Of a stretch of 64,000 nt of DNA, positions 1 to 64,000 are shown piece after piece (the first letter of the stretch is position 1; each line of letters starts with the position of its first letter). The stretch lies in contig JAFYRT010000067.1 in assembly GCA_017546805.1 (NCBI GenBank), positions 2,457 through 66,456 of the forward strand. The letters run 5' to 3'. Under the pieces are notes generated by a model. The model searched no databases and had not been told where the DNA came from. It saw only the letters and a list, made by a program, of their open reading frames with translations. This DNA is from Muribaculaceae bacterium (GTDB lineage Bacteria; Bacteroidota; Bacteroidia; Bacteroidales; G3-4614). The position numbers and the translations under genes are program-made.

Positions 1-2015
1 CTTGTTCCTGACAACATGGCGTCGATGCGATGCGATATGGGTTGCCCAATCTCAATGTTCACACCCGGAAGAACCGAAAGTTTCTCTCTAACCTCGGCAA
101 TCATCTCTTTTTTGCTTCTATCTTTAAGTTCAAATGGAGCCTCAATCTCTGATGCATTAACACCAAAAGAGTGTTCGGCAAGTTCAGCTCGTCCTGTTTT
201 TCGAGCTACGGTTTTAATTTCGGGTACAGTAAGCAAAATCTCTTCTGCCAAACGTCCAACCTTGTCACTCTCTTCAAGTGAAATACCTGGTACTGAACTG
301 ATATTTATAGTAAATGAACCTTCATTGAATTGAGGTAAGAAGCTTCGTCCTAAAGTAAAAAATATTCCTATTGCTGCAATTACAAGAATAATGGTTGGAA
401 TAATAACCGCTTTTTTATGATTCAAGGTCCACTCTAACCCATGTTTATACCACTTGCCTAAATATCGCGAAACAATAGGCTCTTTCTCCTCTTTTTTATT
501 ACTCTTTCCTCCCAACAAATAGCTACACATTACAGGAGTAAGTGTAAGGGCAATAACAGTTGATGCAAACAGAGCAACAATAAAAGATATGCCAAGAGGT
601 ACCAACATTTTACCCTCCATGCCCGAAAGGAAGAATAGAGGTAAGAAGCTTACCACAATAATCAAAGTTGAGTTTAGAATGGGCATACGCACCTCTTTCG
701 AAGCTTCAAAAACAACTTTCAATGTCGATAATCTATTGTTCTCATCCTTTGCATTATTTTGTTTCAATCGTTTATAAACGTTTTCAACATCCACAATGGC
801 ATCGTCAACAAGCGAACCAATTGCAATTGCCATACCTCCTATACTCATGGTGTTTATGGTTAACCCCATTAGTTTGAGAGTAAGAATTGAAACAAGCAGA
901 GCCAAAGGAATTGTTACAATGGAGATGATTGTTGTACGAACATTCATTAAAAATAAAAACAGAATGATTACGACAAATATACCACCTTCGTAGAGCGATT
1001 TTTGTATATTGCTTATCGAACTCTCAATAAAACGAGATTGTCGGAATATATTAGTATCAACCTCAATGGATTCGGGCATTTGCCCTTTAATATCATCCAT
1101 TACTCGCTCAATATTTTGAGTCAACTCCATAGTCCCTGCTTCGGGCTGTTTGGTAACAGTAATTAATACAGCAGGTTTCCCTCTCAGTGATGCCAAACCC
1201 AATTTGGGAGCCTTAGCTCCTATCTTAACTTCGGCAATATCGTAGAGGTGAATATGTTCTCCTTCGGTACGTTTTATCAAACACTCACCCATATCATCGG
1301 CACTCTTTGAAGATATTGTACCTCTGATTATATATTCGTTTCCATATTGATAGATAATACCACCTGCAGCATTCTCATTAAGGTCTCTTACGTCTCTCAT
1401 GACATCGTCAAGGCTTACACCATAGTGACGCATCTTATTTGGATCTAACAAAATCTGATACTCCTTAACATCACCACCAATAACGTGAACTTGTGCCACT
1501 CCTCCAATAGAAAGAAGTCGGGGACGTATCAAGAAATCGGCAGTAGTTCTAATGTCAAGTAATGAAACCGAATCAGACGATAGTCCAATAATCATAACCT
1601 CTCCCAATATCGATGTTTGAGGTCCTAATTGCGGAGTACCAGCACTATTGGGTAGCTTGCCTGATAGGGTAGAGAGTTTTTCTGAAACAATTTGTCGAGC
1701 CAAATATATATCTGTATCCCAATCGAATTCAACCCATACAATAGAGAATCCTGTTGTCGAAGATGAACGCACTCGACGAACACCTGTTGCTCCGTTAACA
1801 GCTGTCTCTATAGGAAATGAAACCAATCTCTCAACCTCCTCAGGAGCAAGTCCGGGAGCTTCGGTCATGACGGTTACGGTTGGAGCATTGAGGTCTGGAA
1901 ATACGTCAACCTCCATGTTCTTGGCTGTATATATACCTCCAAAAAGAAGCAACACAGCAGCCATTATAACAACCAATCTGTTGTCTAACGAAAACTTTAT
2001 GATTTTATTAAGCAT
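1..2015 (-). CDS. Heavy-metal efflux RND permease, CusA/CzcA family. This is the N-terminal ~671 aa; the 3' end runs off the window start.
   Basis: My own minus-strand translation from the ATG at 2013-2015 gives MLNKIIKFSLDNRLVVIMAAVLLLFGGIYTAKNMEVDVFPDLNAPTVTVMTEAPGLAPEEVERLVSFPIETAVNGATGVRRVRSSS..., a typical CzcA/CusA N-terminus. Further downstream it reads ...GRAELAEHSFGVNASEIEAPF...GQPISHRIDAMLSG. It is missing from the ORF track because there is no stop in the window. The plus-strand ORFs here are antisense shadows. Confidence 0.9.
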   Translation of the reverse strand, partial: MLNKIIKFSLDNRLVVIMAAVLLLFGGIYTAKNMEVDVFPDLNAPTVTVMTEAPGLAPEEVERLVSFPIETAVNGATGVRRVRSSSTTGFSIVWVEFDWDTDIYLARQIVSEKLSTLSGKLPNSAGTPQLGPQTSILGEVMIIGLSSDSVSLLDIRTTADFLIRPRLLSIGGVAQVHVIGGDVKEYQILLDPNKMRHYGVSLDDVMRDVRDLNENAAGGIIYQYGNEYIIRGTISSKSADDMGECLIKRTEGEHIHLYDIAEVKIGAKAPKLGLASLRGKPAVLITVTKQPEAGTMELTQNIERVMDDIKGQMPESIEVDTNIFRQSRFIESSISNIQKSLYEGGIFVVIILFLFLMNVRTTIISIVTIPLALLVSILTLKLMGLTINTMSIGGMAIAIGSLVDDAIVDVENVYKRLKQNNAKDENNRLSTLKVVFEASKEVRMPILNSTLIIVVSFLPLFFLSGMEGKMLVPLGISFIVALFASTVIALTLTPVMCSYLLGGKSNKKEEKEPIVSRYLGKWYKHGLEWTLNHKKAVIIPTIILVIAAIGIFFTLGRSFLPQFNEGSFTINISSVPGISLEESDKVGRLAEEILLTVPEIKTVARKTGRAELAEHSFGVNASEIEAPFELKDRSKKEMIAEVREKLSVLPGVNIEIGQPISHRIDAMLSGT

Positions 2016-2068
2016 TTTATCAATTCTTTTTTAGTTCAAAAAACTTTAATCGTATCGGCAGCCAATAA

Positions 2069-3292
2069 TTAATGGCTGTGTGAATGTCCTTCGGGGATAA
2101 CACTTTTGCGAGATGCAGCTTTAAGTTGATGAACACCATTAATAACAACCAAATCTCCGCTGCTCAAACCTTTTACAACTTTTACAGCTTCTCCATTGTT
2201 TTCGGCAATTTCAATCTCTGTTTTGCGGAAGTGTTCGCAGTCAAGAGCAACATATACATAGTATAGACCCTCTTCTTCGCAAATGGCATTTTCAGGAATA
2301 GCCAAAGAGTTCTCTTCTGTTTTTGTTAAAATGTAGATATTTGCATAGCTACCGGGTATTAAGTTGTATTTATTCTCAAACTCAAAAGTAACAGGAATAT
2401 AGTTTTCCCCATGCGTGATATATTTGCCGTATGAGAGAACCTTACCTTTCATCTCAGATAATTTATATAGCTTATCATCCATTGGAAGTTTAAAGTTTGC
2501 ACTCTCAATTTCTGGTAAGTGAGTAAAGTCTTCATGTTCAATATTTGCTCTTAAAAGAAGGCTTCTATTTTGGCTTATCATGGCAATGGTTTGTCCTGTC
2601 GTAACGTAATCTCCATTATTTACCATTATTTGAGAAATGTATCCATCTCCCGGAGCGATAACAGACGAACCTTTCTCTTCATTCCCATTTATAGCCTCGT
2701 ATGCAGCTTTGGCGTTTTCATATTCAACTTTAATCTCTGTAAAATCTTTCTCACTGATGATTTTATCATCAACTAAAGACAAAGCTCGTTCATAATCTTT
2801 TTTAGCTTTGTTATAAGCAATTTTTGTGCGGTAAGCCACATCTCCATCTTGTAAATTTGAAGAAGAAATAGAGAACAAAGTTTTACCCTTATTTACATAT
2901 GAACCATCAACAGGAAATGGGTTACCAAATAGGATAACACCAGAAGTCGGAGCTACAATGTATATAGCGTCACTTGGTGATGAGATAACATCACCACTAC
3001 ATTTTATTATATTTGCAAATGGGGCATACTCAATTTTTCTAACTTTAAGATTGGCATTTTCAGATTGTTTGTGAGTAAAAACCACAACATTCTCATCATC
3101 CTCTATTACTGCGTGAGGATGATTGTGTCCATGGTCATGGCTATGTTCGTGGGCATGTTCATGTTCGTGGCTCTCAACATGAGAGTGGTTATCTACACTT
3201 TCATTTTCATGAGAGTGATTATGTCCACTCTCTTTACAACCCCATAGGGCAACTGTTGCCGCAATGGCAATTGGTATATAAAATTTTCTCAT
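2069..3292 (-). CDS. Efflux RND periplasmic adaptor (membrane-fusion protein, CusB/CzcB-like) lipoprotein with His-rich termini
   Basis: 407-aa ORF with lipobox LWGC. After the lipidation site comes HNHSHENESVDNHSHVESHEHEHAHEHSHDHGHNHPH, and the C-terminus is EGHSHSH. It lies 53 nt upstream of the RND permease on the same strand. Confidence 0.85.
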   Translation of the reverse strand: MRKFYIPIAIAATVALWGCKESGHNHSHENESVDNHSHVESHEHEHAHEHSHDHGHNHPHAVIEDDENVVVFTHKQSENANLKVRKIEYAPFANIIKCSGDVISSPSDAIYIVAPTSGVILFGNPFPVDGSYVNKGKTLFSISSSNLQDGDVAYRTKIAYNKAKKDYERALSLVDDKIISEKDFTEIKVEYENAKAAYEAINGNEEKGSSVIAPGDGYISQIMVNNGDYVTTGQTIAMISQNRSLLLRANIEHEDFTHLPEIESANFKLPMDDKLYKLSEMKGKVLSYGKYITHGENYIPVTFEFENKYNLIPGSYANIYILTKTEENSLAIPENAICEEEGLYYVYVALDCEHFRKTEIEIAENNGEAVKVVKGLSSGDLVVINGVHQLKAASRKSVIPEGHSHSH

Positions 3293-3348
3293 AGCATAAT
3301 GATTATAATAACAATGCCGCTGTAACTCGCATGGATACAGAGGAATTG

Positions 3349-3356
3349 CAAAAATA
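3349..3356 (-). promoter_or_regulatory. Bacteroides-type -7 box TATTTTTG (minus strand) upstream of the adaptor/RND pair
   Basis: Plus-strand caaaaata is TATTTTTG on the minus strand, which matches TAnnTTTG. It lies 57 nt upstream of the ATG at 3292. Confidence 0.4.
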
Positions 3357-3404
3357 TAAAATTAGATTATTGTAAAAATATATAGAAAGTTAAAAAAAAG
3401 GAAG

Positions 3405-3818
3405 TTAAGCAAAAGGAGGGGCTCTTAACTGTGTCTCATTTGAGAGCAATATAGTCTTAACGGTGTAGTCGTGAGAAAATAATTTTTCCCCATTTATATA
3501 TGTAAAACTATATTTAAAGAGATCAATATCAAAATATTCTCCAAAAGAGATCTTTGTCTTTTCTTTGTTGTTGTCATCACACTTTGTTAGTATAGAATCG
3601 TTTCCTTTCAAAAAAGGACACTCCTCGCAGTTGTTGTTATTACAACAATTTCCCTCTTCTTCTGAATTAGAACAAGCATCTTTGTGACAGTCAACATGTG
3701 TGAGATTTAATCCAAAAACAAGTATGCCGTCATGATGATGATGAGGTACAATGGTTGTCGCAATCCATAATAAGGTTGCAAACCATAAGAATAATATTGT
3801 AACTCTCCTTCTCATCAT
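3405..3818 (-). CDS. Small membrane-anchored His4/Cys-rich protein, hypothetical. Candidate metal-binding accessory protein.
   Basis: 137-aa ORF. It has an N-terminal hydrophobic helix ending in IVPHHHHDG, followed by the Cys cluster CHKDACSNSEEEGNCCNNNNCEECPF. There is no CXXCH motif. It sits between ccsBA and the metal efflux genes. Confidence 0.55.
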   Translation of the reverse strand: MMRRRVTILFLWFATLLWIATTIVPHHHHDGILVFGLNLTHVDCHKDACSNSEEEGNCCNNNNCEECPFLKGNDSILTKCDDNNKEKTKISFGEYFDIDLFKYSFTYINGEKLFSHDYTVKTILLSNETQLRAPPFA

Positions 3819-3869
3819 AAAACAGTTTTTATATAGTTGGTATGCAAATTTAAAGCATAAATTTAAACT

Positions 3870-6221
3870 CTACAAATCTTTGTTGTTTATCTTGTATCTG
3901 AAAAAAGCAACAATGGATAAGATAACGATACATATATAAAATCCAACTATATATTCTACCGCAGGAGGTGCATCATTGTTACCATATGAGTGAAGTCCCG
4001 AAAGATAGTAGTTAACACCAAAATAGGTCATTAAAACCGCGAGAGATGCAATTACAGAAAGAGCCGAGAAGATAATCTCGTTTTTAAGTTTTGGTACCAA
4101 TCTTGTATGAGTGACAACAGCATAAATCAAAATGGTGATTAATGCCCAACTCTCTTTCGCATCCCATCCCCAATATCTTCCCCACGATATATTTGCCCAT
4201 ACAGCACCTAAAAAAGTACCAATGGTAACCAATATCAAACCGATGTACATTAAAAGTTCATTAATCGAAGTCAACTCTTTTATTGTAGATGTATGGCTTT
4301 TCTTAAAACTCATGAATAGGGTATATACTCCTATAATTGCGCAAATACCAAAGAATCCATAGCTTGCGGTTATGACGGTAACATGTAAAATAAGCCATGG
4401 CGAATTTAATACAGGCATAAGAGGAGTAATCACAGGATCTAACCAATTTAGAGAAGATATAAATAGTGTTACTGCTGCCATAACAGAGGATAGGGCAAAA
4501 ACAATGTAGCTTCGTTTCATAAACAAAAGTCCGCCCAATACCATGCACCATGCAATATATAACATGGTTTCGTATGTATTACTCCATGGTGGTTGTTCCG
4601 AAACATACCAACGCAAAATGATACCCGATGTGTGAAGGAGAAATATTGCGAACACTCCACCCATAACAGCACCCATTTTTATCTGTTGCATAAATGTTGT
4701 TCCGTTGGAGTATTTTATAGCTAAAACGAATAATATAATACCTAAAATTATGTAGCCTAATGCTGCAATTTTAAATATAGGAGCTTTGCTGTATATGATA
4801 GATAGTCGACTTTTGGTCGGGGAGGGAAGCTCTCCGCAGTATTTCATCTCCTGAAAACTTGTAATATGGTCAATTATCTCATTCGAATCGACGCCTGTTA
4901 TTTTATCAATTATATAATTATTAATGGCAGAAGCTACAAAAATAGAATCTCTACCTTTGAAAACATTCCTATCCGGAGAAACCCATTTGCCCTCATCTGT
5001 AGGATAAATTTTTAATAGTGAACAATTGATTAATGCCGAGAATATGCGCGCTCTCTCATCAAGTTTTTTTAGCTCTTTTGCATCAATATCTGCATGCTTG
5101 AATGAATTTATTTTGTAAGTTCCATCTGGGTCGAACAAAGAATTAAAAGATACATACTTGTCATTGTCGCTATTTAAGTATTTTCTAATTCCGTTATCAG
5201 GGCAATATATAATTGGAGAGTTACACCATACATCAGCTTTTACAATAAAACTCATATAGAGTCTTGCTCCCCACTGTTTATTGTTTTCTCCGTTTGAGTG
5301 GGTAATCTTTCTCAATATTGTTCTTGCGTGGCACTCCAAAGGCTCAATAATGCCATTATTGCTTAGAACAAAAACATTTTCCCACTTTTGTGCATCTTCA
5401 TAAGGAATAAGTAGTTTTTCATCAATATTCAAATTCGAAGCATTAATAGTCGCAGATGAAGATAGTAGGACTATTATAAAGGTAATTTTACCTCCCTTTG
5501 ATGATATTGATTTTAGAATATCTTTTATTCTTCCGTTTTTGCCAAACATTGAGAGAGTAAAGCCAAATAGAAGCAATATATATCCTATATATGTTATTAT
5601 AGTACCGGCATAGTCGTTATTTATAAGAAAAGTGGAGCCATTCATATCTTCGTCATAAGAGAGTTGATAGATTCTATCTCCCTTAATTCTTAAAATATCA
5701 TTAACGGCAATTGTTGCATCAAAAACCTTATCTCCATCATTAATGGTTACAAAACTTTTATATGCCAAAGGGAACTCGTTTCCCTCGTAATATTCAATTT
5801 CAAATCTATTTAAAGTTATAGAGTAGGCAAGAGTGGCAGATGAACCGTCCTCAAACAGAATTAATGAAGAAGTTTCTCCCTCTCTTATATGAACCGAACC
5901 CTCTTTACTTGTAAAGTGAGACGTAATAGCACCAACTATAATTATGGCAAAAGCATAATGAATAAAAATGGAACTGTATCGTCTCCTTTTAATAAGCCTC
6001 AAATTTATAGTTATAGCAACAAAACTTATAACCATAAGGAGCAAAAGCAGATAAAAAGCCGAGTTGTGATATATGAGAGAAAAAGCTGTGTCAGACCCGT
6101 AAAACTTTTCGACAAAGGTTGCCACAGCAATCAATATTATAGATAAAAAAAGAGTTGCAAGAGAAAATCTTATATCAGAGATAAGCGATATAAGTGAAGA
6201 TGTAATATTATGTTTACTCAT
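3870..6221 (-). CDS. ccsBA: Cytochrome c biogenesis protein, fused ResB/CcsB-CcsA (system II heme handling)
   Basis: 783-aa polytopic ORF. The C-terminal part carries the CcsA Trp-rich WWD-type motif WGRYWGWDAKESWALITILIYAVVTH. The N-terminal half is ResB-like, with TM helices flanking a large loop. Confidence 0.85.
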   Translation of the reverse strand: MSKHNITSSLISLISDIRFSLATLFLSIILIAVATFVEKFYGSDTAFSLIYHNSAFYLLLLLMVISFVAITINLRLIKRRRYSSIFIHYAFAIIIVGAITSHFTSKEGSVHIREGETSSLILFEDGSSATLAYSITLNRFEIEYYEGNEFPLAYKSFVTINDGDKVFDATIAVNDILRIKGDRIYQLSYDEDMNGSTFLINNDYAGTIITYIGYILLLFGFTLSMFGKNGRIKDILKSISSKGGKITFIIVLLSSSATINASNLNIDEKLLIPYEDAQKWENVFVLSNNGIIEPLECHARTILRKITHSNGENNKQWGARLYMSFIVKADVWCNSPIIYCPDNGIRKYLNSDNDKYVSFNSLFDPDGTYKINSFKHADIDAKELKKLDERARIFSALINCSLLKIYPTDEGKWVSPDRNVFKGRDSIFVASAINNYIIDKITGVDSNEIIDHITSFQEMKYCGELPSPTKSRLSIIYSKAPIFKIAALGYIILGIILFVLAIKYSNGTTFMQQIKMGAVMGGVFAIFLLHTSGIILRWYVSEQPPWSNTYETMLYIAWCMVLGGLLFMKRSYIVFALSSVMAAVTLFISSLNWLDPVITPLMPVLNSPWLILHVTVITASYGFFGICAIIGVYTLFMSFKKSHTSTIKELTSINELLMYIGLILVTIGTFLGAVWANISWGRYWGWDAKESWALITILIYAVVTHTRLVPKLKNEIIFSALSVIASLAVLMTYFGVNYYLSGLHSYGNNDAPPAVEYIVGFYICIVILSIVAFFRYKINNKDL

Positions 6222-6235
6222 ATATAAAGATAAGG

Positions 6236-6805
6236 TTATTTTGATGGCTCTCTTTCTATTTTGCCTTTTTGTATGGGAGAAGATGGGGTAGGAGTAGAAG
6301 GAAAATCCTCTTGTTGAGGGTATTTTTTTACAGCAAACAGTTTCCTTCTTAGATTAGAACTTCCAGTATAAACCAATTTATGCCCAACTAAAGAAAGGTG
6401 GAATATTTTTATTGCATCATTCTCTTTTCGTCTGAATTTACAACTGAAAATGTTTTTATCTGAAGTCTTACCTAACAATCCAATAACATTTCCTGCAGGA
6501 ATTCTAATATGCCAATCTCCATAATAGATACGGTCTTTCAGCATTATGATTTGATAGTTGGCAACCTCATCTTTGTCAAAACACTCTTTAATCATAAAAA
6601 TAACACCATCATGGGCTTCCCATATACCCACGATGGTGTTAATATCTTTGTCCGAAAAATAAGAGTATGCACAATCAACATTAATAGAATCAATACGATT
6701 CCATAGGTTCTTATCTTGTGCAGTCAAGCTTGAGGGAAACACGAAGAACAGAGACAATGCAATAAGTGTCTTTAATTTAAAGTATGTTTCCCAATTGCTT
6801 TTCAT
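6236..6805 (-). CDS. Hypothetical secreted protein
   Basis: 189-aa ORF with a signal peptide (LFFVFPSSLTAQD). I recognise no motif. It is tightly packed between the DUF3078-like gene (5-nt gap) and ccsBA (14-nt gap). Confidence 0.5.
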   Translation of the reverse strand: MKSNWETYFKLKTLIALSLFFVFPSSLTAQDKNLWNRIDSINVDCAYSYFSDKDINTIVGIWEAHDGVIFMIKECFDKDEVANYQIIMLKDRIYYGDWHIRIPAGNVIGLLGKTSDKNIFSCKFRRKENDAIKIFHLSLVGHKLVYTGSSNLRRKLFAVKKYPQQEDFPSTPTPSSPIQKGKIEREPSK

Positions 6806-6810
6806 AACAA

Positions 6811-8298
6811 TTATTTGAATTTATAGTTAAATCCAAAACTTAACATCTCTTTGAATTGCAAGTATCTTTTATCTTTGTTAGCCATGATGCTATCGTCAAA
6901 TCTTGCATGTAGATAAATTTTGGTAGAGAAGAATCTGTTGAATACAAAGTTCAAACCTGTCTCAACATCAGCCAAAACCGATTTATAATCAGTAAAGTAG
7001 AATACTCTTGATGTCCAAGTAAGGTTAGGATAGAATTCCCACTTGAAAGTTCCTTCAAGAGAAGAACCGACTTGATTCTCGTATAATTTACCATCTTTGA
7101 TACCTGCTTTTATAGCCAATTCTTCGTCTAACGAGAATTTCAAGTTATATGAAAGAGGAGCAAGCATAACAGAGGTTTCGAATTTTTTGGGAGCAAGTTT
7201 CTTGTTGTAGCTCATACCGACTCCGACGTTAAGTTCTCCGGGAGAGAAGAATGCTGATGTTCTTGTTTCGCTGTTTGGTTTGTAGCTATTAAACAACTGA
7301 GTTTTGAATAAACCTGAAACAGTATAGTACCAATCTTTAACAGCCTTAATACCCAATTTAGAGTTTATTTGGAAAAGGTCATCGTTGATGCTCAATTTGT
7401 GGTATTCGTCAGAAGGAGTTGTGCTTACACCCACTTTCCATTGAGCCGACGTGGTAAACAATATATTGTTATGGTCGTACTCAACATTGTACAATTGATC
7501 ACTAACCAAGTTGAAGTTGCTTTCACCTCCTTGATACCAGTTTTTAGAGATATAAGCCTCAGTAACTTGAATAGAACTTGTGAAACTGTGTTTCCAAAGT
7601 TTTGGAGTAGGAGGAGCCTCTGTTGTGATAGAGGTAGAAGGAACATTTATTTTGTTTACGTCAACAAACTCTTTCGCCCCTTTTTTTGTCATTTTCTCAT
7701 TTTTAGGAGCTTTTGGCATAGTTTCGTTTGTGTAATCAACATCTTGAGGATTGTTGCTTAAAACATTGTCTTTGGCATTCTCAATGATAATTTCGCTATC
7801 GCTTTTTTCCATAGATTTAGCATATGAGTCATCCAAAGTCAAAGAGGTGTCTGTAGATGAAACTCTGTAATCAGGAACATTTACGGCTGTATCAATTTTC
7901 TTTTCGTTAAATACCAATGAAAGGAAATTGGGATTTATAGGGCTTACAGGGTTTTTAGAACTATCTTTTACGTCCATAATATACTCTGTGATTGAAGTGT
8001 ATATTATAGCTTTAACAGAATCGTTTACAGTAGAATCACCTTTAAAAATAGCAAGTTTTTCCAAGTACGATATGACATCGTTTTTTACAATTTCTTTAGC
8101 AATGGCAGTAGAATCAATAGCCACAATTTCTTCTGTTTTAACAGCAGTAGAGTCCATAGCTTCAACTTTTGTCTCAGAGACAATAGTGTCATTGATAAGC
8201 ATTGGAACCTCAGATGCAATGCTGTCGGTTGTTGTTTGTGCGTTTGCTGTACATAACAAGCAAGACAAACATAATAGTGTAATAGTAAAATTTTTCAT
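6811..8298 (-). CDS. Outer-membrane beta-barrel protein, DUF3078-like
   Basis: 495-aa ORF with a signal peptide (CLLCTANAQ). The segment WKHSFTSSIQVTEAYISKNWYQGGESNFNLVSD and the C-terminal SFGFNYKFK beta-signal resemble DUF3078 proteins as I remember them. Confidence 0.55.
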   Translation of the reverse strand: MKNFTITLLCLSCLLCTANAQTTTDSIASEVPMLINDTIVSETKVEAMDSTAVKTEEIVAIDSTAIAKEIVKNDVISYLEKLAIFKGDSTVNDSVKAIIYTSITEYIMDVKDSSKNPVSPINPNFLSLVFNEKKIDTAVNVPDYRVSSTDTSLTLDDSYAKSMEKSDSEIIIENAKDNVLSNNPQDVDYTNETMPKAPKNEKMTKKGAKEFVDVNKINVPSTSITTEAPPTPKLWKHSFTSSIQVTEAYISKNWYQGGESNFNLVSDQLYNVEYDHNNILFTTSAQWKVGVSTTPSDEYHKLSINDDLFQINSKLGIKAVKDWYYTVSGLFKTQLFNSYKPNSETRTSAFFSPGELNVGVGMSYNKKLAPKKFETSVMLAPLSYNLKFSLDEELAIKAGIKDGKLYENQVGSSLEGTFKWEFYPNLTWTSRVFYFTDYKSVLADVETGLNFVFNRFFSTKIYLHARFDDSIMANKDKRYLQFKEMLSFGFNYKFK

Positions 8299-8529
8299 AA
8301 AATAATTGTGTAAATTATTAATGGTTGATATTCTTTTTGTTTTTCAGTACCCACTGTTCTGAATTTGAATTACGTCTCATCTAAATAGAAATGGGGGTAC
8401 AACCGGATAAATTAATACAAAAATAGTTATTTATTGCTAATAAATGAAGATATTGCTTCAAAAAAAACAAAAGAAAAAAAAAGTAATATCTTTGGCTCTA
8501 TTCTGTGCAAAAAATATGATTTTTTTCTT

Positions 8530-8537
8530 ACCTTTGC
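8530..8537 (+). promoter_or_regulatory. -7 box TACCTTTG upstream of pyrG
   Basis: Matches TAnnTTTG and lies 38 nt upstream of the ATG at 8575. A second box, TATCTTTG, lies at 8487-8494. Confidence 0.45.
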
Positions 8538-8544
8538 ACTTTAA

Positions 8545-10185
<1,641 letters not shown>

Positions 10186-10206
10186 AGAAAAATTTTAAAA
10201 AGAAAT

Positions 10207-12084
10207 ATGGATAAAAACACTATAATAGGATTTCTTCTTATAGCGGCATTACTTTTCGGATACTCGTGGTTGAACCAACCCTCGCAAGAGGAGTTGGCTC
10301 AAGCGCGTTATAACGATTCGATTGCTTATGTTCAAGCTCAAGAGTTGAAAAACTTAGCGAACGTTAAGTCGAAATCGACCGAGGAGTTTTTGGATTCGGC
10401 AGTAATTGATGCAAAACTAAAATCAAAATATGGAGTATTCTCAAATGCTTCACAAGGAGTATCAGAGAAAGTAACTCTATCAAACAACCTTCTTGAACTT
10501 CAGTTCGATACAAAAGGAGGTATGATTTCAAAAGCAACACTAAAAGAGTATTCTCGATACGATTCTTTGCCAGTTGTGTTGTTTGACGAAACAGATAATA
10601 GTTTAGGATTCTTGTTTAAACCATCAGGAAGAGTTATAAATACCAACGACTTGTATTTTGTGCCTCAACAAACAAGTGATTCAACATTGTTGATGACATT
10701 GTTCTCTGATGCGGGAGCAACATTCACTCTAAAATATACCTTGCCATCTGATAGTTATATGTTGGATGTTCAAATTATGCAAGATGGTATGGAGAATGTG
10801 TTGCCCAAGAACATGACAAACTTGGACTTTACTTGGATGCAAAAACTACGCAGCCAAGAAAAAGGAAGAATGTTTGAGGAGAGAAACAGCTCTCTATACT
10901 ACAAACGTTCGGGTTCTGAGGTTGATAAACTATCCGAGACAGGAGAGGATGCTGAAAATATACAATTAGGTATAAAATGGATTGGATTTAAGAATCAATT
11001 CTTCTCATCAGTATTGATTGCTGACAACCGATTTAACGGAGCACAACTATATTCACAAGCATTGGAGAAAGATAGTGCCTATTTGAAAACATATAAGGCT
11101 GAGACTTCGTTTGATTATAACCCATTGAACCCCGAAGGCCCAGCATTTAAAATGTTCCTTGGACCTAATCTATACCCATTGTTGAAATCGTACGATTCAG
11201 GAGTAGAGGAAGAGAATGAGTTGAATCTTGACGAACTTATACCATTGGGATGGACTCTATTCCGTTGGATAAATACATGTATTGTGATTCCTGTATTCAC
11301 CTTCTTGGGTAAATATATCGACAATTACGGTTTGATAATATTATTGCTTACAATAATAATAAAGATAATAATATTGCCAATGACATACAAATCATATATG
11401 TCAACAGCAAAGATTAGAGTCTTGAAACCTCAAATTGATGAGATAAACGCTAAATATCCAGGAAATGAAAAGGCGTTGGAGCGTCAAAGAGCAACAATGG
11501 AGTTGTATAGCAAAGCCGGTGCAAGTCCAATGAGCGGATGTTTGCCAATGTTGTTGCAAATGCCTATTTTGATTGCAATGTTTGCATTCTTCCCATCATC
11601 AATTGAGTTGAGAGGAGAGTCGTTCTTGTGGGCAGATGACCTTTCGGCATACGATGCAATTTTGACTTGGGATGCAAATATTCCTATCATATCATGGATA
11701 TTCGGAAACCACTTAAGTCTATTCTGTTTGTTGATGACAGTAACAAACATAATTTACACAAAGATAAACATGGATAGTCAGGCATCAGGAGCACAAATGC
11801 CTGGAATGAAGTGGATGATGTATCTAATGCCGTTGATGTTCTTGGTATTCTTCAATAACTATGCAGCAGGTTTGAGCTACTATTATTTTGTATCATTATT
11901 GATAACTATTCTTCAAACTTATGCTTTCCGCAAATTCATTGATGAAGAAAAAGTTTTGGCAAAATTAAAAGAGAACCAAAAGAAACCTCGCAAGAAAAGC
12001 GGATTTATGGCACGATTGGAGGAGGCTCAAAAACGTCAAGAGGCGTTGATGAGAGAGCGTGCAAAACAAAATGCAAGACGCTAA
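10207..12084 (+). CDS. yidC: Membrane protein insertase YidC (long Bacteroidota form)
   Basis: 625 aa with a large periplasmic domain. The conserved C-terminal core contains MSGCLPMLLQMPILIAMF and the tail is basic. Confidence 0.95.
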   Translation: MDKNTIIGFLLIAALLFGYSWLNQPSQEELAQARYNDSIAYVQAQELKNLANVKSKSTEEFLDSAVIDAKLKSKYGVFSNASQGVSEKVTLSNNLLELQFDTKGGMISKATLKEYSRYDSLPVVLFDETDNSLGFLFKPSGRVINTNDLYFVPQQTSDSTLLMTLFSDAGATFTLKYTLPSDSYMLDVQIMQDGMENVLPKNMTNLDFTWMQKLRSQEKGRMFEERNSSLYYKRSGSEVDKLSETGEDAENIQLGIKWIGFKNQFFSSVLIADNRFNGAQLYSQALEKDSAYLKTYKAETSFDYNPLNPEGPAFKMFLGPNLYPLLKSYDSGVEEENELNLDELIPLGWTLFRWINTCIVIPVFTFLGKYIDNYGLIILLLTIIIKIIILPMTYKSYMSTAKIRVLKPQIDEINAKYPGNEKALERQRATMELYSKAGASPMSGCLPMLLQMPILIAMFAFFPSSIELRGESFLWADDLSAYDAILTWDANIPIISWIFGNHLSLFCLLMTVTNIIYTKINMDSQASGAQMPGMKWMMYLMPLMFLVFFNNYAAGLSYYYFVSLLITILQTYAFRKFIDEEKVLAKLKENQKKPRKKSGFMARLEEAQKRQEALMRERAKQNARR

Positions 12085-12119
12085 GTATGATAATATAAAA
12101 ATACCAATACGACAATAAA

Positions 12120-12149
12120 CATCGAGTACCATATGGTACTCGATGTTTT
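12120..12149 (+). terminator. Intrinsic terminator after yidC
   Basis: catcgagtacc-atat-ggtactcgatg forms an 11-bp perfect stem followed by TTTT. Confidence 0.65.
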
Positions 12150-12182
12150 GTTCTTAAATATAGGTGAGTTAATTCTATAAAT

Positions 12183-15100
12183 ATGAAAAAGTTTTTATTA
12201 CTCTGTTTAACCCTAAGTGTAGTATCTTCTGTTTACTCTGTAAATTGGAGTTATCCAAAATCAGCAATTGAAGATCCGACAGGAACTGCTAACACTGAAC
12301 TTCGTGATGGTAGTAAAGAAAAACCATATACAATCAGTACTGCACAAGAGTTGGCAAACTTCGCTTATTATGTAAACAATCACTCAACAGGAGCTGCATA
12401 TAAAAATAAATATGTAGAGCTTACTGCTGATATTAAACTAAATGATTGGGTTATTAATGAAAACGGAGAGATTAACACTTCGGCACAACAATGGGTTCCT
12501 ATTGGAGAGTATGGAGTATTTTATAACGATAGTTTTGAGGGAATTTTTGACGGAAAAGGACACACTATTAGTGGAGTATATATAACTAAAGAGTACTCAT
12601 ATAACGGACTATTTGGAGACCTTAAACATGGTAGTATTAAGAATCTAAATGTAAAGGATAGTTACATTGTAAAGGGTTCTAAATGCACAGGAGGATTAGT
12701 TGCATACGTACATGGAACCTCTATTGAAAGCGATGGGGTAAAATTGGTAGCAAACTGCTCTTTCCAAGGAGTTATTGAAGGAAATGGCTCAAATGGTACA
12801 TACGTTGGAGGGATTGTAGGTCATGAGGAGTCGAGTTCAAAATTTACTATAAAGAACTGTTCAAATGAAGGCCGTATATCGGATGCTAATGGTTCATACA
12901 TTGGAGGTATATGTGCCTATGGAACAGTTGTAGATGTAGTAGATTGTGTAAATAGAATGGATATTAGTGGAGGTAAAGATTATAGCATAGGTGGTATCTC
13001 TGCCAAAGTTCATGGAGTTGATAATTGTATTAACTATGGAAATATAGACAATAGTACAGCAAAGAATATTGGAGGTATTATTGGAGAAATGACCAATTCA
13101 ATATCAAAATGTGTAAACTACGGAGCTATAACTATTTCTGGTAGCAAAACCACATACGTAGGAGGTATAGTTGGTACTACCACCAATAATGTTGTATTCT
13201 GCGGAAATTTCGGTACTATAAATGCAACAAGTGTTACCCCATCAAACGAATTGTATATAGGAGGTATTGTTGGTCAGACAGGTTATCTTATAAAAAAATG
13301 TTACAACCATGGCAATATAAATGCAACATCAAATAGTATAAAACGTGCCGGTCTTGTGGGCGAATACATGGCGGATGTAAATTATGGTAATATTTCTAAT
13401 TGTTTCAATACAGGTAGTATCTCTGGCGGTTATGCTATTGCAGCAAAAGTAGCTACTCAGGGAGATATGCAAGAAGCTAATGTTTTGTGGTTAGAGGGTT
13501 CTGCCATTCAAGGCTTCCCAAGCACCGATGCTGACACAAAACGTAGTGAAGAATACTTTACTGACAACACAATATCAGGTAATGCTTTTGCCATAATGGA
13601 GAGTGCCACAGGAGAGCTTTGGGGAAGCGATATAACTAATAATGGTTATCCTATTCCTTGTTATTTGGGAGGAGTAAATACATACTTCTATAAACAAGGA
13701 GAGTATGGAACAGATGCTAACCCATTTATAATTGAGACTCTTGATGACGTAAATGAGATTAGAAAATGTATTTTATCGGGAGAAACTTTTGAAGGAAAAT
13801 TCTTATCTCAACTTTCTGATATAGATTTCTCGTCTGAAGAGAACTTTATCCCTATTGGACTAAAATTTGACATAAAAGATTTAGCTGGAACTATTATAGA
13901 TTTATCAACAACATTTTCGTTTGCTGGTGTTTATGATGGTAATGGCAGATGTATAAAAGGGATTTCAGTTAATAATACTACAAGATGTGGTGCTGCTCTC
14001 TTTGCTGAAAATAAAGGAGTAATAAAAAATCTTACCTTTGACGGATTCTCAAATGTTGATAATAGTGTAGAGCCTGCTAATATTGCAGCGGTTGCAGTTG
14101 TAAATAATGGAACTATTAGCAATGTTGTTGTAAAAAATATCAACTTGATTGTAGAGCGTGCCGCTGTTGCGGGTGTTGTTGGAACTAATAATGGTGTTGT
14201 GGAAAATACATCGGTAGTCAATGTGGTTCTTAAAGGTAAATACGCAGGAGGTGTTGTAGGTGTAAACAATGGAAGTGTGGTAAATACAATGGTGTATAAT
14301 TCTACTCTTGAGGGTGTTTATGTCGGAGGTATTGCAGCAAAAAGTTCTGGAACAATTGATAAAACATCGGTCTTTAATACCGATGTTATAGGTAGTTGTC
14401 TTGGAGGTATTGCAGGAGTGACAGAAGAGGGAATTATTCTTCACTCAACATCAGCCGCGGTACTTGATTCAAGAAATTGTTCTTTTGAAACAGGAAAACA
14501 ACCATATATGGGAGGTATTGTAGGTCTTGCTAATGGAGTAGATATTCAATATAGTAGTGCGATAGCAGACACTGCATACTACCTTTATGATAGTAATAGC
14601 CAAACAGCCTTAGGAGGTCTTATAGGTGCTAATGAGGAGCCTAAAACTCTTAAAGTAGTATCATCGGTTGCCTCATGGATGGGAACTTTGCCTAACGATA
14701 TACAATTTGGACCTATTGCTGCTAAGGCAAATATTAACTCATTCTATTCAGTATCTGATATGATTGTATATGCTTTGCAGTATAGAGCGAGAGAAAATGA
14801 ACTTGTTTGGTATGGCTTAGCTACTTCGGTAAATCATACTCAAGAGAAAAATATTAGATTCTTATATACAAATGATTTTAAGAGAACAGACGTTGAATGG
14901 GATGTAAACTATTTTAATAAAGATAACATGGTTCAAGGATATAAAATGGTGTTGCCAAAGTACTCTCCTACAACTTATGCTGTTAATAGTTTTGGCACAA
15001 CGCCTATTGCAACATATCTTGATATGACTTTTGTTAAACCAACAGACAATACTCTTTTTGAGCCAACTGACTCAAATGTTGTTAAAGAGTTCTACGATTT

Positions 15101-15773
15101 GCCAAATGTTTGCAACGGTAATACAGTTCGAAACCTTTATGTTGTTGACGGTAAAGATTTTGATTGTGCATATTCTCTTACTGCTGAAAATATCACTTTT
15201 GAACGTAAAAACATAGCTGGTTGGACAGCTATGTCTCTTCCTTTCAATATCGCACAAGATATGTTGCCAGAAAACTCAATCATTGAGGAGGTGGTTAGTG
15301 TTGATACCAATGCAGGTAAAGTCTATACACAAACAGTAACTTCAATCAATGCAGGTATGCCATTCTTGTTATATTGTGAAGATGAAAACTTTGTAGTTTC
15401 ATTATATGAGTACAAAGATAAAATAGTAACATCTCCAGGTGAAATGTTAAATTTGTTCTATGGAACATTTACGGCTACTGATGTTGATTCTGAATATTTT
15501 GTATTAGATAAATCAGGAGAGAACTTTGTAAAATCAACAGGAAATAGCAAAGTTGCTCCATTTAATGCATATATATTAGATGAAGAACTAAGCAAATTTG
15601 AATCAATTAAGATTGTTCGTGAGCCTACTACTGGTGTTGAAAACTCAACAATTGATAACTCTATTGAAGAAGATGGTGAGCAAGTGATATACGACATCTA
15701 TGGACGTCGTGTGTTTGAAACCATTACTCCTGGAGTATATATTATCAATGGTAAGAAAGTGTTAAAGAGATAA
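12183..15773 (+). CDS. Large secreted GLUG-motif repeat protein with a T9SS C-terminal sorting domain
   Basis: 1196 aa with a signal peptide. There are many GG(I/L/V)(V/I/A)G repeats (GGLVAYVHG, GGIVGHEE, GGIIGEMT, GGIVGTTT, GGVVGVNNG, GGIAGVTEEG). The C-terminus VIYDIYGRRVFETITPGVYIINGKKVLKR looks like a Por_Secre_tail. Confidence 0.75.
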   Translation: MKKFLLLCLTLSVVSSVYSVNWSYPKSAIEDPTGTANTELRDGSKEKPYTISTAQELANFAYYVNNHSTGAAYKNKYVELTADIKLNDWVINENGEINTSAQQWVPIGEYGVFYNDSFEGIFDGKGHTISGVYITKEYSYNGLFGDLKHGSIKNLNVKDSYIVKGSKCTGGLVAYVHGTSIESDGVKLVANCSFQGVIEGNGSNGTYVGGIVGHEESSSKFTIKNCSNEGRISDANGSYIGGICAYGTVVDVVDCVNRMDISGGKDYSIGGISAKVHGVDNCINYGNIDNSTAKNIGGIIGEMTNSISKCVNYGAITISGSKTTYVGGIVGTTTNNVVFCGNFGTINATSVTPSNELYIGGIVGQTGYLIKKCYNHGNINATSNSIKRAGLVGEYMADVNYGNISNCFNTGSISGGYAIAAKVATQGDMQEANVLWLEGSAIQGFPSTDADTKRSEEYFTDNTISGNAFAIMESATGELWGSDITNNGYPIPCYLGGVNTYFYKQGEYGTDANPFIIETLDDVNEIRKCILSGETFEGKFLSQLSDIDFSSEENFIPIGLKFDIKDLAGTIIDLSTTFSFAGVYDGNGRCIKGISVNNTTRCGAALFAENKGVIKNLTFDGFSNVDNSVEPANIAAVAVVNNGTISNVVVKNINLIVERAAVAGVVGTNNGVVENTSVVNVVLKGKYAGGVVGVNNGSVVNTMVYNSTLEGVYVGGIAAKSSGTIDKTSVFNTDVIGSCLGGIAGVTEEGIILHSTSAAVLDSRNCSFETGKQPYMGGIVGLANGVDIQYSSAIADTAYYLYDSNSQTALGGLIGANEEPKTLKVVSSVASWMGTLPNDIQFGPIAAKANINSFYSVSDMIVYALQYRARENELVWYGLATSVNHTQEKNIRFLYTNDFKRTDVEWDVNYFNKDNMVQGYKMVLPKYSPTTYAVNSFGTTPIATYLDMTFVKPTDNTLFEPTDSNVVKEFYDLPNVCNGNTVRNLYVVDGKDFDCAYSLTAENITFERKNIAGWTAMSLPFNIAQDMLPENSIIEEVVSVDTNAGKVYTQTVTSINAGMPFLLYCEDENFVVSLYEYKDKIVTSPGEMLNLFYGTFTATDVDSEYFVLDKSGENFVKSTGNSKVAPFNAYILDEELSKFESIKIVREPTTGVENSTIDNSIEEDGEQVIYDIYGRRVFETITPGVYIINGKKVLKR

Positions 15774-15827
15774 CAAATTGCAGAATATGTTTTTTTGACC
15801 TATATATACAAGCAAACCATTAAACAG

Positions 15828-15869
15828 AGAGATTGTATCTAAATAAAATATGATGCAATCTCTTTTTTT
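15828..15869 (+). terminator. Intrinsic terminator after the GLUG protein gene
   Basis: agagattgtatc / gatgcaatctct forms a 12-bp stem with one G-U pair and a 12-nt loop, followed by TTTTTT. Confidence 0.55.
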
Positions 15870-15919
15870 AGTATTAAATATTTTATATCTTTATCGAGTA
15901 AACCATAAATAAAAATTAT

Positions 15920-17707
15920 ATGAATAGAATTTACGTTTTAACCATTATGCTATTATTGTTTGTTTTCAATGCAAATGCAGATTATTGCAATAGAACAACA
16001 AATAGTAATTCATCAAGGTATCTGAAAAGTGTATCGTTTCAAGGAGGATATTACGAATTCTCTCCACTTTCCATAGCCACATCGGGATATTCTGCGATAT
16101 ATTATAATAAAACCTCAAAGGTTTTTTATGCAAATGCAGGCTCTACCATAACTCCACAAATAGATTACGAAGGAGCATGGATGCAAGGATATGTATATAT
16201 TGATTATGATAACGATGGTACATTTAACACAACAAACGAGTTGGTGGCATATAGCGGTTATATGCAAAATGGAGTTTGGCGTAATAGTAAAGGAGAACAG
16301 ATAGCAGATGGAGGTGTTTGTCCTCCAAGTACAGTACCGTCTTTTATTATTCCCGAATCTATGCCATCAGGAGATTACAGGATGAGGGTTAAAGTCGATT
16401 GGGATTCTCCAGATCCTTGCGGAAGAACATCAGCGACAGGTAACTCAATGGAACAAAACGGAGGAGCAATAGTGGATTTGACTCTTCGTTTATCAGGAGT
16501 AACACACAACTATACCATAACAATAGATAATCAATATACTAAAGAGTATATCTTGGAATGGTCGGATGAATTTGAAGAGAGACAATTGGATGAGAGGGTA
16601 TGGAGTAAAATAGAACCATATGAAAGCGGAAATCCGGATTGGAGAAAAAATATTTCGACCTATGATGGCTGTTTCGATTTTCGTGATGGCAATATTGTTT
16701 TAAGGGGAATACGTAATCCGGGAGAGGCAGAGACTCTTGATACACGAACTTATCTATGTGGAGGAATAGAGTCGTGGGGTAAGAAGAGTTTTAAGGACGG
16801 ACGTGTAGAGATTAGAGCTAAAACAACATCAGCACGAGGAGCATGGCCTGCATTATGGATGATGCCGGAAGACCAATCGGCTGGATGGCCAGGATGTGGA
16901 GAAATAGATATTTTTGAACACCTCAATTACGATTCGTTTGTATATCAAACCCTACATAGTAATTATACCTATAATGTAAACAAAGAGAATCCATTGTCGC
17001 ATATAACAGCATCGGTCGATGTATCAGATTATAATGTATATGGAGTAGAGTTGGCTTCAGACACAATAAAACTCATGCTTAACGATAACGTTACAATGGC
17101 ATACCCAAATATAGGAGCAACAGATCAGTTTCCCTATTCAAAAGAGTTCTATTTAATACTCGATATGCAGTTGGGTGGCTCTTGGGTAGGCTCGGTAACG
17201 GGCGAAAATTTACCTGTGGAGATGTATCTTGATTGGGTGAGGTTCTATAAAAGATACGAAACAGGGGGTAAATTATTGGTTAAGACACTTGAAAACAAAG
17301 TAATATCGTCAGGAGAAACAGTTCCTGAAAATACAGTTTTGTTAATAACTGCAACACCTATAGAGGGATATGTAATAGAATCGCTTGTAGTAAATGGAGT
17401 AGATGTGACAGCCGAACATAATGTTTCAGGAAGTTATGCATATTGTCCAACCACATCAACAACAATTGCAGCGACATATAAACCAAAATCAGCTTCAGTG
17501 GAAACAGTCGAGCAAGAGGAGAGTGTAGTATATGTGGCTAATAATAGGATTGTCGTTGTTTCGTCTAAACCTGAGAATGTTGCAATTTACAATATGTCTG
17601 GAATGGTCGTAGACAAAAGAGTGGTGGAGAGTAGAATAGAGATTGAAAGAACTTCAGGCATCTACATCGTAGTAGTGGGAAGTAAAGCATATAAAGTAAA
17701 ACTGTAG
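15920..17707 (+). CDS. Glycoside hydrolase family 16 (beta-glucanase type). It has an N-terminal GEVED-like beta-sandwich domain, an InlB-B-repeat-like domain and a T9SS C-terminal domain.
   Basis: 595 aa. The GH16 catalytic motif GEIDIFEH (ExDxxE) is preceded by WPALWMMPED. The N-terminal domain ...YIDYDNDGTFNT...GDYRMRVKVDWDSPDPCG is shared with the sialidase. The C-terminus is VAIYNMSGMVV...GIYIVVVGSKAYKVKL. Confidence 0.85.
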   Translation: MNRIYVLTIMLLLFVFNANADYCNRTTNSNSSRYLKSVSFQGGYYEFSPLSIATSGYSAIYYNKTSKVFYANAGSTITPQIDYEGAWMQGYVYIDYDNDGTFNTTNELVAYSGYMQNGVWRNSKGEQIADGGVCPPSTVPSFIIPESMPSGDYRMRVKVDWDSPDPCGRTSATGNSMEQNGGAIVDLTLRLSGVTHNYTITIDNQYTKEYILEWSDEFEERQLDERVWSKIEPYESGNPDWRKNISTYDGCFDFRDGNIVLRGIRNPGEAETLDTRTYLCGGIESWGKKSFKDGRVEIRAKTTSARGAWPALWMMPEDQSAGWPGCGEIDIFEHLNYDSFVYQTLHSNYTYNVNKENPLSHITASVDVSDYNVYGVELASDTIKLMLNDNVTMAYPNIGATDQFPYSKEFYLILDMQLGGSWVGSVTGENLPVEMYLDWVRFYKRYETGGKLLVKTLENKVISSGETVPENTVLLITATPIEGYVIESLVVNGVDVTAEHNVSGSYAYCPTTSTTIAATYKPKSASVETVEQEESVVYVANNRIVVVSSKPENVAIYNMSGMVVDKRVVESRIEIERTSGIYIVVVGSKAYKVKL

Positions 17708-17726
17708 CATACAGAATAAGAGAGGT

Positions 17727-17765
17727 AAAAAAAAATACAAGGTCGACGACCTTGTATTTTTTTTT
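17727..17765. terminator. Bidirectional intrinsic terminator
   Basis: A9-atacaaggtc-gac-gaccttgtat-T9. It is a perfect 10-bp stem flanked by an A-run and a T-run, between the convergent GH16 and secG genes. Confidence 0.7.
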
Positions 17766-17823
17766 GTTTGTATATATTGTTTCAGTGTTTGCTACAAAAG
17801 AGGATAAGCGAGATGACAAGAAT

Positions 17824-17855
17824 AAAAAAATAGGTTTTGTAACACAAAACCTATT
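17824..17855 (-). terminator. Intrinsic terminator after secG (minus strand)
   Basis: aataggttttgt-aac-acaaaacctatt forms a 12-bp stem. On the minus strand it is followed by a T-run, which is the plus-strand A-run at 17824-17830. Confidence 0.65.
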
Positions 17856-17878
17856 CGTAAAATTTAAATAATCAAATA

Positions 17879-18223
17879 TTAATTTTGAGTATTTTCGATA
17901 TCAGAACCTGCGTTCTCCTCGATATTCATGATTTCAGAATTGATAGCAGCTTCTTCGATAATGCTCTCTTGGATTGCTGAAGAGCTTTCGCTTCCGTTAG
18001 AGATGAATGCTGCAGAAACAATACTTAAAATAACAATTGCGGCAGCTAAAGTCCAAGTTGCTTTTTCAAGGAAGTCTGTAGTTTTTCTAACTCCCATAAT
18101 TTGATTTGAAGAAGCAAATCCTGAAGCTAAACCTCCACCTTTTGAGTTTTGTACCAACACAATTAAAATCATTAATACTGCTGCAAGTACGATAAGAATA
18201 GTAACAAATGTGAATGTTGTCAT
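17879..18223 (-). CDS. secG: Preprotein translocase subunit SecG
   Basis: 114 aa. The sequence MTTFTFVTILIVLAAVLMILIVLVQNSKGGGLASGF... followed by a second TM helix is the classic SecG layout. Confidence 0.88.
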   Translation of the reverse strand: MTTFTFVTILIVLAAVLMILIVLVQNSKGGGLASGFASSNQIMGVRKTTDFLEKATWTLAAAIVILSIVSAAFISNGSESSSAIQESIIEEAAINSEIMNIEENAGSDIENTQN

Positions 18224-18226
18224 TTT

Positions 18227-18874
18227 TTATTCGGTTTTTACATTAATAATCAATTTTTCTAAAAATCTAATTTGGTCTGCAAAGTAAATATTTTTTTCTG
18301 GATTTTTCAAACTTATGCCCTTAATAATTTCCAAAGCGCGCTCATATTTACGCTGTTTGATATATATATGAGCCAAACTCTCAGTGAAAAAAGACTCTTC
18401 GATAGGTTTTGAATACTCCTCTTCCTCTAAATTGTCAATATCTTCATCAGAACTATTTGTCTCCTCTTCGCTCTTTTTGAAATCACCGTTTTCTACAGCG
18501 TCTAAAAATGAGTTTATTGATTCTATTTGTTTGTCCGAACTCTCCTCAATAACATCCTCGCTCAATGTGAAATAATCAGAATTGTATCCTTCGCTCATAA
18601 TAATCTCATCGAGAGAAGATTCTGCAACTCCGCTCGATTCTAAAAAATTATCGATAGTAGAGAATTTGTCTTGTTCCTTTATCTTTTGCTCTGTATGAAT
18701 CTCAGTATTGGTTTTCTCCGTTTCCGATTTTGTGTTGTGCATAAACGCTGCCAACTTTTTTAATTCTTTTGATAGTACAACAATATTGTCTCCCGGCTTA
18801 TTCATAGCCGAAAGTAATGTGTTGCGTTTATATCCGTCAGAATTCTTCTGTTGTTTGTTTTTATCGGAACTCAT
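18227..18874 (-). CDS. Acidic protein with a C-terminal TPR-like helix pair, hypothetical
   Basis: 215 aa with a highly acidic middle part. The C-terminus reads ESLAHIYIKQRKYERALEIIKGISLKNPEKNIYFADQIRFLEKLI. It lies between lptE and secG with gaps of 7 and 3 nt. Confidence 0.55.
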   Translation of the reverse strand: MSSDKNKQQKNSDGYKRNTLLSAMNKPGDNIVVLSKELKKLAAFMHNTKSETEKTNTEIHTEQKIKEQDKFSTIDNFLESSGVAESSLDEIIMSEGYNSDYFTLSEDVIEESSDKQIESINSFLDAVENGDFKKSEEETNSSDEDIDNLEEEEYSKPIEESFFTESLAHIYIKQRKYERALEIIKGISLKNPEKNIYFADQIRFLEKLIINVKTE

Positions 18875-18881
18875 ATTCTTA

Positions 18882-19394
18882 TTACCAATTTGCTACAGTA
18901 GCATTAAATATAACATCGGCAAGCTCTTTGGTTATTTCATCAATAAGCTCATCCTGAACGTCAGTAAGCAATCTTGAACTATCAAAATCTCTATAAGCAC
19001 TGAATGTTTCGTCTATGCTGAATTGAGGATTTTTAGTATCTGTATATTTTACTCTTACTCTAACAGTTAATCTTGTTTGTGATGCGTATGCATCGCTTTT
19101 TACAGCCTGAGGAGTTAAGTCGTATCCTGTGATTTCTCCTTCTACTTGTAAGTCCCCGTTGGTTCTAACCATACTCAAACGGGTTTGTCTGATATAAATA
19201 TCTTGCAGTGCCTCATTGAATGCTTGAGCAAGCGGAGGGTATACAAGAGCCGCTCTGATTGGGAAATCAGCTATTGAAATAGTTTTGGTTGTATTATAGT
19301 CTATTGATGCTCCATTGAATTTGTATGAAATGGTGCATCCGCAAAAAACAACACAAACTGCAAATATGAGAATATGTTTAATTCTTTTATTCAT
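18882..19394 (-). CDS. lptE: LPS-assembly lipoprotein LptE family
   Basis: 170 aa with lipobox VFCGC. The size and the sequence ...ISIADFPIRAALVYPPLAQAFNEALQDIYIRQTRL...GEITGYDLTPQAV... are typical of Bacteroidota LptE. Its ATG overlaps the stop of the upstream activator gene by 1 nt (TAATG). Confidence 0.7.
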   Translation of the reverse strand: MNKRIKHILIFAVCVVFCGCTISYKFNGASIDYNTTKTISIADFPIRAALVYPPLAQAFNEALQDIYIRQTRLSMVRTNGDLQVEGEITGYDLTPQAVKSDAYASQTRLTVRVRVKYTDTKNPQFSIDETFSAYRDFDSSRLLTDVQDELIDEITKELADVIFNATVANW

Positions 19395-20611
19395 TAATCC
19401 AAGTTATACTCTTTAATTTTTCTGTATAGTGTTCTCTCCGAAATTTTCAACTCTTCAGCGCATTTTTTTCGTTTGCCGTTGTTTCGCTCAAGAGACTTTT
19501 TTATCATCTCCTTTTCTGCATCCTCGAGAGATATGGCACTATCTTCGATATTCTCAATATTGATAGTCTCTATATTATCGTATCTGCTGTGTTCTTTAGT
19601 CTCTATATATGGAGTATGTATGATATCTTCGGCAATATTCTCTTCATAATTATTTTGTTGTAATCCATGAAGAATATTTCTGTCTGTCAATTCAAGTTTC
19701 GATTTTATCTCATTTATCTCCTTGCGCATATCAAGGATGATTTTATAGAGGATCTCTCGCTCTCCATTGATAAAAGAGTTGCTTTCAGTTTTGTTTATGG
19801 CAGGCAGATTTGGTCCGTCATAAACAGGAAGGTATGATTCCAATACTTCAGCGCTAATCTCTCTCGATGTCTCCAATATCGATATTTGTTCCGTAATATT
19901 CCTTAGCTGTCTTATATTTCCAGGCCAACGATAAGAAAGCAGTAGTTTCTTGGCTTCCGGTGAAAGAGTTATGGCCGGCATCTTGTACTCCTCTGCAAAG
20001 TCAGAGCTAAACTTTCTGAATAATAGGAATATGTCATCAAGTCTGTTTCTGAGAGGGGGAAGTTCAATGTGGATAGTATTCAATCTGTAAAATAAATCCT
20101 CTCTGAATTTGCCCTCCTGAATAGCTTTGGTCATATCCATATTGGTTGCCGCAACAATTCTTACATCTGTTTTTTGAACGGTAGAAGAACCAACCTTTAA
20201 AAATTCTCCGTTTTCAAGAACCCTTAAAAGTCTGGCTTGAGTTGTCAGGGGAAGTTCTCCAACCTCATCAAGGAAAATGGTTCCACCATTTCCCTCCTCA
20301 AAATAACCCTTTCTATCTGTTAATGCACCAGTAAAAGCTCCCTTCTCATGTCCGAATAGTTCAGAGTCGATAGTTCCTTCAGGTATGGCTCCGCAGTTTA
20401 CAGCAATATACTTTTTGTGTTTTCTTGCGCTATATTCGTGGATGATTTTAGGAAAAAACTCTTTACCGGTACCGCTTTCTCCAGTAATTAATACCGATAT
20501 ATCGAATCTTGCAACCTGTATTGCGCGGCTGATAGCTCTGATTAAAGAGGGAGTATTTCCAATAATATTAAACCTCTGTTTTATGTTGTTAATATCGGGA
20601 TTGTTAATCAT
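19394..20611 (-). CDS. Sigma-54-dependent transcriptional activator (bacterial enhancer-binding protein) with no N-terminal sensory or receiver domain
   Basis: 405 aa. It has Walker A GESGTGKE, the sigma-54 contact loop GAFTGA, DEVGEL, and a C-terminal Fis-type HTH (CAEELKISERTLYRKIKEY). The AAA+ domain starts about 15 aa from the N-terminus. Confidence 0.9.
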   Translation of the reverse strand: MINNPDINNIKQRFNIIGNTPSLIRAISRAIQVARFDISVLITGESGTGKEFFPKIIHEYSARKHKKYIAVNCGAIPEGTIDSELFGHEKGAFTGALTDRKGYFEEGNGGTIFLDEVGELPLTTQARLLRVLENGEFLKVGSSTVQKTDVRIVAATNMDMTKAIQEGKFREDLFYRLNTIHIELPPLRNRLDDIFLLFRKFSSDFAEEYKMPAITLSPEAKKLLLSYRWPGNIRQLRNITEQISILETSREISAEVLESYLPVYDGPNLPAINKTESNSFINGEREILYKIILDMRKEINEIKSKLELTDRNILHGLQQNNYEENIAEDIIHTPYIETKEHSRYDNIETINIENIEDSAISLEDAEKEMIKKSLERNNGKRKKCAEELKISERTLYRKIKEYNLD

Positions 20612-20641
20612 ATAAAATGTCTACATATATCTATCAAATTA

Positions 20642-20649
20642 CAAAATTA
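20642..20649 (-). promoter_or_regulatory. -7 box TAATTTTG (minus strand) for the activator-lptE-secG operon
   Basis: Plus-strand caaaatta. It lies 31 nt upstream of the ATG at 20611. Confidence 0.4.
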
Positions 20650-20790
20650 GTAATAAATAATCAATGCTAAAAATAAAAACTATTAAAAAGTACAATCTTG
20701 TTGTTTTATAGTTGTTTCCTATCTCCAAATACAAAGGAAATAGGCTCGTAAATATTTGTTAAAATATTTCTATAATAATAAAAAAAATAG

Positions 20791-20798
20791 TATCTTTG
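20791..20798 (+). promoter_or_regulatory. -7 box TATCTTTG for the DUF3575-like operon
   Basis: Exact TAnnTTTG match, 67 nt upstream of the ATG at 20865. Confidence 0.45.
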
Positions 20799-20864
20799 CG
20801 AGCGAAATTTTGTTTACTTTTAGTAATAAGAGTAAGTGTTTGTAAATTAAGATAATATAAAAAT

Positions 20865-21452
20865 ATGAAAATATATTCGAAAGAGTTTTTTTCTTCATTG
20901 GTAGCTCTTGCAAAGGGTAAGAGAGGGGTGCTTTTTATTGTGCTTCTCTTTTTGATGCCATTGTCGGTGCACTCTCAAAAAATAGCAGTAAAAACAAATC
21001 TATTGGAGTGGGCAACAATATCTCCTAATATCTCTGCCGAGTTTGTTGTATCTCCAACAATGTCGTTAGATTTATCTGCATCATTCAATAAGTGGGTGCC
21101 TTTTGCCAATGCAAAATATGACCATCTTAAAATTCAACCTGAGTTGAGATATTGGTTTCAAAGACCTATGGCTCAGCATTTTTTAGGATTCTCGCTTTTG
21201 TATTTCAACTATGATATGATGGCAAAAGGAGTGTGTCATGAAGGACAAGCCATAGGAGGAGGTTTTTCATACGGATATGATTTTGTATTAAGCAAAAGGT
21301 GGAATTTGGAGTTGACAGCAGGAGTAGGAGCTGTTTATCGTTTCGAAAAAAAATATGATGAGGGAACAAAACCTCCATATAAAAACAATGGAAATACTTG
21401 GGGTATAGCGCCAATTAATTTAGGAGTAACACTCTCTTATGTTATATTCTAA
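20865..21452 (+). CDS. Small outer-membrane beta-barrel protein, DUF3575-like
   Basis: 195 aa with a signal peptide. The sequences KIAVKTNLLEWATISPNISAEFVVSPTMSLDLSASFNKW...LKIQPELRYWF and the C-terminal LGVTLSYVIF match my memory of DUF3575. Confidence 0.65.
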   Translation: MKIYSKEFFSSLVALAKGKRGVLFIVLLFLMPLSVHSQKIAVKTNLLEWATISPNISAEFVVSPTMSLDLSASFNKWVPFANAKYDHLKIQPELRYWFQRPMAQHFLGFSLLYFNYDMMAKGVCHEGQAIGGGFSYGYDFVLSKRWNLELTAGVGAVYRFEKKYDEGTKPPYKNNGNTWGIAPINLGVTLSYVIF

Positions 21453-21467
21453 CAAAAACAAAAACAG

Positions 21468-23468
21468 ATGAATAAAATAACAAAAATATTTCTCTTGATA
21501 GCAACATTGATTGTGATGTTGCCAATTGAACTTTATGCGCAGAATATACGTGTGACAGGAGTTGTTCGTGGAAACAATGGAGAACGAATACCCGGAGTTT
21601 CTATAACAGATTTAGGACGTCAAAGAGTATTGGGAATAACCGATGAAGACGGAAAATATTCTGTCGTTTTAGCTCCTAATGCAACAATCTCGTACACCTG
21701 TATGGGTTACAATGAGAAGAAGGAGAAGGTAAAAGGTAGAGTTTCAATTGATGTTGAGATGGAATCAACAGCAAAAGAGATAGACGAGATTACAGTAACA
21801 GCAAGTTTGATTGGAAATGTTGTGTTTGAGCCATCTGAAATTGAGATTGTAGGAAACTATTTTCACCTGCGCACAAGATTTAAAGTGCCCAAAGAGCTAA
21901 TGGCATTAGACCACAGATTGGTCGTACAACCAACAATATACAATGTAACACGTCGTAAAACAATGTTCCTACGTCCTGTCGTATCTGATGGAGCAGAGTA
22001 TCTTCGTACTCAAGAGAGAATGTATGGCTTTGATATAACAAAAGACCCATTGTCTCCATATATTCAAAAGAGCCAAATGTCTCGTCAAGGCGAGATAATT
22101 GCATACCACGACTCTGTATATATTGAGAACAACCGTGATGACTATCGTTCAGATGTTTTTTTGTCGGTAGAAGATTATCACAAAATAATTAAGGTAGACA
22201 CAATGGTTATTGCAAAAGGAACAGTAAACCCATTGAGATTCTTTGATTATCAAATCGATCCAAGAGATTTGACAGATTCAATATATATACCAAAACCTGA
22301 GTTGGCATTGCGTAACGACAAAGGAGAGGTGCATCTGACTTATCTTCCTGGTAAAGCGACAATCGATGAGAAAGATTCTCACAACCTATCGGAATTGAGA
22401 AAGTTGGAAGAGAGAATAGCATTCCTTGAACAAGACCCTGATGCAAAATTGCAGTCAATGTCAATTTTCGGAGTCTCTTCGCCAGAAGGAAATTACAGAA
22501 AGAACGTGGAGTTGGCTGATGCTCGAATGAGAGCGGCAAGAGATAAAATATTGTCATATATAAGCCCTGCAACAAAAGAGTTCTTGAAAGTTGAATCTCA
22601 ATCAAAGGTAGAAAATTGGTTGCCCGTAGTAGAGATGATGAAACAAGACTCTTTACACAAAAAAGCAGCAGAACTACAAGAGATAATAGATAAGTATCCA
22701 AACAGTTTGAATTCACAATTCGATAAAATCAGGAAACTCTCATATTATCGCTCTGTCATCGTTCCTTATCTTTCTAAATTAAGAAGGGTGGAGTATGATT
22801 TCGGATATTCAATGTATCGTATATTGAAAGACGAAGAGATATTGGAGTTGTATGAACAAAATTACACACAACTATCTCGTTACGACTTTTATAGAATGTT
22901 CCAAATGGCAAAAGATGATGCTGAGAGAGAAAAACTATATTCACAAGCATTGTCGGTATATCCTAAATTTATGCTGGCTGCAAACAATTTGGCAACCATA
23001 TACATCCGTCAAGGTCGTTCAGATATTGAATTGTTGAAGCCATTTGTAAAAGAGGGGGCGCCTGAAGAGGTGTTGACCAATCAAGTTATAGCGGCTTTGG
23101 ATAAGTGGCAATATCAAACTGCGGACTCTGTGGCGTCATTGATGCCTTCATCTGCCACAACAGAGTACATCAGATCAATAACTCGTATATTAAACGGTAA
23201 TTATACCGAGGCTCTATCGCAATTTGCAGAGGAGGGAGGAATTAATGAGGTATTGATATTGCTTGCGATGAAACGTAACGAAGAGGCATGGGAGAAAGCT
23301 CAAGACCTACCCGATGATTCGGCAAGAGTATTGTATGTTAAAGCAATAATAACAAACCGATTGGATATGGTTGTTGAGGCCATTGATTATATAGAAACAG
23401 CATTAGAGATGGATCCCTCATTGCGAGAGATAGCAGAGATTGATGCCGATGTAAAAGATTTGTTGTAG
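21468..23468 (+). CDS. Secreted multidomain protein of unknown function. Domains in order: CarboxypepD_reg-like, DUF3868-like, OmpA-like remnant, C-terminal TPR.
   Basis: 666 aa with a signal peptide. The CarboxypepD_reg-like part is IRVTGVVRGNNGERIPGVSITD...DGKYSV. The DUF3868-like part is NYFHLRTRFKVPKELMALDHRLVVQPTIYN...FLRPVV. The OmpA-type motif is IFGVSSPEGNYRKNVELADARMRAARDKILSYI. The C-terminal third contains TPR-like helices. Confidence 0.55.
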   Translation: MNKITKIFLLIATLIVMLPIELYAQNIRVTGVVRGNNGERIPGVSITDLGRQRVLGITDEDGKYSVVLAPNATISYTCMGYNEKKEKVKGRVSIDVEMESTAKEIDEITVTASLIGNVVFEPSEIEIVGNYFHLRTRFKVPKELMALDHRLVVQPTIYNVTRRKTMFLRPVVSDGAEYLRTQERMYGFDITKDPLSPYIQKSQMSRQGEIIAYHDSVYIENNRDDYRSDVFLSVEDYHKIIKVDTMVIAKGTVNPLRFFDYQIDPRDLTDSIYIPKPELALRNDKGEVHLTYLPGKATIDEKDSHNLSELRKLEERIAFLEQDPDAKLQSMSIFGVSSPEGNYRKNVELADARMRAARDKILSYISPATKEFLKVESQSKVENWLPVVEMMKQDSLHKKAAELQEIIDKYPNSLNSQFDKIRKLSYYRSVIVPYLSKLRRVEYDFGYSMYRILKDEEILELYEQNYTQLSRYDFYRMFQMAKDDAEREKLYSQALSVYPKFMLAANNLATIYIRQGRSDIELLKPFVKEGAPEEVLTNQVIAALDKWQYQTADSVASLMPSSATTEYIRSITRILNGNYTEALSQFAEEGGINEVLILLAMKRNEEAWEKAQDLPDDSARVLYVKAIITNRLDMVVEAIDYIETALEMDPSLREIAEIDADVKDLL

Positions 23469-23469
23469 A

Positions 23470-26367
23470 ATGAGAAAGATATATACATATAAAAGAATAG
23501 CAAGTTTGCGTTATGTGCTAATATTGGTGGTGGCGATGATTATCTCCACTTCCGAGTCGTTTGCACAGATGAACGCCTTGGATTATCGTTTGCAAAAACG
23601 ACCAAAGTCAGAAAAATTTGACAACCCCAAATTCATGGACAACACATTCCTAAGTGTTGCAACAGGTCCTCAATTTAACTTTTTGGCAGAGAAGGAGGGG
23701 TTTGAGGTAGGACCTACAATTCGTTATTATTTCGGAAAATGGTTTACACCTGTGATAGGAGCCAGATTCGGATTAGACATGTCGTTCTTATATGACAGAG
23801 GTTGGGAAACATTCGGCCTCTTCGGATTTAACTTGGATTATATGGCAAATATCACGGCTTTTGCACGAGGATATAACCCTGATCGTCTATTTGAGCTATA
23901 CGGAATTGCCGGAGTAACATACAAGCGCTCTTTCCAATACGGAAATGGTAAACATGTGTATGGCGGAGTGGCAGGATTCCAAGGTTCCTTTACAATATCG
24001 CCATTGGTGGATCTTTACATTGAACCCAAAGTCTCATTGGTGAATGATTCATACAATGATTCAAGAAAGGAGCAAAGACGTAAATTCGATTTAATCCCGG
24101 AGGTGACAATAGGAGCAACCTATAAGATGGTACCTGACGCGAAACGCAAAACAACTGAATTCACCAATACATCATTCAAGGATAATCTATTCTTTACTAC
24201 CGCATTTGGAGTACAACGAGTTACATCTCGTTTAATGGATTTAAAAGATAATAACTACGCTGGATTCAGCGGAATGTTAGGATTTGGAGGTTGGTTTAAT
24301 GGGGTTCATGGTATAAGATTGTCTGCCTTGGCAGGATTTGCTCCTTACATATCATCAGAATCGGGAGTATCGTCATCATCAACATTGATAAATGGAGTAG
24401 GGCGAGCAGATTATCTTGTAAATTACAGTAACCTTTTTGGTGGATACAACGAAAGAAGACTATTCAAACTTATAGGAATATTCGGACTTGAGTTGGCAGG
24501 AACAAAATACGAAGATACAAGTTGGAATTTGGCAGGAGGAATAGGATTAGGATTGCAAGGTGCGTTCCGTGTAAGCCCTACGGTTGATTTATTCATGGAG
24601 CCTCGAATGTCATTCTATAACAAAACATATACTCATGGAATAAATAACAGATTCGATAGTGTTGCTTCAATGTTATTTGGTGTAACATATCACAGTAGTG
24701 ACAATGAGTATAGAAAGGATAATGATGTGTTTGCTCACAAATCTAAAACAGACCACATGTTTGTTACTGCATCGGCAGGTATGGGAGCAACATATTCAAG
24801 GTATGATCAAAATCTTTCAGGGGGAGAATCATTGGCTTATCGATTTAATATCGGTATAGGAAAATGGTTTACAAAAAATTCAGGATTACAAATAACAGGA
24901 GGAGCCCTATTATTTGGAACTCGAAACCCAAATACAGATGCTAATGAGCCATATAGAGCAAGAACATTAACACTGGGTGCGGACTACTTGTTGAATATGA
25001 CAAATGTAGTTGCAGGGTACAGAGAGGACAGATTGTTTGAGGTGATTGCAGGAGCAGGAGCATCAGCTATATATCACCATTCAACATTCTATCCTGCATT
25101 ACAAACATTCCTAAGAGGAAACTTCAATTTGAAAAATAATTGGAGTGTATATGTTGAGCCACATGCAATATGGTCACCAACAAGACGTGTCTTTACAAAT
25201 ACAATAAGTACACGCAAGGCTGTGGTTATGACTGCCAATGTCGGAACATCATACACAATGAGAGGATATGATGCCGCATCATATCAAGAGTTCTCGGCAA
25301 CAGAGGGAAAACGACTATTTTTCTCATTGGGAGCAGGAGTTTCAGGAAATCTTGATAACAGATTGTTCTCCGACACTAAATTCAGAGTTGGACCCATTGG
25401 CTGTTTATCTGTAGGTTCATGGGCATCTCCTGTATTGGGATGGCGAGTGAATGTTATGGCTGAGAAACTTAATGGAACAACAAACTACGAGGATATATCT
25501 CATGCAGGACTTGAGGCAGACGTATTATTCAACTTTATGAATGCCGCATTAGGATATAAACCGTACCGTCTGTTCGATTTAAATCTAACAGCAGGAGTGC
25601 ATGCCGGATTTGCCGTGGTTAACCATAGTATGCGTTTCATCCCCGGTGTAAAAGGAAGTTTGCAAGGAGTCTTTAACATAACACCAAAGGTGGGAGTATA
25701 TGTTGAACCTCAATTGGCTGTATATTTGAACAAATTCGATGGCGCAAACAAACAAAAAACAAATGTGGCTTTGTCGGCAGGATTGATATATACAATGAAC
25801 AAGGCTGAAAGAGGTAATTCCATAGCCTCATCTGATATGGAGAATAAAAACATAATATCTCTTTATGGAGGATTGGGACTATACGGAAATACATTAATGT
25901 CAAAATATGAAGGTAAATTCTCTGATAAGATGACATATTCCGGAGGTTTGGCATATGGACGTTGGATTACTCCTGTTCATGGATTAAGATTGAACGCAGA
26001 GTATAACCATATTCAAAAACCATATCAATATATAGGAAAGAAAATGGGAGTTGCCGCAGCAAGGGTTGATTATATGTTAAGCCTTACAAACCTAATTACA
26101 GGATACGAGCCACAATCAAGATTCGGAGCAGTTATCTTTGCAGGAGCAGGAGTTGCAATGCCTGTAGTAGGAGAGGATGTTAAGGAGATAAAACCAACAT
26201 ATACAGTTGCGTTCGGATTAAAAGCGAATGTTCGTATAACAGACAACATAGATTTCTATCTTGAGCCTCGTGGAGTATTCTATGGAGATAAGATAGATAA
26301 TTATAAATCAAATGCAGGATTCGATGCAACAGGTATGTTGTTGGCAGGATTTGATTTTAAATTTTAG
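23470..26367 (+). CDS. 965-aa outer-membrane protein built of five tandem OmpA-like/8-strand-type beta-barrel modules, function unknown
   Basis: It has a signal peptide (SESFAQ). Five modules of about 160-170 aa share the motifs G(K/G/S/R)W(F/I/A)xPxxGxR, (A/L)DY(L/M)xNx(T/S)N...GYxxxRLF, and VxP(T/L/K)VD(L/F)(Y/F)xEP. The C-terminus GFDFKF is a BAM-type beta-signal. It starts 1 nt after the stop of the upstream gene. Confidence 0.7.
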   Translation: MRKIYTYKRIASLRYVLILVVAMIISTSESFAQMNALDYRLQKRPKSEKFDNPKFMDNTFLSVATGPQFNFLAEKEGFEVGPTIRYYFGKWFTPVIGARFGLDMSFLYDRGWETFGLFGFNLDYMANITAFARGYNPDRLFELYGIAGVTYKRSFQYGNGKHVYGGVAGFQGSFTISPLVDLYIEPKVSLVNDSYNDSRKEQRRKFDLIPEVTIGATYKMVPDAKRKTTEFTNTSFKDNLFFTTAFGVQRVTSRLMDLKDNNYAGFSGMLGFGGWFNGVHGIRLSALAGFAPYISSESGVSSSSTLINGVGRADYLVNYSNLFGGYNERRLFKLIGIFGLELAGTKYEDTSWNLAGGIGLGLQGAFRVSPTVDLFMEPRMSFYNKTYTHGINNRFDSVASMLFGVTYHSSDNEYRKDNDVFAHKSKTDHMFVTASAGMGATYSRYDQNLSGGESLAYRFNIGIGKWFTKNSGLQITGGALLFGTRNPNTDANEPYRARTLTLGADYLLNMTNVVAGYREDRLFEVIAGAGASAIYHHSTFYPALQTFLRGNFNLKNNWSVYVEPHAIWSPTRRVFTNTISTRKAVVMTANVGTSYTMRGYDAASYQEFSATEGKRLFFSLGAGVSGNLDNRLFSDTKFRVGPIGCLSVGSWASPVLGWRVNVMAEKLNGTTNYEDISHAGLEADVLFNFMNAALGYKPYRLFDLNLTAGVHAGFAVVNHSMRFIPGVKGSLQGVFNITPKVGVYVEPQLAVYLNKFDGANKQKTNVALSAGLIYTMNKAERGNSIASSDMENKNIISLYGGLGLYGNTLMSKYEGKFSDKMTYSGGLAYGRWITPVHGLRLNAEYNHIQKPYQYIGKKMGVAAARVDYMLSLTNLITGYEPQSRFGAVIFAGAGVAMPVVGEDVKEIKPTYTVAFGLKANVRITDNIDFYLEPRGVFYGDKIDNYKSNAGFDATGMLLAGFDFKF
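23644..26364 (+). repeat. Five protein-level tandem repeats inside the 965-aa ORF
   Basis: Approximate module limits are aa 59-220, 239-408, 430-597, 616-776 and 795-965, which correspond to nt 23644-24129, 24184-24693, 24757-25260, 25315-25797 and 25852-26364. The modules were aligned by eye on three conserved blocks. Confidence 0.75.
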
Positions 26368-26390
26368 ATAAAAACAATAATCATTTAAAG

Positions 26391-26421
26391 GACCTCAGAG
26401 ATACTCTTTGAGGTCTTTTTT
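26391..26421 (+). terminator. Intrinsic terminator closing the three-gene operon
   Basis: gacctcagag-atact-ctttgaggtc forms a 10-bp stem with one G-U pair, followed by TTTTTT. Confidence 0.7.
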
Positions 26422-26519
26422 GTTATAAAACCATAAATATCTCTGTCTTTTACGTATAAGTCTCTGTAGTAACATGGTAAAAATAGGAATTAACTATGTG
26501 AATTTAAAAAAATAATTAT

Positions 26520-26527
26520 TAACTTCG
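26520..26527 (+). promoter_or_regulatory. -7-like box TAACTTCG upstream of rfbB
   Basis: A TAnnTTCG variant, 23 nt upstream of the ATG at 26550. Confidence 0.3.
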
Positions 26528-26549
26528 CAGTAATTATATTATATCCAAT

Positions 26550-27749
26550 ATGAAAAAATATCTTGTAACAGGAGCTGCCGGGTTTATAGGCGCAAATTTT
26601 GTCAAATATATGTTGTCAAAGTATGATGATATATTTATAGTAATACTCGATAAATTAACTTACGCCGGAAATTTAGGAACAATCAAGAACGAGATAGAAG
26701 ATAAACGAGTAGAATTCGTATTAGGAGATATATGTGACAAAGAAGCTGTATCAGAAATTTTTGCAAAATACGATATAGACTATGTTGTAAACTTTGCGGC
26801 AGAATCGCATGTCGATCGTAGCATCACCAATCCTCAACTATTTTTGGAGACCAATATTCTTGGAACGCAAAATATGTTGGAGTGTGCAAAACAATCTTGG
26901 ATGACAGGAAAAGATGCAAGTGGATATCCAACATATAAGCAAGGTAAAAAGTACCTTCAAGTTTCAACAGACGAGGTGTATGGTTCATTGACAAAAGATT
27001 ATGAAGAGCCTGTAGAATTGGAAATTGCCGATGAAGAAGTAAAAGTGGTTGTAAAAGGCAGAGATAATCTGAAAACATACGGCGACAGCTATTTTACAGA
27101 AGATACTCCATTAGACCCTCGTTCTCCATATTCAGCCTCAAAGACAGGAGCAGACTTGATAGTAAGGGCATATAGCGAAACTTATAAAATGCCAATAAAT
27201 ATTACTCGTTGCTCAAATAATTATGGACCATATCACTTCCCGGAAAAGCTTATACCATTAATCATTAAGAATATACTTGAAGGTAAAAAACTGCCTGTGT
27301 ATGGTAAGGGAGAAAATGTTCGTGATTGGCTATATGTAGAGGATCATGCCAAAGCCATAGATATGGTGTTGAATAAAGGACGTGAGGGAGAAGTATATAA
27401 CATTGGCGGATTTAACGAAGAGACAAATATAAATATCGTAAAATTGATAATAGATACCATCACGCGTATAATGAATGAAGAACCATCGTATCGCTCGGTA
27501 TTAAAAGTGCCTGTGGAGATGATAAATTACGATTTGATAACATACGTTGGAGACCGATTGGGACACGATATGCGTTACGCAATTGATCCATCAAAAACAG
27601 CAAAAGAGTTGGGATGGTATCCCGAGACACCGTTTACCGAGGGTATTGAAAAAACAATCCGTTGGAATTTGGAGAATCAACAATGGGTAGAAGAGGTTGC
27701 GAGCGGTGATTATCAAAAATATTACGAATCGATGTATAAAAACCGATAG
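26550..27749 (+). CDS. rfbB: dTDP-glucose 4,6-dehydratase
   Basis: 399 aa. It has the Rossmann motif [12 protein letters not shown], the SDR triad region STDEVYG and [10 protein letters not shown], and a long insertion (about aa 135-185) relative to enteric RmlB. Confidence 0.92.
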
Positions 27750-27772
27750 TATTACTATCAAAGGAATATAAA

Positions 27773-28660
27773 ATGATGAAAGGAATTGTATTGGCAGGAG
27801 GGTCGGGAACACGACTATATCCAATAACAAAAGGAGTGTCAAAGCAGATGCTCCCAATATACGATAAACCGATGATATACTATCCTATATCGGTATTGAT
27901 GTTGGCAGGAATTCGTGAAATATTGATTATATCAACTCCCTCTGACCTGCCAGGCTTTAAACGTCTATTAGGCGATGGCTCGCAAATAGGTGTAAAATTC
28001 AGTTATGCAGAGCAACCATCTCCCGATGGATTGGCACAAGCCTTTATCATAGGAGAGGAGTTTATAGGTGACGATGCCGCATGTATGGTATTGGGCGACA
28101 ATATCTTCTATGGACAAGGTTTTTCAGCAATGTTGAAAAATGCAGTGGCAAAGGCAGAAAATGGAGAAGCAACAATATTCGGATATTGGGTAAATGATCC
28201 AGAGCGTTATGGAGTTGCAACATTTGATGAAGAATTTAATGTAACCTCAATAATTGAGAAACCCGAAAATCCCAAATCAAATTATGCAGTAGTTGGTCTA
28301 TATTTCTATCCCAACAGAGTGGTTGATATAGCCAAAAGCATAAAACCTTCAGCACGAGGAGAGTTGGAGATAACAACAGTAAATAATGTATTCAAGGAGG
28401 AGCAAGGATTAAAAATATCACTATTGGGTCGTGGTTTTGCATGGTTGGATACAGGAACACATGAATCTTTGTTTGATGCATCAAACTTCATAGGAACAAT
28501 AGAAAAACGACAGGGACTCAAGGTGGCATGTCTTGAGGAGATAGCATTCCGTAACAGATGGATAACAGCAAAAGACCTATTGGCGATAGCTGAACCTATG
28601 AAGAAAAATCAGTATGGTCAATATTTGATAAATTTAGTAGAGGAGTACTCCAATAGATAG
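27773..28660 (+). CDS. rfbA: Glucose-1-phosphate thymidylyltransferase
   Basis: 295 aa. It reads [37 protein letters not shown]... The start could be the second Met at 27776. Confidence 0.95.
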
Positions 28661-28669
28661 GATAAAGTT

Positions 28670-29083
28670 ATGGCACTCGATAAAGTAAAATTGGTGGAAT
28701 TACCCAAGGTTGTCGATTTCAGAGGAAATCTCTCGGTGATAGAGGAGATGAATCAGATACCTTTCGAGATAAAGAGAGTATATTGGATATATGATGTTCC
28801 CGGAGGAGAGAAACGATATGGGCATGCATTTAAAGAGCAGCACGAATTTATAGTTGCCCTTTCGGGATGTTTCGATGTCATACTCAATGATGGAAACGAG
28901 GAACGTGTGATTACTCTCAACAGATCATATAACGGAGTATATGTACCTAATAGAATATGGCGAAGAATAGAGAACTTCTCAACTAACTCTGTTGCATTGG
29001 TTTTGTCGTCAACACATTATTCTCAAGCAGACTATATTGATGACTATAATGAATATCTTCAATATTTAAAAGACAATGAATAA
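28670..29083 (+). CDS. FdtA/QdtA (WxcM-like) sugar 3,4-ketoisomerase cupin, divergent copy
   Basis: 137 aa. It reads DFRGNLSVIEE...PFEIKRVYWIYDVPGGEKRYGHAFKE. The canonical RGxHAHK motif reads RYGHAFK here. Confidence 0.7.
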   Translation: MALDKVKLVELPKVVDFRGNLSVIEEMNQIPFEIKRVYWIYDVPGGEKRYGHAFKEQHEFIVALSGCFDVILNDGNEERVITLNRSYNGVYVPNRIWRRIENFSTNSVALVLSSTHYSQADYIDDYNEYLQYLKDNE

Positions 29084-29507
29084 AAAGCTATATAACATAT
29101 CTGATTGCAGGTTAATAGAATTGGGAAAATATTACCGCCCAAACGGAAACCTTACCGCTGTTGAAGGAGCAAACAATGAGATGGGCTTTGATATAAAAAG
29201 AGTCTATTATATTTATGATGTGCCTGCAACAAGCGATAGAGGAGGACATGCACATAAAGAACTTATGCAGTTAATAGTTGCAGTAAGCGGAAGTTTTGAT
29301 GTTTTGGTTGATGATGGCAAGAAGATAAAGACAGTAACGTTGAATCGCCCTAATATGGGCTTATTGCTACCTCCGGGCATTTGGCGAGAGATAAAAAACT
29401 TCTCATCAGGAGCGGTAACATTGGTATTGGCATCAGCACCATACGATGAGGCGGATTATGTTCGTACTTATGCCAAATTCATGGATTATAGAGAATCTCT
29501 TAAGTAG
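29076..29507 (+). CDS. FdtA/QdtA (WxcM-like) dTDP-4-dehydro-6-deoxyglucose 3,4-ketoisomerase, canonical copy
   Basis: 143 aa. It reads GFDIKRVYYIYDVPATSDRGGHAHKELMQLIVAVSGSFDVLVDDG. It overlaps the upstream paralog by 8 nt (ATGAATAA). Confidence 0.78.
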   Translation: MNKKLYNISDCRLIELGKYYRPNGNLTAVEGANNEMGFDIKRVYYIYDVPATSDRGGHAHKELMQLIVAVSGSFDVLVDDGKKIKTVTLNRPNMGLLLPPGIWREIKNFSSGAVTLVLASAPYDEADYVRTYAKFMDYRESLK

Positions 29508-31615
29508 TTGACAATAAGCGAATCTTTTATAAAGTCCACAATATTGCAATACCCCTTATTGGGGTATTTTTTGTTATTATTAACCCATTTCGTATCAAAA
29601 GCGAACCAATCTATTTTCTCAGGGTTGTTGCCAAGTTTAAGGGTGTTGAAAAACAGATTCCAACGTTCGTAGTATAAATCCTTTAGAATGCCGTTCCACT
29701 CTTTGTGGGCATAATCTCTCAACCCACCGTTTTCCGATGCGTTATTATCACCCCAAGTGGTAATTTGCACCTTGGCGTTCCATTCGTACAAATTGCGTTC
29801 TTTGGGAGTTTTACCCATCTTGCGTGCGGAATCAATCCATTTGCCAACCATAAACTCGTTACGGCATGACAATAGTTTGTCCTGTAATAAAATAAGGTTA
29901 AGGAACTCGTCACTCTTTTCATCAAACAACTCACTATTGCCTTTGTTGTATGCACACTTAATATCTTCCAAAACCAATCTGCCTTTTTCGCTAATGGCTT
30001 GGCGAAGAATATCAGTCAAATCGTATTCGAAGTTGTTGTTGTCTCTGTATCTCTCGGCAACTTCAGCCATAATTATAGCTGCTTTAATAACATCTTCAGA
30101 ATTATAATAATCTTCAGGGTTTGCCCATTTCGACGCGGATTTTACATCAAGAGAAGGTCTTGCGCAGAATACAGACTCGTGAGTTCCTTGCTGTTTGTTC
30201 TCTTTAGGAGCATTATAAATTGATTTGCCTAAGATATCCCACACTTGTAAAAGAGTAGAGTCGCAAGTGCCATACCTTGCAGTAACATAATCTTTGAGCC
30301 ACTTCTCCCTATCAAATCTCTTCTCTCTCCAAGCAAGCTCGGTTAATAACTCAAACATCATAGGGTTATTCTCAATACCTTCGGGAGTCATGCCAATACC
30401 CTTTAGTGATGAATTGTTGTTTTCTTTGAGGTTGTAAAAACCATCAACAACAGCATCAAACTTGCCATGCAAACCAACGTTGCCTCCAAAATTAAGGAGC
30501 ATACAATACGTCCAATCGTGAGAGTTGTACTCTTTCCATTGAGTGGCACTTTCGCTATGCAAATCCAAAATCAGTAAATCTCCCTTCTTAAGAGGAGTAA
30601 TCATCTCTTTGTTGGGGTTGCCTTGCCAACCTTGTACTACCCATACAGCATCTTCGTTGCAACGTTTCATTGCTCCCATAATTGATTTTCCTGCTACTGC
30701 CATGTCAACCCCCTCGGTAAGTCCGCCTTCGTGGAAGGGGTCTATGGCATAAAAGTCTGCTTTACCGAAAAGTTTTTCTTGTTCGCTGTAGTATATGTCA
30801 GCTATACGATTGAAATTTGAGTCGTTTGGTAATATAAAGAATGGGCGTTTATATCCACACCAAAGACCGGTGTTGACAGCATCAATATTCAATTTCTCTT
30901 TGGCATTACTCGGAATCATGCCACAGTAACCAGGAAAAACAGGAGCAATTCCAAAATCTCTCATTCGTTCAACAATCCTTTGTTGAAGTGTAATTTGTCG
31001 TTTATACCATCGAGAGTAATTCGCACCGCCCCAACCCTCAAGGTTATTCATAAGCCACCATGCCGAGAAGGCAGGGCCGGCAATAAACTCATTAATCTCC
31101 TTGTTGCTGTATCCAAGTTTTTTAAGAGTATTAACCCAAACGCCCTCACTGCCTGTAACTGCTAATGACAAATTAATGCCATGCAATGCCATCCAATCAA
31201 TTTCTCTCTCCCAACGTTCCCAATCCCAAAAAGCCATAGAGTATGAGAATGTGCAGAAGTTAAGATTGTATCGGTATTTTACATTGCATTCAATATAAAC
31301 AGGTTTGTCGAGTAAAGGAAGCGAGTCGGGTAGAGTGGTACTCATGCTGTTCCATGAAAGATGAATACCTGCATGGTATTTTAGATACCAATTAATGCCT
31401 GACGCAATAGAGACATAGTTATTCCCTTTTACAACAATTTTATTCTCTTTTGATGAAAGTTCAAAAAAGTCTTTGCTGTTATCTGTAATCTCTATCTCAA
31501 ATTTTTCTGAAGCACCTTTCTCTATTCTCTCCAGCATGCCCACAATAGGGTTTGCATTCACTCCAATAAGAGAGAATGCAAACATTAAAGATATGATGAG
31601 AATAGACCTGTTCAT
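29486..31615 (-). CDS. Alpha-N-acetylglucosaminidase (GH89, NAGLU homolog)
   Basis: 709 aa with a signal peptide. The sequence YSMAFWDWERWEREIDWMALHGINLSLAVTGSEGVW...INEFIAGPAFSAWWLMNNLEGWGG closely parallels the human NAGLU core. Confidence 0.9.
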   Translation of the reverse strand: MNRSILIISLMFAFSLIGVNANPIVGMLERIEKGASEKFEIEITDNSKDFFELSSKENKIVVKGNNYVSIASGINWYLKYHAGIHLSWNSMSTTLPDSLPLLDKPVYIECNVKYRYNLNFCTFSYSMAFWDWERWEREIDWMALHGINLSLAVTGSEGVWVNTLKKLGYSNKEINEFIAGPAFSAWWLMNNLEGWGGANYSRWYKRQITLQQRIVERMRDFGIAPVFPGYCGMIPSNAKEKLNIDAVNTGLWCGYKRPFFILPNDSNFNRIADIYYSEQEKLFGKADFYAIDPFHEGGLTEGVDMAVAGKSIMGAMKRCNEDAVWVVQGWQGNPNKEMITPLKKGDLLILDLHSESATQWKEYNSHDWTYCMLLNFGGNVGLHGKFDAVVDGFYNLKENNNSSLKGIGMTPEGIENNPMMFELLTELAWREKRFDREKWLKDYVTARYGTCDSTLLQVWDILGKSIYNAPKENKQQGTHESVFCARPSLDVKSASKWANPEDYYNSEDVIKAAIIMAEVAERYRDNNNFEYDLTDILRQAISEKGRLVLEDIKCAYNKGNSELFDEKSDEFLNLILLQDKLLSCRNEFMVGKWIDSARKMGKTPKERNLYEWNAKVQITTWGDNNASENGGLRDYAHKEWNGILKDLYYERWNLFFNTLKLGNNPEKIDWFAFDTKWVNNNKKYPNKGYCNIVDFIKDSLIVNYLRDSL

Positions 31616-31669
31616 CTCAACTAAAAACTAACAACTACCCTGTAGGGGTAGCTAAGTTGACAATTAAAA

Positions 31670-33514
31670 CTATCTTCTTCTTTTTTTGCTTTTCTTTGCC
31701 CATTGACTATTGTCGGGTTCAGAGAACTCTCCGTCAAAAAATCTTTGCCAATCGTTTTTTTTGCCGCTCTTTTTCTTCTTCTTAGGAGCAAACTCTTCAA
31801 TGTTCTCTTTCTCCTTTTTTTTGCTCTTTCTTCCATCTTTTTTGCCGCTATTGTCACTCTTGCCTGTGTTTTCCGAAGCAACTTCAACAACAACCCTGCG
31901 ACCATTGGCAAAGCTTTTATTTAAAGCTTTAATAACGCTCTCAGCATCTTCCTCTGCGACTTCAAAGAATGAGAATTCACGTAATAAATCAATCTTACCA
32001 ACACAAGGCTTCATGCCCTTCATATTGCGGTTAATAAGTTCAATAACATGGTTTGCATAAAAGCCATCAGCCTTACCAAAATTCAAGAACAAACGAGTAA
32101 ATCCAGGAGCTGCACTTCTGCTTTTTTTTGCCGAATCACTTTCTCCCTTTTTAACCTTTTTGCACTCTTTCGCGGCAGCTCTCTCGGTAGGAACATCAAT
32201 AACGTCAGCATCGCGGTAGTAGTCTAAGAATCGGTTAAATTCAATCGAAACTACACGCTTAATAAGATCCTCTTTACTTAGCCATTCAAGTTTGCGATAG
32301 ATAGATGGTAAGAATCCTTCAATCTCCTCTTCGTTGACCAAAACTCGTTCAATATCGTCAATAACTTTGATAAGCTGTTTTTCGCAAATTTGTCTGCCTG
32401 TAGGAAGAGTACCACAACTGAATTCTTTTGCAATAACCTTTTCAATCTCACGAAGTTTACCTCGTTCGCGCATATTTATAATGGCGATAGAAGTACCTGT
32501 CTTTCCTGCACGACCTGTACGTCCGCTTCGGTGAGTATAAGACTCAATGTCATCGGGTAAACCGTAGTTTATAACGTGAGTTAAATCGTCAACATCCAAG
32601 CCCCTTGCTGCAACGTCGGTAGCGACCAAAATTTGTAAATGGCGCATACGGAACTTCTGCATAACAGCATCGCGCTGAGCTTGCGACAAATCTCCGTGCA
32701 ACGAATCTGCATTATATCCGTCTTGAATAAGCATGTCGGCAATCTCTTGCGTTTCCCTTCTTGTGCGACAAAAGATTATAGCATAAATTTTGGGGTAATA
32801 GTCTGCAATGCGTTTAAGAGCAAGATACTTATCTTTTGCGTGAACCATATAGTAGATATGTTTCACATTTTTAGTACTTTCGTTTTTGGCGCCTATAACA
32901 ATCTCTTTGGCATTGTTCAAGTATTTTTTTGCAATTTGGCTTATCTCGTTCGACATGGTGGCAGAGAACATCATCATGTTTCTCTCTGCAGGAACCTCAG
33001 CCAAAATAGCATTCAGACTCTCCTCGAATCCCATGTTAAGCATTTCGTCAGCCTCGTCAAGCACTACGTTGTGTATGCTCTCCATTTTAACCGTTTTCCT
33101 ATTCATCAAGTCTAAAAGACGACCTGGTGTGGCAACAATAATTTGCACACCACTCTTTAGGCTCTTCATTTGACTCTCAATCGAAGAACCTCCATAAACA
33201 GCCAAAACTTTAAGACCATCAATGTATTTAGAGTAATCTTTTATATCATCAGCAATTTGCAAACAAAGCTCTCTTGTAGGAGCAAGGACAAGTGCTTGAG
33301 GAAATTTTTTCTTAACATCAACTCTCTGAATAAGAGGAATACCAAAAGCGGCAGTTTTACCTGTACCTGTTTGAGCAAGAGCAACAACATCGTTGCCATT
33401 TCCTAACAAAAATGGAATAACAGCCTCTTGTACAGGCATAGGTTGTTCAAACCCCATTTCGCTTATGGCATAAAGTATCTCATCCCAAACACCTAACTCT
33501 TCAAAACTCATCAT
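31670..33514 (-). CDS. deaD: DEAD-box ATP-dependent RNA helicase with a DbpA-type RNA-binding domain and a Lys-rich tail
   Basis: 614 aa. It has the Q motif, AQTGTGKT, DEAD, SAT, HRSGRTGRAG, and the C-terminal tail KKKEKENIEEFAPKKKKKSGKK. Confidence 0.9.
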   Translation of the reverse strand: MMSFEELGVWDEILYAISEMGFEQPMPVQEAVIPFLLGNGNDVVALAQTGTGKTAAFGIPLIQRVDVKKKFPQALVLAPTRELCLQIADDIKDYSKYIDGLKVLAVYGGSSIESQMKSLKSGVQIIVATPGRLLDLMNRKTVKMESIHNVVLDEADEMLNMGFEESLNAILAEVPAERNMMMFSATMSNEISQIAKKYLNNAKEIVIGAKNESTKNVKHIYYMVHAKDKYLALKRIADYYPKIYAIIFCRTRRETQEIADMLIQDGYNADSLHGDLSQAQRDAVMQKFRMRHLQILVATDVAARGLDVDDLTHVINYGLPDDIESYTHRSGRTGRAGKTGTSIAIINMRERGKLREIEKVIAKEFSCGTLPTGRQICEKQLIKVIDDIERVLVNEEEIEGFLPSIYRKLEWLSKEDLIKRVVSIEFNRFLDYYRDADVIDVPTERAAAKECKKVKKGESDSAKKSRSAAPGFTRLFLNFGKADGFYANHVIELINRNMKGMKPCVGKIDLLREFSFFEVAEEDAESVIKALNKSFANGRRVVVEVASENTGKSDNSGKKDGRKSKKKEKENIEEFAPKKKKKSGKKNDWQRFFDGEFSEPDNSQWAKKSKKRRR

Positions 33515-33537
33515 AATCGTAATAAAAATAATAGGTG

Positions 33538-33545
33538 CAAAGTTA
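33538..33545 (-). promoter_or_regulatory. -7 box TAACTTTG (minus strand) for the helicase gene
   Basis: Plus-strand caaagtta. It lies 24 nt upstream of the ATG at 33514. Confidence 0.4.
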
Positions 33546-33645
33546 CAATAAATTGATAAAAAAATGTTATAACTCTATAAAATAAACTATGTTTATATAC
33601 CCAAATTTTAACAATTGGTAAATCAAAAATCCGAAAAATTAATAT

Positions 33646-33653
33646 TACATTTG
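33646..33653 (+). promoter_or_regulatory. -7 box TACATTTG for the sialidase gene
   Basis: Exact TAnnTTTG match, 36 nt upstream of the ATG at 33689. The same TACATTTGTAA string precedes the gene at 56774. Confidence 0.45.
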
Positions 33654-33688
33654 TAAAATTTAATTATTAACTAAATTATTAACTATTT

Positions 33689-36600
33689 ATGAGAAAAGTA
33701 TTATCTTTTTTTGTAGTGTTGTTGGTATCTTTGGTAGCAACAACAGCAATGGCTCAAAGTGAGCTAACAAGGTATCCTGTCTATACGATGGGAGAGAACA
33801 ATTCTCAGTACTACCGTATCCCTGCTATCGTTGAGACTGCAAACGGAACATTGGTTGCTATTGCCGATCAACGTGGTGCTGAATTGGGTGACTTACCCAA
33901 TATCATTAGTATTGTTGCAAAAACAAGTACTAATGGAGGTCAAACATGGAGCAGTATGAAAACAATTGCTCAAGGAAACTCTTCAGCAGGAACAACTTAT
34001 GGTGATGCCGCAGCAGTTTATGACGAAGTGACAGGCAAAATCATCACAGTTTTTGTCGGTAACGAAAACTATGGTGGTAACTGTGTAGGTCTTTGGGCAT
34101 CAAATTCAAGTTATCCTTTGCGTCTCTACAAATCAGAGAGTTCTGACAATGGAGCAACTTGGACAACTCCTGTAGATATCTCAAATGATATTTACAACTC
34201 AATTTACGGTTCACGTTCTTATTGGATTGGAATGTTTGCCGGTTCAGGTAGCGCAGTTCAACTTAAAAAAGGAGACAAAGCCGGACGTTTGATGTTTGTT
34301 GTAGCAGCTCGTAACAACTCAACTTGGGGTGGAACAATGAGTAACTACGCAGTATATTCTGACGACCACGGAGCAACTTGGAAAGTATCAACTAACGCTG
34401 CATGCGCTAACGGAGACGAGGCAAAAATCGTAGAGTTGAGCAATGGCGATTTGTTGATGAGTATCAAAAACCGTAACAAAGGTTACCGTTTGATGGCTAA
34501 ATCAACAGACCAAGGTGTTACTTGGACAACAGCATCAGAGAATGCAACATTGATGGATCCTGCTTGTAACGGAGACGTAGTTTCTTACACAACAGCTGAT
34601 GGTAAATACTATCTATTGCACTCAATGCCAGGAAGCTCTTCTACTCGTGAGAATGTAACAGTATATTTGAGTAGCGATGATGGTAAAACTTGGCCTATCA
34701 AACGTCAAATTTACTCTGGTTACTCAGCTTACTCAGCATTAGAGGTTTTGAATGACGGAACAATTGGTATCGTAGTTGAGGAAGGTAAATGGGATTCTGG
34801 TCTTCCAGGTTCTGACGGATTCAACCTTGCATACTACAATTTCACTTTGGATTGGTTGCTTAACGGACAAGAGCCTGAAATTCCTGTAGCAGAAGGAGTT
34901 TTGGATCTTAACGGAAGTCGTTATATGAGCATTCCAAATGATGCTGCATTCAACATTGCAGGAGGAGGATCATTTACAATAACTTGTAAAGTAAAACTTC
35001 CTCAATTCAAATCAGGAGCAAACATGCGTTTCGTAAACAACCGTGCTTACGAAGGAACAGCAAATAGTGGAACAACAGGTTTTGATATTTACGGAGGAAA
35101 TTCTTCAACACAAGCCGTTTCTGTAAACTTGTCATACGACGGAAAACCTTGGGGTAACAGCTTTGCATGGAACACAGGTCTTACTCAAGACACTTGGGCT
35201 CATATCTCTTGGGTTTTGGACGGAACAACAACATACTTGTATGTAGACGGTGTTAAGAAAGAGACAAAAACAGGAATGTCAACAAACGGAATGCCTTCAA
35301 AAGCAGATATCTTGGTAGGTGCAGGTTATACAAACACTGATGGTTCAGCAGTACAACCAGCATACTTCACAACAGGATATATTGATGATGTTCGTTTCTA
35401 CAACAAAGCGTTGTCTCAATCTGAAGTTACAGCAGATATGACATCAACAGTTAATAGCTCAACAGCTAACTTGGTTGCTGCATATGACTTTAACAACATA
35501 CAAGGATATGACGTAGAGGATATCTCTGGAAACGGACATACAGGAATTCTTGTTGGATTCCCTGAAGAGGTACAATACACTGTAACAGTTTCAGCAAACG
35601 AAGGAGGAACAGCAACAGTTAATGGAGAGGCTGGACCAGTTCAAGTTTGGGATGGTAAAAAAGCAACACTTCTTGCAACTCCAGCAGCAGGATATCAATT
35701 TGCAGGATGGTTGCAAGGAACAGACGTTGTAAGTACTGAAAACCCATACGAATTTGAGGTAACAGAAGATGTTGCTTTTGTAGCAAACTTCAAAGATGAA
35801 AATGCACTTGAGTATTGTAAAGTTGACGGAGCTATGACAAATGGTGGTCGTCAATTGAAATCATTAACAATTACTGATGGTAGCGGAAGCTTACGATTAG
35901 AATCAATTCAACCATCAACATCATCTCCTGTATTTGTTGATAAAACAGCAGCTGTATTCGAGACACAAGCAGGAAGTACAATCTATTTCACAGAGTACGA
36001 TTGGGTATTGCAATGGATGCACTCTTATGCATACATCGACTATAACAAAGACGGAGAGTTCAATACAACATTGAACGCATACGGAACAAACTCAGGAGAG
36101 TTGGTATCATACAACTGTTACAATAACAAAGACAGCCACGGTAAAAGTGCAAACCAACAATATGCTAACACAAATACATATTCAGGTAGCGTAGGTCTTC
36201 CTTCATTTGTTCTACCTACAGACATGGCAGAAGGAACATACCGTATGCGTATTAAAGTTGACTGGAACAACATCGATCCATGTGGTGATAGCGCAATTAA
36301 ACAAAACGGAGGATGTCAAGTTGACTTTACTGTTAAAATCGTTCCTCCAACAGCAGAGCGTACAATTTCAGTAGTAGTTAACCCAGCAGATGGTGGAGTT
36401 GTAACAGGAGCAGGAACTGCGTCAGGAAACATCACTCTAACAGCACAACCTAACCCAGGTTATATCTTCGGATCATGGACTCTTGATGGAGAGACAATCT
36501 CAACAGATTTGTCATTCACTGATACAACAGAGGGCGACAAAGAGTATACAGCAAACTTTATTGAGTCATATCCTATCATGAGCTACATCTACACTAACGG

Positions 36601-38431
36601 ATACAGCCAAGCAAACCGTTACTTGAAAGAGGTTGTAGCAACAGCAGGAGATTATCAAACAGTTGTATTCTCTGCAACAACAGAGGAGGAACTTCCAAAA
36701 GAAGACCCAGAGGCAACAGGCGTAACAGTATATAATGGTGCAATTGTTGACAAAACAGCAACTCCCATCGTTATTGAGGAGGGAACAACAGAGTTCTCAG
36801 TAAACTTCAAAGCTTGGACAACTGCAATGACAGTTGCAGGTTACACAGCAAATACACAATTGCAATGGACACAACAAGCTGTTTATATTGACTGGAACAA
36901 CAACCGTTACTTCTTAGATGAAGGCGAAAACCAAGGTAAGAGCAGCAATACAATCGGTAACGATGGAGGAGTATCTCAATCATTCATTTCTGAAGCAGGA
37001 TACACTCGTACAATCACAGTTCCAGCAGGAGTACAACCAGGAACATACCGTATGCGTGTTTGCTACTTTGAGCCTAATGGAAACAATTCAGAGGCATGGG
37101 ACGAGACACTATTTACTGATTACAACAACAGAACTCGTAATGGAAAAACTTACGACTTCGCAGTTACAGTTGTTGCTAAAAAACATGTTGTAACTGTTGA
37201 GTCAGCAGATGCTATGATGGGATCTGCATATATTGAAACAGAAGGTGTAACTTCAAAAGAGGTAAGTGCTGAAAATCCTGAAACAGTAACAATCTCTGCG
37301 GTAGCAGCAGAGGGTTATGAGTTCGAAAATTGGACTCTAAATGGAGCAGAAGTTTCAACAGAGGCTGTTTACACTACAGAAGCAATTACTGAGAATGTAA
37401 CATATGTTGCAAACTTTAAATTTAAACCAATTGCTCCACGTACTGTAAAAGTTGCTTCAAATAACAATCAAAAAGGATATGCAGTATTTGTATCTCCTCA
37501 ACCAGAAGGAACAGCATCTGATGTAACAACAGGAGATATCGTAATTGTTGAGGCTATTGCTCAAACACAATATGACTACTTCGTAAATTGGACAATCAAT
37601 GGAGAAGAGGTTGGAACATCTACAACTTTCAAATATGTAGGAGCAGAGGATGCAACAATCCAAGCAAACTTCATGAGTAAATATCCCGTTGCTATATCTG
37701 CAAACGAGGGAGGAATATTTACTTTGAAAAATGGAGAAGAGAATGTCGCATCTGGAACAACTCTTGACGAAGGAACAGTATTGACAGTTAAAGTAACTCC
37801 TAACTATCTAAAACAATTGAATTCACTTCTAATCAACGGAACAGATGTAGTAGCAGATTACGATGAAAATGATGGATATTCATTTGAGTTGGCAGCAGCT
37901 ACAACAATTGAGGTTGTATTCGGTGAGTTGACAGCAACATTGACTTATGAGGTAACAGGAGCAGGATATATCGAAATATGGTCATCATGTGACGAAGAGA
38001 CATTCGAACCTGCAGGAACTCAATATGAGAATGGAGCATCTCTTCCTATAAACGGAGACCTATATGTATATCCATATGTATTGGATGTAGCCGTAGATCT
38101 AACCTCTTTGACAATAAACGGAGAAGACTTTATGGGAGAGATCGAGGAGTATGGTAGTGCATACTATATTGTAGGTGGAAATGTTAATATTGTGGCAGAG
38201 TTCACTGACCCAGGAATTGGTATTGAGGAGGCAGACGTAGTTGCAGCTTCAGTATATGCAGCAGATGGAACAATCTATGTAAACGGATTTGAAGGAACTG
38301 CACAAGTAGTAAATATCAGCGGTCAAGTAGTTAAAGAGTTTGCAGTAAATGGCAAAGCTCAAGTAACTATGGCACAAGGTATCTACTTTGTAGTAACAGG
38401 TAGCCAAGTAGCTAAGGTTGTTGTTAAGTAA
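33689..38431 (+). CDS. Giant exo-alpha-sialidase (GH33). Besides the catalytic domain it has a LamG/ConA-like domain, two GEVED-like domains, about six InlB-B-repeat-like Ig domains and a T9SS C-terminal domain.
   Basis: 1580 aa. It has the RIP motif YYRIPAIVETANG and five Asp-boxes (STNGGQTW, SSDNGATW, SDDHGATW, STDQGVTW, SSDDGKTW). The LamG-like part reads ...WAHISWVLDGTTTYLYVDGV...GYIDDVRFYNKALS. Repeated ...EGYxFxxWTxNG... modules follow. The C-terminus is GIYFVVTGSQVAKVVVK. Confidence 0.9.
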   Translation: MRKVLSFFVVLLVSLVATTAMAQSELTRYPVYTMGENNSQYYRIPAIVETANGTLVAIADQRGAELGDLPNIISIVAKTSTNGGQTWSSMKTIAQGNSSAGTTYGDAAAVYDEVTGKIITVFVGNENYGGNCVGLWASNSSYPLRLYKSESSDNGATWTTPVDISNDIYNSIYGSRSYWIGMFAGSGSAVQLKKGDKAGRLMFVVAARNNSTWGGTMSNYAVYSDDHGATWKVSTNAACANGDEAKIVELSNGDLLMSIKNRNKGYRLMAKSTDQGVTWTTASENATLMDPACNGDVVSYTTADGKYYLLHSMPGSSSTRENVTVYLSSDDGKTWPIKRQIYSGYSAYSALEVLNDGTIGIVVEEGKWDSGLPGSDGFNLAYYNFTLDWLLNGQEPEIPVAEGVLDLNGSRYMSIPNDAAFNIAGGGSFTITCKVKLPQFKSGANMRFVNNRAYEGTANSGTTGFDIYGGNSSTQAVSVNLSYDGKPWGNSFAWNTGLTQDTWAHISWVLDGTTTYLYVDGVKKETKTGMSTNGMPSKADILVGAGYTNTDGSAVQPAYFTTGYIDDVRFYNKALSQSEVTADMTSTVNSSTANLVAAYDFNNIQGYDVEDISGNGHTGILVGFPEEVQYTVTVSANEGGTATVNGEAGPVQVWDGKKATLLATPAAGYQFAGWLQGTDVVSTENPYEFEVTEDVAFVANFKDENALEYCKVDGAMTNGGRQLKSLTITDGSGSLRLESIQPSTSSPVFVDKTAAVFETQAGSTIYFTEYDWVLQWMHSYAYIDYNKDGEFNTTLNAYGTNSGELVSYNCYNNKDSHGKSANQQYANTNTYSGSVGLPSFVLPTDMAEGTYRMRIKVDWNNIDPCGDSAIKQNGGCQVDFTVKIVPPTAERTISVVVNPADGGVVTGAGTASGNITLTAQPNPGYIFGSWTLDGETISTDLSFTDTTEGDKEYTANFIESYPIMSYIYTNGYSQANRYLKEVVATAGDYQTVVFSATTEEELPKEDPEATGVTVYNGAIVDKTATPIVIEEGTTEFSVNFKAWTTAMTVAGYTANTQLQWTQQAVYIDWNNNRYFLDEGENQGKSSNTIGNDGGVSQSFISEAGYTRTITVPAGVQPGTYRMRVCYFEPNGNNSEAWDETLFTDYNNRTRNGKTYDFAVTVVAKKHVVTVESADAMMGSAYIETEGVTSKEVSAENPETVTISAVAAEGYEFENWTLNGAEVSTEAVYTTEAITENVTYVANFKFKPIAPRTVKVASNNNQKGYAVFVSPQPEGTASDVTTGDIVIVEAIAQTQYDYFVNWTINGEEVGTSTTFKYVGAEDATIQANFMSKYPVAISANEGGIFTLKNGEENVASGTTLDEGTVLTVKVTPNYLKQLNSLLINGTDVVADYDENDGYSFELAAATTIEVVFGELTATLTYEVTGAGYIEIWSSCDEETFEPAGTQYENGASLPINGDLYVYPYVLDVAVDLTSLTINGEDFMGEIEEYGSAYYIVGGNVNIVAEFTDPGIGIEEADVVAASVYAADGTIYVNGFEGTAQVVNISGQVVKEFAVNGKAQVTMAQGIYFVVTGSQVAKVVVK

Positions 38432-38478
38432 TAAGAGTTGTTCGTTTTAGAATTAAAAACGAAACACAATAATAATTT

Positions 38479-38510
38479 AGAGGAGCAGTTGATCTGCTCC
38501 TCTTTGTTTT
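38479..38510 (+). terminator. Intrinsic terminator after the sialidase gene
   Basis: agaggagcag-ttgat-ctgctcctct forms a 10-bp stem followed by TTGTTTT. It is preceded by a second hairpin, ttcgtttt/aaaacgaa, at about 38450-38472. Confidence 0.65.
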
Positions 38511-38557
38511 ATAGCTCTAATAAGACTAATCTATTTGATGACTGAATGTTAAAACTT

Positions 38558-39394
38558 TTATTGGTTATGAAATTCAATCAATCCATCAATAGGAGAAGCT
38601 TCAATTTTATCTATTGTGATATCAAACTCTTTGGCTACCTCAATTAAAATCTCTTTGTAGTAAAATGCCACAGAACCAATGAATGCAACTTTTAAATTAG
38701 TGTAGTCATATTGCATAACATTGCGTTTGAAGAAATCTTTAAAGCAATTAAGAACTAAAGAATATACCCTTTCATCAGATAGGTGTTTTGAAATAAAAGG
38801 CGAGAGCGAAGCTAAAAATCTATTAGGGAAAGGCTTTTTATAAACCCTGTCAATAATCTCCTCATTTGATAGGTTGCACTCCGATAAGAAACTTCTTTTG
38901 AAATCTTCTCCAAATTGATTTTTAAGCAGACTGCCTATAAAATATTTGCCTATAACAGCACCGCTACCTTCATCTCCAAGAATAAATCCTAAAGGCGAGA
39001 CATTTTTTTCAATAATTTCTCCATTATAATAACAAGAGTTTGAACCTGTGCCAAGAATACACGCAATACCACTCTCTTTGTTAAACAATGCACGAGCAGC
39101 ACCTAAAAGGTCGGAATATACCTCTATTGATGTCTCTCTTCCAAAAACGTTTGAAATAGCGTATTTAACCGCATTACTCTTTTCTGGCGTACAACCTGCT
39201 CCATAAAAATATATGGCGGAGATTTTACTTTCTGAATCAATCTTTTCGAAAACCGATTTCACTTCAGATATAATATCATCTTCGTTCTCAAAATAGGGAT
39301 TAATGCCTTTTGAAATAATCCTCTCCGAGATAGTGCCGTTTTCAACAAAGCACCATTCGGTTTTGGTTGAGCCGCTATCTGCAATAACAATCAT
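38558..39394 (-). CDS. BadF/BadG/BcrA/BcrD-type ATPase (N-acetylglucosamine kinase-like)
   Basis: The ORF track gives 326 aa starting at 39538, but the first 48 codons are low-complexity and overlap the divergent trmH-family gene. The conserved N-terminus MIVIADSGSTKTEWCF starts at the ATG at 39392-39394. The motif ILGTGSNSC is present. Confidence 0.8.
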   Translation of the reverse strand: MIVIADSGSTKTEWCFVENGTISERIISKGINPYFENEDDIISEVKSVFEKIDSESKISAIYFYGAGCTPEKSNAVKYAISNVFGRETSIEVYSDLLGAARALFNKESGIACILGTGSNSCYYNGEIIEKNVSPLGFILGDEGSGAVIGKYFIGSLLKNQFGEDFKRSFLSECNLSNEEIIDRVYKKPFPNRFLASLSPFISKHLSDERVYSLVLNCFKDFFKRNVMQYDYTNLKVAFIGSVAFYYKEILIEVAKEFDITIDKIEASPIDGLIEFHNQ

Positions 39395-39444
39395 TGGGTA
39401 TCTATAAATATGATTATATAGCAAAATTATAAACAAAAAAGTAT

Positions 39445-39452
39445 TATCTTCG
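39445..39452 (+). promoter_or_regulatory. -7-like box TATCTTCG upstream of the TrmH-family gene
   Basis: A TAnnTTCG variant, 21 nt upstream of the ATG at 39473. Confidence 0.3.
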
Positions 39453-39472
39453 CATAAACAAATAAAAAAACA

Positions 39473-40228
39473 ATGTTGAGCAAAGCAAAAATAAAATTTA
39501 TACGTTCTTTGTCGCAAAAAAAAGAGCGATATGAACAAGGACTGTTTATAGCAGAAGGTAATAAGTTGGTAGCCGATACACTGACATCATTTAAATGCAG
39601 ATTGTTGGTAGCAACAGCCCAATGGCTTTCTCAACATACCACATCGCATTGTCAAGAGGTAATAGAGGCAACACCTGAAGAGATTGAAAAAGCATCACTG
39701 CTTCAATCTCCACAAGATGTAATTGCAGTATATGAAATGCCCGATAACGAAGTCACTCCTTCGTCATTGCAAGGTAAATTGGTATTGGCTTTGGATTGTG
39801 TTCAAGACCCGGGTAATTTAGGAACAATAGTTCGTATTGCCGATTGGTATGGAATTGACACAATACTTTGTAGCGATGGATGTGCCGATATTTACAACCC
39901 CAAAACCATACAGGCAACAATGGGAGCATTGGCAAGAGTAAAGATTGCGTATGTGAATCTTCCGGAGATATTAAAGAATATAAATAAACCCATCTACGGA
40001 ACATTCCTCGATGGGGATAATATCTATAATGCATCAATCACAAATGATGCAGTTATAGTTATGGGTAACGAAGGAAATGGAATCTCAAAAGAGATAGAGT
40101 CAATAGTAACTCATAAAATATTATTGCCACCATACCCCGCAAACAGCGAGACTGTAGAGTCGCTTAATGTTGCAGTAGCAACAGCCATAACTTGTGCGGA
40201 GTTTCGCAGGGCTTTAGTTGTTAGTTAG
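39473..40228 (+). CDS. TrmH/SpoU-family RNA 2'-O-methyltransferase
   Basis: 251 aa. The SpoU motifs are LDCVQDPGNLGTIVRIADWYG, VIVMGNEGNGIS and SLNVAVATAI. Confidence 0.85.
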   Translation: MLSKAKIKFIRSLSQKKERYEQGLFIAEGNKLVADTLTSFKCRLLVATAQWLSQHTTSHCQEVIEATPEEIEKASLLQSPQDVIAVYEMPDNEVTPSSLQGKLVLALDCVQDPGNLGTIVRIADWYGIDTILCSDGCADIYNPKTIQATMGALARVKIAYVNLPEILKNINKPIYGTFLDGDNIYNASITNDAVIVMGNEGNGISKEIESIVTHKILLPPYPANSETVESLNVAVATAITCAEFRRALVVS

Positions 40229-40245
40229 TTGTTAGTTGTTAGTTG
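40214..40245. repeat. Heptamer microsatellite (TTAGTTG)n spanning the stop codon of the TrmH-family gene
   Basis: The units are ttagttg ttag ttagttg ttagttg ttagttg. The last four codons (LVVS) and the TAG stop lie inside the repeat. Confidence 0.8.
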
Positions 40246-40269
40246 TCGGCTGATGACTCTCTATGTGTA

Positions 40270-40292
40270 TTCGAGAAGCGAATGCTTCTCAA
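40270..40292 (-). repeat. Conserved 23-nt hairpin element, copy 1 (minus strand TTGAGAAGCATTCGCTTCTCGAA). It contains the mazG stop codon.
   Basis: It forms a 9-bp stem with loop ATTC. It differs from the copy at 57281-57303 at four positions, and those four positions form two compensatory base-pair swaps. Confidence 0.6.
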
Positions 40293-41071
40293 CTTGTCTT
40301 TGCTTCATTCCAAAGAGAATCCATCTCTTCAAGGTTGGTCTCCTTGAAAGTTTTCCCCATTTCAGTTAGTTGTTTCTCAATATAATTAAAACGGCGAGTA
40401 AACTTTTGGTTTGTTCTCTCCAATGCATTTTCAGGATTAATTTTATATAGACGTCCTGCATTAATCAGCGAGAAGATAACATCACCAAATTCGGCTTCAA
40501 TTTTATCTGCATCACCGCACTCAATTTCTGTTTCAAATTCGCAAATCTCCTCTCTCACTTTCTTCCAAACATCTTCACGATTTTCCCAATCAAAACCTAC
40601 ATTTCGAGCCTTGTCTTGTATCCTATAAGCTTTAACTAAAGCGGGTAGGGCATTGGGTACACCTCCCAATACGGTTTTGTTTCCACCTTTCTCTTTTAGT
40701 TTAATCTCCTCCCAGCTCTTTTCAACTTGACCTGCACTATTTGCAACAGCCTCGCCAAAAACGTGAGGGTGGCGGAAAATCAGTTTGTCGCACAATGCAT
40801 CGCAAACGTCAGCAATATCAAAAGCCCCCTTCTCGCTACCTATCTTTGCATAAAATACAATATGTAGCAGGAGGTCTCCAAGCTCTTTTTTAATATTTAC
40901 GTCATCGTTGTTTATAATGGCTTCGCATAGTTCATATGTCTCCTCAATGGTATTGGCCCTTAAACTTTCATTTGTCTGTTTTCTGTCCCAAGGACACTTT
41001 TCGCGGAGTTCATCCATAACATCAAGCAGTCTGCCAAAAGCCTTTAACTGTTCTTCTCTTCTCTCTTTCAT
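40289..41071 (-). CDS. mazG: Nucleoside triphosphate pyrophosphohydrolase MazG
   Basis: It has tandem MazG domains (CPWDRKQTNESLRANTIEETYELCEAI ... EEICEFETEI...EFGDVIFSLIN). The track ORF starts at 41104. I prefer the internal ATG at 41071 (MKERREEQL), though either is possible. Confidence 0.87.
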   Translation of the reverse strand: MKERREEQLKAFGRLLDVMDELREKCPWDRKQTNESLRANTIEETYELCEAIINNDDVNIKKELGDLLLHIVFYAKIGSEKGAFDIADVCDALCDKLIFRHPHVFGEAVANSAGQVEKSWEEIKLKEKGGNKTVLGGVPNALPALVKAYRIQDKARNVGFDWENREDVWKKVREEICEFETEIECGDADKIEAEFGDVIFSLINAGRLYKINPENALERTNQKFTRRFNYIEKQLTEMGKTFKETNLEEMDSLWNEAKTS

Positions 41072-41145
41072 TGTGCGTTGATTAAAAATAGTTACATAGT
41101 GCAAAATTAGTAATTAAATTTGAAAGGGTTATGCCAAAAATGTAG

Positions 41146-41153
41146 TATCTTCG
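41146..41153 (+). promoter_or_regulatory. -7-like box TATCTTCG upstream of the DHH phosphoesterase gene
   Basis: It lies 9 nt upstream of the ATG at 41162, which implies a very short or absent leader. Confidence 0.3.
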
Positions 41154-41161
41154 CATTAACT

Positions 41162-42190
41162 ATGGATAATAACGAACTAATGTTAAGTAATATAATATCG
41201 GAGCAAGAACAACTACTATTGACAAAGGTAATAGAGAAGAGTAAGAATGTAGTTGTTGTGGCGCATACGGCACCTGATGGAGATGCCGTTGGTTCATCGT
41301 TGGCGTTGAGAGGAGTGTTAACGAAGATGGGTAAAAATGTAGAGGTGGTGATGCCTGATGCTTTACCCAAATCTATAATATTTTTACAAGGGGCTACAGA
41401 TATAAAAATATACAAGGATAACCAGGAGGAGTGTAACCAAATAATAGCAAATGCCGATACTCTTTTTTGCCTCGATTTTAATGAGCCAAAAAGAGTGGAT
41501 TTGATGCAAAATGCCATTGTAGAGGCAAAAGCCTATAAAGTGATGATTGATCATCATATCAATCCCTCTGATTTTTGCGATTTAATAATATCATATCCAC
41601 TCTTATCTTCAACATCACTCTTAGTATATAAAATAATTTCTCAATTGTCTTTGGATAAGATGGTTGGTAAACCCGAAGCCGAGGCAATATATACAGGAAT
41701 GATGACCGATACAGGTAACTTTTCATATAATTCAAACGATTCAGATATTTACATAGCAATATCGCAATTGTTACAACGAGGAATCGATAAAGACGAAATA
41801 TATAAGATAGTTTGTAACACATCAACAATAAACAAACTTAAACTTAACTCATACGCCATCTCTGAGAAGATGGAGATTCTTGAAGGTGGTGTCGCAATTA
41901 TAACATTGTCAAGAGGCGAGTTGAACCACTACTCATACCAAAAAGGAGACACAGAAGGATTGGTAAACCAACCTTTAGGAATTGAGGGTGTAAACATCTC
42001 TATATTTTATAGAGAAGAGAGTGGCTATGTAAAAGTTTCTTTGCGTTCTGTAGGAGAATATCCGGTAAACATAATTGCTTCTGAATTGTATAATGGAGGA
42101 GGTCATAAAAATGCGTCTGGAGGAGAGTTTTTCGGAACAATGTCCGACGCAGTAGAACTGTTCAAGAACAATTTGAAGAAGTATATATAA
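41162..42190 (+). CDS. DHH/DHHA1 phosphoesterase (NrnA-like oligoribonuclease / pAp phosphatase)
   Basis: It carries the motifs HTAPDGDAVGSSLAL, DHH (MIDHHINP) and GGGHKNASGG. The track ORF starts at 41120, but that N-terminal extension (MKGLCQKCSIFALT) looks non-homologous. Confidence 0.83.
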   Translation: MDNNELMLSNIISEQEQLLLTKVIEKSKNVVVVAHTAPDGDAVGSSLALRGVLTKMGKNVEVVMPDALPKSIIFLQGATDIKIYKDNQEECNQIIANADTLFCLDFNEPKRVDLMQNAIVEAKAYKVMIDHHINPSDFCDLIISYPLLSSTSLLVYKIISQLSLDKMVGKPEAEAIYTGMMTDTGNFSYNSNDSDIYIAISQLLQRGIDKDEIYKIVCNTSTINKLKLNSYAISEKMEILEGGVAIITLSRGELNHYSYQKGDTEGLVNQPLGIEGVNISIFYREESGYVKVSLRSVGEYPVNIIASELYNGGGHKNASGGEFFGTMSDAVELFKNNLKKYI

Positions 42191-42197
42191 AAAGAGA

Positions 42198-42830
42198 ATG
42201 ATGAAAAAAAATATCTTCAAAACAGTAATAGTGTTATTTGTTGCACTATTTGGAATATCGTTGATTGGGTGTAATAAAACAGCCACATATGCTGAATTAT
42301 TGGACAAAGAGAGAGAGTCTATAAGTAAATTCCTAAAATATGGAGGAATATATACTGCTGATATGCCCGGAGATGTGTCTCAAATATTGGAATCGGGAAA
42401 TCCCAATATAGTATCAAATCAAGTGCCATTTTATAAACTGCAAAACGATGTGGCTATGCAGGTCGTAAATAAAGGAAATGGCAGAAAAATCAAAGAGGGC
42501 GATAGAGTATATTTCCGTTTTTTGAGAGTAGACTTAAATGCATGGTCAGATGCTCCCTATCAAATTAATATGTTTGATTTAAATAATGGAGGCGTAGGTA
42601 ATTGGTACTATAAGGAGAATTACGATTTTTACTTTGATTACGTTGAGGATTACAGTGTTGTTACGTCGCAATACTATACATATGGTTTAGGAATAGAGTA
42701 TCCTCTTGCACATATTTATGACGGAGCAAGAGTATACCTTGTTGTACCATCAAAAGTGGGATTTTCGGAGAGCGTATCATCTGTAGTGCCATATCTCTAT
42801 TTAATAGAGTACAATATAACAAAGAATTAA
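42198..42830 (+). CDS. Hypothetical lipoprotein (possibly DUF4827-like)
   Basis: 210 aa with lipobox SLIGC. It sits between the nrnA-like gene and glmM. The family guess is from memory of Bacteroides synteny only. Confidence 0.45.
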   Translation: MMKKNIFKTVIVLFVALFGISLIGCNKTATYAELLDKERESISKFLKYGGIYTADMPGDVSQILESGNPNIVSNQVPFYKLQNDVAMQVVNKGNGRKIKEGDRVYFRFLRVDLNAWSDAPYQINMFDLNNGGVGNWYYKENYDFYFDYVEDYSVVTSQYYTYGLGIEYPLAHIYDGARVYLVVPSKVGFSESVSSVVPYLYLIEYNITKN

Positions 42831-42854
42831 TAATTTATATAAAAAAGAGAAATT

Positions 42855-44240
42855 ATGTCTTTAATTAAGTCTATTTCAGGAATTAGAGGAACAATTGGTG
42901 GAGAACCCGGTGATTGTTTAACTCCATTGGATGTAATAAAGTTTACATCAGCTTATGCAACATTCATAAGAAAAACAACAACAGTTACAACTAATAAAAT
43001 TGTTGTTGGTCGTGATGCTCGTATATCTGGCGATATGGTATATTCGTGTGTTGCAGGAGCATTAACAGGAATGGGATTTGATGTTGTAAATATAGGATTG
43101 GCAACAACTCCTACAACCGAGATGGCTGTTGTAATGGAGGAGGCATGTGGAGGTATTATTCTTACCGCAAGTCACAATCCAAAACAATGGAATGCCCTTA
43201 AACTTTTGAACGAAAAAGGAGAATTTTTGAATGCTGCAGAAGGAAAAGAGGTTTTGGATATTGCAGCTGCTGAAAAATTTGATTATGCCGATGTTGATTC
43301 ATTGGGAAAAGAGATAACAAACGATACATATACAAAACGTCATATTGAGGCAGTATTAGCACTTCCTCTTGTTGATGCGGAGGCTATCCGTAAGGCTGAT
43401 TTTAGCGTTGCAATAGATTGTGTAAATTCAGTTGGAGGTGTTGCAATACCCGAATTATTGGAGGCTCTTGGTGTAAATAAGATAGAGAAACTATTCTGTA
43501 CTCCTAACGGACAATTCCCTCATAATCCAGAGCCACTTCCTCAACACTTAACTGAAATATCTTCAGTTATGAAAAAAGGAGGAATGGATGTAGGTTTTGT
43601 GGTTGACCCAGATGTTGACCGTTTGGCAATTATTTGTGAAGACGGAGAGATGTTTGGCGAAGAGTATACGTTGGTTGCTTGTGCCGATTATGTATTGCAA
43701 AATACATTAGGAAACACCGTTTCAAATATGAGTTCATCACGCGCACTTCGCGATGTTACACAAGCAATGGGAGCAACTTATGCACCTGCTGCGGTAGGCG
43801 AGGTGAACGTTGTAACTAAGATGAAAGAGACAAATGCTATTATCGGTGGTGAGGGTAATGGAGGAGTAATCTATCCCGAATTACACTACGGTCGTGATGC
43901 TCTTGTGGGAGTGGCGTTGTTCTTAACTTACCTTGCAAAATGTGGTAAAAAAGTAAGTGAATTACGTGCTGGTTATCCTCAATATGCAATAGCTAAAAAA
44001 CGACTCGATTTAACACCTACAATGGATATTGATAAAATATTTGAGGCAGTAAAAGTTAAATATGCAGAGTTTGATGTAAACGATATTGATGGTATTAAAA
44101 TAGATTTCCCCGATCGTTGGGTACAACTTCGTAAATCAAATACAGAACCTATTGTCAGAATATATGCCGAGGCTCAAACAATGGAGGAGGCTGAGAAGAC
44201 AGCAGATGATATTATAGATGTTATAAAATCTTTCGATTAA
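42855..44240 (+). CDS. glmM: Phosphoglucosamine mutase
   Basis: 461 aa. It has the phosphoserine loop TASHNP, the metal loop DPDVDR and GEGNGG. Confidence 0.92.
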   Translation: MSLIKSISGIRGTIGGEPGDCLTPLDVIKFTSAYATFIRKTTTVTTNKIVVGRDARISGDMVYSCVAGALTGMGFDVVNIGLATTPTTEMAVVMEEACGGIILTASHNPKQWNALKLLNEKGEFLNAAEGKEVLDIAAAEKFDYADVDSLGKEITNDTYTKRHIEAVLALPLVDAEAIRKADFSVAIDCVNSVGGVAIPELLEALGVNKIEKLFCTPNGQFPHNPEPLPQHLTEISSVMKKGGMDVGFVVDPDVDRLAIICEDGEMFGEEYTLVACADYVLQNTLGNTVSNMSSSRALRDVTQAMGATYAPAAVGEVNVVTKMKETNAIIGGEGNGGVIYPELHYGRDALVGVALFLTYLAKCGKKVSELRAGYPQYAIAKKRLDLTPTMDIDKIFEAVKVKYAEFDVNDIDGIKIDFPDRWVQLRKSNTEPIVRIYAEAQTMEEAEKTADDIIDVIKSFD

Positions 44241-44253
44241 TATATAACTGCAT

Positions 44254-44297
44254 AAAAAGCTATAGGAGAGACGCTTAGTCTCTCCTATAGCTTTTTT
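44254..44297. terminator. Bidirectional intrinsic terminator
   Basis: A5-gctataggagagac-gctta-gtctctcctatagc-T6. It is a 14-bp perfect stem between convergent genes. Confidence 0.8.
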
Positions 44298-44320
44298 ATA
44301 AAGTTAATAACGTCTGTCGT

Positions 44321-44638
44321 CTATTTTGTCTCGTCCAATTCAATAAATGTAGCATCTTTTATATCGGTTGCACCATATTTAATATATGAAGAAGAGGCAA
44401 AGAATGATGAATATGATTCAGAATTATTGTAATCATCCTTCAGTTTTGCAATTTGTTCAGAGGAGTTGACTACATCTGTATTTACGATAAGTAGTATTCC
44501 ATCGCAGAGAATAATACCTTCACACTCGCGTGAAAAAGGCATCATACTCTCTATTTTGCGGTTTGAATCGATATATATAATATGATTTTTCAGCAGTTTG
44601 CCATTAAAGCAAACATCACCCATATAGCCTCTTATCAT
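44321..44638 (-). CDS. Hypothetical protein
   Basis: 105-aa ORF, 3 nt downstream of the preceding gene on the same strand. I recognise no motif. Confidence 0.4.
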   Translation of the reverse strand: MIRGYMGDVCFNGKLLKNHIIYIDSNRKIESMMPFSRECEGIILCDGILLIVNTDVVNSSEQIAKLKDDYNNSESYSSFFASSSYIKYGATDIKDATFIELDETK

Positions 44639-44641
44639 ATT

Positions 44642-45394
44642 CTACTTAGTGTGTATTCTTTCAAGAGAAATGCTGTCTATATGAGTAATTTTCCATTCAG
44701 GGATTGCAGGTACATAAAAGCTACCCATAACTCTTCTTATAGAACCATTACTCTTTAATTCTATTGAATCCCATCCGTTCATTACAACATTTTTCTTTGC
44801 AAATTTGGTTGAATCCTTACTCTCCTTAATGGCTAAAATAACTTGAGCAGGATACAGACTTTCATTGCGAGAAGTTATTTTGAATTTAAGTTTAAACATA
44901 TCCTCATCTTTGAAGTTGTCGTCATAAGGTACTGTAAATGTAAGTAGGTTATTATTGAGTTTTCCTTCAAAAATGTAGTGAGAGTTTCTGTTCCATATGT
45001 TAACTGTATCTCCCGAACGAGTCATTCCAATAAACATATCCTTTTGGTTGTTCATCAATGCCAAAAGTGAGTTGTTCTCCTCTTGTAGCTTTTGTATTAC
45101 TTTATCGTAAACTTCAATATACATTTCAAGGTTAGCGCCGTACCATACAACCGAAGTGTCAAATTCTGCAGACGTAACATTCTGTTTTGCAAATATGGAG
45201 TTCTTTACAGAGTCTTGAGCCATTTTATTATTGGCAAGATATTTATTGTTTTCCATGTATGCCTCTGCTTTGTGAATATCAATTAGCAGAAGTTCCATTG
45301 TCTTTGTATCTATGATATCTCCGGGAACGCGATTACATGCAAACAAAATAGTTGCTGCAGTTATAATCATCCCAATAATTAACCCTCTTTGCAT
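44642..45394 (-). CDS. Lipoprotein, DUF4296-like N-terminus
   Basis: 250 aa with lipobox LFAC. The sequence IIDTKTMELLLIDIHKAEAYME resembles DUF4296, which commonly follows lspA in Bacteroidota. Its ATG overlaps the lspA stop by 1 nt. Confidence 0.5.
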   Translation of the reverse strand: MQRGLIIGMIITAATILFACNRVPGDIIDTKTMELLLIDIHKAEAYMENNKYLANNKMAQDSVKNSIFAKQNVTSAEFDTSVVWYGANLEMYIEVYDKVIQKLQEENNSLLALMNNQKDMFIGMTRSGDTVNIWNRNSHYIFEGKLNNNLLTFTVPYDDNFKDEDMFKLKFKITSRNESLYPAQVILAIKESKDSTKFAKKNVVMNGWDSIELKSNGSIRRVMGSFYVPAIPEWKITHIDSISLERIHTK

Positions 45395-46032
45395 TACTCC
45401 TCTTTTTTAGAAAATTCAAAAGATAAAGATTCTCTATAGAAAATCAATAGAACCAATATTCCTATTGTAATTGCAGAATCAGCAATATTGAAAACCGGTT
45501 CAAAAAATTCAAAAAGGCTTCCTCCAACAACAGGAACCCAATCGGGCCAAACAAAGCTGAAGAGAGGGAAGTATAGCATATCCACAACTTTGCCATACAT
45601 TAGGTCTGCATAACCTCCTTCTGCGGGAAACAGCGTTGCTGTCATAGGATATGATGGAGAATTAAAAATTACCCCATAAAACAAGCAGTCTATAATATTT
45701 CCTATAGCTCCGGCAAAGATTAGAGAAAGGCAAACCAAGTATCCCTTTTTAAGATTGTTGTTCTTTTTAATGAGTTTGAAGATGTAATAACCAATAAGAA
45801 AAATGGCAACAATACGGAACAGAGTCAAAAATAATTTGCTACCCAATTCCAATCCAAAAGCCATACCGTTGTTTTCAACAAACAGAATTTTAAACCAAGA
45901 GAAGACGTCAATCTCTTCGCCTAAAAACATATTGGTCTTAACTAAAAATTTTGATATTTGGTCAATGATAAGCACTGCCGCAACAATTGACAAACTTAAC
46001 CAAGTATATTTTCGTTGTGTTTTATCTATCAT
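45394..46032 (-). CDS. lspA: Lipoprotein signal peptidase II
   Basis: 212 aa with four TM segments. It carries the motifs VENNGMAFG and FNIADSAITIG. Confidence 0.9.
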   Translation of the reverse strand: MIDKTQRKYTWLSLSIVAAVLIIDQISKFLVKTNMFLGEEIDVFSWFKILFVENNGMAFGLELGSKLFLTLFRIVAIFLIGYYIFKLIKKNNNLKKGYLVCLSLIFAGAIGNIIDCLFYGVIFNSPSYPMTATLFPAEGGYADLMYGKVVDMLYFPLFSFVWPDWVPVVGGSLFEFFEPVFNIADSAITIGILVLLIFYRESLSFEFSKKEE

Positions 46033-46043
46033 AATAGCACTTT

Positions 46044-46097
46044 AAAAAAAGAAGAGTATAACAATAGTATAGATTATTATCTTGTTATACACTTCTT
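46044..46097 (-). terminator. Hairpin plus U-run between the dksA-like gene and lspA (minus strand)
   Basis: The stem pairs 14 of 15 positions with a 17-nt loop. On the minus strand it is followed by T7. Confidence 0.45.
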
Positions 46098-46164
46098 TTA
46101 AATTATAAGTTTTAATTACAAAGGTTTTTCTTGTATATACAAGGGCTAACCACCTTTGATATTA

Positions 46165-46542
46165 TTATCTTCTGTTGTTTTTTGCATCTACAGACAAGGT
46201 TGCATGGGGAACCGCACGCAATCTCTCTTTAGGTATTAATTTGCCTGTTTCGCGACAAACACCATATGTCTTGTTCTCAATTCTTATAAGAGCAGCTTCA
46301 AGGTGTTGAATAAATTTCATTTGGCGTTGAGCCAATTGTCCTGCCTCTTCTTTGTTGAGAGTTGATGCTCCCTCTTCTAAAACTTTAAAAGTAGGAGATG
46401 TATCAGATGTATCGTTGCCGTCAGAGTTAACAATAGCCTCTTTTAAACTGTTGTAGTAATTACGTGCATCTTCAAGTTTTTCTTTAATCAGAACTTTGAA
46501 CTCCTCAAGTTCTTCGTCTGAATATCTAGTTTTTTCACTCAT
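46165..46542 (-). CDS. DksA/TraR-family protein with an incomplete Zn finger
   Basis: 125 aa. It has a coiled-coil N-terminus and a C-terminus YGVCRETGKLIPKERLRAVPHATLSV. I see only one Cys where a C4 finger is expected. Confidence 0.75.
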   Translation of the reverse strand: MSEKTRYSDEELEEFKVLIKEKLEDARNYYNSLKEAIVNSDGNDTSDTSPTFKVLEEGASTLNKEEAGQLAQRQMKFIQHLEAALIRIENKTYGVCRETGKLIPKERLRAVPHATLSVDAKNNRR

Positions 46543-46681
46543 AGTCTTAGTTGTTTAAAGATTAATACTTACTCAATAACGTAACAAAGCCAATAAGGTT
46601 TATTCATTGTCACTTTGTGGTTACTGCAAATATAAGTAATCAAACTTATATATGCAAGAAACAGAACATTTTATTGCAAAT

Positions 46682-46712
46682 AAAAGGGGGTTGTTTTTTC
46701 AACAACCCCTCT
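46682..46712 (-). terminator. Intrinsic terminator after ileS (minus strand)
   Basis: On the minus strand, gaggggttgtt-gaaaaa-acaaccccc is followed by TTTT. Confidence 0.6.
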
Positions 46713-46718
46713 CTGATA

Positions 46719-49700
46719 TTAGCATTTTGTAATTGCAATTTTCAATATAAATCCGTCAAAGTCTATGTCTGTTGCATTTTCAGGCATATTTTCAGCAACA
46801 GCAATGCTATTTGCCAAAACCTGTTTAGCTATGTATTCTCCATAAACTTCAACAGCCTTATCTGTTTCATCGTTTTTCTCAATAATAACGCAAATCTTGT
46901 CGGTAATTTCAAGACCACCTGATTTACGCATATTTTGAATACGATTAACAAGCTCGCGAGCGATACCCTCTTGTTTCAACTCATCAGTAACTGTTATGTC
47001 AAGAGCTACGGTGATATTGCCTTCGTTGGCAACCAACCATCCTGGAATATCTTCCGAGATAATCTCAACATCGTTCAATTCAACAACAGCCTCACATCCC
47101 TCAATATTGAATGTAAACGAACCGGCTTTTTCAAACATTGAAATGTCGTGTTGCTCCATGTTTGCAATAGCAGCAGCAAGTTGTTTCATGATTTTACCGT
47201 AACGTGGACCAAGTTTTTTGAAGTCAGGTTTAACTCTCTTAACCAAAATGCCTTCAGTATCGTCAACGAACTTAATCTCTTTAACGTTAACCTCGTTCAA
47301 AACAAGCTCTTTTACAGCCTCGATTTGAGAACGTTGAACGTCGCTTACAACAGGAACCATAATAGCAGTAAGAGGTTGTCTTACCTTAATGTTAACCTTG
47401 CGACGAAGTGCCAAAATCATAGAAGTCATATCTTGAGCAATCTTCATTCTCTCCTCAAGTTCTTTGTTTATAAGAGCCTCGTTGCATGCAGGGAACAAAC
47501 TCAAGTGAACCGATTTGTCGTCACGTCCTGTAGCCACAGTCAAATCAGAATACAATTTGTCTGCGAAGAAAGGAGAGATTGGAGCCATCAAAGATGCTAT
47601 AGTCTCAAGACAAGTATATAGAGTTTGGTAAGCCGAAAGTTTATCATTGTTCATGCTACCACCCCAGAAACGTTTACGGTTCAAGCGAACATACCAGTTA
47701 CTTAAGTTGTCGTTCACAAAGTCAGATATTGCACGACCGGCACGAGTAGGCTCGTAATTGTTGTAATGTTCGTCAACCTCTTTAATCAAAGAGTTCAACA
47801 ATGATATAATCCATTGGTCGATTTCGGGACGCTCATTAACAGGAATCTCTGCCTCACCGAAGTTGAAGTTGTCAACGTTGGCATACAAAGCAAAGAATGA
47901 GTATGTATTATAAAGGGTTCCGAAGAATTTACGACGAACCTCTTCAATTCCGTCAATATCAAATTTAAGGTTGTCCCATGGCGAAGCATTGGTTATCATA
48001 TACCAACGCAATGGGTCAGAACCATACTTCTCTATTGTACTGAATGGGTCAACTGCGTTGCCCAAACGTTTTGACATTTTGTTTCCATTTTTATCCAAAA
48101 CAAGACCATTAGAAACAACCGCTTTGTAAGCGATGCTGTCAAATACCATAGTACCAATAGCGTGAAGAGTAAAGAACCATCCGCGAGTTTGGTCAACACC
48201 CTCAGCAATAAAGTCTGCCGGGAATATTTTACCTTCATCGAATTGCTCTTTGTTCTCGAATGGATAGTGTATTTGAGCATATGGCATAGCACCCGAATCA
48301 AACCAAACGTCAATAAGGTCAGTTTCGCGTTTCATTGGTTTGCCACTCTCCGAAACAAGAGTTATATCGTCAACATATGGACGGTGCAAATCAATCTTGT
48401 CGTAGTTCTCCGGAGTGTAGTCTCCCGGCACAAAACCTACAACTCTGTATGGGTTCTCTGTCATAACACCGGCTGCAACAGCTTTGTCAATTTCGTTGTA
48501 AAGTTCTTCAACAGAGCCTATGCAAATCTCTTCACCCTCTTCGCTACGCCAAATGGGTAGGGGAGTACCCCAGAAACGGCTACGAGACAAGTTCCAATCG
48601 TTAAGATTCTCCAACCATTTTCCAAAACGTCCTGTACCTGTAGATTCGGGTTTCCAGTTGATTGATTTGTTCAATTCGCTCATGCGCTCTTTGCAAGCAG
48701 TAGAACGAATAAACCAGCTATCCAAAGGATAGTATAGGACAGGTTTGTCGGTACGCCAACAGTGAGGATAGTTGTGAACATGTTTCTCAATTTTGAAAGC
48801 TTTATCCGAAGCCTTCATCATCATACATATTGCAACATCCAAAGTCTCGTCTTTATCTGTTAGGTTGGCATCATATGCGTTCTTAACAAATTTACCTTCA
48901 AACTCTTTATAAAGTTCAACGTTTACGCAGTTTTTAACAAACTCCTCGTCAAGTTCCTCTGTTAAATAGAATTTACCTGAAAGGTCAACCATTGGACGAG
49001 TTTCTCCTTTTTTGTTAATCATGTGCAAAGGAGGAATACCTGCAGCTTTAGCAACAAATGCGTCATCAGCACCAAATGTAGGAGCGATGTGAACTATACC
49101 TGTACCATCTTCTGTTGTAACATAGTCTCCGGGAATAACTCTGAAAGCATTCTCTCCTGGGTTAACCCAAGGAATAAGTTGCTCATATTTCATACCAACA
49201 AGGTCGCTACCTTTGTATTCTGCAATAATACGATAAGGAACAACTTTGTCTCCTTGTTTGTACTCTTCCATTGCAACCTCAGCGCCTTTGGGGTTGAAGT
49301 GTGCACCAACAAGAGCTTTAGCAAGAACAACAGTCATAGGTTTGCCTGTATAAGAGTTGTATGTCTCAATGGCAACATAGTCAATTTTGTTACCAACGCA
49401 CAATGCAGTGTTCGAAGGCAATGTCCATGGAGTAGTTGTCCAAGCCAAGAAGTAGGGGGTTCCCCATTTTGTCATCTCCTCTTTAGGATCAACAATCTTG
49501 AATTGAGCAACAACTGTTGTGTCTTTAACGTCGCGATAACAACCGGGTTGGTTCAACTCGTGAGAGCTCAAACCTGTACCTGCTGCAGGCGAGTATGGTT
49601 GAATAGTGTAACCTTTGTAGAGTAAATCTTTGTTGTATAGTTGTTTCAATAGCCACCAAAGAGTCTCAATATATCTGTTGTCGTATGTGATATATGGATC

Positions 49701-50141
49701 GTTCATGTCAACCCAATATCCCATTTTGTGAGTAAGGTCTTCCCATTCACGAGTATATTTCATAACCTCTTTGCGACAAGCTGCGTTATACTCGGCAACA
49801 GATATTGTTTTGCCAATATCCTCTTTAGTGATACCAAGAAGTTTTTCAACACCAAGTTCAACTGGCAAACCGTGGGTATCCCAACCGGCTTTACGTTTAA
49901 CTTGAAAACCTTTCATGGTTTTGTAACGGCAGAAAATATCTTTGATAGAACGAGCCATTACGTGGTGAATACCGGGCATACCATTTGCCGAAGGAGGACC
50001 TTCGAAAAATACAAATGAAGGAGCGCCCTCTCTTAATTCGTAACTCTTGGCGAAAACACCCTCGTTATCCCATTTTTTAAGGATCTCTTTATTTATTTCC
50101 GATAGGTCGAATTTGTTGTATTCAGTAAATTTCTTTTGCAT
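46719..50141 (-). CDS. ileS: Isoleucine--tRNA ligase (long, type 2 form)
   Basis: 1140 aa. It has the HIGH-type motif (PSANGMPGIHH) and KMSKRLGN. Confidence 0.97.
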   Translation of the reverse strand: MQKKFTEYNKFDLSEINKEILKKWDNEGVFAKSYELREGAPSFVFFEGPPSANGMPGIHHVMARSIKDIFCRYKTMKGFQVKRKAGWDTHGLPVELGVEKLLGITKEDIGKTISVAEYNAACRKEVMKYTREWEDLTHKMGYWVDMNDPYITYDNRYIETLWWLLKQLYNKDLLYKGYTIQPYSPAAGTGLSSHELNQPGCYRDVKDTTVVAQFKIVDPKEEMTKWGTPYFLAWTTTPWTLPSNTALCVGNKIDYVAIETYNSYTGKPMTVVLAKALVGAHFNPKGAEVAMEEYKQGDKVVPYRIIAEYKGSDLVGMKYEQLIPWVNPGENAFRVIPGDYVTTEDGTGIVHIAPTFGADDAFVAKAAGIPPLHMINKKGETRPMVDLSGKFYLTEELDEEFVKNCVNVELYKEFEGKFVKNAYDANLTDKDETLDVAICMMMKASDKAFKIEKHVHNYPHCWRTDKPVLYYPLDSWFIRSTACKERMSELNKSINWKPESTGTGRFGKWLENLNDWNLSRSRFWGTPLPIWRSEEGEEICIGSVEELYNEIDKAVAAGVMTENPYRVVGFVPGDYTPENYDKIDLHRPYVDDITLVSESGKPMKRETDLIDVWFDSGAMPYAQIHYPFENKEQFDEGKIFPADFIAEGVDQTRGWFFTLHAIGTMVFDSIAYKAVVSNGLVLDKNGNKMSKRLGNAVDPFSTIEKYGSDPLRWYMITNASPWDNLKFDIDGIEEVRRKFFGTLYNTYSFFALYANVDNFNFGEAEIPVNERPEIDQWIISLLNSLIKEVDEHYNNYEPTRAGRAISDFVNDNLSNWYVRLNRKRFWGGSMNNDKLSAYQTLYTCLETIASLMAPISPFFADKLYSDLTVATGRDDKSVHLSLFPACNEALINKELEERMKIAQDMTSMILALRRKVNIKVRQPLTAIMVPVVSDVQRSQIEAVKELVLNEVNVKEIKFVDDTEGILVKRVKPDFKKLGPRYGKIMKQLAAAIANMEQHDISMFEKAGSFTFNIEGCEAVVELNDVEIISEDIPGWLVANEGNITVALDITVTDELKQEGIARELVNRIQNMRKSGGLEITDKICVIIEKNDETDKAVEVYGEYIAKQVLANSIAVAENMPENATDIDFDGFILKIAITKC

Positions 50142-50178
50142 AATATTGTGTTTCTTTGAAATTTCTAAAATTAAGCTA

Positions 50179-50186
50179 CAAAAATA
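50179..50186 (-). promoter_or_regulatory. -7 box TATTTTTG (minus strand) for ileS
   Basis: Plus-strand caaaaata. It lies 38 nt upstream of the ATG at 50141. Confidence 0.4.
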
Positions 50187-50219
50187 CTCTTTTTCAGCCT
50201 AAAATGCAAGAAAATATCA

Positions 50220-50241
50220 CTTAGTTTTTGCTTAGTTTTTG
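50220..50241. repeat. Tandem 11-mer CTTAGTTTTTG x2 upstream of the ileS promoter box
   Basis: It is a perfect direct duplication. The related TTAGTTTTTAG occurs twice at 57365-57405. Confidence 0.7.
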
Positions 50242-50320
50242 CCTTTTGTGTGTTAGATGCAAGAAAGGATGAAAAGTTCTTTCCGCCCTTCTTTTGTTGG
50301 TTGTTTTATTTTTTTTTGTG

Positions 50321-51772
50321 TTAATATCGGTTTTTAAACATCATTTTAATAAACCAACCACCGCACAAAACGGAAACGATAATGCTTAAGATTACCGATA
50401 GATTATACTCCAATCCTGCTCCGGCAGGAGAGAATAGTATAAATGCAGTTGTTATGCTTATCATAAACATTGCAGGAATAAATGCTATAATCCACCATAA
50501 GCCCTTTCTCTCTTTTTGAAGAAAAATAGATATTGCCCACAGAGTGAATACTGCAAGAACTTGATTACTCCATGCAAAGTAGCGCCAGATGATTTCAAAA
50601 CCGTTTTTGTCCAAAAGGCTGAATAATAAAATCGCGATAGTTATGGCAAACAAAGGAATAGATATCGCCAATCTCCTTTTTAAACTCTTTTGCTCAACTT
50701 TAAGAAAATCAGCAACAATAAGTCGTGCAGAGCGTAGAGCCGTGTCGCCTGTAGATATTGGGGCTGCTATAACCCCTAATATGGCAAGAAATCCACCGGT
50801 TGCACCCAGCCACTTGTGCGATATGATATTGGTTATTGTTGCGGCATTGGAATTGACACTGTCGTCTGTGATGCCAAAAAACTCTTGACCTTCAGGCGAG
50901 AAGAAATATGTTGCGGCAGCAGCCCAAATAACAGCAACAATACCTTCGGTAATCATTGCTCCAAAAAATATAGATTTCCCCTGTGATTCGCTTTTCATGC
51001 AGCGAGCCATAAGGGGCGATTGAGTTGCGTGGAATCCCGATATTGCACCACATGCAATGCTTACAAACATCATGGGAAAAATAGGATTTGCTTCAGGGTC
51101 TGGATTCATGTTTTTAAAGGATTCGCTTATTTCAGGAATATTTGGGTTCTTTACGACCATATAGCCAAGTATGCCTAAAGCCATAAATAGTAGAGCAAAT
51201 CCAAATACAGGATACACCTTGCCTATGATTTTGTTAACAGGAAGCAGGGTTGCTATAATGTAGTATGCAAAAATTATGTATATCCAAAATGTGGCATCCA
51301 AATAGTTGGGGGTAAGAACAGCTAAAAGATTTGCAGGACCCGATGTAAAAACAGCACCAACAATAACCAATAGGAATATTGTGAATATTCGCATAAAAAA
51401 TTGTGCATTTTTGCCCAAATATCTACCTATGGTTGTAGGTAGTCCTTCGCCATTGTTTCTTAACGAAATCATGCCGGCAAAGTAGTCGTGCATAGCCCCC
51501 GCAAATATACATCCGAATACAATCCAAAGGAACGAGGCTGAACCAAATTTGGCTCCCATTATGGCACCGAATACAGGTCCTAATCCGGCAATGTTTAAGA
51601 ATTGAATCAGAAATATTTTCCACTTAGGCATAACTATATAATCAACTCCGTCGGGGTGTGCAACAGCAGGAGTTTTTATATTGCTGTCTGCTCCAAAAAT
51701 GCGTTCACAGAGTCTGCCGTAAATGAAGTATGCTGCAATTAAAATGGTAAGAGATATGTAAAAAGTTATCAT
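50321..51772 (-). CDS. cstA: Carbon starvation protein CstA family transporter
   Basis: 483 aa, polytopic. The N-terminus ...PAVAHPDGVDYIVMPKWKIFLIQFLNIAGLGPVFGAIMGAKFG is typical of CstA. Confidence 0.88.
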   Translation of the reverse strand: MITFYISLTILIAAYFIYGRLCERIFGADSNIKTPAVAHPDGVDYIVMPKWKIFLIQFLNIAGLGPVFGAIMGAKFGSASFLWIVFGCIFAGAMHDYFAGMISLRNNGEGLPTTIGRYLGKNAQFFMRIFTIFLLVIVGAVFTSGPANLLAVLTPNYLDATFWIYIIFAYYIIATLLPVNKIIGKVYPVFGFALLFMALGILGYMVVKNPNIPEISESFKNMNPDPEANPIFPMMFVSIACGAISGFHATQSPLMARCMKSESQGKSIFFGAMITEGIVAVIWAAAATYFFSPEGQEFFGITDDSVNSNAATITNIISHKWLGATGGFLAILGVIAAPISTGDTALRSARLIVADFLKVEQKSLKRRLAISIPLFAITIAILLFSLLDKNGFEIIWRYFAWSNQVLAVFTLWAISIFLQKERKGLWWIIAFIPAMFMISITTAFILFSPAGAGLEYNLSVILSIIVSVLCGGWFIKMMFKNRY

Positions 51773-51911
51773 AGCATCTAATTAAATAAACACATAAGCT
51801 GAGTGTATTATGGTTTATTACAATTTTGGTTGTTTAAATCATTGATTTGTAATACATAAAACATTATTATATAATTCTTTTGTTTAATATTTATTTATAA
51901 GAAATAAATAT

Positions 51912-53471
51912 CTATTTTAAGTTTAAGTGAGTCGCTAAACTTTCAGCACAACGCTCTCCGTCAATTGCTGCAGAAACAATGCCTCCTGCATATCCGGCAC
52001 CCTCTCCGCATGGGAATAATCCTTCCAATCTTATGTGTTGAAGATTGTCAATATTTCGAGGAATTCTTACGGGTGAAGATGTACGAGTTTCAACTCCAAT
52101 CATCAAAGCTTCGTTAGTTAAAAATCCGTGAGCTTTTCGCCCAAATTGTTCGAACCCGCCTTTCAATCTTTCGCTGATAAATTTGGGCATCCAAAAGTGT
52201 AGGGGAGAAGATATGACGCCCGGAGTATATGATGTTGAGGGAAGTGTTGAAGATAGTCTTCCTCTGACAAAATCTTCCATTCTTTGAGCAGGTGCAGTTT
52301 GACCTTTTCCGTTTGCAAAACAGGTGGCTTCCAATCTCTCTTGGAACTCCAAACCTGCCAATATGCCGGTGAATCCCTCCTTGGTTAAATCTTCAGGGTG
52401 AATCTCAACTACCATACCTGAGTTTCCCCATTTCGAACCTCTGTTTGATGGAGACATGCCGTTTACGACAATTTGGTTCTCTCCACTTGCGGCAGGAACC
52501 ACAAAACCTCCGGGGCACATGCAGAATGAATATACTCCGCGTTCTTTAACTTGTGTAACAAAAGCATATTCGGCTGCAGGCAGATATTCGCCTCTTCCGT
52601 TTTTACTGTGATACTGAATACAATCCAATAGTCGTTGAGGGTGTTCCAGTCTCACACCAACAGCAAAGCCTTTGGCTTCGAGTTCAAAGTTTTCCTTATG
52701 CAGATAGCGATAAACATCTCTTGCAGAGTGTCCTGTAGCAAGGATAACATCCCCTAAGAACTCGCTGCCATCTTCGCAGATAATACCTTTTACGCAATTG
52801 TCTTTAACAATAAGCTTGGTCATTTTCTTTTCAAAATGAACCTCTCCACCCGATGCAATAATTTGGTTTCTTATGCTCTCAATAACCTTTGGCAACTTAT
52901 CTGTGCCAATATGAGGGTGAGCATCTGAAAGAATAGTTTCAGATGCGCCAAATTGGCAAAGAATATTTAAGATTCTCTCAACAGAACCTCTTTTTTTACT
53001 GCGAGTGTATAGTTTTCCGTCGGAGTATGCACCGGCACCACCTTCGCCAAACGAGTAGTTCGACTCTCCGTTGACTTTGTGCTCTCGACTAATTAGGGCT
53101 ATATCCTTTCTTCTTGCATGAACATCCTTTCCTCGTTCAATCAATATTGGTTTTATGCCAAGTTCAATAAGGCGTAGCGAAGCAAACAGTCCGGCAGGTC
53201 CTGCACCCACAACAACTGCGCTTCTGCATTTTGAAACATCTTGATATTCTCTGCGTTCAAAAGCTTCGTTCTTAGGCTCTTCGCCACAATAAACCCTTAC
53301 ACGCAGATTAACAAAGATAGTCGATTTACGAGCATCAATAGAACGTTTAAGAACTCTTATGGCATTTATGCTTTTGGCGTTAATGCCACACTCTCTTTCA
53401 ATATAAAGTTTAAGTTCATTCTCTAAAGCGGCAACTTTAGGGAATACCCTTATATCAATATCTCTAACCAT
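51912..53471 (-). CDS. FAD-dependent oxidoreductase (COG2509-type NAD(FAD)-utilizing dehydrogenase)
   Basis: 519 aa. It has the dinucleotide fold VVVGAGPAGLFAS and a C-terminal EGAGYAGGIVSAAIDG. Confidence 0.78.
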   Translation of the reverse strand: MVRDIDIRVFPKVAALENELKLYIERECGINAKSINAIRVLKRSIDARKSTIFVNLRVRVYCGEEPKNEAFERREYQDVSKCRSAVVVGAGPAGLFASLRLIELGIKPILIERGKDVHARRKDIALISREHKVNGESNYSFGEGGAGAYSDGKLYTRSKKRGSVERILNILCQFGASETILSDAHPHIGTDKLPKVIESIRNQIIASGGEVHFEKKMTKLIVKDNCVKGIICEDGSEFLGDVILATGHSARDVYRYLHKENFELEAKGFAVGVRLEHPQRLLDCIQYHSKNGRGEYLPAAEYAFVTQVKERGVYSFCMCPGGFVVPAASGENQIVVNGMSPSNRGSKWGNSGMVVEIHPEDLTKEGFTGILAGLEFQERLEATCFANGKGQTAPAQRMEDFVRGRLSSTLPSTSYTPGVISSPLHFWMPKFISERLKGGFEQFGRKAHGFLTNEALMIGVETRTSSPVRIPRNIDNLQHIRLEGLFPCGEGAGYAGGIVSAAIDGERCAESLATHLNLK

Positions 53472-53477
53472 ATAATC

Positions 53478-54854
53478 CTATCCAAAAAGTTGGCGGAAAG
53501 CCTCTTCGACTTTTCTCACCTCTAAAATTTTTATCGATAATTTACTCTTGTCAAAACCTTTAAGGTTGTCGGCAGGAATAATAATCTTCTTGAAACCTAA
53601 TTTATCCGCCTCCGAAATACGTTGCTCAATTCTGTTAACAGCTCTTATTTCGCCTGATAGACCAACCTCTCCTGTCATGCAAACACCGCTATCCACAGCA
53701 ATATCCATATTCGACGAAAGAATAGCACTTATAACCGCCAAATCCATGGCAGGGTCGTTAACCTTAAGACCTCCGGCAATGTTGAGGAAAACATCTTTTT
53801 GAGCAAGTTTAAAGCCTACTCGTTTCTCCAAAACGGCAAGGAGCATGTTCATACGTTTGGCATCAAATCCGGTTGCCGAACGTTGTGGAGTACCATAAAC
53901 AGCACTGCTAACAAGCGATTGAGTCTCAATCAAGAAAGGTCTTGCGCCCTCAATGGCAACAGCAGTGGCAACACCACTCATGCCTGCATGAGATTGAGAA
54001 AGTAGTAGCTCTGATGGATTTTCCACTGCACGCAAACCATCTTGACGCATCTCGTAAATACCCAATTCCGATGTATTTCCAAAGCGGTTCTTAATAGAAC
54101 GTAAGATTCTGTACATATAGTGGCGATCACCCTCAAACTGAAGAACTGCATCAACAATATGTTCCAGAACCTTTGGCCCTGCAATGCTACCCTCTTTATT
54201 GATATGGCCAATAACAATAACAGGAGTGTTGCTCTCCTTGGCATATTTCAAGATAGCTGCAGCACACTCTCTTACTTGAGCCACACTGCCTACCGACGAT
54301 TCCAATACATCTGTCGAAATGGTTTGTATGGAGTCTATTATAAGGAGTTGTGGCTCAACGTTTTTTATGTGAGTAAAGATACCCTCCAAAGAGGTGTCGC
54401 AAACAATATAACATTCACTATCGGCACAGCCAATTCTCTCTGCTCTCATTTTAAGTTGGCGAGCGCTCTCTTCTCCCGAAACATAAAGAGTTTTTACCCC
54501 TTTCAAACGGAGAATGGTTTGCAGAATAAGAGTGGATTTACCAATGCCGGGTTCTCCGCCAATTAACACCATCGACCCCGAAACAATACCTCCACCCAAA
54601 ACACGATTAAACTCGCTGTCTCCCATGTCCATTCTAACCTCTTCGGTGGTTTTAATTTCTTGAATAAGGGTAGGCTTAATTTTTTTAGAATTGTCTCCAA
54701 ATACTTCGGCTTTACCACCTGATGATTTTGTGCTTACAATCTCCTCGACATACGAGTTCCACTCACCGCAGGCAGGACATTTACCTAGCCATTTTGGAGA
54801 GTCGGCACCACAAGCCGAGCAAACATATATAGTTTTGTTTTTTGCCATAATCAA
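53478..54854 (-). CDS. radA: DNA repair protein RadA/Sms
   Basis: 458 aa. It has the Zn finger CSACGADSPKWLGKCPACGEW, Walker A GGEPGIGKST, KNRFG and a Lon-like C-terminus. The start may be the Met at 54848. Confidence 0.95.
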   Translation of the reverse strand: MIMAKNKTIYVCSACGADSPKWLGKCPACGEWNSYVEEIVSTKSSGGKAEVFGDNSKKIKPTLIQEIKTTEEVRMDMGDSEFNRVLGGGIVSGSMVLIGGEPGIGKSTLILQTILRLKGVKTLYVSGEESARQLKMRAERIGCADSECYIVCDTSLEGIFTHIKNVEPQLLIIDSIQTISTDVLESSVGSVAQVRECAAAILKYAKESNTPVIVIGHINKEGSIAGPKVLEHIVDAVLQFEGDRHYMYRILRSIKNRFGNTSELGIYEMRQDGLRAVENPSELLLSQSHAGMSGVATAVAIEGARPFLIETQSLVSSAVYGTPQRSATGFDAKRMNMLLAVLEKRVGFKLAQKDVFLNIAGGLKVNDPAMDLAVISAILSSNMDIAVDSGVCMTGEVGLSGEIRAVNRIEQRISEADKLGFKKIIIPADNLKGFDKSKLSIKILEVRKVEEAFRQLFG

Positions 54855-54887
54855 AAATTATCCTAATTTCTTGGAATCTATTCTTTG

Positions 54888-54895
54888 CAAAGATA
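54888..54895 (-). promoter_or_regulatory. -7 box TATCTTTG (minus strand) for radA, inside the 12-bp palindrome TCTTTGCAAAGA
   Basis: Plus-strand caaagata. It lies 34-40 nt upstream of the radA start. Confidence 0.45.
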
Positions 54896-54896
54896 C

Positions 54897-55032
54897 GAAT
54901 AAGCGAGCGAGAAATATCAAGTTTACTTGAATATTTTTCACAGCGAGCGAGAGTATCTTCGAGGTTTCCTCAAAGATAAAAGAATAAGCGAGCGAGAAAT
55001 ATCAAGTTTACTTGAATATTTTTCACAGCGAG
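54897..55032 (+). repeat. Two identical 51-bp direct repeats (54897-54947 and 54982-55032) with an 85-bp period
   Basis: The unit gaataagcgagcgagaaatatcaagtttacttgaatatttttcacagcgag occurs twice. Each copy contains the hairpin aaatatcaag-ttta-cttgaatattt followed by T-rich sequence. Confidence 0.9.
54950..54978. repeat. Palindromic element agagTATCTTCGAGGTTTCCTCAAAGATA, copy 1
   Basis: It forms a 10-bp hairpin with one mismatch. It carries a -7-like box on each strand: TATCTTCG on plus and TATCTTTG on minus. Confidence 0.8.
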
Positions 55033-55123
55033 AGCATTTTAAGGTAATTGCAAAGCAATTAAAATTGACTAAATGTCAATTTGTGCGTTAAAATGGGGAG
55101 TGCAGTGCCCTGCACGACGGAGT

Positions 55124-55153
55124 AGAGTATCTTCGAGGTTTCCCTCAAAGATA
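55124..55153. repeat. The same palindromic element, copy 2, with one extra C
   Basis: The sequence is agagtatcttcgaggtttccctcaaagata, about 174 bp downstream of copy 1. Confidence 0.8.
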
Positions 55154-55166
55154 GAAACAATTATAT

Positions 55167-55174
55167 TATCTTTG
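55167..55174 (+). promoter_or_regulatory. -7 box TATCTTTG for the sulfatase gene
   Basis: Exact TAnnTTTG match, 22 nt upstream of the ATG at 55196. Confidence 0.45.
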
Positions 55175-55195
55175 CGGTAAAATGATATATATCTT

Positions 55196-56719
55196 ATGCA
55201 AAGAAAGAATCTGTTATGGACAATATTGCCATTAGTGGCATCATGTACAACACAAGAAGAGGCACAAAAACCGAATATCATATATATAATGTGCGATGAT
55301 TTGGGGTATAACGACTTGGCTTGTTACGGACAGCAATATATAAACACTCCCAATCTTGACAGAATGGCAAGTGAGGGAATGCGATTTACGCAAGCCTATG
55401 CAGGAAGCCCTGTAAGTGCGCCATCACGAGCATCGTTTATGACAGGACAGCATACAGGACACACCGAGGTGCGTGGAAATAAAGAGTATTGGCGCGATGT
55501 GCCAATGATTGAGATGGGGGTAAACGAAGAGTTTAGTCTTGTGGGACAACATCCATACGATCCAAATCATGTTATCTTGCCTGAGATAATGAAAGACAAT
55601 GGTTACACAACGGGAATGTTTGGAAAGTGGGCAGGAGGATATGAAGGTTCTGTGTCAACACCCGACAAACGAGGTATAGATGAGTATTACGGATATGTTT
55701 GTCAATATCAAGCGCATCTATACTATCCTAATTTCTTAAACAGTTATAGTCGTTCAAAAGGAGATGAGGCGGTTGAACGTATTGTGTTGGAGGAGAATAT
55801 ACAACATCCACAACATGGCGAAGGGTATGAAAAACGTACGCAGTACTCTGCAGATATGATACATCAAAAAGCTTTGGCTTGGATTGATGCTCAAGACGGC
55901 AAACAACCATTCTTCGGAGTCTTCACATATACACTACCACATGCCGAGTTGGTGCAACCACAAGATAGCATAGTAGAATATTATAAAGAAAAATTCACAG
56001 AAGATACAGATTGGATATCGCCACATTGGAGTCGATATAATACGGCACTTAATGCACATGCTCAATTTGCAGCAATGGTAACGCGCCTCGACAGCTATGT
56101 AGGTGAAGTATTATCAAAACTAAAAGAGAAGGGATTTGATAAAAACACATTGGTAATCTTTACAAGTGATAACGGACCACACATGGAGGGAGGAGCAGAT
56201 CCCGATTTCTTTGGCTATAATGCAATTCTACGAGGAACAAAGCGACAAACTCACGAAGGAGGAGTCAGAGTCCCGTTTATAGCGTGGTGGCCAGGGCAAG
56301 TACCCGCAGGAGTTGTAAATGAACATCAATTAGCCTTTTACGATATAATGCCCACTTTCTGTGAATTGGCAAACGTAGAAGATTATGAAGAAACCTATGC
56401 AAACCCAACAAAAGATACAGACTATTTTGACGGACTATCTTTTGCTCCAACACTATTAGGAAAAGAGGGGCAACAAGCGCACGACTTCCTATATTGGGAA
56501 TTTGAAGAGACTAATCAGGTGGCAGTACGTATGGGAGATTGGAAAATGGTATCAGAGGCAGGAGTACCCCGATTGTATAACCTTGCTGTAGATGTTCACG
56601 AAGATAATAATATCGCAGCCGATCATCCCGACATCGTTAAGAAGATGGTCGAAATAGCATATTCGCAACACACCGAAAGCCCATACTTTAAAGTTACAAT
56701 GCCAATAATAGAAGAGTAG
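55196..56719 (+). CDS. Sulfatase (arylsulfatase / N-acetylhexosamine-sulfatase-like), Ser-type
   Basis: 507 aa. It has the N-terminal metal site IIYIMCDDLGYNDL. The formylglycine motif reads S-A-P-S-R-ASFMTG, with Ser in place of Cys, so maturation by an anaerobic sulfatase-maturing enzyme is expected. None is present in the window. Confidence 0.88.
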   Translation: MQRKNLLWTILPLVASCTTQEEAQKPNIIYIMCDDLGYNDLACYGQQYINTPNLDRMASEGMRFTQAYAGSPVSAPSRASFMTGQHTGHTEVRGNKEYWRDVPMIEMGVNEEFSLVGQHPYDPNHVILPEIMKDNGYTTGMFGKWAGGYEGSVSTPDKRGIDEYYGYVCQYQAHLYYPNFLNSYSRSKGDEAVERIVLEENIQHPQHGEGYEKRTQYSADMIHQKALAWIDAQDGKQPFFGVFTYTLPHAELVQPQDSIVEYYKEKFTEDTDWISPHWSRYNTALNAHAQFAAMVTRLDSYVGEVLSKLKEKGFDKNTLVIFTSDNGPHMEGGADPDFFGYNAILRGTKRQTHEGGVRVPFIAWWPGQVPAGVVNEHQLAFYDIMPTFCELANVEDYEETYANPTKDTDYFDGLSFAPTLLGKEGQQAHDFLYWEFEETNQVAVRMGDWKMVSEAGVPRLYNLAVDVHEDNNIAADHPDIVKKMVEIAYSQHTESPYFKVTMPIIEE

Positions 56720-56745
56720 ATACGAGATAATTAAAAATTAAGAAC

Positions 56746-56753
56746 TACATTTG
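56746..56753 (+). promoter_or_regulatory. -7 box TACATTTG upstream of the small T9SS protein gene
   Basis: Exact TAnnTTTG match, 21 nt upstream of the ATG at 56774. Confidence 0.4.
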
Positions 56754-56773
56754 TAATAAATAAGAATAAAATT

Positions 56774-57280
56774 ATGAAACGAAATTATATCAAACAATTG
56801 TTAATGTTGGTGGCATTCATGCCTTTAGCATATCCACAGGCTCAAGAAGTTGAGTATATGAATGTATTTCTAAAATCACAAGGTTCATTTCAATCTATCA
56901 GCATAGATAACATCGATAAAATTACCTTCCCTTCGGCAGATGAAGTCTCTATTACCATATCAGGCGTAGCAACACCAATGGCAATAGAAAATATTAAATT
57001 TATCGCCTTTGGTAATACAGATATAACAGCCATAGAGGAGAGCAAAACAGAAATTTCAGAAATAACAATAAACTATATCCCCTCAGTTAGTGAGGTATGC
57101 ATAACTTCGCCCGAAGCAATAGCACAAGTGCAAATATATAATATGCAAGGAGTGTTGATGCAATCACAAATACCCGGCATAGAGACAGCTACTCTTAATG
57201 TAAGTGCATACCCCAACGGAATCTACATAGTAGCAGTACAATCAAACGGAAAAGTAGAGGCGAAGAAGTTTATAAAATAG
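56774..57280 (+). CDS. Small secreted protein with a T9SS C-terminal sorting domain
   Basis: 168 aa with a signal peptide. The C-terminal half VQIYNMQGVLMQSQ...NGIYIVAVQSNGKVEAKKFIK looks like a Por_Secre_tail. Confidence 0.6.
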   Translation: MKRNYIKQLLMLVAFMPLAYPQAQEVEYMNVFLKSQGSFQSISIDNIDKITFPSADEVSITISGVATPMAIENIKFIAFGNTDITAIEESKTEISEITINYIPSVSEVCITSPEAIAQVQIYNMQGVLMQSQIPGIETATLNVSAYPNGIYIVAVQSNGKVEAKKFIK

Positions 57281-57303
57281 TTGAGGAACATTCGTTCCTC
57301 GAA
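57281..57303 (+). repeat. Conserved 23-nt hairpin element, copy 2 (TTGAGGAACATTCGTTCCTCGAA), starting right after the stop codon
   Basis: See 40270-40292. It has the same ends, the same loop and two covarying pairs. Confidence 0.6.
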
Positions 57304-57492
57304 CCCGCTATCGTTCGGCATAATTTAATAAACTAAACTATGCTCTCACTTAATCGCGGCTTTGTTAGTTTTTAGTTGTACGGTACTTCGTACTTTAGTT
57401 TTTAGCAAATAAAGACTCTAACAACTAACAACAACCCGAAGGGCGGCAGAGTTTTGCGATGCCGACAACAAACAACTCAAAAAAAAAGAAAG

Positions 57493-59253
57493 ATGAAAAC
57501 AAGACTAATTACACTGTTAATAGTGATATTTGCAGTAGTAGGCATTGCTTATGCACAAAAGAATATAAATATCTATAAAAATGGAAAGGTATTGTATAGT
57601 CTTTCCGTTGTTGATGTTGACAGCATAAAATTTGAGAATAAGAGATATCACAATGGTTACGAATATGTTGACCTTGGATTCTCAAGTGGAATAAAATGGG
57701 CAACATGCAATGTGGGTGCTAACTCGCCCGAGGAGTACGGAGAATACTTCGCTTGGGGAGAAATAACTACAAAGAAAAATTACAATTGGGAAACATATAA
57801 ATATTGTAATGGTTCATCATTTACACTTACTAAATACTGCACAAATTCAAATTATGGTATAGTTGACGACAAGACAATACTTGACTTGGAGGATGATGTT
57901 GCAAGTGTAAGGATGGGAGGAGAATGGCGTATGCCGACAAGAATAGAACAAGAGGAGTTGCTAAATAATTGTACATGGGAGTGGACCGAAGAAAACGGAG
58001 TTGATGGATATAGAGTTACAAGCCATATAAACAGCAATTCTATATTCCTCCCTGCAGCCGGGTATCATAATGCTAATAGAATTAAAAATGGCAACTATTG
58101 GTCAAGTTCGGTTGATTCATCTTGTGCATACTATTTGAACTTCAATGAAGAGGGTGATATACGAGAATACATTTACAATCGTTCGTTTGGATTCTCTGTG
58201 CGTGCAGTGTATGATTCGCGTCCTGTGTATACTGTTTCTGTAGTATCTTCAAATGAGAATAATGGAAAGGCAGAAGCTTCTGCTTCAGAAATTAAAGAGG
58301 GAGATGAAATAACTTTGGTGGCAACACCGGAAGAAGGTTATCGATTTGTAAGTTGGAGCATTAACGGAGAAAAAGTTAGTTGCATAAATCCTTTCACTAT
58401 TAATGTCACCTCAGATGTGGAGGTAGTTGCCAAATTTAAAGAGTTGCCAAAACAACCTTTGAGAATTTTGGCAATAGGAAACAGTTGGTCAACCAATGCC
58501 ACACAGTATTTAAAAAATATTTTGGCAAACTTGGGAATTGAAGCCACTGTATATAACGTGGTAAAGGGAGGTGCATCTCTAAAAGGATACTATAATAATA
58601 CCAAAAACAATACAAGAGAGTATTTTTGGACAATAAACGGAGTAAGAGATGATAATGATGGAAATAAATATTCTATAAGTGAAATATTAGACAAAGGAGA
58701 GTTTGATATTATTACCGTACAACAGGTAAGTGGGGATGGAGGTGCTTATGACACATTTCAACCTTACATAAATAAATTTATTTCTTTTATCGAAGATAAG
58801 GAGGCATATGATCCTATTATATATTTCCATTCTACTTGGGCATTCCCTGATTTTTGTAATCATCCATATCTTGAAAGCAAATATGAAGGCAGTAGTGATG
58901 TAATGTATTCATCTATTTTCTCTACATGGAGAAATATTATTAAGGACGAAAATATGGATAAGATTATTCCATCTACATACGCAGTACAAGAAATCAGAAA
59001 AATTGAAGGAATTGGAGATATAGATCAACCAGATGGAAGACACCTCTCTCCTATTGGATGTTTTGCCGTTGGTTGCGTATGGGCTGAAACTTTTATAAAA
59101 GATCTTGGTTTAAACAAAACTATTATTGACTTAACATACAATCCTACATCTTTAAGCAGTGAGCATTTCAATCTTATAAAGAATATCGCCAAAACTGCCG
59201 TAGAACGAAGAGGAATAGATTATAATATATCTTACGACAATATAAATAAGTAA
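57493..59253 (+). CDS. Secreted fusion protein with three parts: a FISUMP/DUF1566-like lectin-fold domain, an InlB-B-repeat-like Ig domain and a DUF4886 (SGNH-hydrolase-like) domain
   Basis: The track ORF starts at 57454, but the signal peptide MKTRLITLLIVIFAVVGIAYAQ starts at 57493. The first domain reads GYEYVDLGFSSGIKWATCNVGA...YFAWGE...WRMPTRIEQEEL...IFLPAAGY...YWSS...GFSVRAV. It is followed by VSVVSSNENNGKAEAS...EGYRFVSWSINGE and then LRILAIGNSWSTNATQYLKNI. Confidence 0.7.
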   Translation: MKTRLITLLIVIFAVVGIAYAQKNINIYKNGKVLYSLSVVDVDSIKFENKRYHNGYEYVDLGFSSGIKWATCNVGANSPEEYGEYFAWGEITTKKNYNWETYKYCNGSSFTLTKYCTNSNYGIVDDKTILDLEDDVASVRMGGEWRMPTRIEQEELLNNCTWEWTEENGVDGYRVTSHINSNSIFLPAAGYHNANRIKNGNYWSSSVDSSCAYYLNFNEEGDIREYIYNRSFGFSVRAVYDSRPVYTVSVVSSNENNGKAEASASEIKEGDEITLVATPEEGYRFVSWSINGEKVSCINPFTINVTSDVEVVAKFKELPKQPLRILAIGNSWSTNATQYLKNILANLGIEATVYNVVKGGASLKGYYNNTKNNTREYFWTINGVRDDNDGNKYSISEILDKGEFDIITVQQVSGDGGAYDTFQPYINKFISFIEDKEAYDPIIYFHSTWAFPDFCNHPYLESKYEGSSDVMYSSIFSTWRNIIKDENMDKIIPSTYAVQEIRKIEGIGDIDQPDGRHLSPIGCFAVGCVWAETFIKDLGLNKTIIDLTYNPTSLSSEHFNLIKNIAKTAVERRGIDYNISYDNINK

Positions 59254-59436
59254 TACTAAGTAGGAGCGTTTAATATACAACCAAAGAGGCTGGCTAAAAA
59301 TAGTCCTTTTTATTTAACCCTTAGACAAGAGAGTGTGCCCAGTTTTCCATTTGGGTCACTCTCTTGTTATATTTAAACAATATCAAGCATAGGTCCGTTT
59401 GAGATAATATCTCAGCTAACAACTGATATCTGACAA

Positions 59437-59985
59437 CTATTTACTATGCACCACCATTTTTTTGCCATGTCCTTTCATTTTGCAACAATTAACAGAAAAA
59501 GGTTGTGAGTTTTCACGCTCTTTATAACCCTCATATGCAATTTTTTGAACAGGGTTCAGTGTCTCCACAAAACGCTCTTCAGCTTTAGCCTGTTTCCTTA
59601 AATGGCGCGTTTTCATAGCTGATTCTTCGTGACGGTAATTGGTTCTCTCTTTGCTCTCCATCAGATTTAGTTTATAAAGTCTTTCGGTCTGTTTGTCGTT
59701 CAAATGGAGTTTGTGTCGCATATTTTCGGTCTTAAATTCTGCCCAATCACGAGGAGTCATGGCATTACCTCTCTTTTCTGAGAGAACTCTGTAAAATGGA
59801 ATAGTTTCGTGCTTCATGCTAACAATCGAGTCATGTCCATTATGGCTTATGATTTCCAGACTGTTAAGAGTTAGAGTATCTCTAACAATTATGCTTCTTT
59901 TCATATCACTGTGATGTCTCTCTTTTGCCGAACCGCTAAAGGCAAAAAGAGCGCTTAGAGCAACAATAAGATAAAGTTTTTCCAT
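59437..59985 (-). CDS. Hypothetical secreted protein
   Basis: The signal peptide MEKLYLIVALSALFAFSGSA starts at the ATG at 59983-59985. The track start at 60027 would overlap the divergent gene. The protein is basic and helical, with a C-terminus CCKMKGHGKKMVVHSK. Confidence 0.45.
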   Translation of the reverse strand: MEKLYLIVALSALFAFSGSAKERHHSDMKRSIIVRDTLTLNSLEIISHNGHDSIVSMKHETIPFYRVLSEKRGNAMTPRDWAEFKTENMRHKLHLNDKQTERLYKLNLMESKERTNYRHEESAMKTRHLRKQAKAEERFVETLNPVQKIAYEGYKERENSQPFSVNCCKMKGHGKKMVVHSK

Positions 59986-60047
59986 ACTAAATAAATTGAA
60001 GTTTACTATAATACATTCTACTCGCAAAATAGTTCGGCAAAAAGCAT

Positions 60048-60055
60048 TATCTTTG
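60048..60055 (+). promoter_or_regulatory. -7 box TATCTTTG upstream of the acetyltransferase-like gene
   Basis: Exact match, 19 nt upstream of the ATG at 60074. Confidence 0.4.
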
Positions 60056-60073
60056 TTTAAAATAACAACAATT

Positions 60074-61210
60074 ATGACAAAAGTACGTTTAGAATCGCTT
60101 GATGTATTACGAGGTTTTGACCTCTTTTGTTTAGTGGCATTGGAGAGTATTCTACACCCATTGGCTCATGCTTTGGATAGTGAAGCATTTAATAAATTTA
60201 TGTGGTGTTTTACACATGTTGAGTGGGAGGGATTCTCTTCGTGGGACTTGGTAATGCCGCTGTTTCTGTTTATGACAGGAATAACCATACCATTCTCTCT
60301 TTCGGCTGTAAAACGAGATAAGACTTTGCCGCGTTTACCAATATATACACGCATCTTAAAACGCTTTGTCATACTATGGATATTTGGAATGATATGTCAA
60401 GGTAACCTCTTGGGATTAGACCCCTCACGAATATACCTCTATTCAAATACATTGCAAACCATAGCATTGGGTTATTTGGTCTCATCCATTCTGTTTATAA
60501 ATTTAAAAACAGCAACACAGGTAGTGGTATCTATATCGTTGCTTCTAATCTATTGGGTATTGATGCAATTTGTTTCGGTAGATGGCTTTGGAGGAGGAGA
60601 TTACACGCCAATAGCCAACTTTGCCGAGTGGGTAGATAGAGTAGTGTTAGGTCGTTTTCGCGATGCCGCAACAATCTCTGCAGATGGAACAGTGGAGTTT
60701 GCTTCATGGTATAACTACACATGGATAGTAAGTTCTTTAAATTTTGTGGTGACCGTAATGTCGGGAATGTTTGCAGGAATTATCCTCAAATCGGCAAACT
60801 TTACCGCAAATAAGAAATTTAAATTCTTATTATTTATAGGTGTAGCATTAGTAGTTGTAGGCTATCTTCTTGGATTTGTTCATCCAATAATCAAAAAACT
60901 CTGGACAAGTTCAATGACTATATACAGTAGTGGATGGTGCTATATACTAATGGCATTGTTTTATTGGTTTATTGACGTAAAAGGCTATAGGAGTAGAACA
61001 GAGTTTTTTAAGATATATGGAATGAATTCCATAACAGCCTATATGCTTACAATAGTAGTGAGTTTCAGCAGTATCTCACAATCTCTTTTTCATGGATTAG
61101 AGCAATATGTAGGCGACTATTATCATTTTATAATAGCATTAAGCAACTGCACAATCATATATCTAATTCTTCGATATATGTATAAAAACAATATATTCTT
61201 GAAGGTGTAA
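60074..61210 (+). CDS. Polytopic membrane acyltransferase, DUF5009 / heparan-alpha-glucosaminide N-acetyltransferase (HGSNAT)-like
   Basis: The N-terminus MTKVRLESLDVLRGFDLFCLV matches the RLxSLDxxRG signature of this family. About 10 hydrophobic segments follow. The track ORF starts at 59996, but I prefer the ATG at 60074. Confidence 0.72.
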   Translation: MTKVRLESLDVLRGFDLFCLVALESILHPLAHALDSEAFNKFMWCFTHVEWEGFSSWDLVMPLFLFMTGITIPFSLSAVKRDKTLPRLPIYTRILKRFVILWIFGMICQGNLLGLDPSRIYLYSNTLQTIALGYLVSSILFINLKTATQVVVSISLLLIYWVLMQFVSVDGFGGGDYTPIANFAEWVDRVVLGRFRDAATISADGTVEFASWYNYTWIVSSLNFVVTVMSGMFAGIILKSANFTANKKFKFLLFIGVALVVVGYLLGFVHPIIKKLWTSSMTIYSSGWCYILMALFYWFIDVKGYRSRTEFFKIYGMNSITAYMLTIVVSFSSISQSLFHGLEQYVGDYYHFIIALSNCTIIYLILRYMYKNNIFLKV

Positions 61211-61261
61211 AAATATAGAAAAATAAAATTAAAAATCCCCTTGTTTTTTTCGTCTTTTTAT

Positions 61262-61269
61262 TACCTTTG
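61262..61269 (+). promoter_or_regulatory. -7 box TACCTTTG driving the riboswitch-nrdDG transcript
   Basis: Exact TAnnTTTG match. A TTG lies about 19 nt upstream in the -33 position. Confidence 0.5.
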
Positions 61270-61277
61270 TAACGGAT

Positions 61278-61446
61278 AAAGGTGTTCATGTAGGTATCAA
61301 CCTTCAGGAATGAAAAGGGAACTTCGGTTAAAATCCGAGACTATACCCGTAGCTGTGAGTTTATTATAAAACTCCATGTATTCTAAAAGGCCACTGCCTC
61401 TTTTGGTGGGAAGGTAGCATGGAGGAAACAAGTCAGAAGACCTGCC
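61278..61446 (+). promoter_or_regulatory. Cobalamin (B12) riboswitch
   Basis: The conserved core strings are AAAAGGGAAC..CGGTTAAAATCCGAGAC..TATACCCGTAGCTGTGAG, the B12 box AGGCCACTG....GGTGGGAAGG, and the 3' AGTCAGAAGACCTGCC. It sits in the 5' leader of nrdD. Confidence 0.85.
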
Positions 61447-61572
61447 TTTCTCTGTTAAAATAAGATGCTTTCGGGAGTAAGAGCGTCAATGATAAAGTCT
61501 TTTTTAATAAAAAGATAATATCTCTATCTCTCCGTTAAGTATCATTGGCTGAAAATACTTAAATAAATCTAT

Positions 61573-63780
61573 ATGATACAAACCGTAATAAAACGTGATG
61601 GTCGTATCGTGGGCTTTAACCGCGAGAAAATTGCTGCAGCTATTCGTAAGGCAATGCTAACGACCGAAAGAGGAGAAGATGATGTTCTCGTCTATAAAAT
61701 AGTTGACCGAATTGAATTCCGAGGCAAGGAGCAAGCAACCGTTGAGGAGATTCAAGATATGGTTGAAGTTGAATTGATGGCATCGCCACGTAAAGAGGTT
61801 GCAAAAAGCTACATTGCATATCGCGATAAACGAAGCATTGCACGTAAAGCAAAAACACGTGAGATGTTCCTCGAAATCGTAGAGGCTAAATCAAATGATG
61901 TAACTCGTGAGAATGCCAATATGAATGCCGACACTCCTGCCGGTATGATGATGAAATTTGCATCAGAAACAACCAAGCCATTTGTTGATGACTATTTGCT
62001 TTCAGAAGAGACACTATGGGCTGTAAGAAACAACTATTTGCATATTCACGACAAAGACTATTATCCAACAAAATCTCTTACTTGTATTCAACACCCGTTG
62101 GATAAAATCTTGGAGCATGGTTTTCAAGCAGGACATGGAGAGAGTCGTCCTACAAAACGAATCGAGACAGCATCTATCATGGCATGTATCTCAATGGAGA
62201 CCGTACAAAACGAGATGCACGGAGGACAAGCCATTCCGGCATTCGATTTCTATCTTGCACCATACGTGCGTCGTAGCTATATCGAGGAGGTTAAGAATAT
62301 TGAAAAACTAACAGGATTGGATTTAAAACACCTATACGATATTGAGATAGAAGATTACCTTTTCCAAGAACTCGATTTTATGCAAGGCGATGAGCGATTT
62401 AAACAACACGCCATCAACCGCACAATCAATCGAGTGCATCAGTCAATGGAGGCATTCATACACAATATGAATACCATCCACTCACGAGGCGGAAATCAAG
62501 TAGTATTCTCATCAATAAATTACGGAACAGATACCTCAGCCGAAGGACGTTGTATCATTAGAGAATTATTACAATCAACATACGAGGGAGTAGGAAACAG
62601 TTCAACAGCAATATTCCCGATTCAAATATGGAAAAAGAAACGTGGCGTAAGCTACTTGCCCGAAGATAAAAACTACGACCTTTACCTAATGGCATGTAAA
62701 GTTGCAGCACGTCGATTCTTCCCCAACTTTGTAAACCTTGATGCAACCTACAACCAGCACGAAAAATGGAACGAAAACGATCCAAAACGTTACACATACG
62801 AGGTTGCAACAATGGGATGTCGTACACGCGTTTTCGAAAACCGTTTTGGAGAGAAAACATCGATCGGACGAGGTAACCTATCGTTCTCAACAATAAACAT
62901 CGTACGTCTTGCCATTGAGTGTATGCAGGTTGAAGATAAAACACAAAGAATAGAAAATTTCTTTGCAAAACTCGATGAATTGCTTGAGATAACAGCAAAA
63001 CAACTATGTAATCGTTACGACTTCCAAAAAACAGCATTGGCAAAACAATTCCCATTGTTGATGTCATCATTGTGGACAGGATGCGAGAACTTAAAAGCTG
63101 ATGATACAGTAGGACGAGTAATCAATCAAGGAACACTTGGTATAGGTTTCATCGGATTGGCAGAAGCACTTATCGCATTGGTAGGCAAACACCATGGAGA
63201 GAGTGACGAGGCACAAGCTCTTGGTTTGCGAATAGTAACCTATATGCGCGATAGAGCAAATGAGTTCTCTGAACGTTATCAACATAACTTCAGTGTATTG
63301 GCAACACCGGCCGAAGGTTTGTCAGGACGCTTTACTCGCATCGACCGTAAGAAGTACGGAGAGATTGCAGGCGTAACCGATAAAATCTATTACACTAACT
63401 CAAACCACGTTCCTGTATATTATAAATGTTCACCCAAGCATAAAGCAGAGGTTGAAGCACCTTACCACGATTTAACTCGTGGAGGACATATCTTCTACAT
63501 TGAAATAGACGGAGATGCAACGCACAATCCACAAGCAATTATGGATATTGTCGATTTGATGGATAAGAACAATATCGGATACTGTTCGGTTAACCACAAT
63601 CGCAATCGTTGTATGAATTGTAATTACGAAGATGCACAGCAAGAGTTGAACGTATGCCCAAAATGTGGAAGCGAAAACATTGACAAATTGCAACGCATCA
63701 CAGGCTATCTTGTAGGAACAACCGAGCGTTGGAACAAAGCAAAATTGGCAGAGTTAAATGACCGAGTTATCCACAAATAG
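61573..63780 (+). CDS. nrdD: Anaerobic ribonucleoside-triphosphate reductase (class III)
   Basis: 735 aa. It has an N-terminal ATP-cone (VIKRDGRIVGFNREKIAAAIRKA), a C-terminal Zn ribbon CMNCNY...CPKCGS and the glycyl-radical motif QRITGYLVG. Confidence 0.97.
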   Translation: MIQTVIKRDGRIVGFNREKIAAAIRKAMLTTERGEDDVLVYKIVDRIEFRGKEQATVEEIQDMVEVELMASPRKEVAKSYIAYRDKRSIARKAKTREMFLEIVEAKSNDVTRENANMNADTPAGMMMKFASETTKPFVDDYLLSEETLWAVRNNYLHIHDKDYYPTKSLTCIQHPLDKILEHGFQAGHGESRPTKRIETASIMACISMETVQNEMHGGQAIPAFDFYLAPYVRRSYIEEVKNIEKLTGLDLKHLYDIEIEDYLFQELDFMQGDERFKQHAINRTINRVHQSMEAFIHNMNTIHSRGGNQVVFSSINYGTDTSAEGRCIIRELLQSTYEGVGNSSTAIFPIQIWKKKRGVSYLPEDKNYDLYLMACKVAARRFFPNFVNLDATYNQHEKWNENDPKRYTYEVATMGCRTRVFENRFGEKTSIGRGNLSFSTINIVRLAIECMQVEDKTQRIENFFAKLDELLEITAKQLCNRYDFQKTALAKQFPLLMSSLWTGCENLKADDTVGRVINQGTLGIGFIGLAEALIALVGKHHGESDEAQALGLRIVTYMRDRANEFSERYQHNFSVLATPAEGLSGRFTRIDRKKYGEIAGVTDKIYYTNSNHVPVYYKCSPKHKAEVEAPYHDLTRGGHIFYIEIDGDATHNPQAIMDIVDLMDKNNIGYCSVNHNRNRCMNCNYEDAQQELNVCPKCGSENIDKLQRITGYLVGTTERWNKAKLAELNDRVIHK

Positions 63781-64000
63781 TATCCGAATTCTCGATATAA
63801 AGTATGGCACATCTGTCGATGGAGTGGGGTTGCGAACTTCGCTCTATTGTGCAGGTTGCGAGAACTGTTGCCCCGGGTGTCACAATCCACAATCGTGGGA
63901 TGAAAACGGAGGAGAGGCTGTTTCTGTAGAGGAGTTGTTTCGTCTAATAGAGGAAGCTGATATGAATGTAACCTTTACAGGAGGAGACCCAATGCTTCAC
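63758..64000 (+). CDS. nrdG: Anaerobic RNR activating radical-SAM protein. This is the N-terminal part; it runs off the window end.
   Basis: My own translation from the ATG at 63758 gives MTELSTNSIRILDIKYGTSVDGVGLRTSLYCAGCENCCPGCHNPQSWDENGG...NVTFTGGDPMLH. It has the CxxxCxxC-type cluster motif, overlaps nrdD by 23 nt, and is absent from the ORF track because there is no stop in the window. Confidence 0.9.
   Translation, partial: MTELSTNSIRILDIKYGTSVDGVGLRTSLYCAGCENCCPGCHNPQSWDENGGEAVSVEELFRLIEEADMNVTFTGGDPMLH

Follow-up and report, generated by a model that had tools for sequence, protein, structure and literature searches.

A three-gene locus in the 64,000-nucleotide stretch of Muribaculaceae DNA analyzed here (the window) is a real operon that is widely conserved in gut Bacteroidales, and its predicted products are a small outer-membrane barrel (P1), a periplasmic adaptor with a cell-wall-binding fold (P2) and a chain of five barrels (P3). 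The combination is new, and a literature search found no paper describing it, although its components belong to known, functionally unstudied families. We tentatively propose that the locus represents a free-standing relative of the pilus module DUF3575/DUF3868, in which P2 staples a raft of barrels to peptidoglycan and perhaps engages TonB; such tethering is one among several roles that fit the P1-P2-P3 architecture. The features defining the locus are:

20791..20798, + strand: putative promoter box TATCTTTG, Bacteroidetes-type -7 element (TAnnTTTG), lying 74 nt before the P1 start
20865..21452, + strand: P1, 195 aa, outer-membrane beta-barrel, DUF3575 (PF12099), with signal peptide and C-terminal Phe
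21468..23468, + strand: P2, 666 aa, predicted secreted periplasmic adaptor without a lipobox
23470..26367, + strand: P3, 965 aa, predicted multibarrel protein of the outer membrane, with signal peptide, conserved N-terminal NALDYRLQKRP, five barrels and C-terminal Phe
26387..26419, + strand: intrinsic-terminator-like hairpin with a 15-bp stem, 3-nt loop and T-rich tail, 20 nt past the P3 stop

The three co-directional open reading frames, separated by spacers of 15 nt (P1/P2) and 1 nt (P2/P3), are exactly as a preliminary description of this DNA had them, and the promoter-like box that it placed at 20791 is present there. This box is the sole copy of TAnnTTTG within 20600-20870, the background of the motif in the window being ~0.66 per kb per strand, and 60 of the 82 orthologous loci have a copy within the 260 nt preceding P1 (expected about 0.17). 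The terminator previously claimed at 26391-26421 exists as a hairpin, and no other terminator-like site listed for 19500-27500 has so long a stem, but its bounds are corrected to 26387-26419. Signal peptides had been claimed for all three products; reading the sequences directly, we found at each N-terminus a basic-hydrophobic signal sequence without Cys that ends in A/S, with Q as the next residue.

Gene order is conserved as P1-P2-P3 in 79 of 83 loci (median gaps 18 and 5 nt) from Caccoplasma, Coprobacter, Barnesiella, Bacteroides, Phocaeicola, Prevotella, Alloprevotella and Leyella, as well as Muribaculaceae, with three loci showing the order P2-P3-P1. The homologs of the 965-aa protein are thus syntenic with P1 and P2 across genomes, as a proposed co-occurrence check had asked, and the retention of this order while the flanking genes are unrelated upholds the view of the locus as a self-contained unit. 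Consistent with the claimed absence of pilin genes, the neighbors of orthologous loci include no recurrent pilin or Mfa family; among the same neighbors we found no tonB or exbBD genes linked to the operon, nor does any anti-sigma factor, STN domain or regulator accompany it across genera. The operon is divergent from genes for a sigma-54 activator, LptE, a 215-aa protein without a Pfam match and SecG, and while this previously noted adjacency is genuine, only the Caccoplasma/Coprobacter lineage shows it, and the module as such does not include it. Furthermore, one protein (P0026) carries six barrels of the P3 type and, behind them at its C-terminus, a genuine DUF3575 domain (E=4e-25), and DUF3575 is also found on one of 50 diverse P3-family members scanned (E=1.8e-27). 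These fusions suggest that P1 and P3 may be physically linked.

Profile searches of the three proteins gave uneven results, placing P1 in DUF3575, P2 only in partial domains and P3 in no Pfam family. The P1 match spans profile positions 2-177 of 177 (E=1.1e-52), which bears out its earlier reading as a DUF3575-like barrel, and P1 is 29% identical (E=8e-26) to a DUF3575 protein from a true type V pilus operon; a search for a P1 relative with a solved structure found none. P2, whose homologs include a protein of the cultured Coprobacter fastidiosus (57% identity), gave an AF2 model from 55 sequences with a pLDDT of 87.4 and a pTM of 0.61, and follows its signal peptide with these regions in order:

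21546..21761, + strand: P2 residues 27-98, SusC-type N-terminal extension (NTE; CarbopepD_reg_2), a beta-sandwich
21777..21803, + strand: P2 residues 104-112, TonB-box-like segment EIDEITVTA in a disordered linker right behind the NTE
21840..22340, + strand: P2 residues 125-291, all-beta, beta-sandwich-like domain at the position of the DUF3868 N-terminal domain
22305..22610, + strand: P2 residues 280-381, OmpA-C-like alpha/beta domain (Foldseek) with the invariant motif S338-P339-x-G341...N346..L349...R353
22620..23441, + strand: P2 residues 385-658, helical region and TPR superhelix (AF2, Foldseek, weak Pfam TPR)

The NTE is recognized by Pfam CarbopepD_reg_2 (E=4e-8), by positions 2-85 of the TIGR04056 SusC/RagA model (E=3e-14) and by PDB profiles (8aa4, 5t3r, 9hfj, 6ytc), with a Foldseek match to 9hfj at a TMt of 0.88 and rmsd of 1.2 A. 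Behind it, EIDEITVTA aligns to the SusC Ton box LDEVVVV within a stretch (residues 102-114) of AF2 pLDDT <50, and the motif E[VIA]xV occupies this linker position in 50 of 77 orthologs versus 0.5% of other 21-aa windows, being degenerate in the 820-aa Alloprevotella versions. The Ton box of Bt1763 (81-VDEVVV-86) likewise lies directly behind its NTE (PMC7782687). P2 therefore shares with SusC/RagA-type TonB-dependent transporters a signal peptide, an Ig-like NTE domain and a Ton-box-like strand in the flexible linker immediately following it, but it lacks the plug, the 22-stranded barrel and the SusD partner; because a beta-sandwich, an OmpA-like fold and TPRs come behind the linker, it is not a transporter. 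The beta-sandwich-like region (AF2 strands at pLDDT 85-93) gave only poor Foldseek matches, to Ig-like domains of Gram-positive pilins. The following domain matched 4rha, 3td5, 3td3, 5u1h, 5nhx, 1r1m and PorE (6top) in Foldseek with TMt 0.48-0.73 and prob 1.0, while the Pfam OmpA match is weak (E=0.056), and the OmpA-type motif reported earlier, SSPEGNYRKNVELADARMRAARD, is present at residues 337-359. N346, L349 and R353 are invariant among orthologs. A hand alignment to the motif of E. coli OmpA shows the Asn and Arg kept and Asp replaced by Ser, and because this Ser is invariant where an Asp contacts diaminopimelate, peptidoglycan binding by P2 may be altered or lost. The C-terminal helices (pLDDT 90-97) resemble the TPR proteins 8chy and 9qhc (TMt about 0.5), with weak Pfam TPR matches.

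In the type IX secretion protein PorE, TPR, carboxypeptidase-regulatory-like and OmpA-C-like domains likewise occur together, and the protein acts in concert with a barrel of the outer membrane. P2 has in common with OmpA, Pal, RmpM and PorE the OmpA-C-like fold and the Asn and Arg of the binding motif, but differs from them in its domain order and in the Ser at the ligand-contacting position, and, unlike members of this comparison group, has neither a beta-propeller nor a lipobox. OmpA itself unites barrel and anchor in one chain, whereas here they are encoded by separate genes.

A close parallel is with pilus loci. That a DUF3575/DUF3868 pair heads type V pilus operons had been stated earlier, and we observed such an operon, in the order DUF3575-DUF3868-FimA-Mfa2 (L088). 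Residues 281-601 of P2 are homologous to the non-Pfam part (OmpA-like, helical and TPR) of true DUF3868 proteins: hhalign against one of them, P0256, which sits in such a pilus operon, gave 99.1% (E=1e-18), with the C-terminal part of P0256 covering the helical/TPR region, and the ASPEG...N..LA..R motif is shared. P2 is thus DUF3868-like by homology, as first described, but the Pfam domain itself (PF12984) is undetectable in it (E>1). Similarly, of the parts supposedly gained by P2, the N-terminal carboxypeptidase-regulatory-like domain is an addition, while the OmpA-like/TPR part is not, because an ordinary DUF3868 protein already carries it; the only additions are the SusC-type NTE, absent from classical DUF3868 proteins, and the TonB-box-like linker. 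In both operon types the barrel gene comes first and the adaptor second, but the pilus pair is followed by pilin, anchor and tip genes and P1-P2 by a poly-8 barrel gene instead. Based on literature cross-references, the pilus-operon pair probably corresponds to FimX/PgmA of P. gingivalis, with FimX as the DUF3575 and PgmA as the DUF3868 protein, and B. thetaiotaomicron BT1066/BT1065-BT1064 is probably its equivalent. PgmA was found in the outer-membrane fraction (PMC3436787), despite which its protein type is not a barrel.

The earlier identification of the 965-aa product as a poly-barrel is well supported: P3 contains five repeats that are all homologous to one another (hhalign 99.8-100%, E 1e-29 to 1e-40), and AF2 (pLDDT 72, pTM 0.41; DSSP) predicts eight strands in each:

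23629..24147, + strand: P3 barrel 1, residues 54-226, repeat HMM E=2.6e-57, eight strands
24172..24714, + strand: P3 barrel 2, residues 235-415, repeat HMM E=7.4e-54, eight strands
24748..25278, + strand: P3 barrel 3, residues 427-603, repeat HMM E=2.6e-43, eight strands
25306..25809, + strand: P3 barrel 4, residues 613-780, repeat HMM E=3.2e-49, eight strands
25840..26364, + strand: P3 barrel 5, residues 791-965, repeat HMM E=6.1e-46, eight strands, ending ...GFDFKF

The final strand of every repeat keeps a beta-signal-like G-x-x-Y/F end. At 50% identity the P3 family falls into 2186 clusters, its chains carrying 2-15 repeats, and PF13505 (OMP_b-brl) was matched by 12 of the 50 diverse members scanned; P3 orthologs have 3-8 barrels, with copy number changing by whole units, and at some loci the barrels are split into separate genes, including single-barrel ones. 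By comparison with the published class description, P3 appears to belong to the poly-8 multibarrel proteins of Bacteroidetes, predicted computationally in 2021 by Solan, Pereira, Lupas, Kolodny and Ben-Tal in PNAS (PMC8346858). Hence the system is undescribed as a combination, as the preliminary description had it, but its poly-barrel class is not. Like those proteins, P3 strings tandem eight-stranded barrels on linkers of roughly 20 residues; both sets are restricted to Bacteroidetes, are enriched in Prevotella and Bacteroides, and shift in copy number by amplification or deletion. The published range was 2-11 barrels, against up to 15 here, and that work gave no function, operon context or partners, whereas P3 is tied to a DUF3575 barrel and the P2 adaptor. 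Over 415 repeat instances, information content peaks at two turns, the first reading GKWFTPxxGxRL (turn 1) and the second, which includes a helix, DYLxNxxxxxxGYxxxRxF (turn 2). Assuming a periplasmic N-terminus, these turns are predicted to face the periplasm, and the loops placed outside are variable and 2-13 residues long.

Building on the directly observed gene set, domain architecture, synteny, fusions and conservation pattern, we infer a three-part complex spanning outer membrane and periplasm. BAM would insert P1 as a single DUF3575 barrel and P3 as five independent OmpA-type barrels connected by periplasmic linkers, together forming a raft with short, variable surface loops and its greatest conservation in the periplasmic turns, on which exported P2 might dock via its TPR and/or beta-sandwich domains; synteny and conservation are what suggest this contact. 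The OmpA-like domain of P2 would hold peptidoglycan, and the NTE with its Ton-box could offer a handle for a TonB-family protein to grip. The net role would be that of a multivalent, load-bearing staple from outer membrane to cell wall, perhaps with a connection to the inner membrane as well, and the operon would be a stand-alone paralog of the DUF3575/DUF3868 module (probably FimX/PgmA) preceding type V pilus genes.

Alternatively, P1 and P2 might be biogenesis factors for P3 as client, with P2 a periplasmic TPR chaperone or targeting factor and P1 a co-insertion partner in the outer membrane, the two assisting the five-barrel chain on its way across the periplasm and into the membrane, a reading that we judge unlikely but deserving of serious consideration. 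Many factors that assemble outer-membrane proteins, BamD and BepA among them, contain TPR domains. The DUF3575/DUF3868-like pair precedes differing cargo genes, for pilins (L088) or poly-8 barrels, and in pilus operons it would handle lipoprotein pilins, in line with the suggestion that PgmA is an usher (PMC7482747); multibarrel insertion has itself been flagged as an open problem (PMC8346858). However, plasmid-expressed fimA yielded FimA export and polymerization without need for fimX or pgmA (PMC3436787), the wall-binding fold and NTE/Ton box would be superfluous in a chaperone, and a permanent P1-P3 fusion better suits a stable partner than a transient helper.

P3 could also be a surface adhesin or receptor array with avidity for repetitive glycans or host surfaces and P1 and P2 its accessories; an array of this kind has been put forward for the poly-8 proteins that gut Bacteroides and Prevotella encode (PMC8346858). 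Barrel copy number indeed differs between lineages, as in many adhesins, and the operon is akin to pilus operons, but with short, poorly conserved predicted extracellular loops, conserved motifs in periplasmic turns, and no lectin-like or Ig-like passenger domain, we consider this improbable.

Quite improbable, in our view, is a role in TonB-dependent signaling or gating, in which TonB, by pulling the Ton box of P2, would relay an envelope signal or open up a path, with a regulatory output. The conserved NTE/Ton-box-like module, the sigma-54 activator divergent from the operon in Caccoplasma and Coprobacter, and the lowered fimA transcription upon loss of fimX or pgmA (as cited in PMC3436787) would accord with it, but an eight-stranded barrel offers no lumen that could be gated, the NTE is missing from classical DUF3868 proteins, no co-travelling anti-sigma factor, STN domain or regulator was found across genera, and by eye no sigma-54 -24/-12 element was seen upstream of P1.

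Finally, although tandem barrels on very short linkers can merge into a larger one (Arnold et al., as cited in PMC8346858), the possibility that P3 forms one giant barrel of ~40 strands, a large pore or translocon through the outer membrane for which P2 would be the periplasmic plug or gate, is very improbable given the 16-21-residue linkers with short helices between P3 barrels (AF2), the variable unit number and single-barrel genes, the good per-unit AF2 confidence beside a low overall pTM, and the contact maps of multibarrel families, exemplified in the source by an 8-8 family, that favor separate barrels (PMC8346858), all of which point to the P3 barrels being independent eight-stranded units.

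At the positions and with the spacers reported in the preliminary description (15 nt between the first two genes and 1 nt between the last two), we recovered three co-directional ORFs in the window, here called P1 (a DUF3575 barrel), P2 (a periplasmic adaptor) and P3 (a multibarrel protein), together with flanking transcription signals:

20791-20798, plus strand: promoter-type box TATCTTTG (TAnnTTTG), 74 nt upstream of the P1 start
20865-21452, plus strand: P1, ORF of 195 aa
21468-23468, plus strand: P2, ORF of 666 aa
23470-26367, plus strand: P3, ORF of 965 aa
26387-26419, plus strand: terminator-like hairpin with a 15-bp stem and a T-rich tail, 20 nt past the P3 stop

TAnnTTTG is a short motif with a background frequency of ~0.66 per kb per strand in the window; as it occurs ≤260 nt upstream of P1 in 60 of 82 orthologous loci, against ~0.17 expected, the promoter-like box first proposed at 20791 is backed by comparison beyond the bare pattern. 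In the orthologous loci it is often lengthened to TAnnTTTGC. Inspection by eye found no sigma-54 promoter upstream of P1. The terminator earlier placed downstream of P3 is borne out by the hairpin, whose stem exceeds in length those of all other terminator-like sites listed in the surrounding region. Pfam searches detected no FimA/Mfa1-type pilin or Mfa2/FimB-type anchor genes between promoter and terminator, in agreement with the initial view of an operon devoid of pilin genes. At the DNA level the window matches a Candidatus Caccoplasma MAG (92.8% identity over 14.2 kb).

We then examined the conservation of this arrangement in other genomes. A scan of a genome collection yielded 129 confirmed P3 relatives, and 78 loci were taken for comparison. 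Using HMMs for the three proteins, we observed the order P1-P2-P3 in 79 of the 83 sources with all three genes (median gaps of 18 and 5 nt) and the order P2-P3-P1 in three. Furthermore, in one source the P3-type protein P0026 ends in a genuine DUF3575 barrel as a C-terminal fusion, and a DUF3575 domain is also present in one of 50 diverse P3-family members scanned. The 115 immediate neighbors of the triad are unrelated housekeeping genes, among them the sigma-54 activator (10), HisRS (7) and rfbB-like genes (6). The 25 Pfam families that recur most in these neighbors (each matching at least 2 of the 115, ahead of 113 rarer ones) include no pilin family, nor are pilin genes seen in the annotated contexts of individual triad loci. 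The homologs are thus syntenic across genomes within unrelated flanks, upholding the earlier notion of a self-contained unit. By the same token, the divergent sigma-54 activator-lptE-secG operon does adjoin the triad here, but because neighbors vary this adjacency is lineage-specific and not conserved outside one lineage. The hosts are Ca. Caccoplasma, Coprobacter (cultured), Barnesiella, Bacteroides, Phocaeicola, Prevotella, Alloprevotella, Leyella and Muribaculaceae. Triad-bearing sequences labelled Anaerovoracaceae, Christensenella, Firmicutes or Clostridium (L064, L085, P0217 and P0230) most likely stem from Bacteroidales contigs that were mis-binned in MAGs. In the complete genome of the Bacteroides finegoldii type strain JCM 13345 (locus L079, 3346-8336), P2 is broken into ORFs of 159 and 402 aa and P3 into ORFs of 334, 98 and 120 aa, reflecting either pseudogenization or sequence errors.

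The first gene encodes an unambiguous DUF3575 protein (PF12099; 178.4 bits, gathering cutoff 21.1, E=1e-52, profile positions 2-177 of 177), with a signal sequence at its start and Phe as its final residue. Its counterpart in a genuine type V pilus operon, also a DUF3575 protein, is 29% identical to it, and sequence searches of the PDB recovered no solved relative. DUF3575 proteins have been found in outer-membrane vesicles of P. gingivalis (PMC12937337).

P2 is a multi-domain periplasmic protein, for which an AlphaFold2 (AF2) model from a 55-sequence alignment (pLDDT 87.4, pTM 0.61) displays the following architecture:

N-terminus: signal helix
Residues 27-98: beta-sandwich, corresponding to the SusC-type N-terminal extension (NTE)
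Residues 102-114: disordered linker
Residues 125-291: all-beta domain
Residues 280-381: beta-alpha-beta-alpha-beta domain (pLDDT 85-90)
Residues 385-438: helices
Residues 455-658: TPR superhelix

The N-terminal region matches the SusC/RagA model TIGR04056 (positions 2-85, E=3e-14) and PDB SusC chains (E=5e-14), and Foldseek superimposes residues 27-98 on the SusC NTE of 9hfj with a TMt of 0.88 and an rmsd of 1.2 Å. The PDB alignments also take in the SusC Ton box, LDEVVVV, aligned with 104-EIDEITVTA-112 in the low-confidence linker of P2. At this position E[VIA]xV occurs in 50 of 77 distinct P2 orthologs, as against 0.5% of other 21-aa windows; the motif is nearest the SusC form in distant Phocaeicola versions (DEVLVVG, KEVVVTG) and degenerate in the 820-aa Alloprevotella versions. 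The Ton-box-like segment follows the NTE as in Bt1763, in which the Ton box 81-VDEVVV-86 lies after the NTE and both elements are required for function (PMC7782687). P2 therefore has an NTE followed by a Ton-box-like segment, as in SusC/RagA transporters, but it lacks their Plug domain and 22-stranded barrel: Pfam gave no Plug or TonB_dep_Rec match, and the model instead contains the beta-sandwich, an OmpA-like fold and TPRs.

The OmpA-like domain (residues 280-381) matches 4rha, 3td3, 3td5, 5u1h, 5nhx and 1r1m with TMt 0.61-0.73 and probability 1.0 in Foldseek and also Pal (4g4w), the whole OmpA-C-like set spanning TMt 0.48-0.73; the TPR region likewise retrieves TPR proteins. With PF00691 the score is 14.2 bits, below the 27.2 cutoff (E=0.056). 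The P2 orthologs share an invariant S338-P339-x-G341...N346..L349...R353; in a hand alignment to the E. coli OmpA motif, GYTDxxGxxxxNxxLSxRRA, the Asn and the ligand-contacting Arg are kept, while the position of the ligand-contacting Asp is occupied by the invariant Ser338, with Glu340 nearby. The modeled domain may thus plausibly bind peptidoglycan. P2 differs from the T9SS protein PorE, a lipoprotein with the order TPR, beta-propeller, CRD and OmpA-C-like domain, in having no Cys lipobox, no propeller and the order CRD, OmpA-like, TPR; only the OmpA-like domain aligns with PorE 6top (TMt 0.48-0.50, Foldseek).

The relationship of P2 to the DUF3868 proteins of pilus operons emerged from a search with a divergent Muribaculaceae P2, which reached P0256, a true DUF3868 protein (468 aa; PF12984 at residues 6-91). 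Profile comparison with hhalign aligns P2 281-601 with P0256 173-444 (probability 99.1%, E=1.2e-18, 269 columns); residues 6-91 of P0256 lie outside this alignment, and Pfam finds no PF12984 in P2 at E≤1. Accordingly, the preliminary label "DUF3868-like" holds for the OmpA-like, helical and TPR remainder of P2, but not for the PF12984 domain itself. As P0256 shares the ASPEG...N..LA..R motif and the C-terminal TPR with P2, these parts are ancestral to the DUF3868 protein type rather than acquired in P2, as had been supposed; what P2 has gained is the NTE and Ton-box-like handle, along with a beta domain that is either different or strongly diverged. The P0256 gene sits in a DUF3575-DUF3868-FimA/Fimbrillin_C-Mfa2 operon (L088), consistent with the placement of the DUF3575/DUF3868 pair at the head of type V pilus operons in the preliminary description, and directly follows DUF3575, as does P2 after its 15-nt spacer. 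In the literature, such a pair also adjoins Mfa1-type genes in B. thetaiotaomicron (BT4227-4236). In the BT1062-68 fimbrial operon, BT1066 and BT1064(+BT1065) have been equated with P. gingivalis PGN0178/PGN0179, i.e. fimX/pgmA (PMC2954217); the equivalences FimX=DUF3575 and PgmA=DUF3868 come from literature cross-references, by description and not by sequence comparison. PgmA, with a mass of 60 kDa, is found in the outer-membrane fraction; FimA polymerization is still possible without fimX and pgmA, and their loss lowers fimA transcription (PMC3436787). An usher role has been suggested for PgmA (PMC7482747). Locus L090 (281-14461) is intermediate between the pilus and triad types, with the order Mfa_like_1, DUF3575, an NTE-less P2-like protein (888 aa), a 702-aa protein and a 556-aa TPR protein.

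P3, which has no Pfam match, consists of five mutually homologous repeats of ~170 residues each, as seen upon cutting an alignment of 17 orthologs into five blocks and comparing the profiles with hhalign (probability 99.8-100%, E 1e-29 to 1e-40). Amplification of P1 as their source was ruled out, each repeat matching P1 or the DUF3575 family at <12% probability (hhalign). In an AF2 model from 17 sequences (mean pLDDT 72, pTM 0.41) each repeat has eight strands, the fourth being followed by a short helix, and linkers of 16-21 residues join the units. A repeat-profile search of 1.84 billion representatives retrieved chains of 2 to 15 repeats, from 2186 clusters at E≤1e-3, of which 247 reach E≤1e-30. 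As PF13505 (OMP_b-brl) matches 12 of 50 diverse members and PF13568 three of 50, the unit can be placed by transitive homology in the OmpA-type eight-stranded barrel superfamily. By its sequence P3 is a match to the poly-8 multibarrels, i.e. tandem eight-stranded barrels in one chain, sharing with them at least two tandem segments homologous to an eight-stranded barrel; these were described as 289 proteins with 2-11 barrels, confined to Bacteroidetes and mainly from Prevotella and Bacteroides (Solan et al. 2021; PMC8346858). The chains P0266, P0286 and P0339 of the representative library (2889, 2559 and 2427 aa) carry 15, 13 and 12 barrels, exceeding the reported maximum of 11. PDB sequence searches with the repeat profile and full P3 recovered no solved relative, and a weak NCBIfam match of one repeat to PorT/SprT (E=1e-4) was not taken as membership. 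PADLOC models gave no match on the three proteins, and a phage-defense reading was dropped.

The conservation of the P3 unit was interpreted on the assumption that its N-terminus lies in the periplasm, the usual orientation. Over 415 repeat instances, information peaks at turn 1 (GKWFTPxxGxRL) and at turn 2 with its helix (DYLxNxxxxxxGYxxxRxF), both periplasmic under this topology, in which the loops placed outside span 2-13 residues and are variable. The segment NALDYRLQKRP directly after the signal peptide is also conserved, with L41, Q42 and K43 invariant. Such a pattern points to a partner in the periplasm and speaks against adhesion through the loops.

We tentatively propose, at somewhat less than even confidence, that the triad forms a multivalent staple joining the outer membrane to the cell wall, kin to the module heading type V pilus operons: P2 would dock on the two kinds of small barrels and hold peptidoglycan, and TonB may grip it. 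A distinctly weaker yet possible contender is that P1 and P2 are a dedicated biogenesis pair for P3 as a hard-to-insert client. We consider it unlikely, though worth stating, that P2 is the first non-transporter with a SusC-type NTE and Ton box, through which the inner-membrane TonB/ExbBD motor would grip it and transmit proton-motive force to the peptidoglycan-bound adaptor and on to a raft of small outer-membrane barrels. If so, the triad would act as an energized tether or actuator of the envelope, comparable in function to Tol-Pal or to the outer-membrane platform of Myxococcus Glt, and would reveal the role of the DUF3575/DUF3868 (FimX/PgmA) genes in type V pilus operons. A surface adhesin array, in line with the avidity in adhesion suggested in the poly-8 description, which gave no operon context (PMC8346858), seems less likely still, as the conserved P3 turns are periplasmic under the assumed topology and the outward loops short and variable. 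Rather improbable, too, is a TonB-dependent signaling device. A single giant pore formed by P3 is very hard to credit, since linker length, copy-number change in whole units and split genes indirectly favor separate barrels.

Several further features are indirect indications of five independent barrels per P3 chain. The 16-21-residue linkers carry short helices, the last strand of each unit ends in a beta-signal-like G-x-x-Y/F, and AF2 confidence is good per unit with a low pTM; published multibarrel contact maps, at least in the 8-8 family given as example, also favor separate barrels (PMC8346858). Among 85 distinct orthologs, three repeats occur in six, four in 19, five in 40, six in 11, seven in five and eight in two; two further entries, from L079 and L087, are truncated and hold a single repeat each. 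Extra one- or two-barrel genes adjoin shorter P3 versions in Phocaeicola, Mediterranea and others. In L082 (1568-7647), L083 (1807-7779), L086 (2845-8748) and L039 (1845-8745), from Phocaeicola and Mediterranea, a three-barrel P3 is accompanied by a single P3-type barrel (~203 aa), a second DUF3575 protein (~237 aa) or a two-barrel ORF, and the barrels can therefore be spread over several genes. Foldseek with the whole P3 model returned only generic barrel matches in the PDB (TM ~0.1). Whether strand 8 pairs with strand 1 of the same or of the next unit was analyzed by mean-field DCA, using 1010 pairs of successive repeats; after filtering for gap artefacts (Meff 297), even hairpin neighbors stood barely above background.

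The component families, namely DUF3575, DUF3868-type adaptors, the SusC NTE and poly-8 multibarrels, were already known; the literature we searched describes neither their conserved combination nor a function, and mentions no non-transporter that carries an NTE/Ton-box handle. Single-chain multibarrel outer-membrane proteins are so far known from prediction alone, and the operon shows one large family of them (>2000 clusters at 50% identity) to be invariably accompanied by two specific partners, yielding concrete, testable hypotheses. It also links poly-8 proteins to the DUF3575/DUF3868 genes at the start of Bacteroides and Porphyromonas type V pilus operons, while the handle on a non-transporter bears on what the SusC NTE is for. 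The triad is thus a tractable lead on the roles of multibarrel proteins and fimX/pgmA-type genes, and experiments are feasible because it is present in cultured gut species: Coprobacter fastidiosus, C. secundus, Phocaeicola plebeius, P. coprophilus, Leyella stercorea and Prevotella sp. P5-108.

Additional genes in the surroundings are:

15920-17707, plus strand: secreted 595-aa protein with a GEVED domain and a GH16 glycoside hydrolase domain
18227-18874, minus strand: 215-aa acidic protein between lptE and secG, no Pfam match
26550-29507, plus strand: rfbB-like dehydratase, rfbA-like nucleotidyltransferase and two FdtA/WxcM-like paralogs, directly past the terminator

The last of these look like a dTDP-sugar pathway cluster, its FdtA/WxcM-like paralogs being tandem and overlapping (28670-29083 and 29076-29507). 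A Pfam-less ORF of 229-253 aa occupies the lptE-secG slot in L001, L007 and L008 as well, which suggests a conserved operon of sigma-54 activator, lptE, this ORF and secG.

Follow-up and report, generated by a model that had tools for sequence, protein, structure and literature searches.

Genes and features of the locus

Three forward-strand genes form an operon within the window, the 64,000-nt stretch of DNA analysed here. The first gene (20865..21452, + strand) encodes a 195-aa DUF3575 single-barrel protein with a signal peptide (Pfam PF12099, E = 1.1e-52). The second (21468..23468, + strand) encodes N666, a secreted, non-lipoprotein product of 666 aa with a Pfam PF13715 match, a SusC-NTE-like domain and TPR repeats. 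The third (23470..26367, + strand, stop codon included) encodes a 965-aa protein that we refer to as the poly-barrel protein. Spacers of 15 nt and 1 nt separate the genes, the poly-barrel start codon following the N666 stop after a single nucleotide. The octamer TATCTTTG (20791..20798, + strand), 67 nt upstream of gene 1, resembles the Bacteroides -7 promoter element (consensus TAnnTTTG) and is a weak and tentative candidate for the operon promoter; no -33 TTTG was seen at good spacing from it in the sequence upstream of gene 1. The operon ends at a terminator-like hairpin (26387..26419, + strand), in which a 15-bp stem is followed by a T-run, 20 nt past the poly-barrel stop.

The order DUF3575, N666, poly-barrel is almost invariant over 49 genome loci and additional metagenome loci. 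N666 lies immediately upstream of the poly-barrel gene in nearly every locus, and a DUF3575 gene adjoins the cassette in ∼41 of 50 distinct loci, directly upstream in most. Rare natural fusions also exist, three relatives (P0026, P0151, and P0167) carrying the DUF3575 barrel as a C-terminal extension of the poly-barrel protein. The operon occurs in hosts labelled Caccoplasma, Coprobacter, Barnesiella, Prevotella, Alloprevotella, Bacteroidaceae, and Muribaculaceae, all of the Bacteroidales. Named hosts among the 49 genome loci likewise belong to the Bacteroidales, save for one record labelled Oscillospiraceae; two more are labelled only ‘bacterium’. The genes flanking the three-gene operon differ between loci, LptE among the non-conserved ones; in this genome lineage, an LptE gene sits on the opposite strand in the upstream cluster.

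N666 consists of a SusC-NTE-like CarboxypepD_reg domain (aa ∼28–112), a conserved middle region, and C-terminal TPR repeats. Pfam PF13715 matches all 14 N666 homologues scanned, and a profile of the family aligns with the N-terminus of SusC (8aa4_A) at E = 1.4e-18. The SusC NTE domain is periplasmic (PMC10350073), and N666 is probably periplasmic as well. The protein also contains a possible OmpA_C-like motif at aa 335–353, in which G335, G341, N346, L349, and R353 are invariant and keep the spacing of the G-x5-G-x4-N-x2-L-x3-R core of such domains. Pfam OmpA_C-like (PF00691) finds this region in five of 14 family members, all below threshold (best E = 0.0026). An hhalign comparison with Escherichia coli Pal aligns the motif with a non-significant E of 0.14. 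The motif encodes a serine at the position of the canonical aspartate, which in OmpA_C-like domains forms, with the arginine, the pair that binds diaminopimelate.

The poly-barrel protein begins with a predicted signal peptide (aa 1–32, 23470..23565, + strand) that has a hydrophobic N-terminus and an inferred cleavage site at SESFA|Q. A32 and Q33 are nearly invariant among orthologues, and L41, Q42, and K43 are invariant. The latter lie in a conserved 25-aa segment (aa 34–58) that follows the signal peptide and is predicted to be periplasmic. The remainder of the chain consists of five modules, each of ∼165 aa, on the + strand: module 1 (aa 59–220, 23644..24129), module 2 (aa 239–408, 24184..24693), module 3 (aa 430–597, 24757..25260), module 4 (aa 616–776, 25315..25797), and module 5 (aa 795–965, 25852..26364), each delimited by a profile HMM envelope and by AlphaFold2 models. 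A preliminary description of this DNA, made by eye, had proposed five modules of about 160–170 aa at these positions. The profile HMM recovers them at 59–220, 240–408, 430–597, 616–776, and 796–965, at most one residue away, and each of the five envelopes covers model positions 1–163. The three sequence blocks that the same description quoted are found in five of five modules, and the module ends are as it claimed (GATYKM, GVTYHS, GTSYTM, GLIYTM, and GFDFKF in modules 1–5), the last being a canonical C-terminal Phe beta-signal.

The fivefold repeat is real and far beyond chance. Pairs of modules share 22–32% identity, with blastp scores of 36–65 bits, and twelve columns are invariant in all five. 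Smith-Waterman scores are 89–159 for the ten module pairs, compared with 30–35 ± 4–7 for shuffled sequences (200 shuffles per pair), so that the internal similarity is significant in every pair (z = 10.7–25.6).

Fold and closure of the modules

AlphaFold2 predicts eight strands of 11–17 residues in each module. In module 1, for example, the strands span aa 59–70, 79–91, 96–109, 113–127, 141–155, 162–175, 180–192, and 206–219, and a short helix follows strand 4. Confidence in the models is moderate, and they were built from shallow alignments, of 20 rows for the full-length protein (pLDDT 72.5, pTM 0.43) and 14 rows for modules 4–5 (pLDDT 79.3, pTM 0.54). Along the strands, hydropathy alternates with a period of two residues (autocorrelation −0.41 at lag 1 and +0.41 at lag 2). 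We compared the models with the PDB using Foldseek. All significant matches listed, 165 for the whole protein and 235 for the two-module model, are outer-membrane barrels. The sole geometric match of the two-module model is the OmpA transmembrane domain (TM 0.63, rmsd 5.6 Å); the matching entries, 9fzc_A and 9fzd_A, align over 187–191 columns with TMt 0.63, values that describe a predicted rather than an experimental model. The strands, the period-2 hydropathy, and the match to OmpA bear out the proposal that the modules are eight-stranded, transmembrane-type beta-barrel units.

The modules resemble the OmpA transmembrane domain in having eight antiparallel transmembrane strands, which superpose over ∼187 aligned columns. 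They differ in that the structural alignment has just 13–15% identity, the window protein has five barrel copies per chain, and strands 4 and 5 of its modules are joined by a turn with a conserved short helix. The poly-barrel protein also lacks the covalently attached peptidoglycan-binding OmpA_C domain, for which the product of the upstream gene may contain a separate counterpart. Pfam searches with the whole protein and with single modules yield no match to OmpA_membrane (PF01389) or to another barrel family, even at E ≤ 10, and sequence searches of the PDB with the protein return no match. The DUF3575 neighbours are equally remote, as the module HMM scores ≤3.7 bits against five of them and hhalign gives a probability of ≤3.7%. 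‘OmpA-like’ is thus true of the fold only; sequence membership in OmpA, DUF3575, or other Pfam barrel families is not detected. A transitive connection is found through relatives. P0033, P0126, and P0156, which match the window protein's own module profile at E ≤ 1e-59, score 119, 62, and 44 bits against Pfam OMP_b-brl (PF13505) or OMP_b-brl_2 (PF13568), above the gathering threshold, whereas the window protein itself has no match to either. In P0156 the stretch matched by Pfam overlaps a listed module stretch.

Five concatenated units could form either a string of barrels or one barrel of about 40 strands, and covariation within and between modules separates the two. Mean-field direct coupling analysis (DCA) over 1,126–1,147 family modules (Meff 926 at 1,126) recovers seven antiparallel hairpin ladders per module. 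The pair that closes strand 1 on strand 8 (col4–col161) ranks 24th of 12,880 pairs, ∼6 sd above the mean. The closure signal is mainly this one strong pair, which is backed by couplings across the seam between strands 1 and 8 within the lumen. Of the top 100 couplings, 32 join non-adjacent strands, including s1–s7, s2–s8, and s1–s6, and a small closed barrel is the sole arrangement that allows these. When 896 pairs of adjacent modules (Meff 738) were analysed together, the closure couplings were 1.64 and 1.36, compared with 0.05 for the s8(i)–s1(i+1) contact that a fused barrel requires. None of the top 50 couplings is inter-module. In this analysis of adjacent module pairs, couplings between the last strand of a module and the first strand of its successor reach at most 0.60, a background level (99.9th percentile of inter-module couplings, 0.63). 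Each module thus closes on itself. The Foldseek scores of the two-module model indicate that the barrels are also separate in the AlphaFold2 models, since barrels of 14–16 strands fit it poorly (TMt ≤0.31, rmsd 17–24 Å).

A single giant barrel of ∼40 strands has precedents. Two fused eight-strand barrels can make one larger barrel (Arnold et al., as cited in PMC8346858), and genuine 38- and 40-strand families exist (families 002 and 003 of Solan et al., PMC8346858). Moreover, large barrels are the best Foldseek matches of the whole protein by E-value. These matches have TM ≤0.32 and rmsd 17–38 Å, however, and so provide no geometric fit, while the two-module model superposes on OmpA alone. The modules are also set apart by linkers of 19–26 aa with short helices. 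Together with the near-absent s8(i)–s1(i+1) coupling and the non-adjacent couplings that require a small closed barrel, this makes a merged barrel highly improbable. A soluble or secreted beta-sandwich repeat protein without a membrane location, to which the lack of a direct Pfam membrane-barrel match might point, is scarcely credible given the long antiparallel strands with period-2 hydropathy, the C-terminal Phe beta-signal, the exclusively outer-membrane Foldseek matches, the relatives' modules above the OMP_b-brl threshold, and the closed-barrel covariation pattern.

The poly-barrel protein is therefore very likely a Sec-exported outer-membrane chain of five independently closed, OmpA-like eight-stranded barrels, an (8)5 poly-8 architecture. 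Of the two arrangements named in the preliminary description, the string of barrels gains support from both covariation and the two-module model, and the 40-strand barrel does not. Its remark that both would be unusual also needs amendment, as tandem eight-stranded multibarrels with 2–11 barrels have been described in Bacteroidetes (Solan et al. 2021, PMC8346858).

Conserved features of the modules and the poly-8 family

The modules carry four conserved polar residues in the lumen, R44, D69, Q117, and E131. R44 on strand 3 and E131 on strand 7 form an Arg-Glu pair that is present in 944 of 1,147 family modules; within the window protein, only module 3 departs from it, with Gln-Glu. The lumen of OmpA contains pore-blocking salt bridges. 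Because the module lumen is polar and contains the conserved Arg-Glu pair, we suggest that each barrel is probably a closed anchor, not an open pore. A polar lumen with charged pairs is a further likeness to OmpA, and, as in OmpA, the barrels probably serve as structural elements or anchors and not as porins.

The two ends of the barrels are conserved to different degrees. The termini of outer-membrane proteins are, as a general rule, periplasmic, and the predicted inside/outside topology of the modules is based on this rule. The predicted periplasmic turns average 1.57 bits per column, compared with 0.45 bits for the predicted outer loops (p = 6.6e-9). Conservation is strong in these periplasmic turns, one of which, linking strands 4 and 5, contains the helix motif NxTNxxxGYxPxRLF. 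On the predicted outer side, the loops are short in the window protein (∼3–13 aa), unconserved, and variable in sequence and length. The linkers, also predicted to be periplasmic, are 18–21 aa long in the window protein by the HMM boundaries, and have a median of 22 aa across the family (IQR 19–26, n = 924). Module ends are conserved family-wide: internal modules end in G (90%)-x-x-Y (60%)-x-[L/M/F], and terminal modules in F (88%). The window protein follows this pattern, in that the C-terminal strands carry the G-x-x-Y-x-[M/L/F] motif and only the last barrel ends in Phe.

These features place the protein in a recognised class. Using computational methods only, Solan, Pereira, Lupas, Kolodny, and Ben-Tal (PNAS 2021) described a superfamily of poly-8 multibarrels that is confined to Bacteroidetes, above all Prevotella and Bacteroides, with 2–11 barrels per chain (PMC8346858). 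Linkers in this superfamily are ∼22 ± 13 residues long, barrel number shifts by amplification and deletion, and contact predictions contain a separate closing signal for each barrel (PMC8346858). The window protein likewise contains at least two non-overlapping, full-length eight-stranded barrels (five), each closed by a strand 1–strand 8 contact with no strand pairing between barrels, joined by linkers of similar length, in a Bacteroidales family of variable barrel number. It is an unannotated five-barrel member that fits the poly-8 description, not a new kind of protein. Our search differs in its upper limit: 2,005 cluster representatives (50% identity) match the module profile at E ≤ 1e-3 and contain 2–15 modules each, beyond the published maximum of 11. 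The main text of Solan et al. does not discuss the genomic context of poly-8 proteins and leaves open whether internal barrels have sorting signals of their own (PMC8346858). The operon, the internal beta-signal-like motifs, and the conservation of the periplasmic face appear to go beyond that text. Poly-8 multibarrels remain a purely computational class that is abundant in gut Bacteroidales, and the literature searched shows no structure, localisation, insertion mechanism, or function for any of them.

Possible functions of the operon

Two known systems share parts with this operon. [quoted passage not shown] N666 similarly joins TPR repeats to a CRD-type domain and possibly to an OmpA_C-like motif, and its gene adjoins barrel genes. 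PorE, however, is a lipoprotein, has a WD40 propeller, and arranges its domains in another order, whereas N666 lacks a lipobox Cys and has no detected propeller; no T9SS genes are linked to N666, and the likeness is one of shared domain types only. DUF3575 proteins have been detected in Porphyromonas gingivalis outer-membrane vesicles (PMC12937337), and in Bacteroides thetaiotaomicron a DUF3575 gene lies in a block with DUF3868 and Mfa1 fimbrilin genes (PMC10434189). In both Bacteroides and Porphyromonas, genes for such single barrels adjoin DUF3868 genes and lie close to fimbrial genes of the Mfa/Fim type. As in those systems, the DUF3575 barrel gene here comes first and is followed by a gene for a multidomain secreted protein; the downstream genes, in contrast, are N666 and the poly-barrel rather than DUF3868 and fimbrilins.

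We conjecture that the three-gene cassette may act as an envelope scaffold or tether, a tentative assignment. The BAM machinery would insert the five barrels one by one, using the beta-signal-like motif that ends each. Once in place, these barrels would make up a fixed platform in the outer membrane, probably with the DUF3575 barrel as a further component, and the periplasmic turns and linkers repeated along this row could dock the TPR protein N666. The assembled platform and N666 would then serve as the scaffold or tether, possibly linked to peptidoglycan. For the explanation as a whole, five-barrel architecture included and weighted above the function, we give a probability of roughly 0.7. 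A more ambitious proposal, which we regard as somewhat less likely than a scaffold or tether, is that the cassette is an unrecognised Bacteroidales envelope machine. In it, a TPR adaptor would read the periodic periplasmic face, made up of conserved helix-turns and linkers, and connect the outer membrane with either peptidoglycan or an inner-membrane partner of TonB/ExbBD type, with coupling through the SusC-NTE-like and possible OmpA_C-like domains of N666.

Alternatively, the protein could be a multivalent surface adhesin whose repeated outer loops bind repeating glycan or host epitopes with avidity, as Solan et al. proposed for the poly-8 proteins that gut Bacteroides and Prevotella encode (PMC8346858). 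OmpA-type barrels can serve as adhesins (PMC8346858), and the variation of the predicted outer loops in sequence and length is expected under diversifying pressure at the surface. These loops are nonetheless short and almost unconserved, and conservation is instead greatest within the lumen and at the predicted periplasmic end. Neither of the genes that accompany the poly-barrel gene in the operon, one for a second barrel and one for an NTE/TPR protein, encodes a surface lipoprotein or glycan-binding protein, which suggests an envelope role rather than adhesion. We therefore consider an adhesin unlikely. More doubtful still is an array in which five small OmpW/PagP/FadL-like barrels act as channels or handle lipids, each of them conducting or modifying some small substrate, polar or hydrophobic. 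OmpW and PagP are eight-strand barrels with transport or enzymatic roles, and the conserved polar lumen residues and the upstream, opposite-strand LptE gene of this lineage would be compatible with such an array. PagP, OmpW, and OMPLA are absent, however, from the Pfam matches, the PDB sequence matches, and the top 50 fold-search matches listed. The best structural match is OmpA, whose pore-blocking salt bridges the conserved Arg-Glu pair resembles, and the flanking genes, including LptE, vary across the family.

The internal G-x-x-Y-x-[M/L/F] strands are kept despite the low identity between modules, and so bear on whether one C-terminal signal suffices or each barrel is inserted separately. 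If the envelope-machine proposal holds, the operon would be a natural system for studying the insertion by BAM of a chain with several barrels; it suits this question because every internal barrel keeps a beta-signal-like motif. Orthologous operons are present in the cultured strains Coprobacter secundus and Leyella stercorea, which makes genetics and biochemistry feasible.

Five tandem modules with a small-barrel fold

The poly-barrel protein is the 965-aa product of a plus-strand ORF (23470–26367). Its N-terminus carries a hydrophobic signal sequence (…SESFA/Q), with A32 and Q33 almost invariant across orthologues. The preliminary description held that this one ORF encodes five tandem modules in which three conserved blocks recur in order, and our analysis bears out both points. 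A MAFFT alignment of the five segments contains 12 invariant columns and the three blocks in identical order. The modules are 22–32% identical to each other, and all 10 pairs match in blastp at 36–65 bits. Internal similarity is significant for each of the 10 pairs: Smith–Waterman scores are 89–159, versus 30–35 ± 4–7 after shuffling (200 shuffles of each partner; z = 10.7–25.6). Moreover, when modules from 20 orthologues are used to build a profile HMM, it returns five full-length envelopes, at aa 59–220, 240–408, 430–597, 616–776, and 796–965.

Neither the poly-barrel protein nor its single modules score above threshold in Pfam and NCBIfam scans, where the sole hint is a weak PorT/SprT match (E = 1e-4) far below cutoff. 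PDB sequence searches with whole-protein and module profiles gave no meaningful match. We also considered whether the modules are diverged DUF3575 barrels akin to the product of the upstream gene; HMM and hhalign comparisons were both negative, and the relationship was rejected. Three relatives (P0033, P0126, and P0156) exceed the Pfam threshold for OMP_b-brl (PF13505), which links the modules transitively to a recognised small-barrel family. In P0156, the OMP_b-brl stretch overlaps its listed module stretch.

Structure prediction and strand periodicity support the earlier assignment of the modules as eight-stranded, OmpA-like barrels, as does the covariation discussed below. A full-length AlphaFold2 model, built from a shallow 20-row orthologue alignment (mean pLDDT 72.5, pTM 0.43), contains 40 predicted strands, eight per module and each 11–17 residues long. 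Every module has a short predicted helix after strand 4, and the modules are joined by linkers of 18–21 residues with short helices. Outer-membrane barrels account for all significant Foldseek matches among those listed. Strand hydropathy in 1,147 modules pooled from 223 distinct family proteins alternates with period 2 (autocorrelation −0.41 at lag 1 and +0.41 at lag 2), the signature of transmembrane β-strands with one side facing lipid and the other facing the lumen.

Barrel closure, topology and β-signals

Five such modules could form a string of barrels or, as the preliminary description also allowed, one barrel of ∼40 strands; both multibarrel chains and single barrels of 38–40 strands have been reported by Solan et al. 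(PMC8346858). Three independent lines, namely single-module direct-coupling analysis (DCA), paired-module DCA, and a two-module structural model, point to five closed eight-stranded barrels. Mean-field DCA of single modules (1,126 rows, Meff 926) recovers seven antiparallel ladders, from strands 1–2 to strands 7–8, with column sums of ∼36, 78, 112, 163, 207, 246, and 288. The closure pair, columns 4 and 161, scores 1.68 (rank 24 of 12,880 pairs, ∼6 sd over the mean), and the strongest anti-diagonal of the strand 1 × strand 8 block is sum 165; this closure ladder is dominated by one pair. Non-adjacent strands are joined by 32 of the top 100 couplings, including strands 1–7 (6–129, 2–131), 2–8 (35–161, 34–159), and 1–6 (4–119). 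An open wall of 40 strands would hold these strands five to six positions apart; contact between them is possible only if they face each other across the lumen in a small closed barrel.

Paired-module DCA of 896 concatenated adjacent-module pairs (Meff 738) places no inter-module coupling in the top 50 and three in the top 100. Closure pairs within the two modules score 1.64 and 1.36, versus 0.05 for the contact of a fused barrel between strand 8 of one module and strand 1 of the next; that region peaks at 0.60, against 0.63 for the 99.9th percentile of the inter-module background. A two-module AlphaFold2 model (aa 600–965, pLDDT 79.3, pTM 0.54, shallow alignment) gave the program the choice between one 16-strand barrel and two eight-strand barrels. 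Its sole geometric match is the transmembrane domain of OmpA (9fzc_A and 9fzd_A, TMt 0.63, rmsd 5.6 Å); against 14–16-strand barrels (OmpG, porins, autotransporters), TMt is ≤0.31 and rmsd is 17–24 Å. A whole-model Foldseek search is uninformative on architecture: its best matches are large barrels, aligned over long 3Di stretches with TM ≤0.32. The single ∼40-strand barrel is disfavoured by the negligible fused-barrel coupling and by the poor fit to larger barrels. We estimate a probability of roughly 85% that the protein is a secreted chain of five self-closing OmpA-like eight-stranded barrels.

The barrel interior carries a conserved charged pair. An Arg in strand 3 (column 44) and a Glu in strand 7 (column 131) occur together in 944 of the 1,147 modules and rank among the strongest DCA couplings; D69, G94, and Q117 are likewise conserved across modules. 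The OmpA lumen is similarly charged and packed, and this resemblance argues for each barrel acting as an anchor rather than an open pore. The strongest inter-module couplings (A94–B94, A131–B94, and A94–B132) connect lumen positions G94 and E131/P132 of one barrel with those same positions in its neighbour; possible causes are phylogenetic signal or a degeneration of the lumen network that is coordinated between adjacent barrels.

Outer-membrane barrels normally place both termini in the periplasm. By this rule, the odd connections between strands are predicted to be extracellular loops and the even ones periplasmic turns. The predicted loops are short, gap-prone, and nearly unconserved (0.45 bits per column), whereas the predicted turns are strongly conserved (1.57 bits per column; Mann–Whitney p = 6.6e-9). 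Among the conserved predicted turns are W-F-T-P, which follows strand 2, and the helix motif NxTNxxxGYxPxRLF, in the connection from strand 4 to strand 5.

The module endings are as originally described: GATYKM, GVTYHS, GTSYTM, GLIYTM, and GFDFKF for modules 1–5. Family-wide, the last strand of C-terminal modules closes with G-x-x-[Y/F]-x-F; 88% of these modules have Phe at the last position, and Phe is the C-terminal residue of 175 of 200 proteins. For internal modules the closing pattern is G (90%)-x-x-Y (60%)-x-[L/M/F]. Since the modules of the present protein are only 22–32% identical, the retention of this β-signal-like motif looks like selection, and not a relic of recent fusion. Its conservation bears on a question left open by Solan et al. 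(PMC8346858), whether one C-terminal signal is enough or BAM handles the barrels separately. We infer sequential, barrel-by-barrel insertion by BAM.

A conserved three-gene operon and its possible function

The poly-barrel gene closes a run of three tightly packed genes, with intergenic gaps of 15 nt and then 1 nt. Gene 1 (20865–21452) encodes a DUF3575 single barrel (PF12099, E = 1.1e-52), and gene 2 (21468–23468) encodes a 666-aa protein, here N666. The poly-barrel gene is followed at 26387–26419 by a hairpin (15-bp stem) and T-run. Upstream of gene 1, a Bacteroides −33 element properly spaced from a −7-like motif was not found. The order DUF3575–N666–poly-barrel is kept in essentially all 49 genome loci and in metagenome loci, at poly-barrel identities as low as ∼21%. 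It spans Bacteroidales labelled Caccoplasma, Coprobacter, Barnesiella, Prevotella, Alloprevotella, Bacteroidaceae, and Muribaculaceae, and the genes flanking the triad vary from locus to locus.

Three family proteins (P0026, P0151, and P0167) carry a DUF3575 barrel fused at the C-terminus (E = 1e-25 to 1e-27), and these fusions argue that the DUF3575 barrel works next to the row of barrels. A natural fusion of this kind lies at 8001–11861 of locus L006, where a separate DUF3575 gene adjoining the cassette was not found. At another locus (L024), the DUF3575 gene is downstream of the cassette.

N666 has a signal peptide but no lipobox Cys. Its N-terminal domain matches the SusC periplasmic N-terminal extension (profile E = 1.4e-18 to 8aa4_A), which has an Ig-like fold and is needed for transporter function and possibly for TonB-complex assembly (PMC10350073). 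A conserved middle region and C-terminal TPR repeats are also present. An invariant G-x5-G-x4-N-x2-L-x3-R motif has the core spacing of OmpA_C/Pal, a likeness that is without statistical support: a PDB profile search and hhalign against Pal for an OmpA_C-like domain in N666 were both non-significant. Public annotations call N666 only a ‘carboxypeptidase-like regulatory domain-containing’ or ‘TPR repeat’ protein. It is better conserved than the poly-barrel protein, at 57% versus 37% identity between the window and Coprobacter species. In its mix of domain types N666 resembles PorE, from the type IX secretion system; the analogy is one of domain types and does not establish homology.

We tentatively propose that the operon encodes an envelope scaffold or tether. 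BAM would insert the barrels one by one, the barrel row and DUF3575 would together form a rigid outer-membrane platform, and the repeated periplasmic face of this platform would dock N666, the complex then acting as the scaffold or tether. Solan et al. hypothesised that poly-8 proteins are adhesins. We consider this role improbable here because the predicted outer loops are short and unconserved, and both the conservation and the operon partners are oriented toward the periplasm.

Relatives and genomic surroundings

Close homologues are all unannotated ‘hypothetical proteins’ without a precomputed Pfam domain. A MAG from a Candidatus Caccoplasma sp. (locus L008) matches the window at 96% identity; NCBI taxonomy places this genus in the Bacteroidales as Bacteroidaceae incertae sedis. 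In an exhaustive HMMER search, the five-module profile matched 2,005 cluster representatives at E ≤ 1e-3 (855 at E ≤ 1e-10). The best 150 of these 2,005 have 2 to 15 modules per protein; single-module relatives were absent among them, all having at least two. Genome loci encode four modules in Prevotella and Leyella, five in Caccoplasma, Coprobacter, Alloprevotella, and several Bacteroidaceae, six in Barnesiella, and seven at L007 and L052. Module order 1-2-3-4-5 is kept in 29 close relatives. P0016, with seven modules, has the order 1-2-3-4-3-4-5, a tandem duplication of the 3-4 module pair. The median linker across the family is 22 aa.

Solan et al. had already described proteins of the poly-barrel kind, on computational evidence, in 2021 (PNAS, PMC8346858). 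Their poly-8 superfamily comprises chains of 2–11 tandem eight-stranded barrels with linkers of 22 ± 13 aa, is found in Bacteroidetes only (mainly Prevotella and Bacteroides), and evolved by amplification and deletion. In the literature searched, that paper was the only one on multibarrel proteins; neither follow-up studies nor experiments turned up. The operon, the internal β-signal conservation, and the conservation on the predicted periplasmic face seem to go beyond its main text, and they make the function and biogenesis of the family open to experiment. Some relatives have 11–15 tandem modules (P0033, 2,889 aa and 15 modules; P0052, 2,559 aa; P0097, 2,427 aa), exceeding the 2021 maximum of 11 barrels. 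P0174 (608 aa) has two barrels separated by a long helical linker, then a 157-aa C-terminal region with a sub-threshold OmpA_C match (E = 0.0011), and resembles the ‘second poly-8 superfamily’ of that study. Homology between this extension and N666 was tested and rejected, the two showing no relation.

A minus-strand cluster (17879–20611) is divergent from the operon and encodes a sigma-54-dependent activator (19394–20611), LptE (18882–19394), an unannotated 215-aa ORF (18227–18874), and SecG (17879–18223). This arrangement recurs at L001 and L007 and is absent from more distant loci, so its link to the operon is lineage-specific and outside the cassette. A plus-strand dTDP-sugar gene set (26550–29507) lies downstream of the operon: a 4,6-dehydratase-like gene (26550–27749), a nucleotidyltransferase gene (27773–28660), and two tandem, overlapping FdtA/WxcM-like paralogues (28670–29083 and 29076–29507). 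L001 has the same set, with ferritin and cytochrome bd genes between it and the cassette. An alpha-N-acetylglucosaminidase (NAGLU family) gene on the minus strand (29486–31615) is convergent with the second FdtA-like gene, which it overlaps by 22 nt at its 3′ end. Farther upstream on the plus strand (12183–17707), a gene for a 1,196-aa protein with a GLUG motif precedes one for a 595-aa protein with GEVED, GH16, and DUF6383 domains; both are probably secreted or surface proteins.
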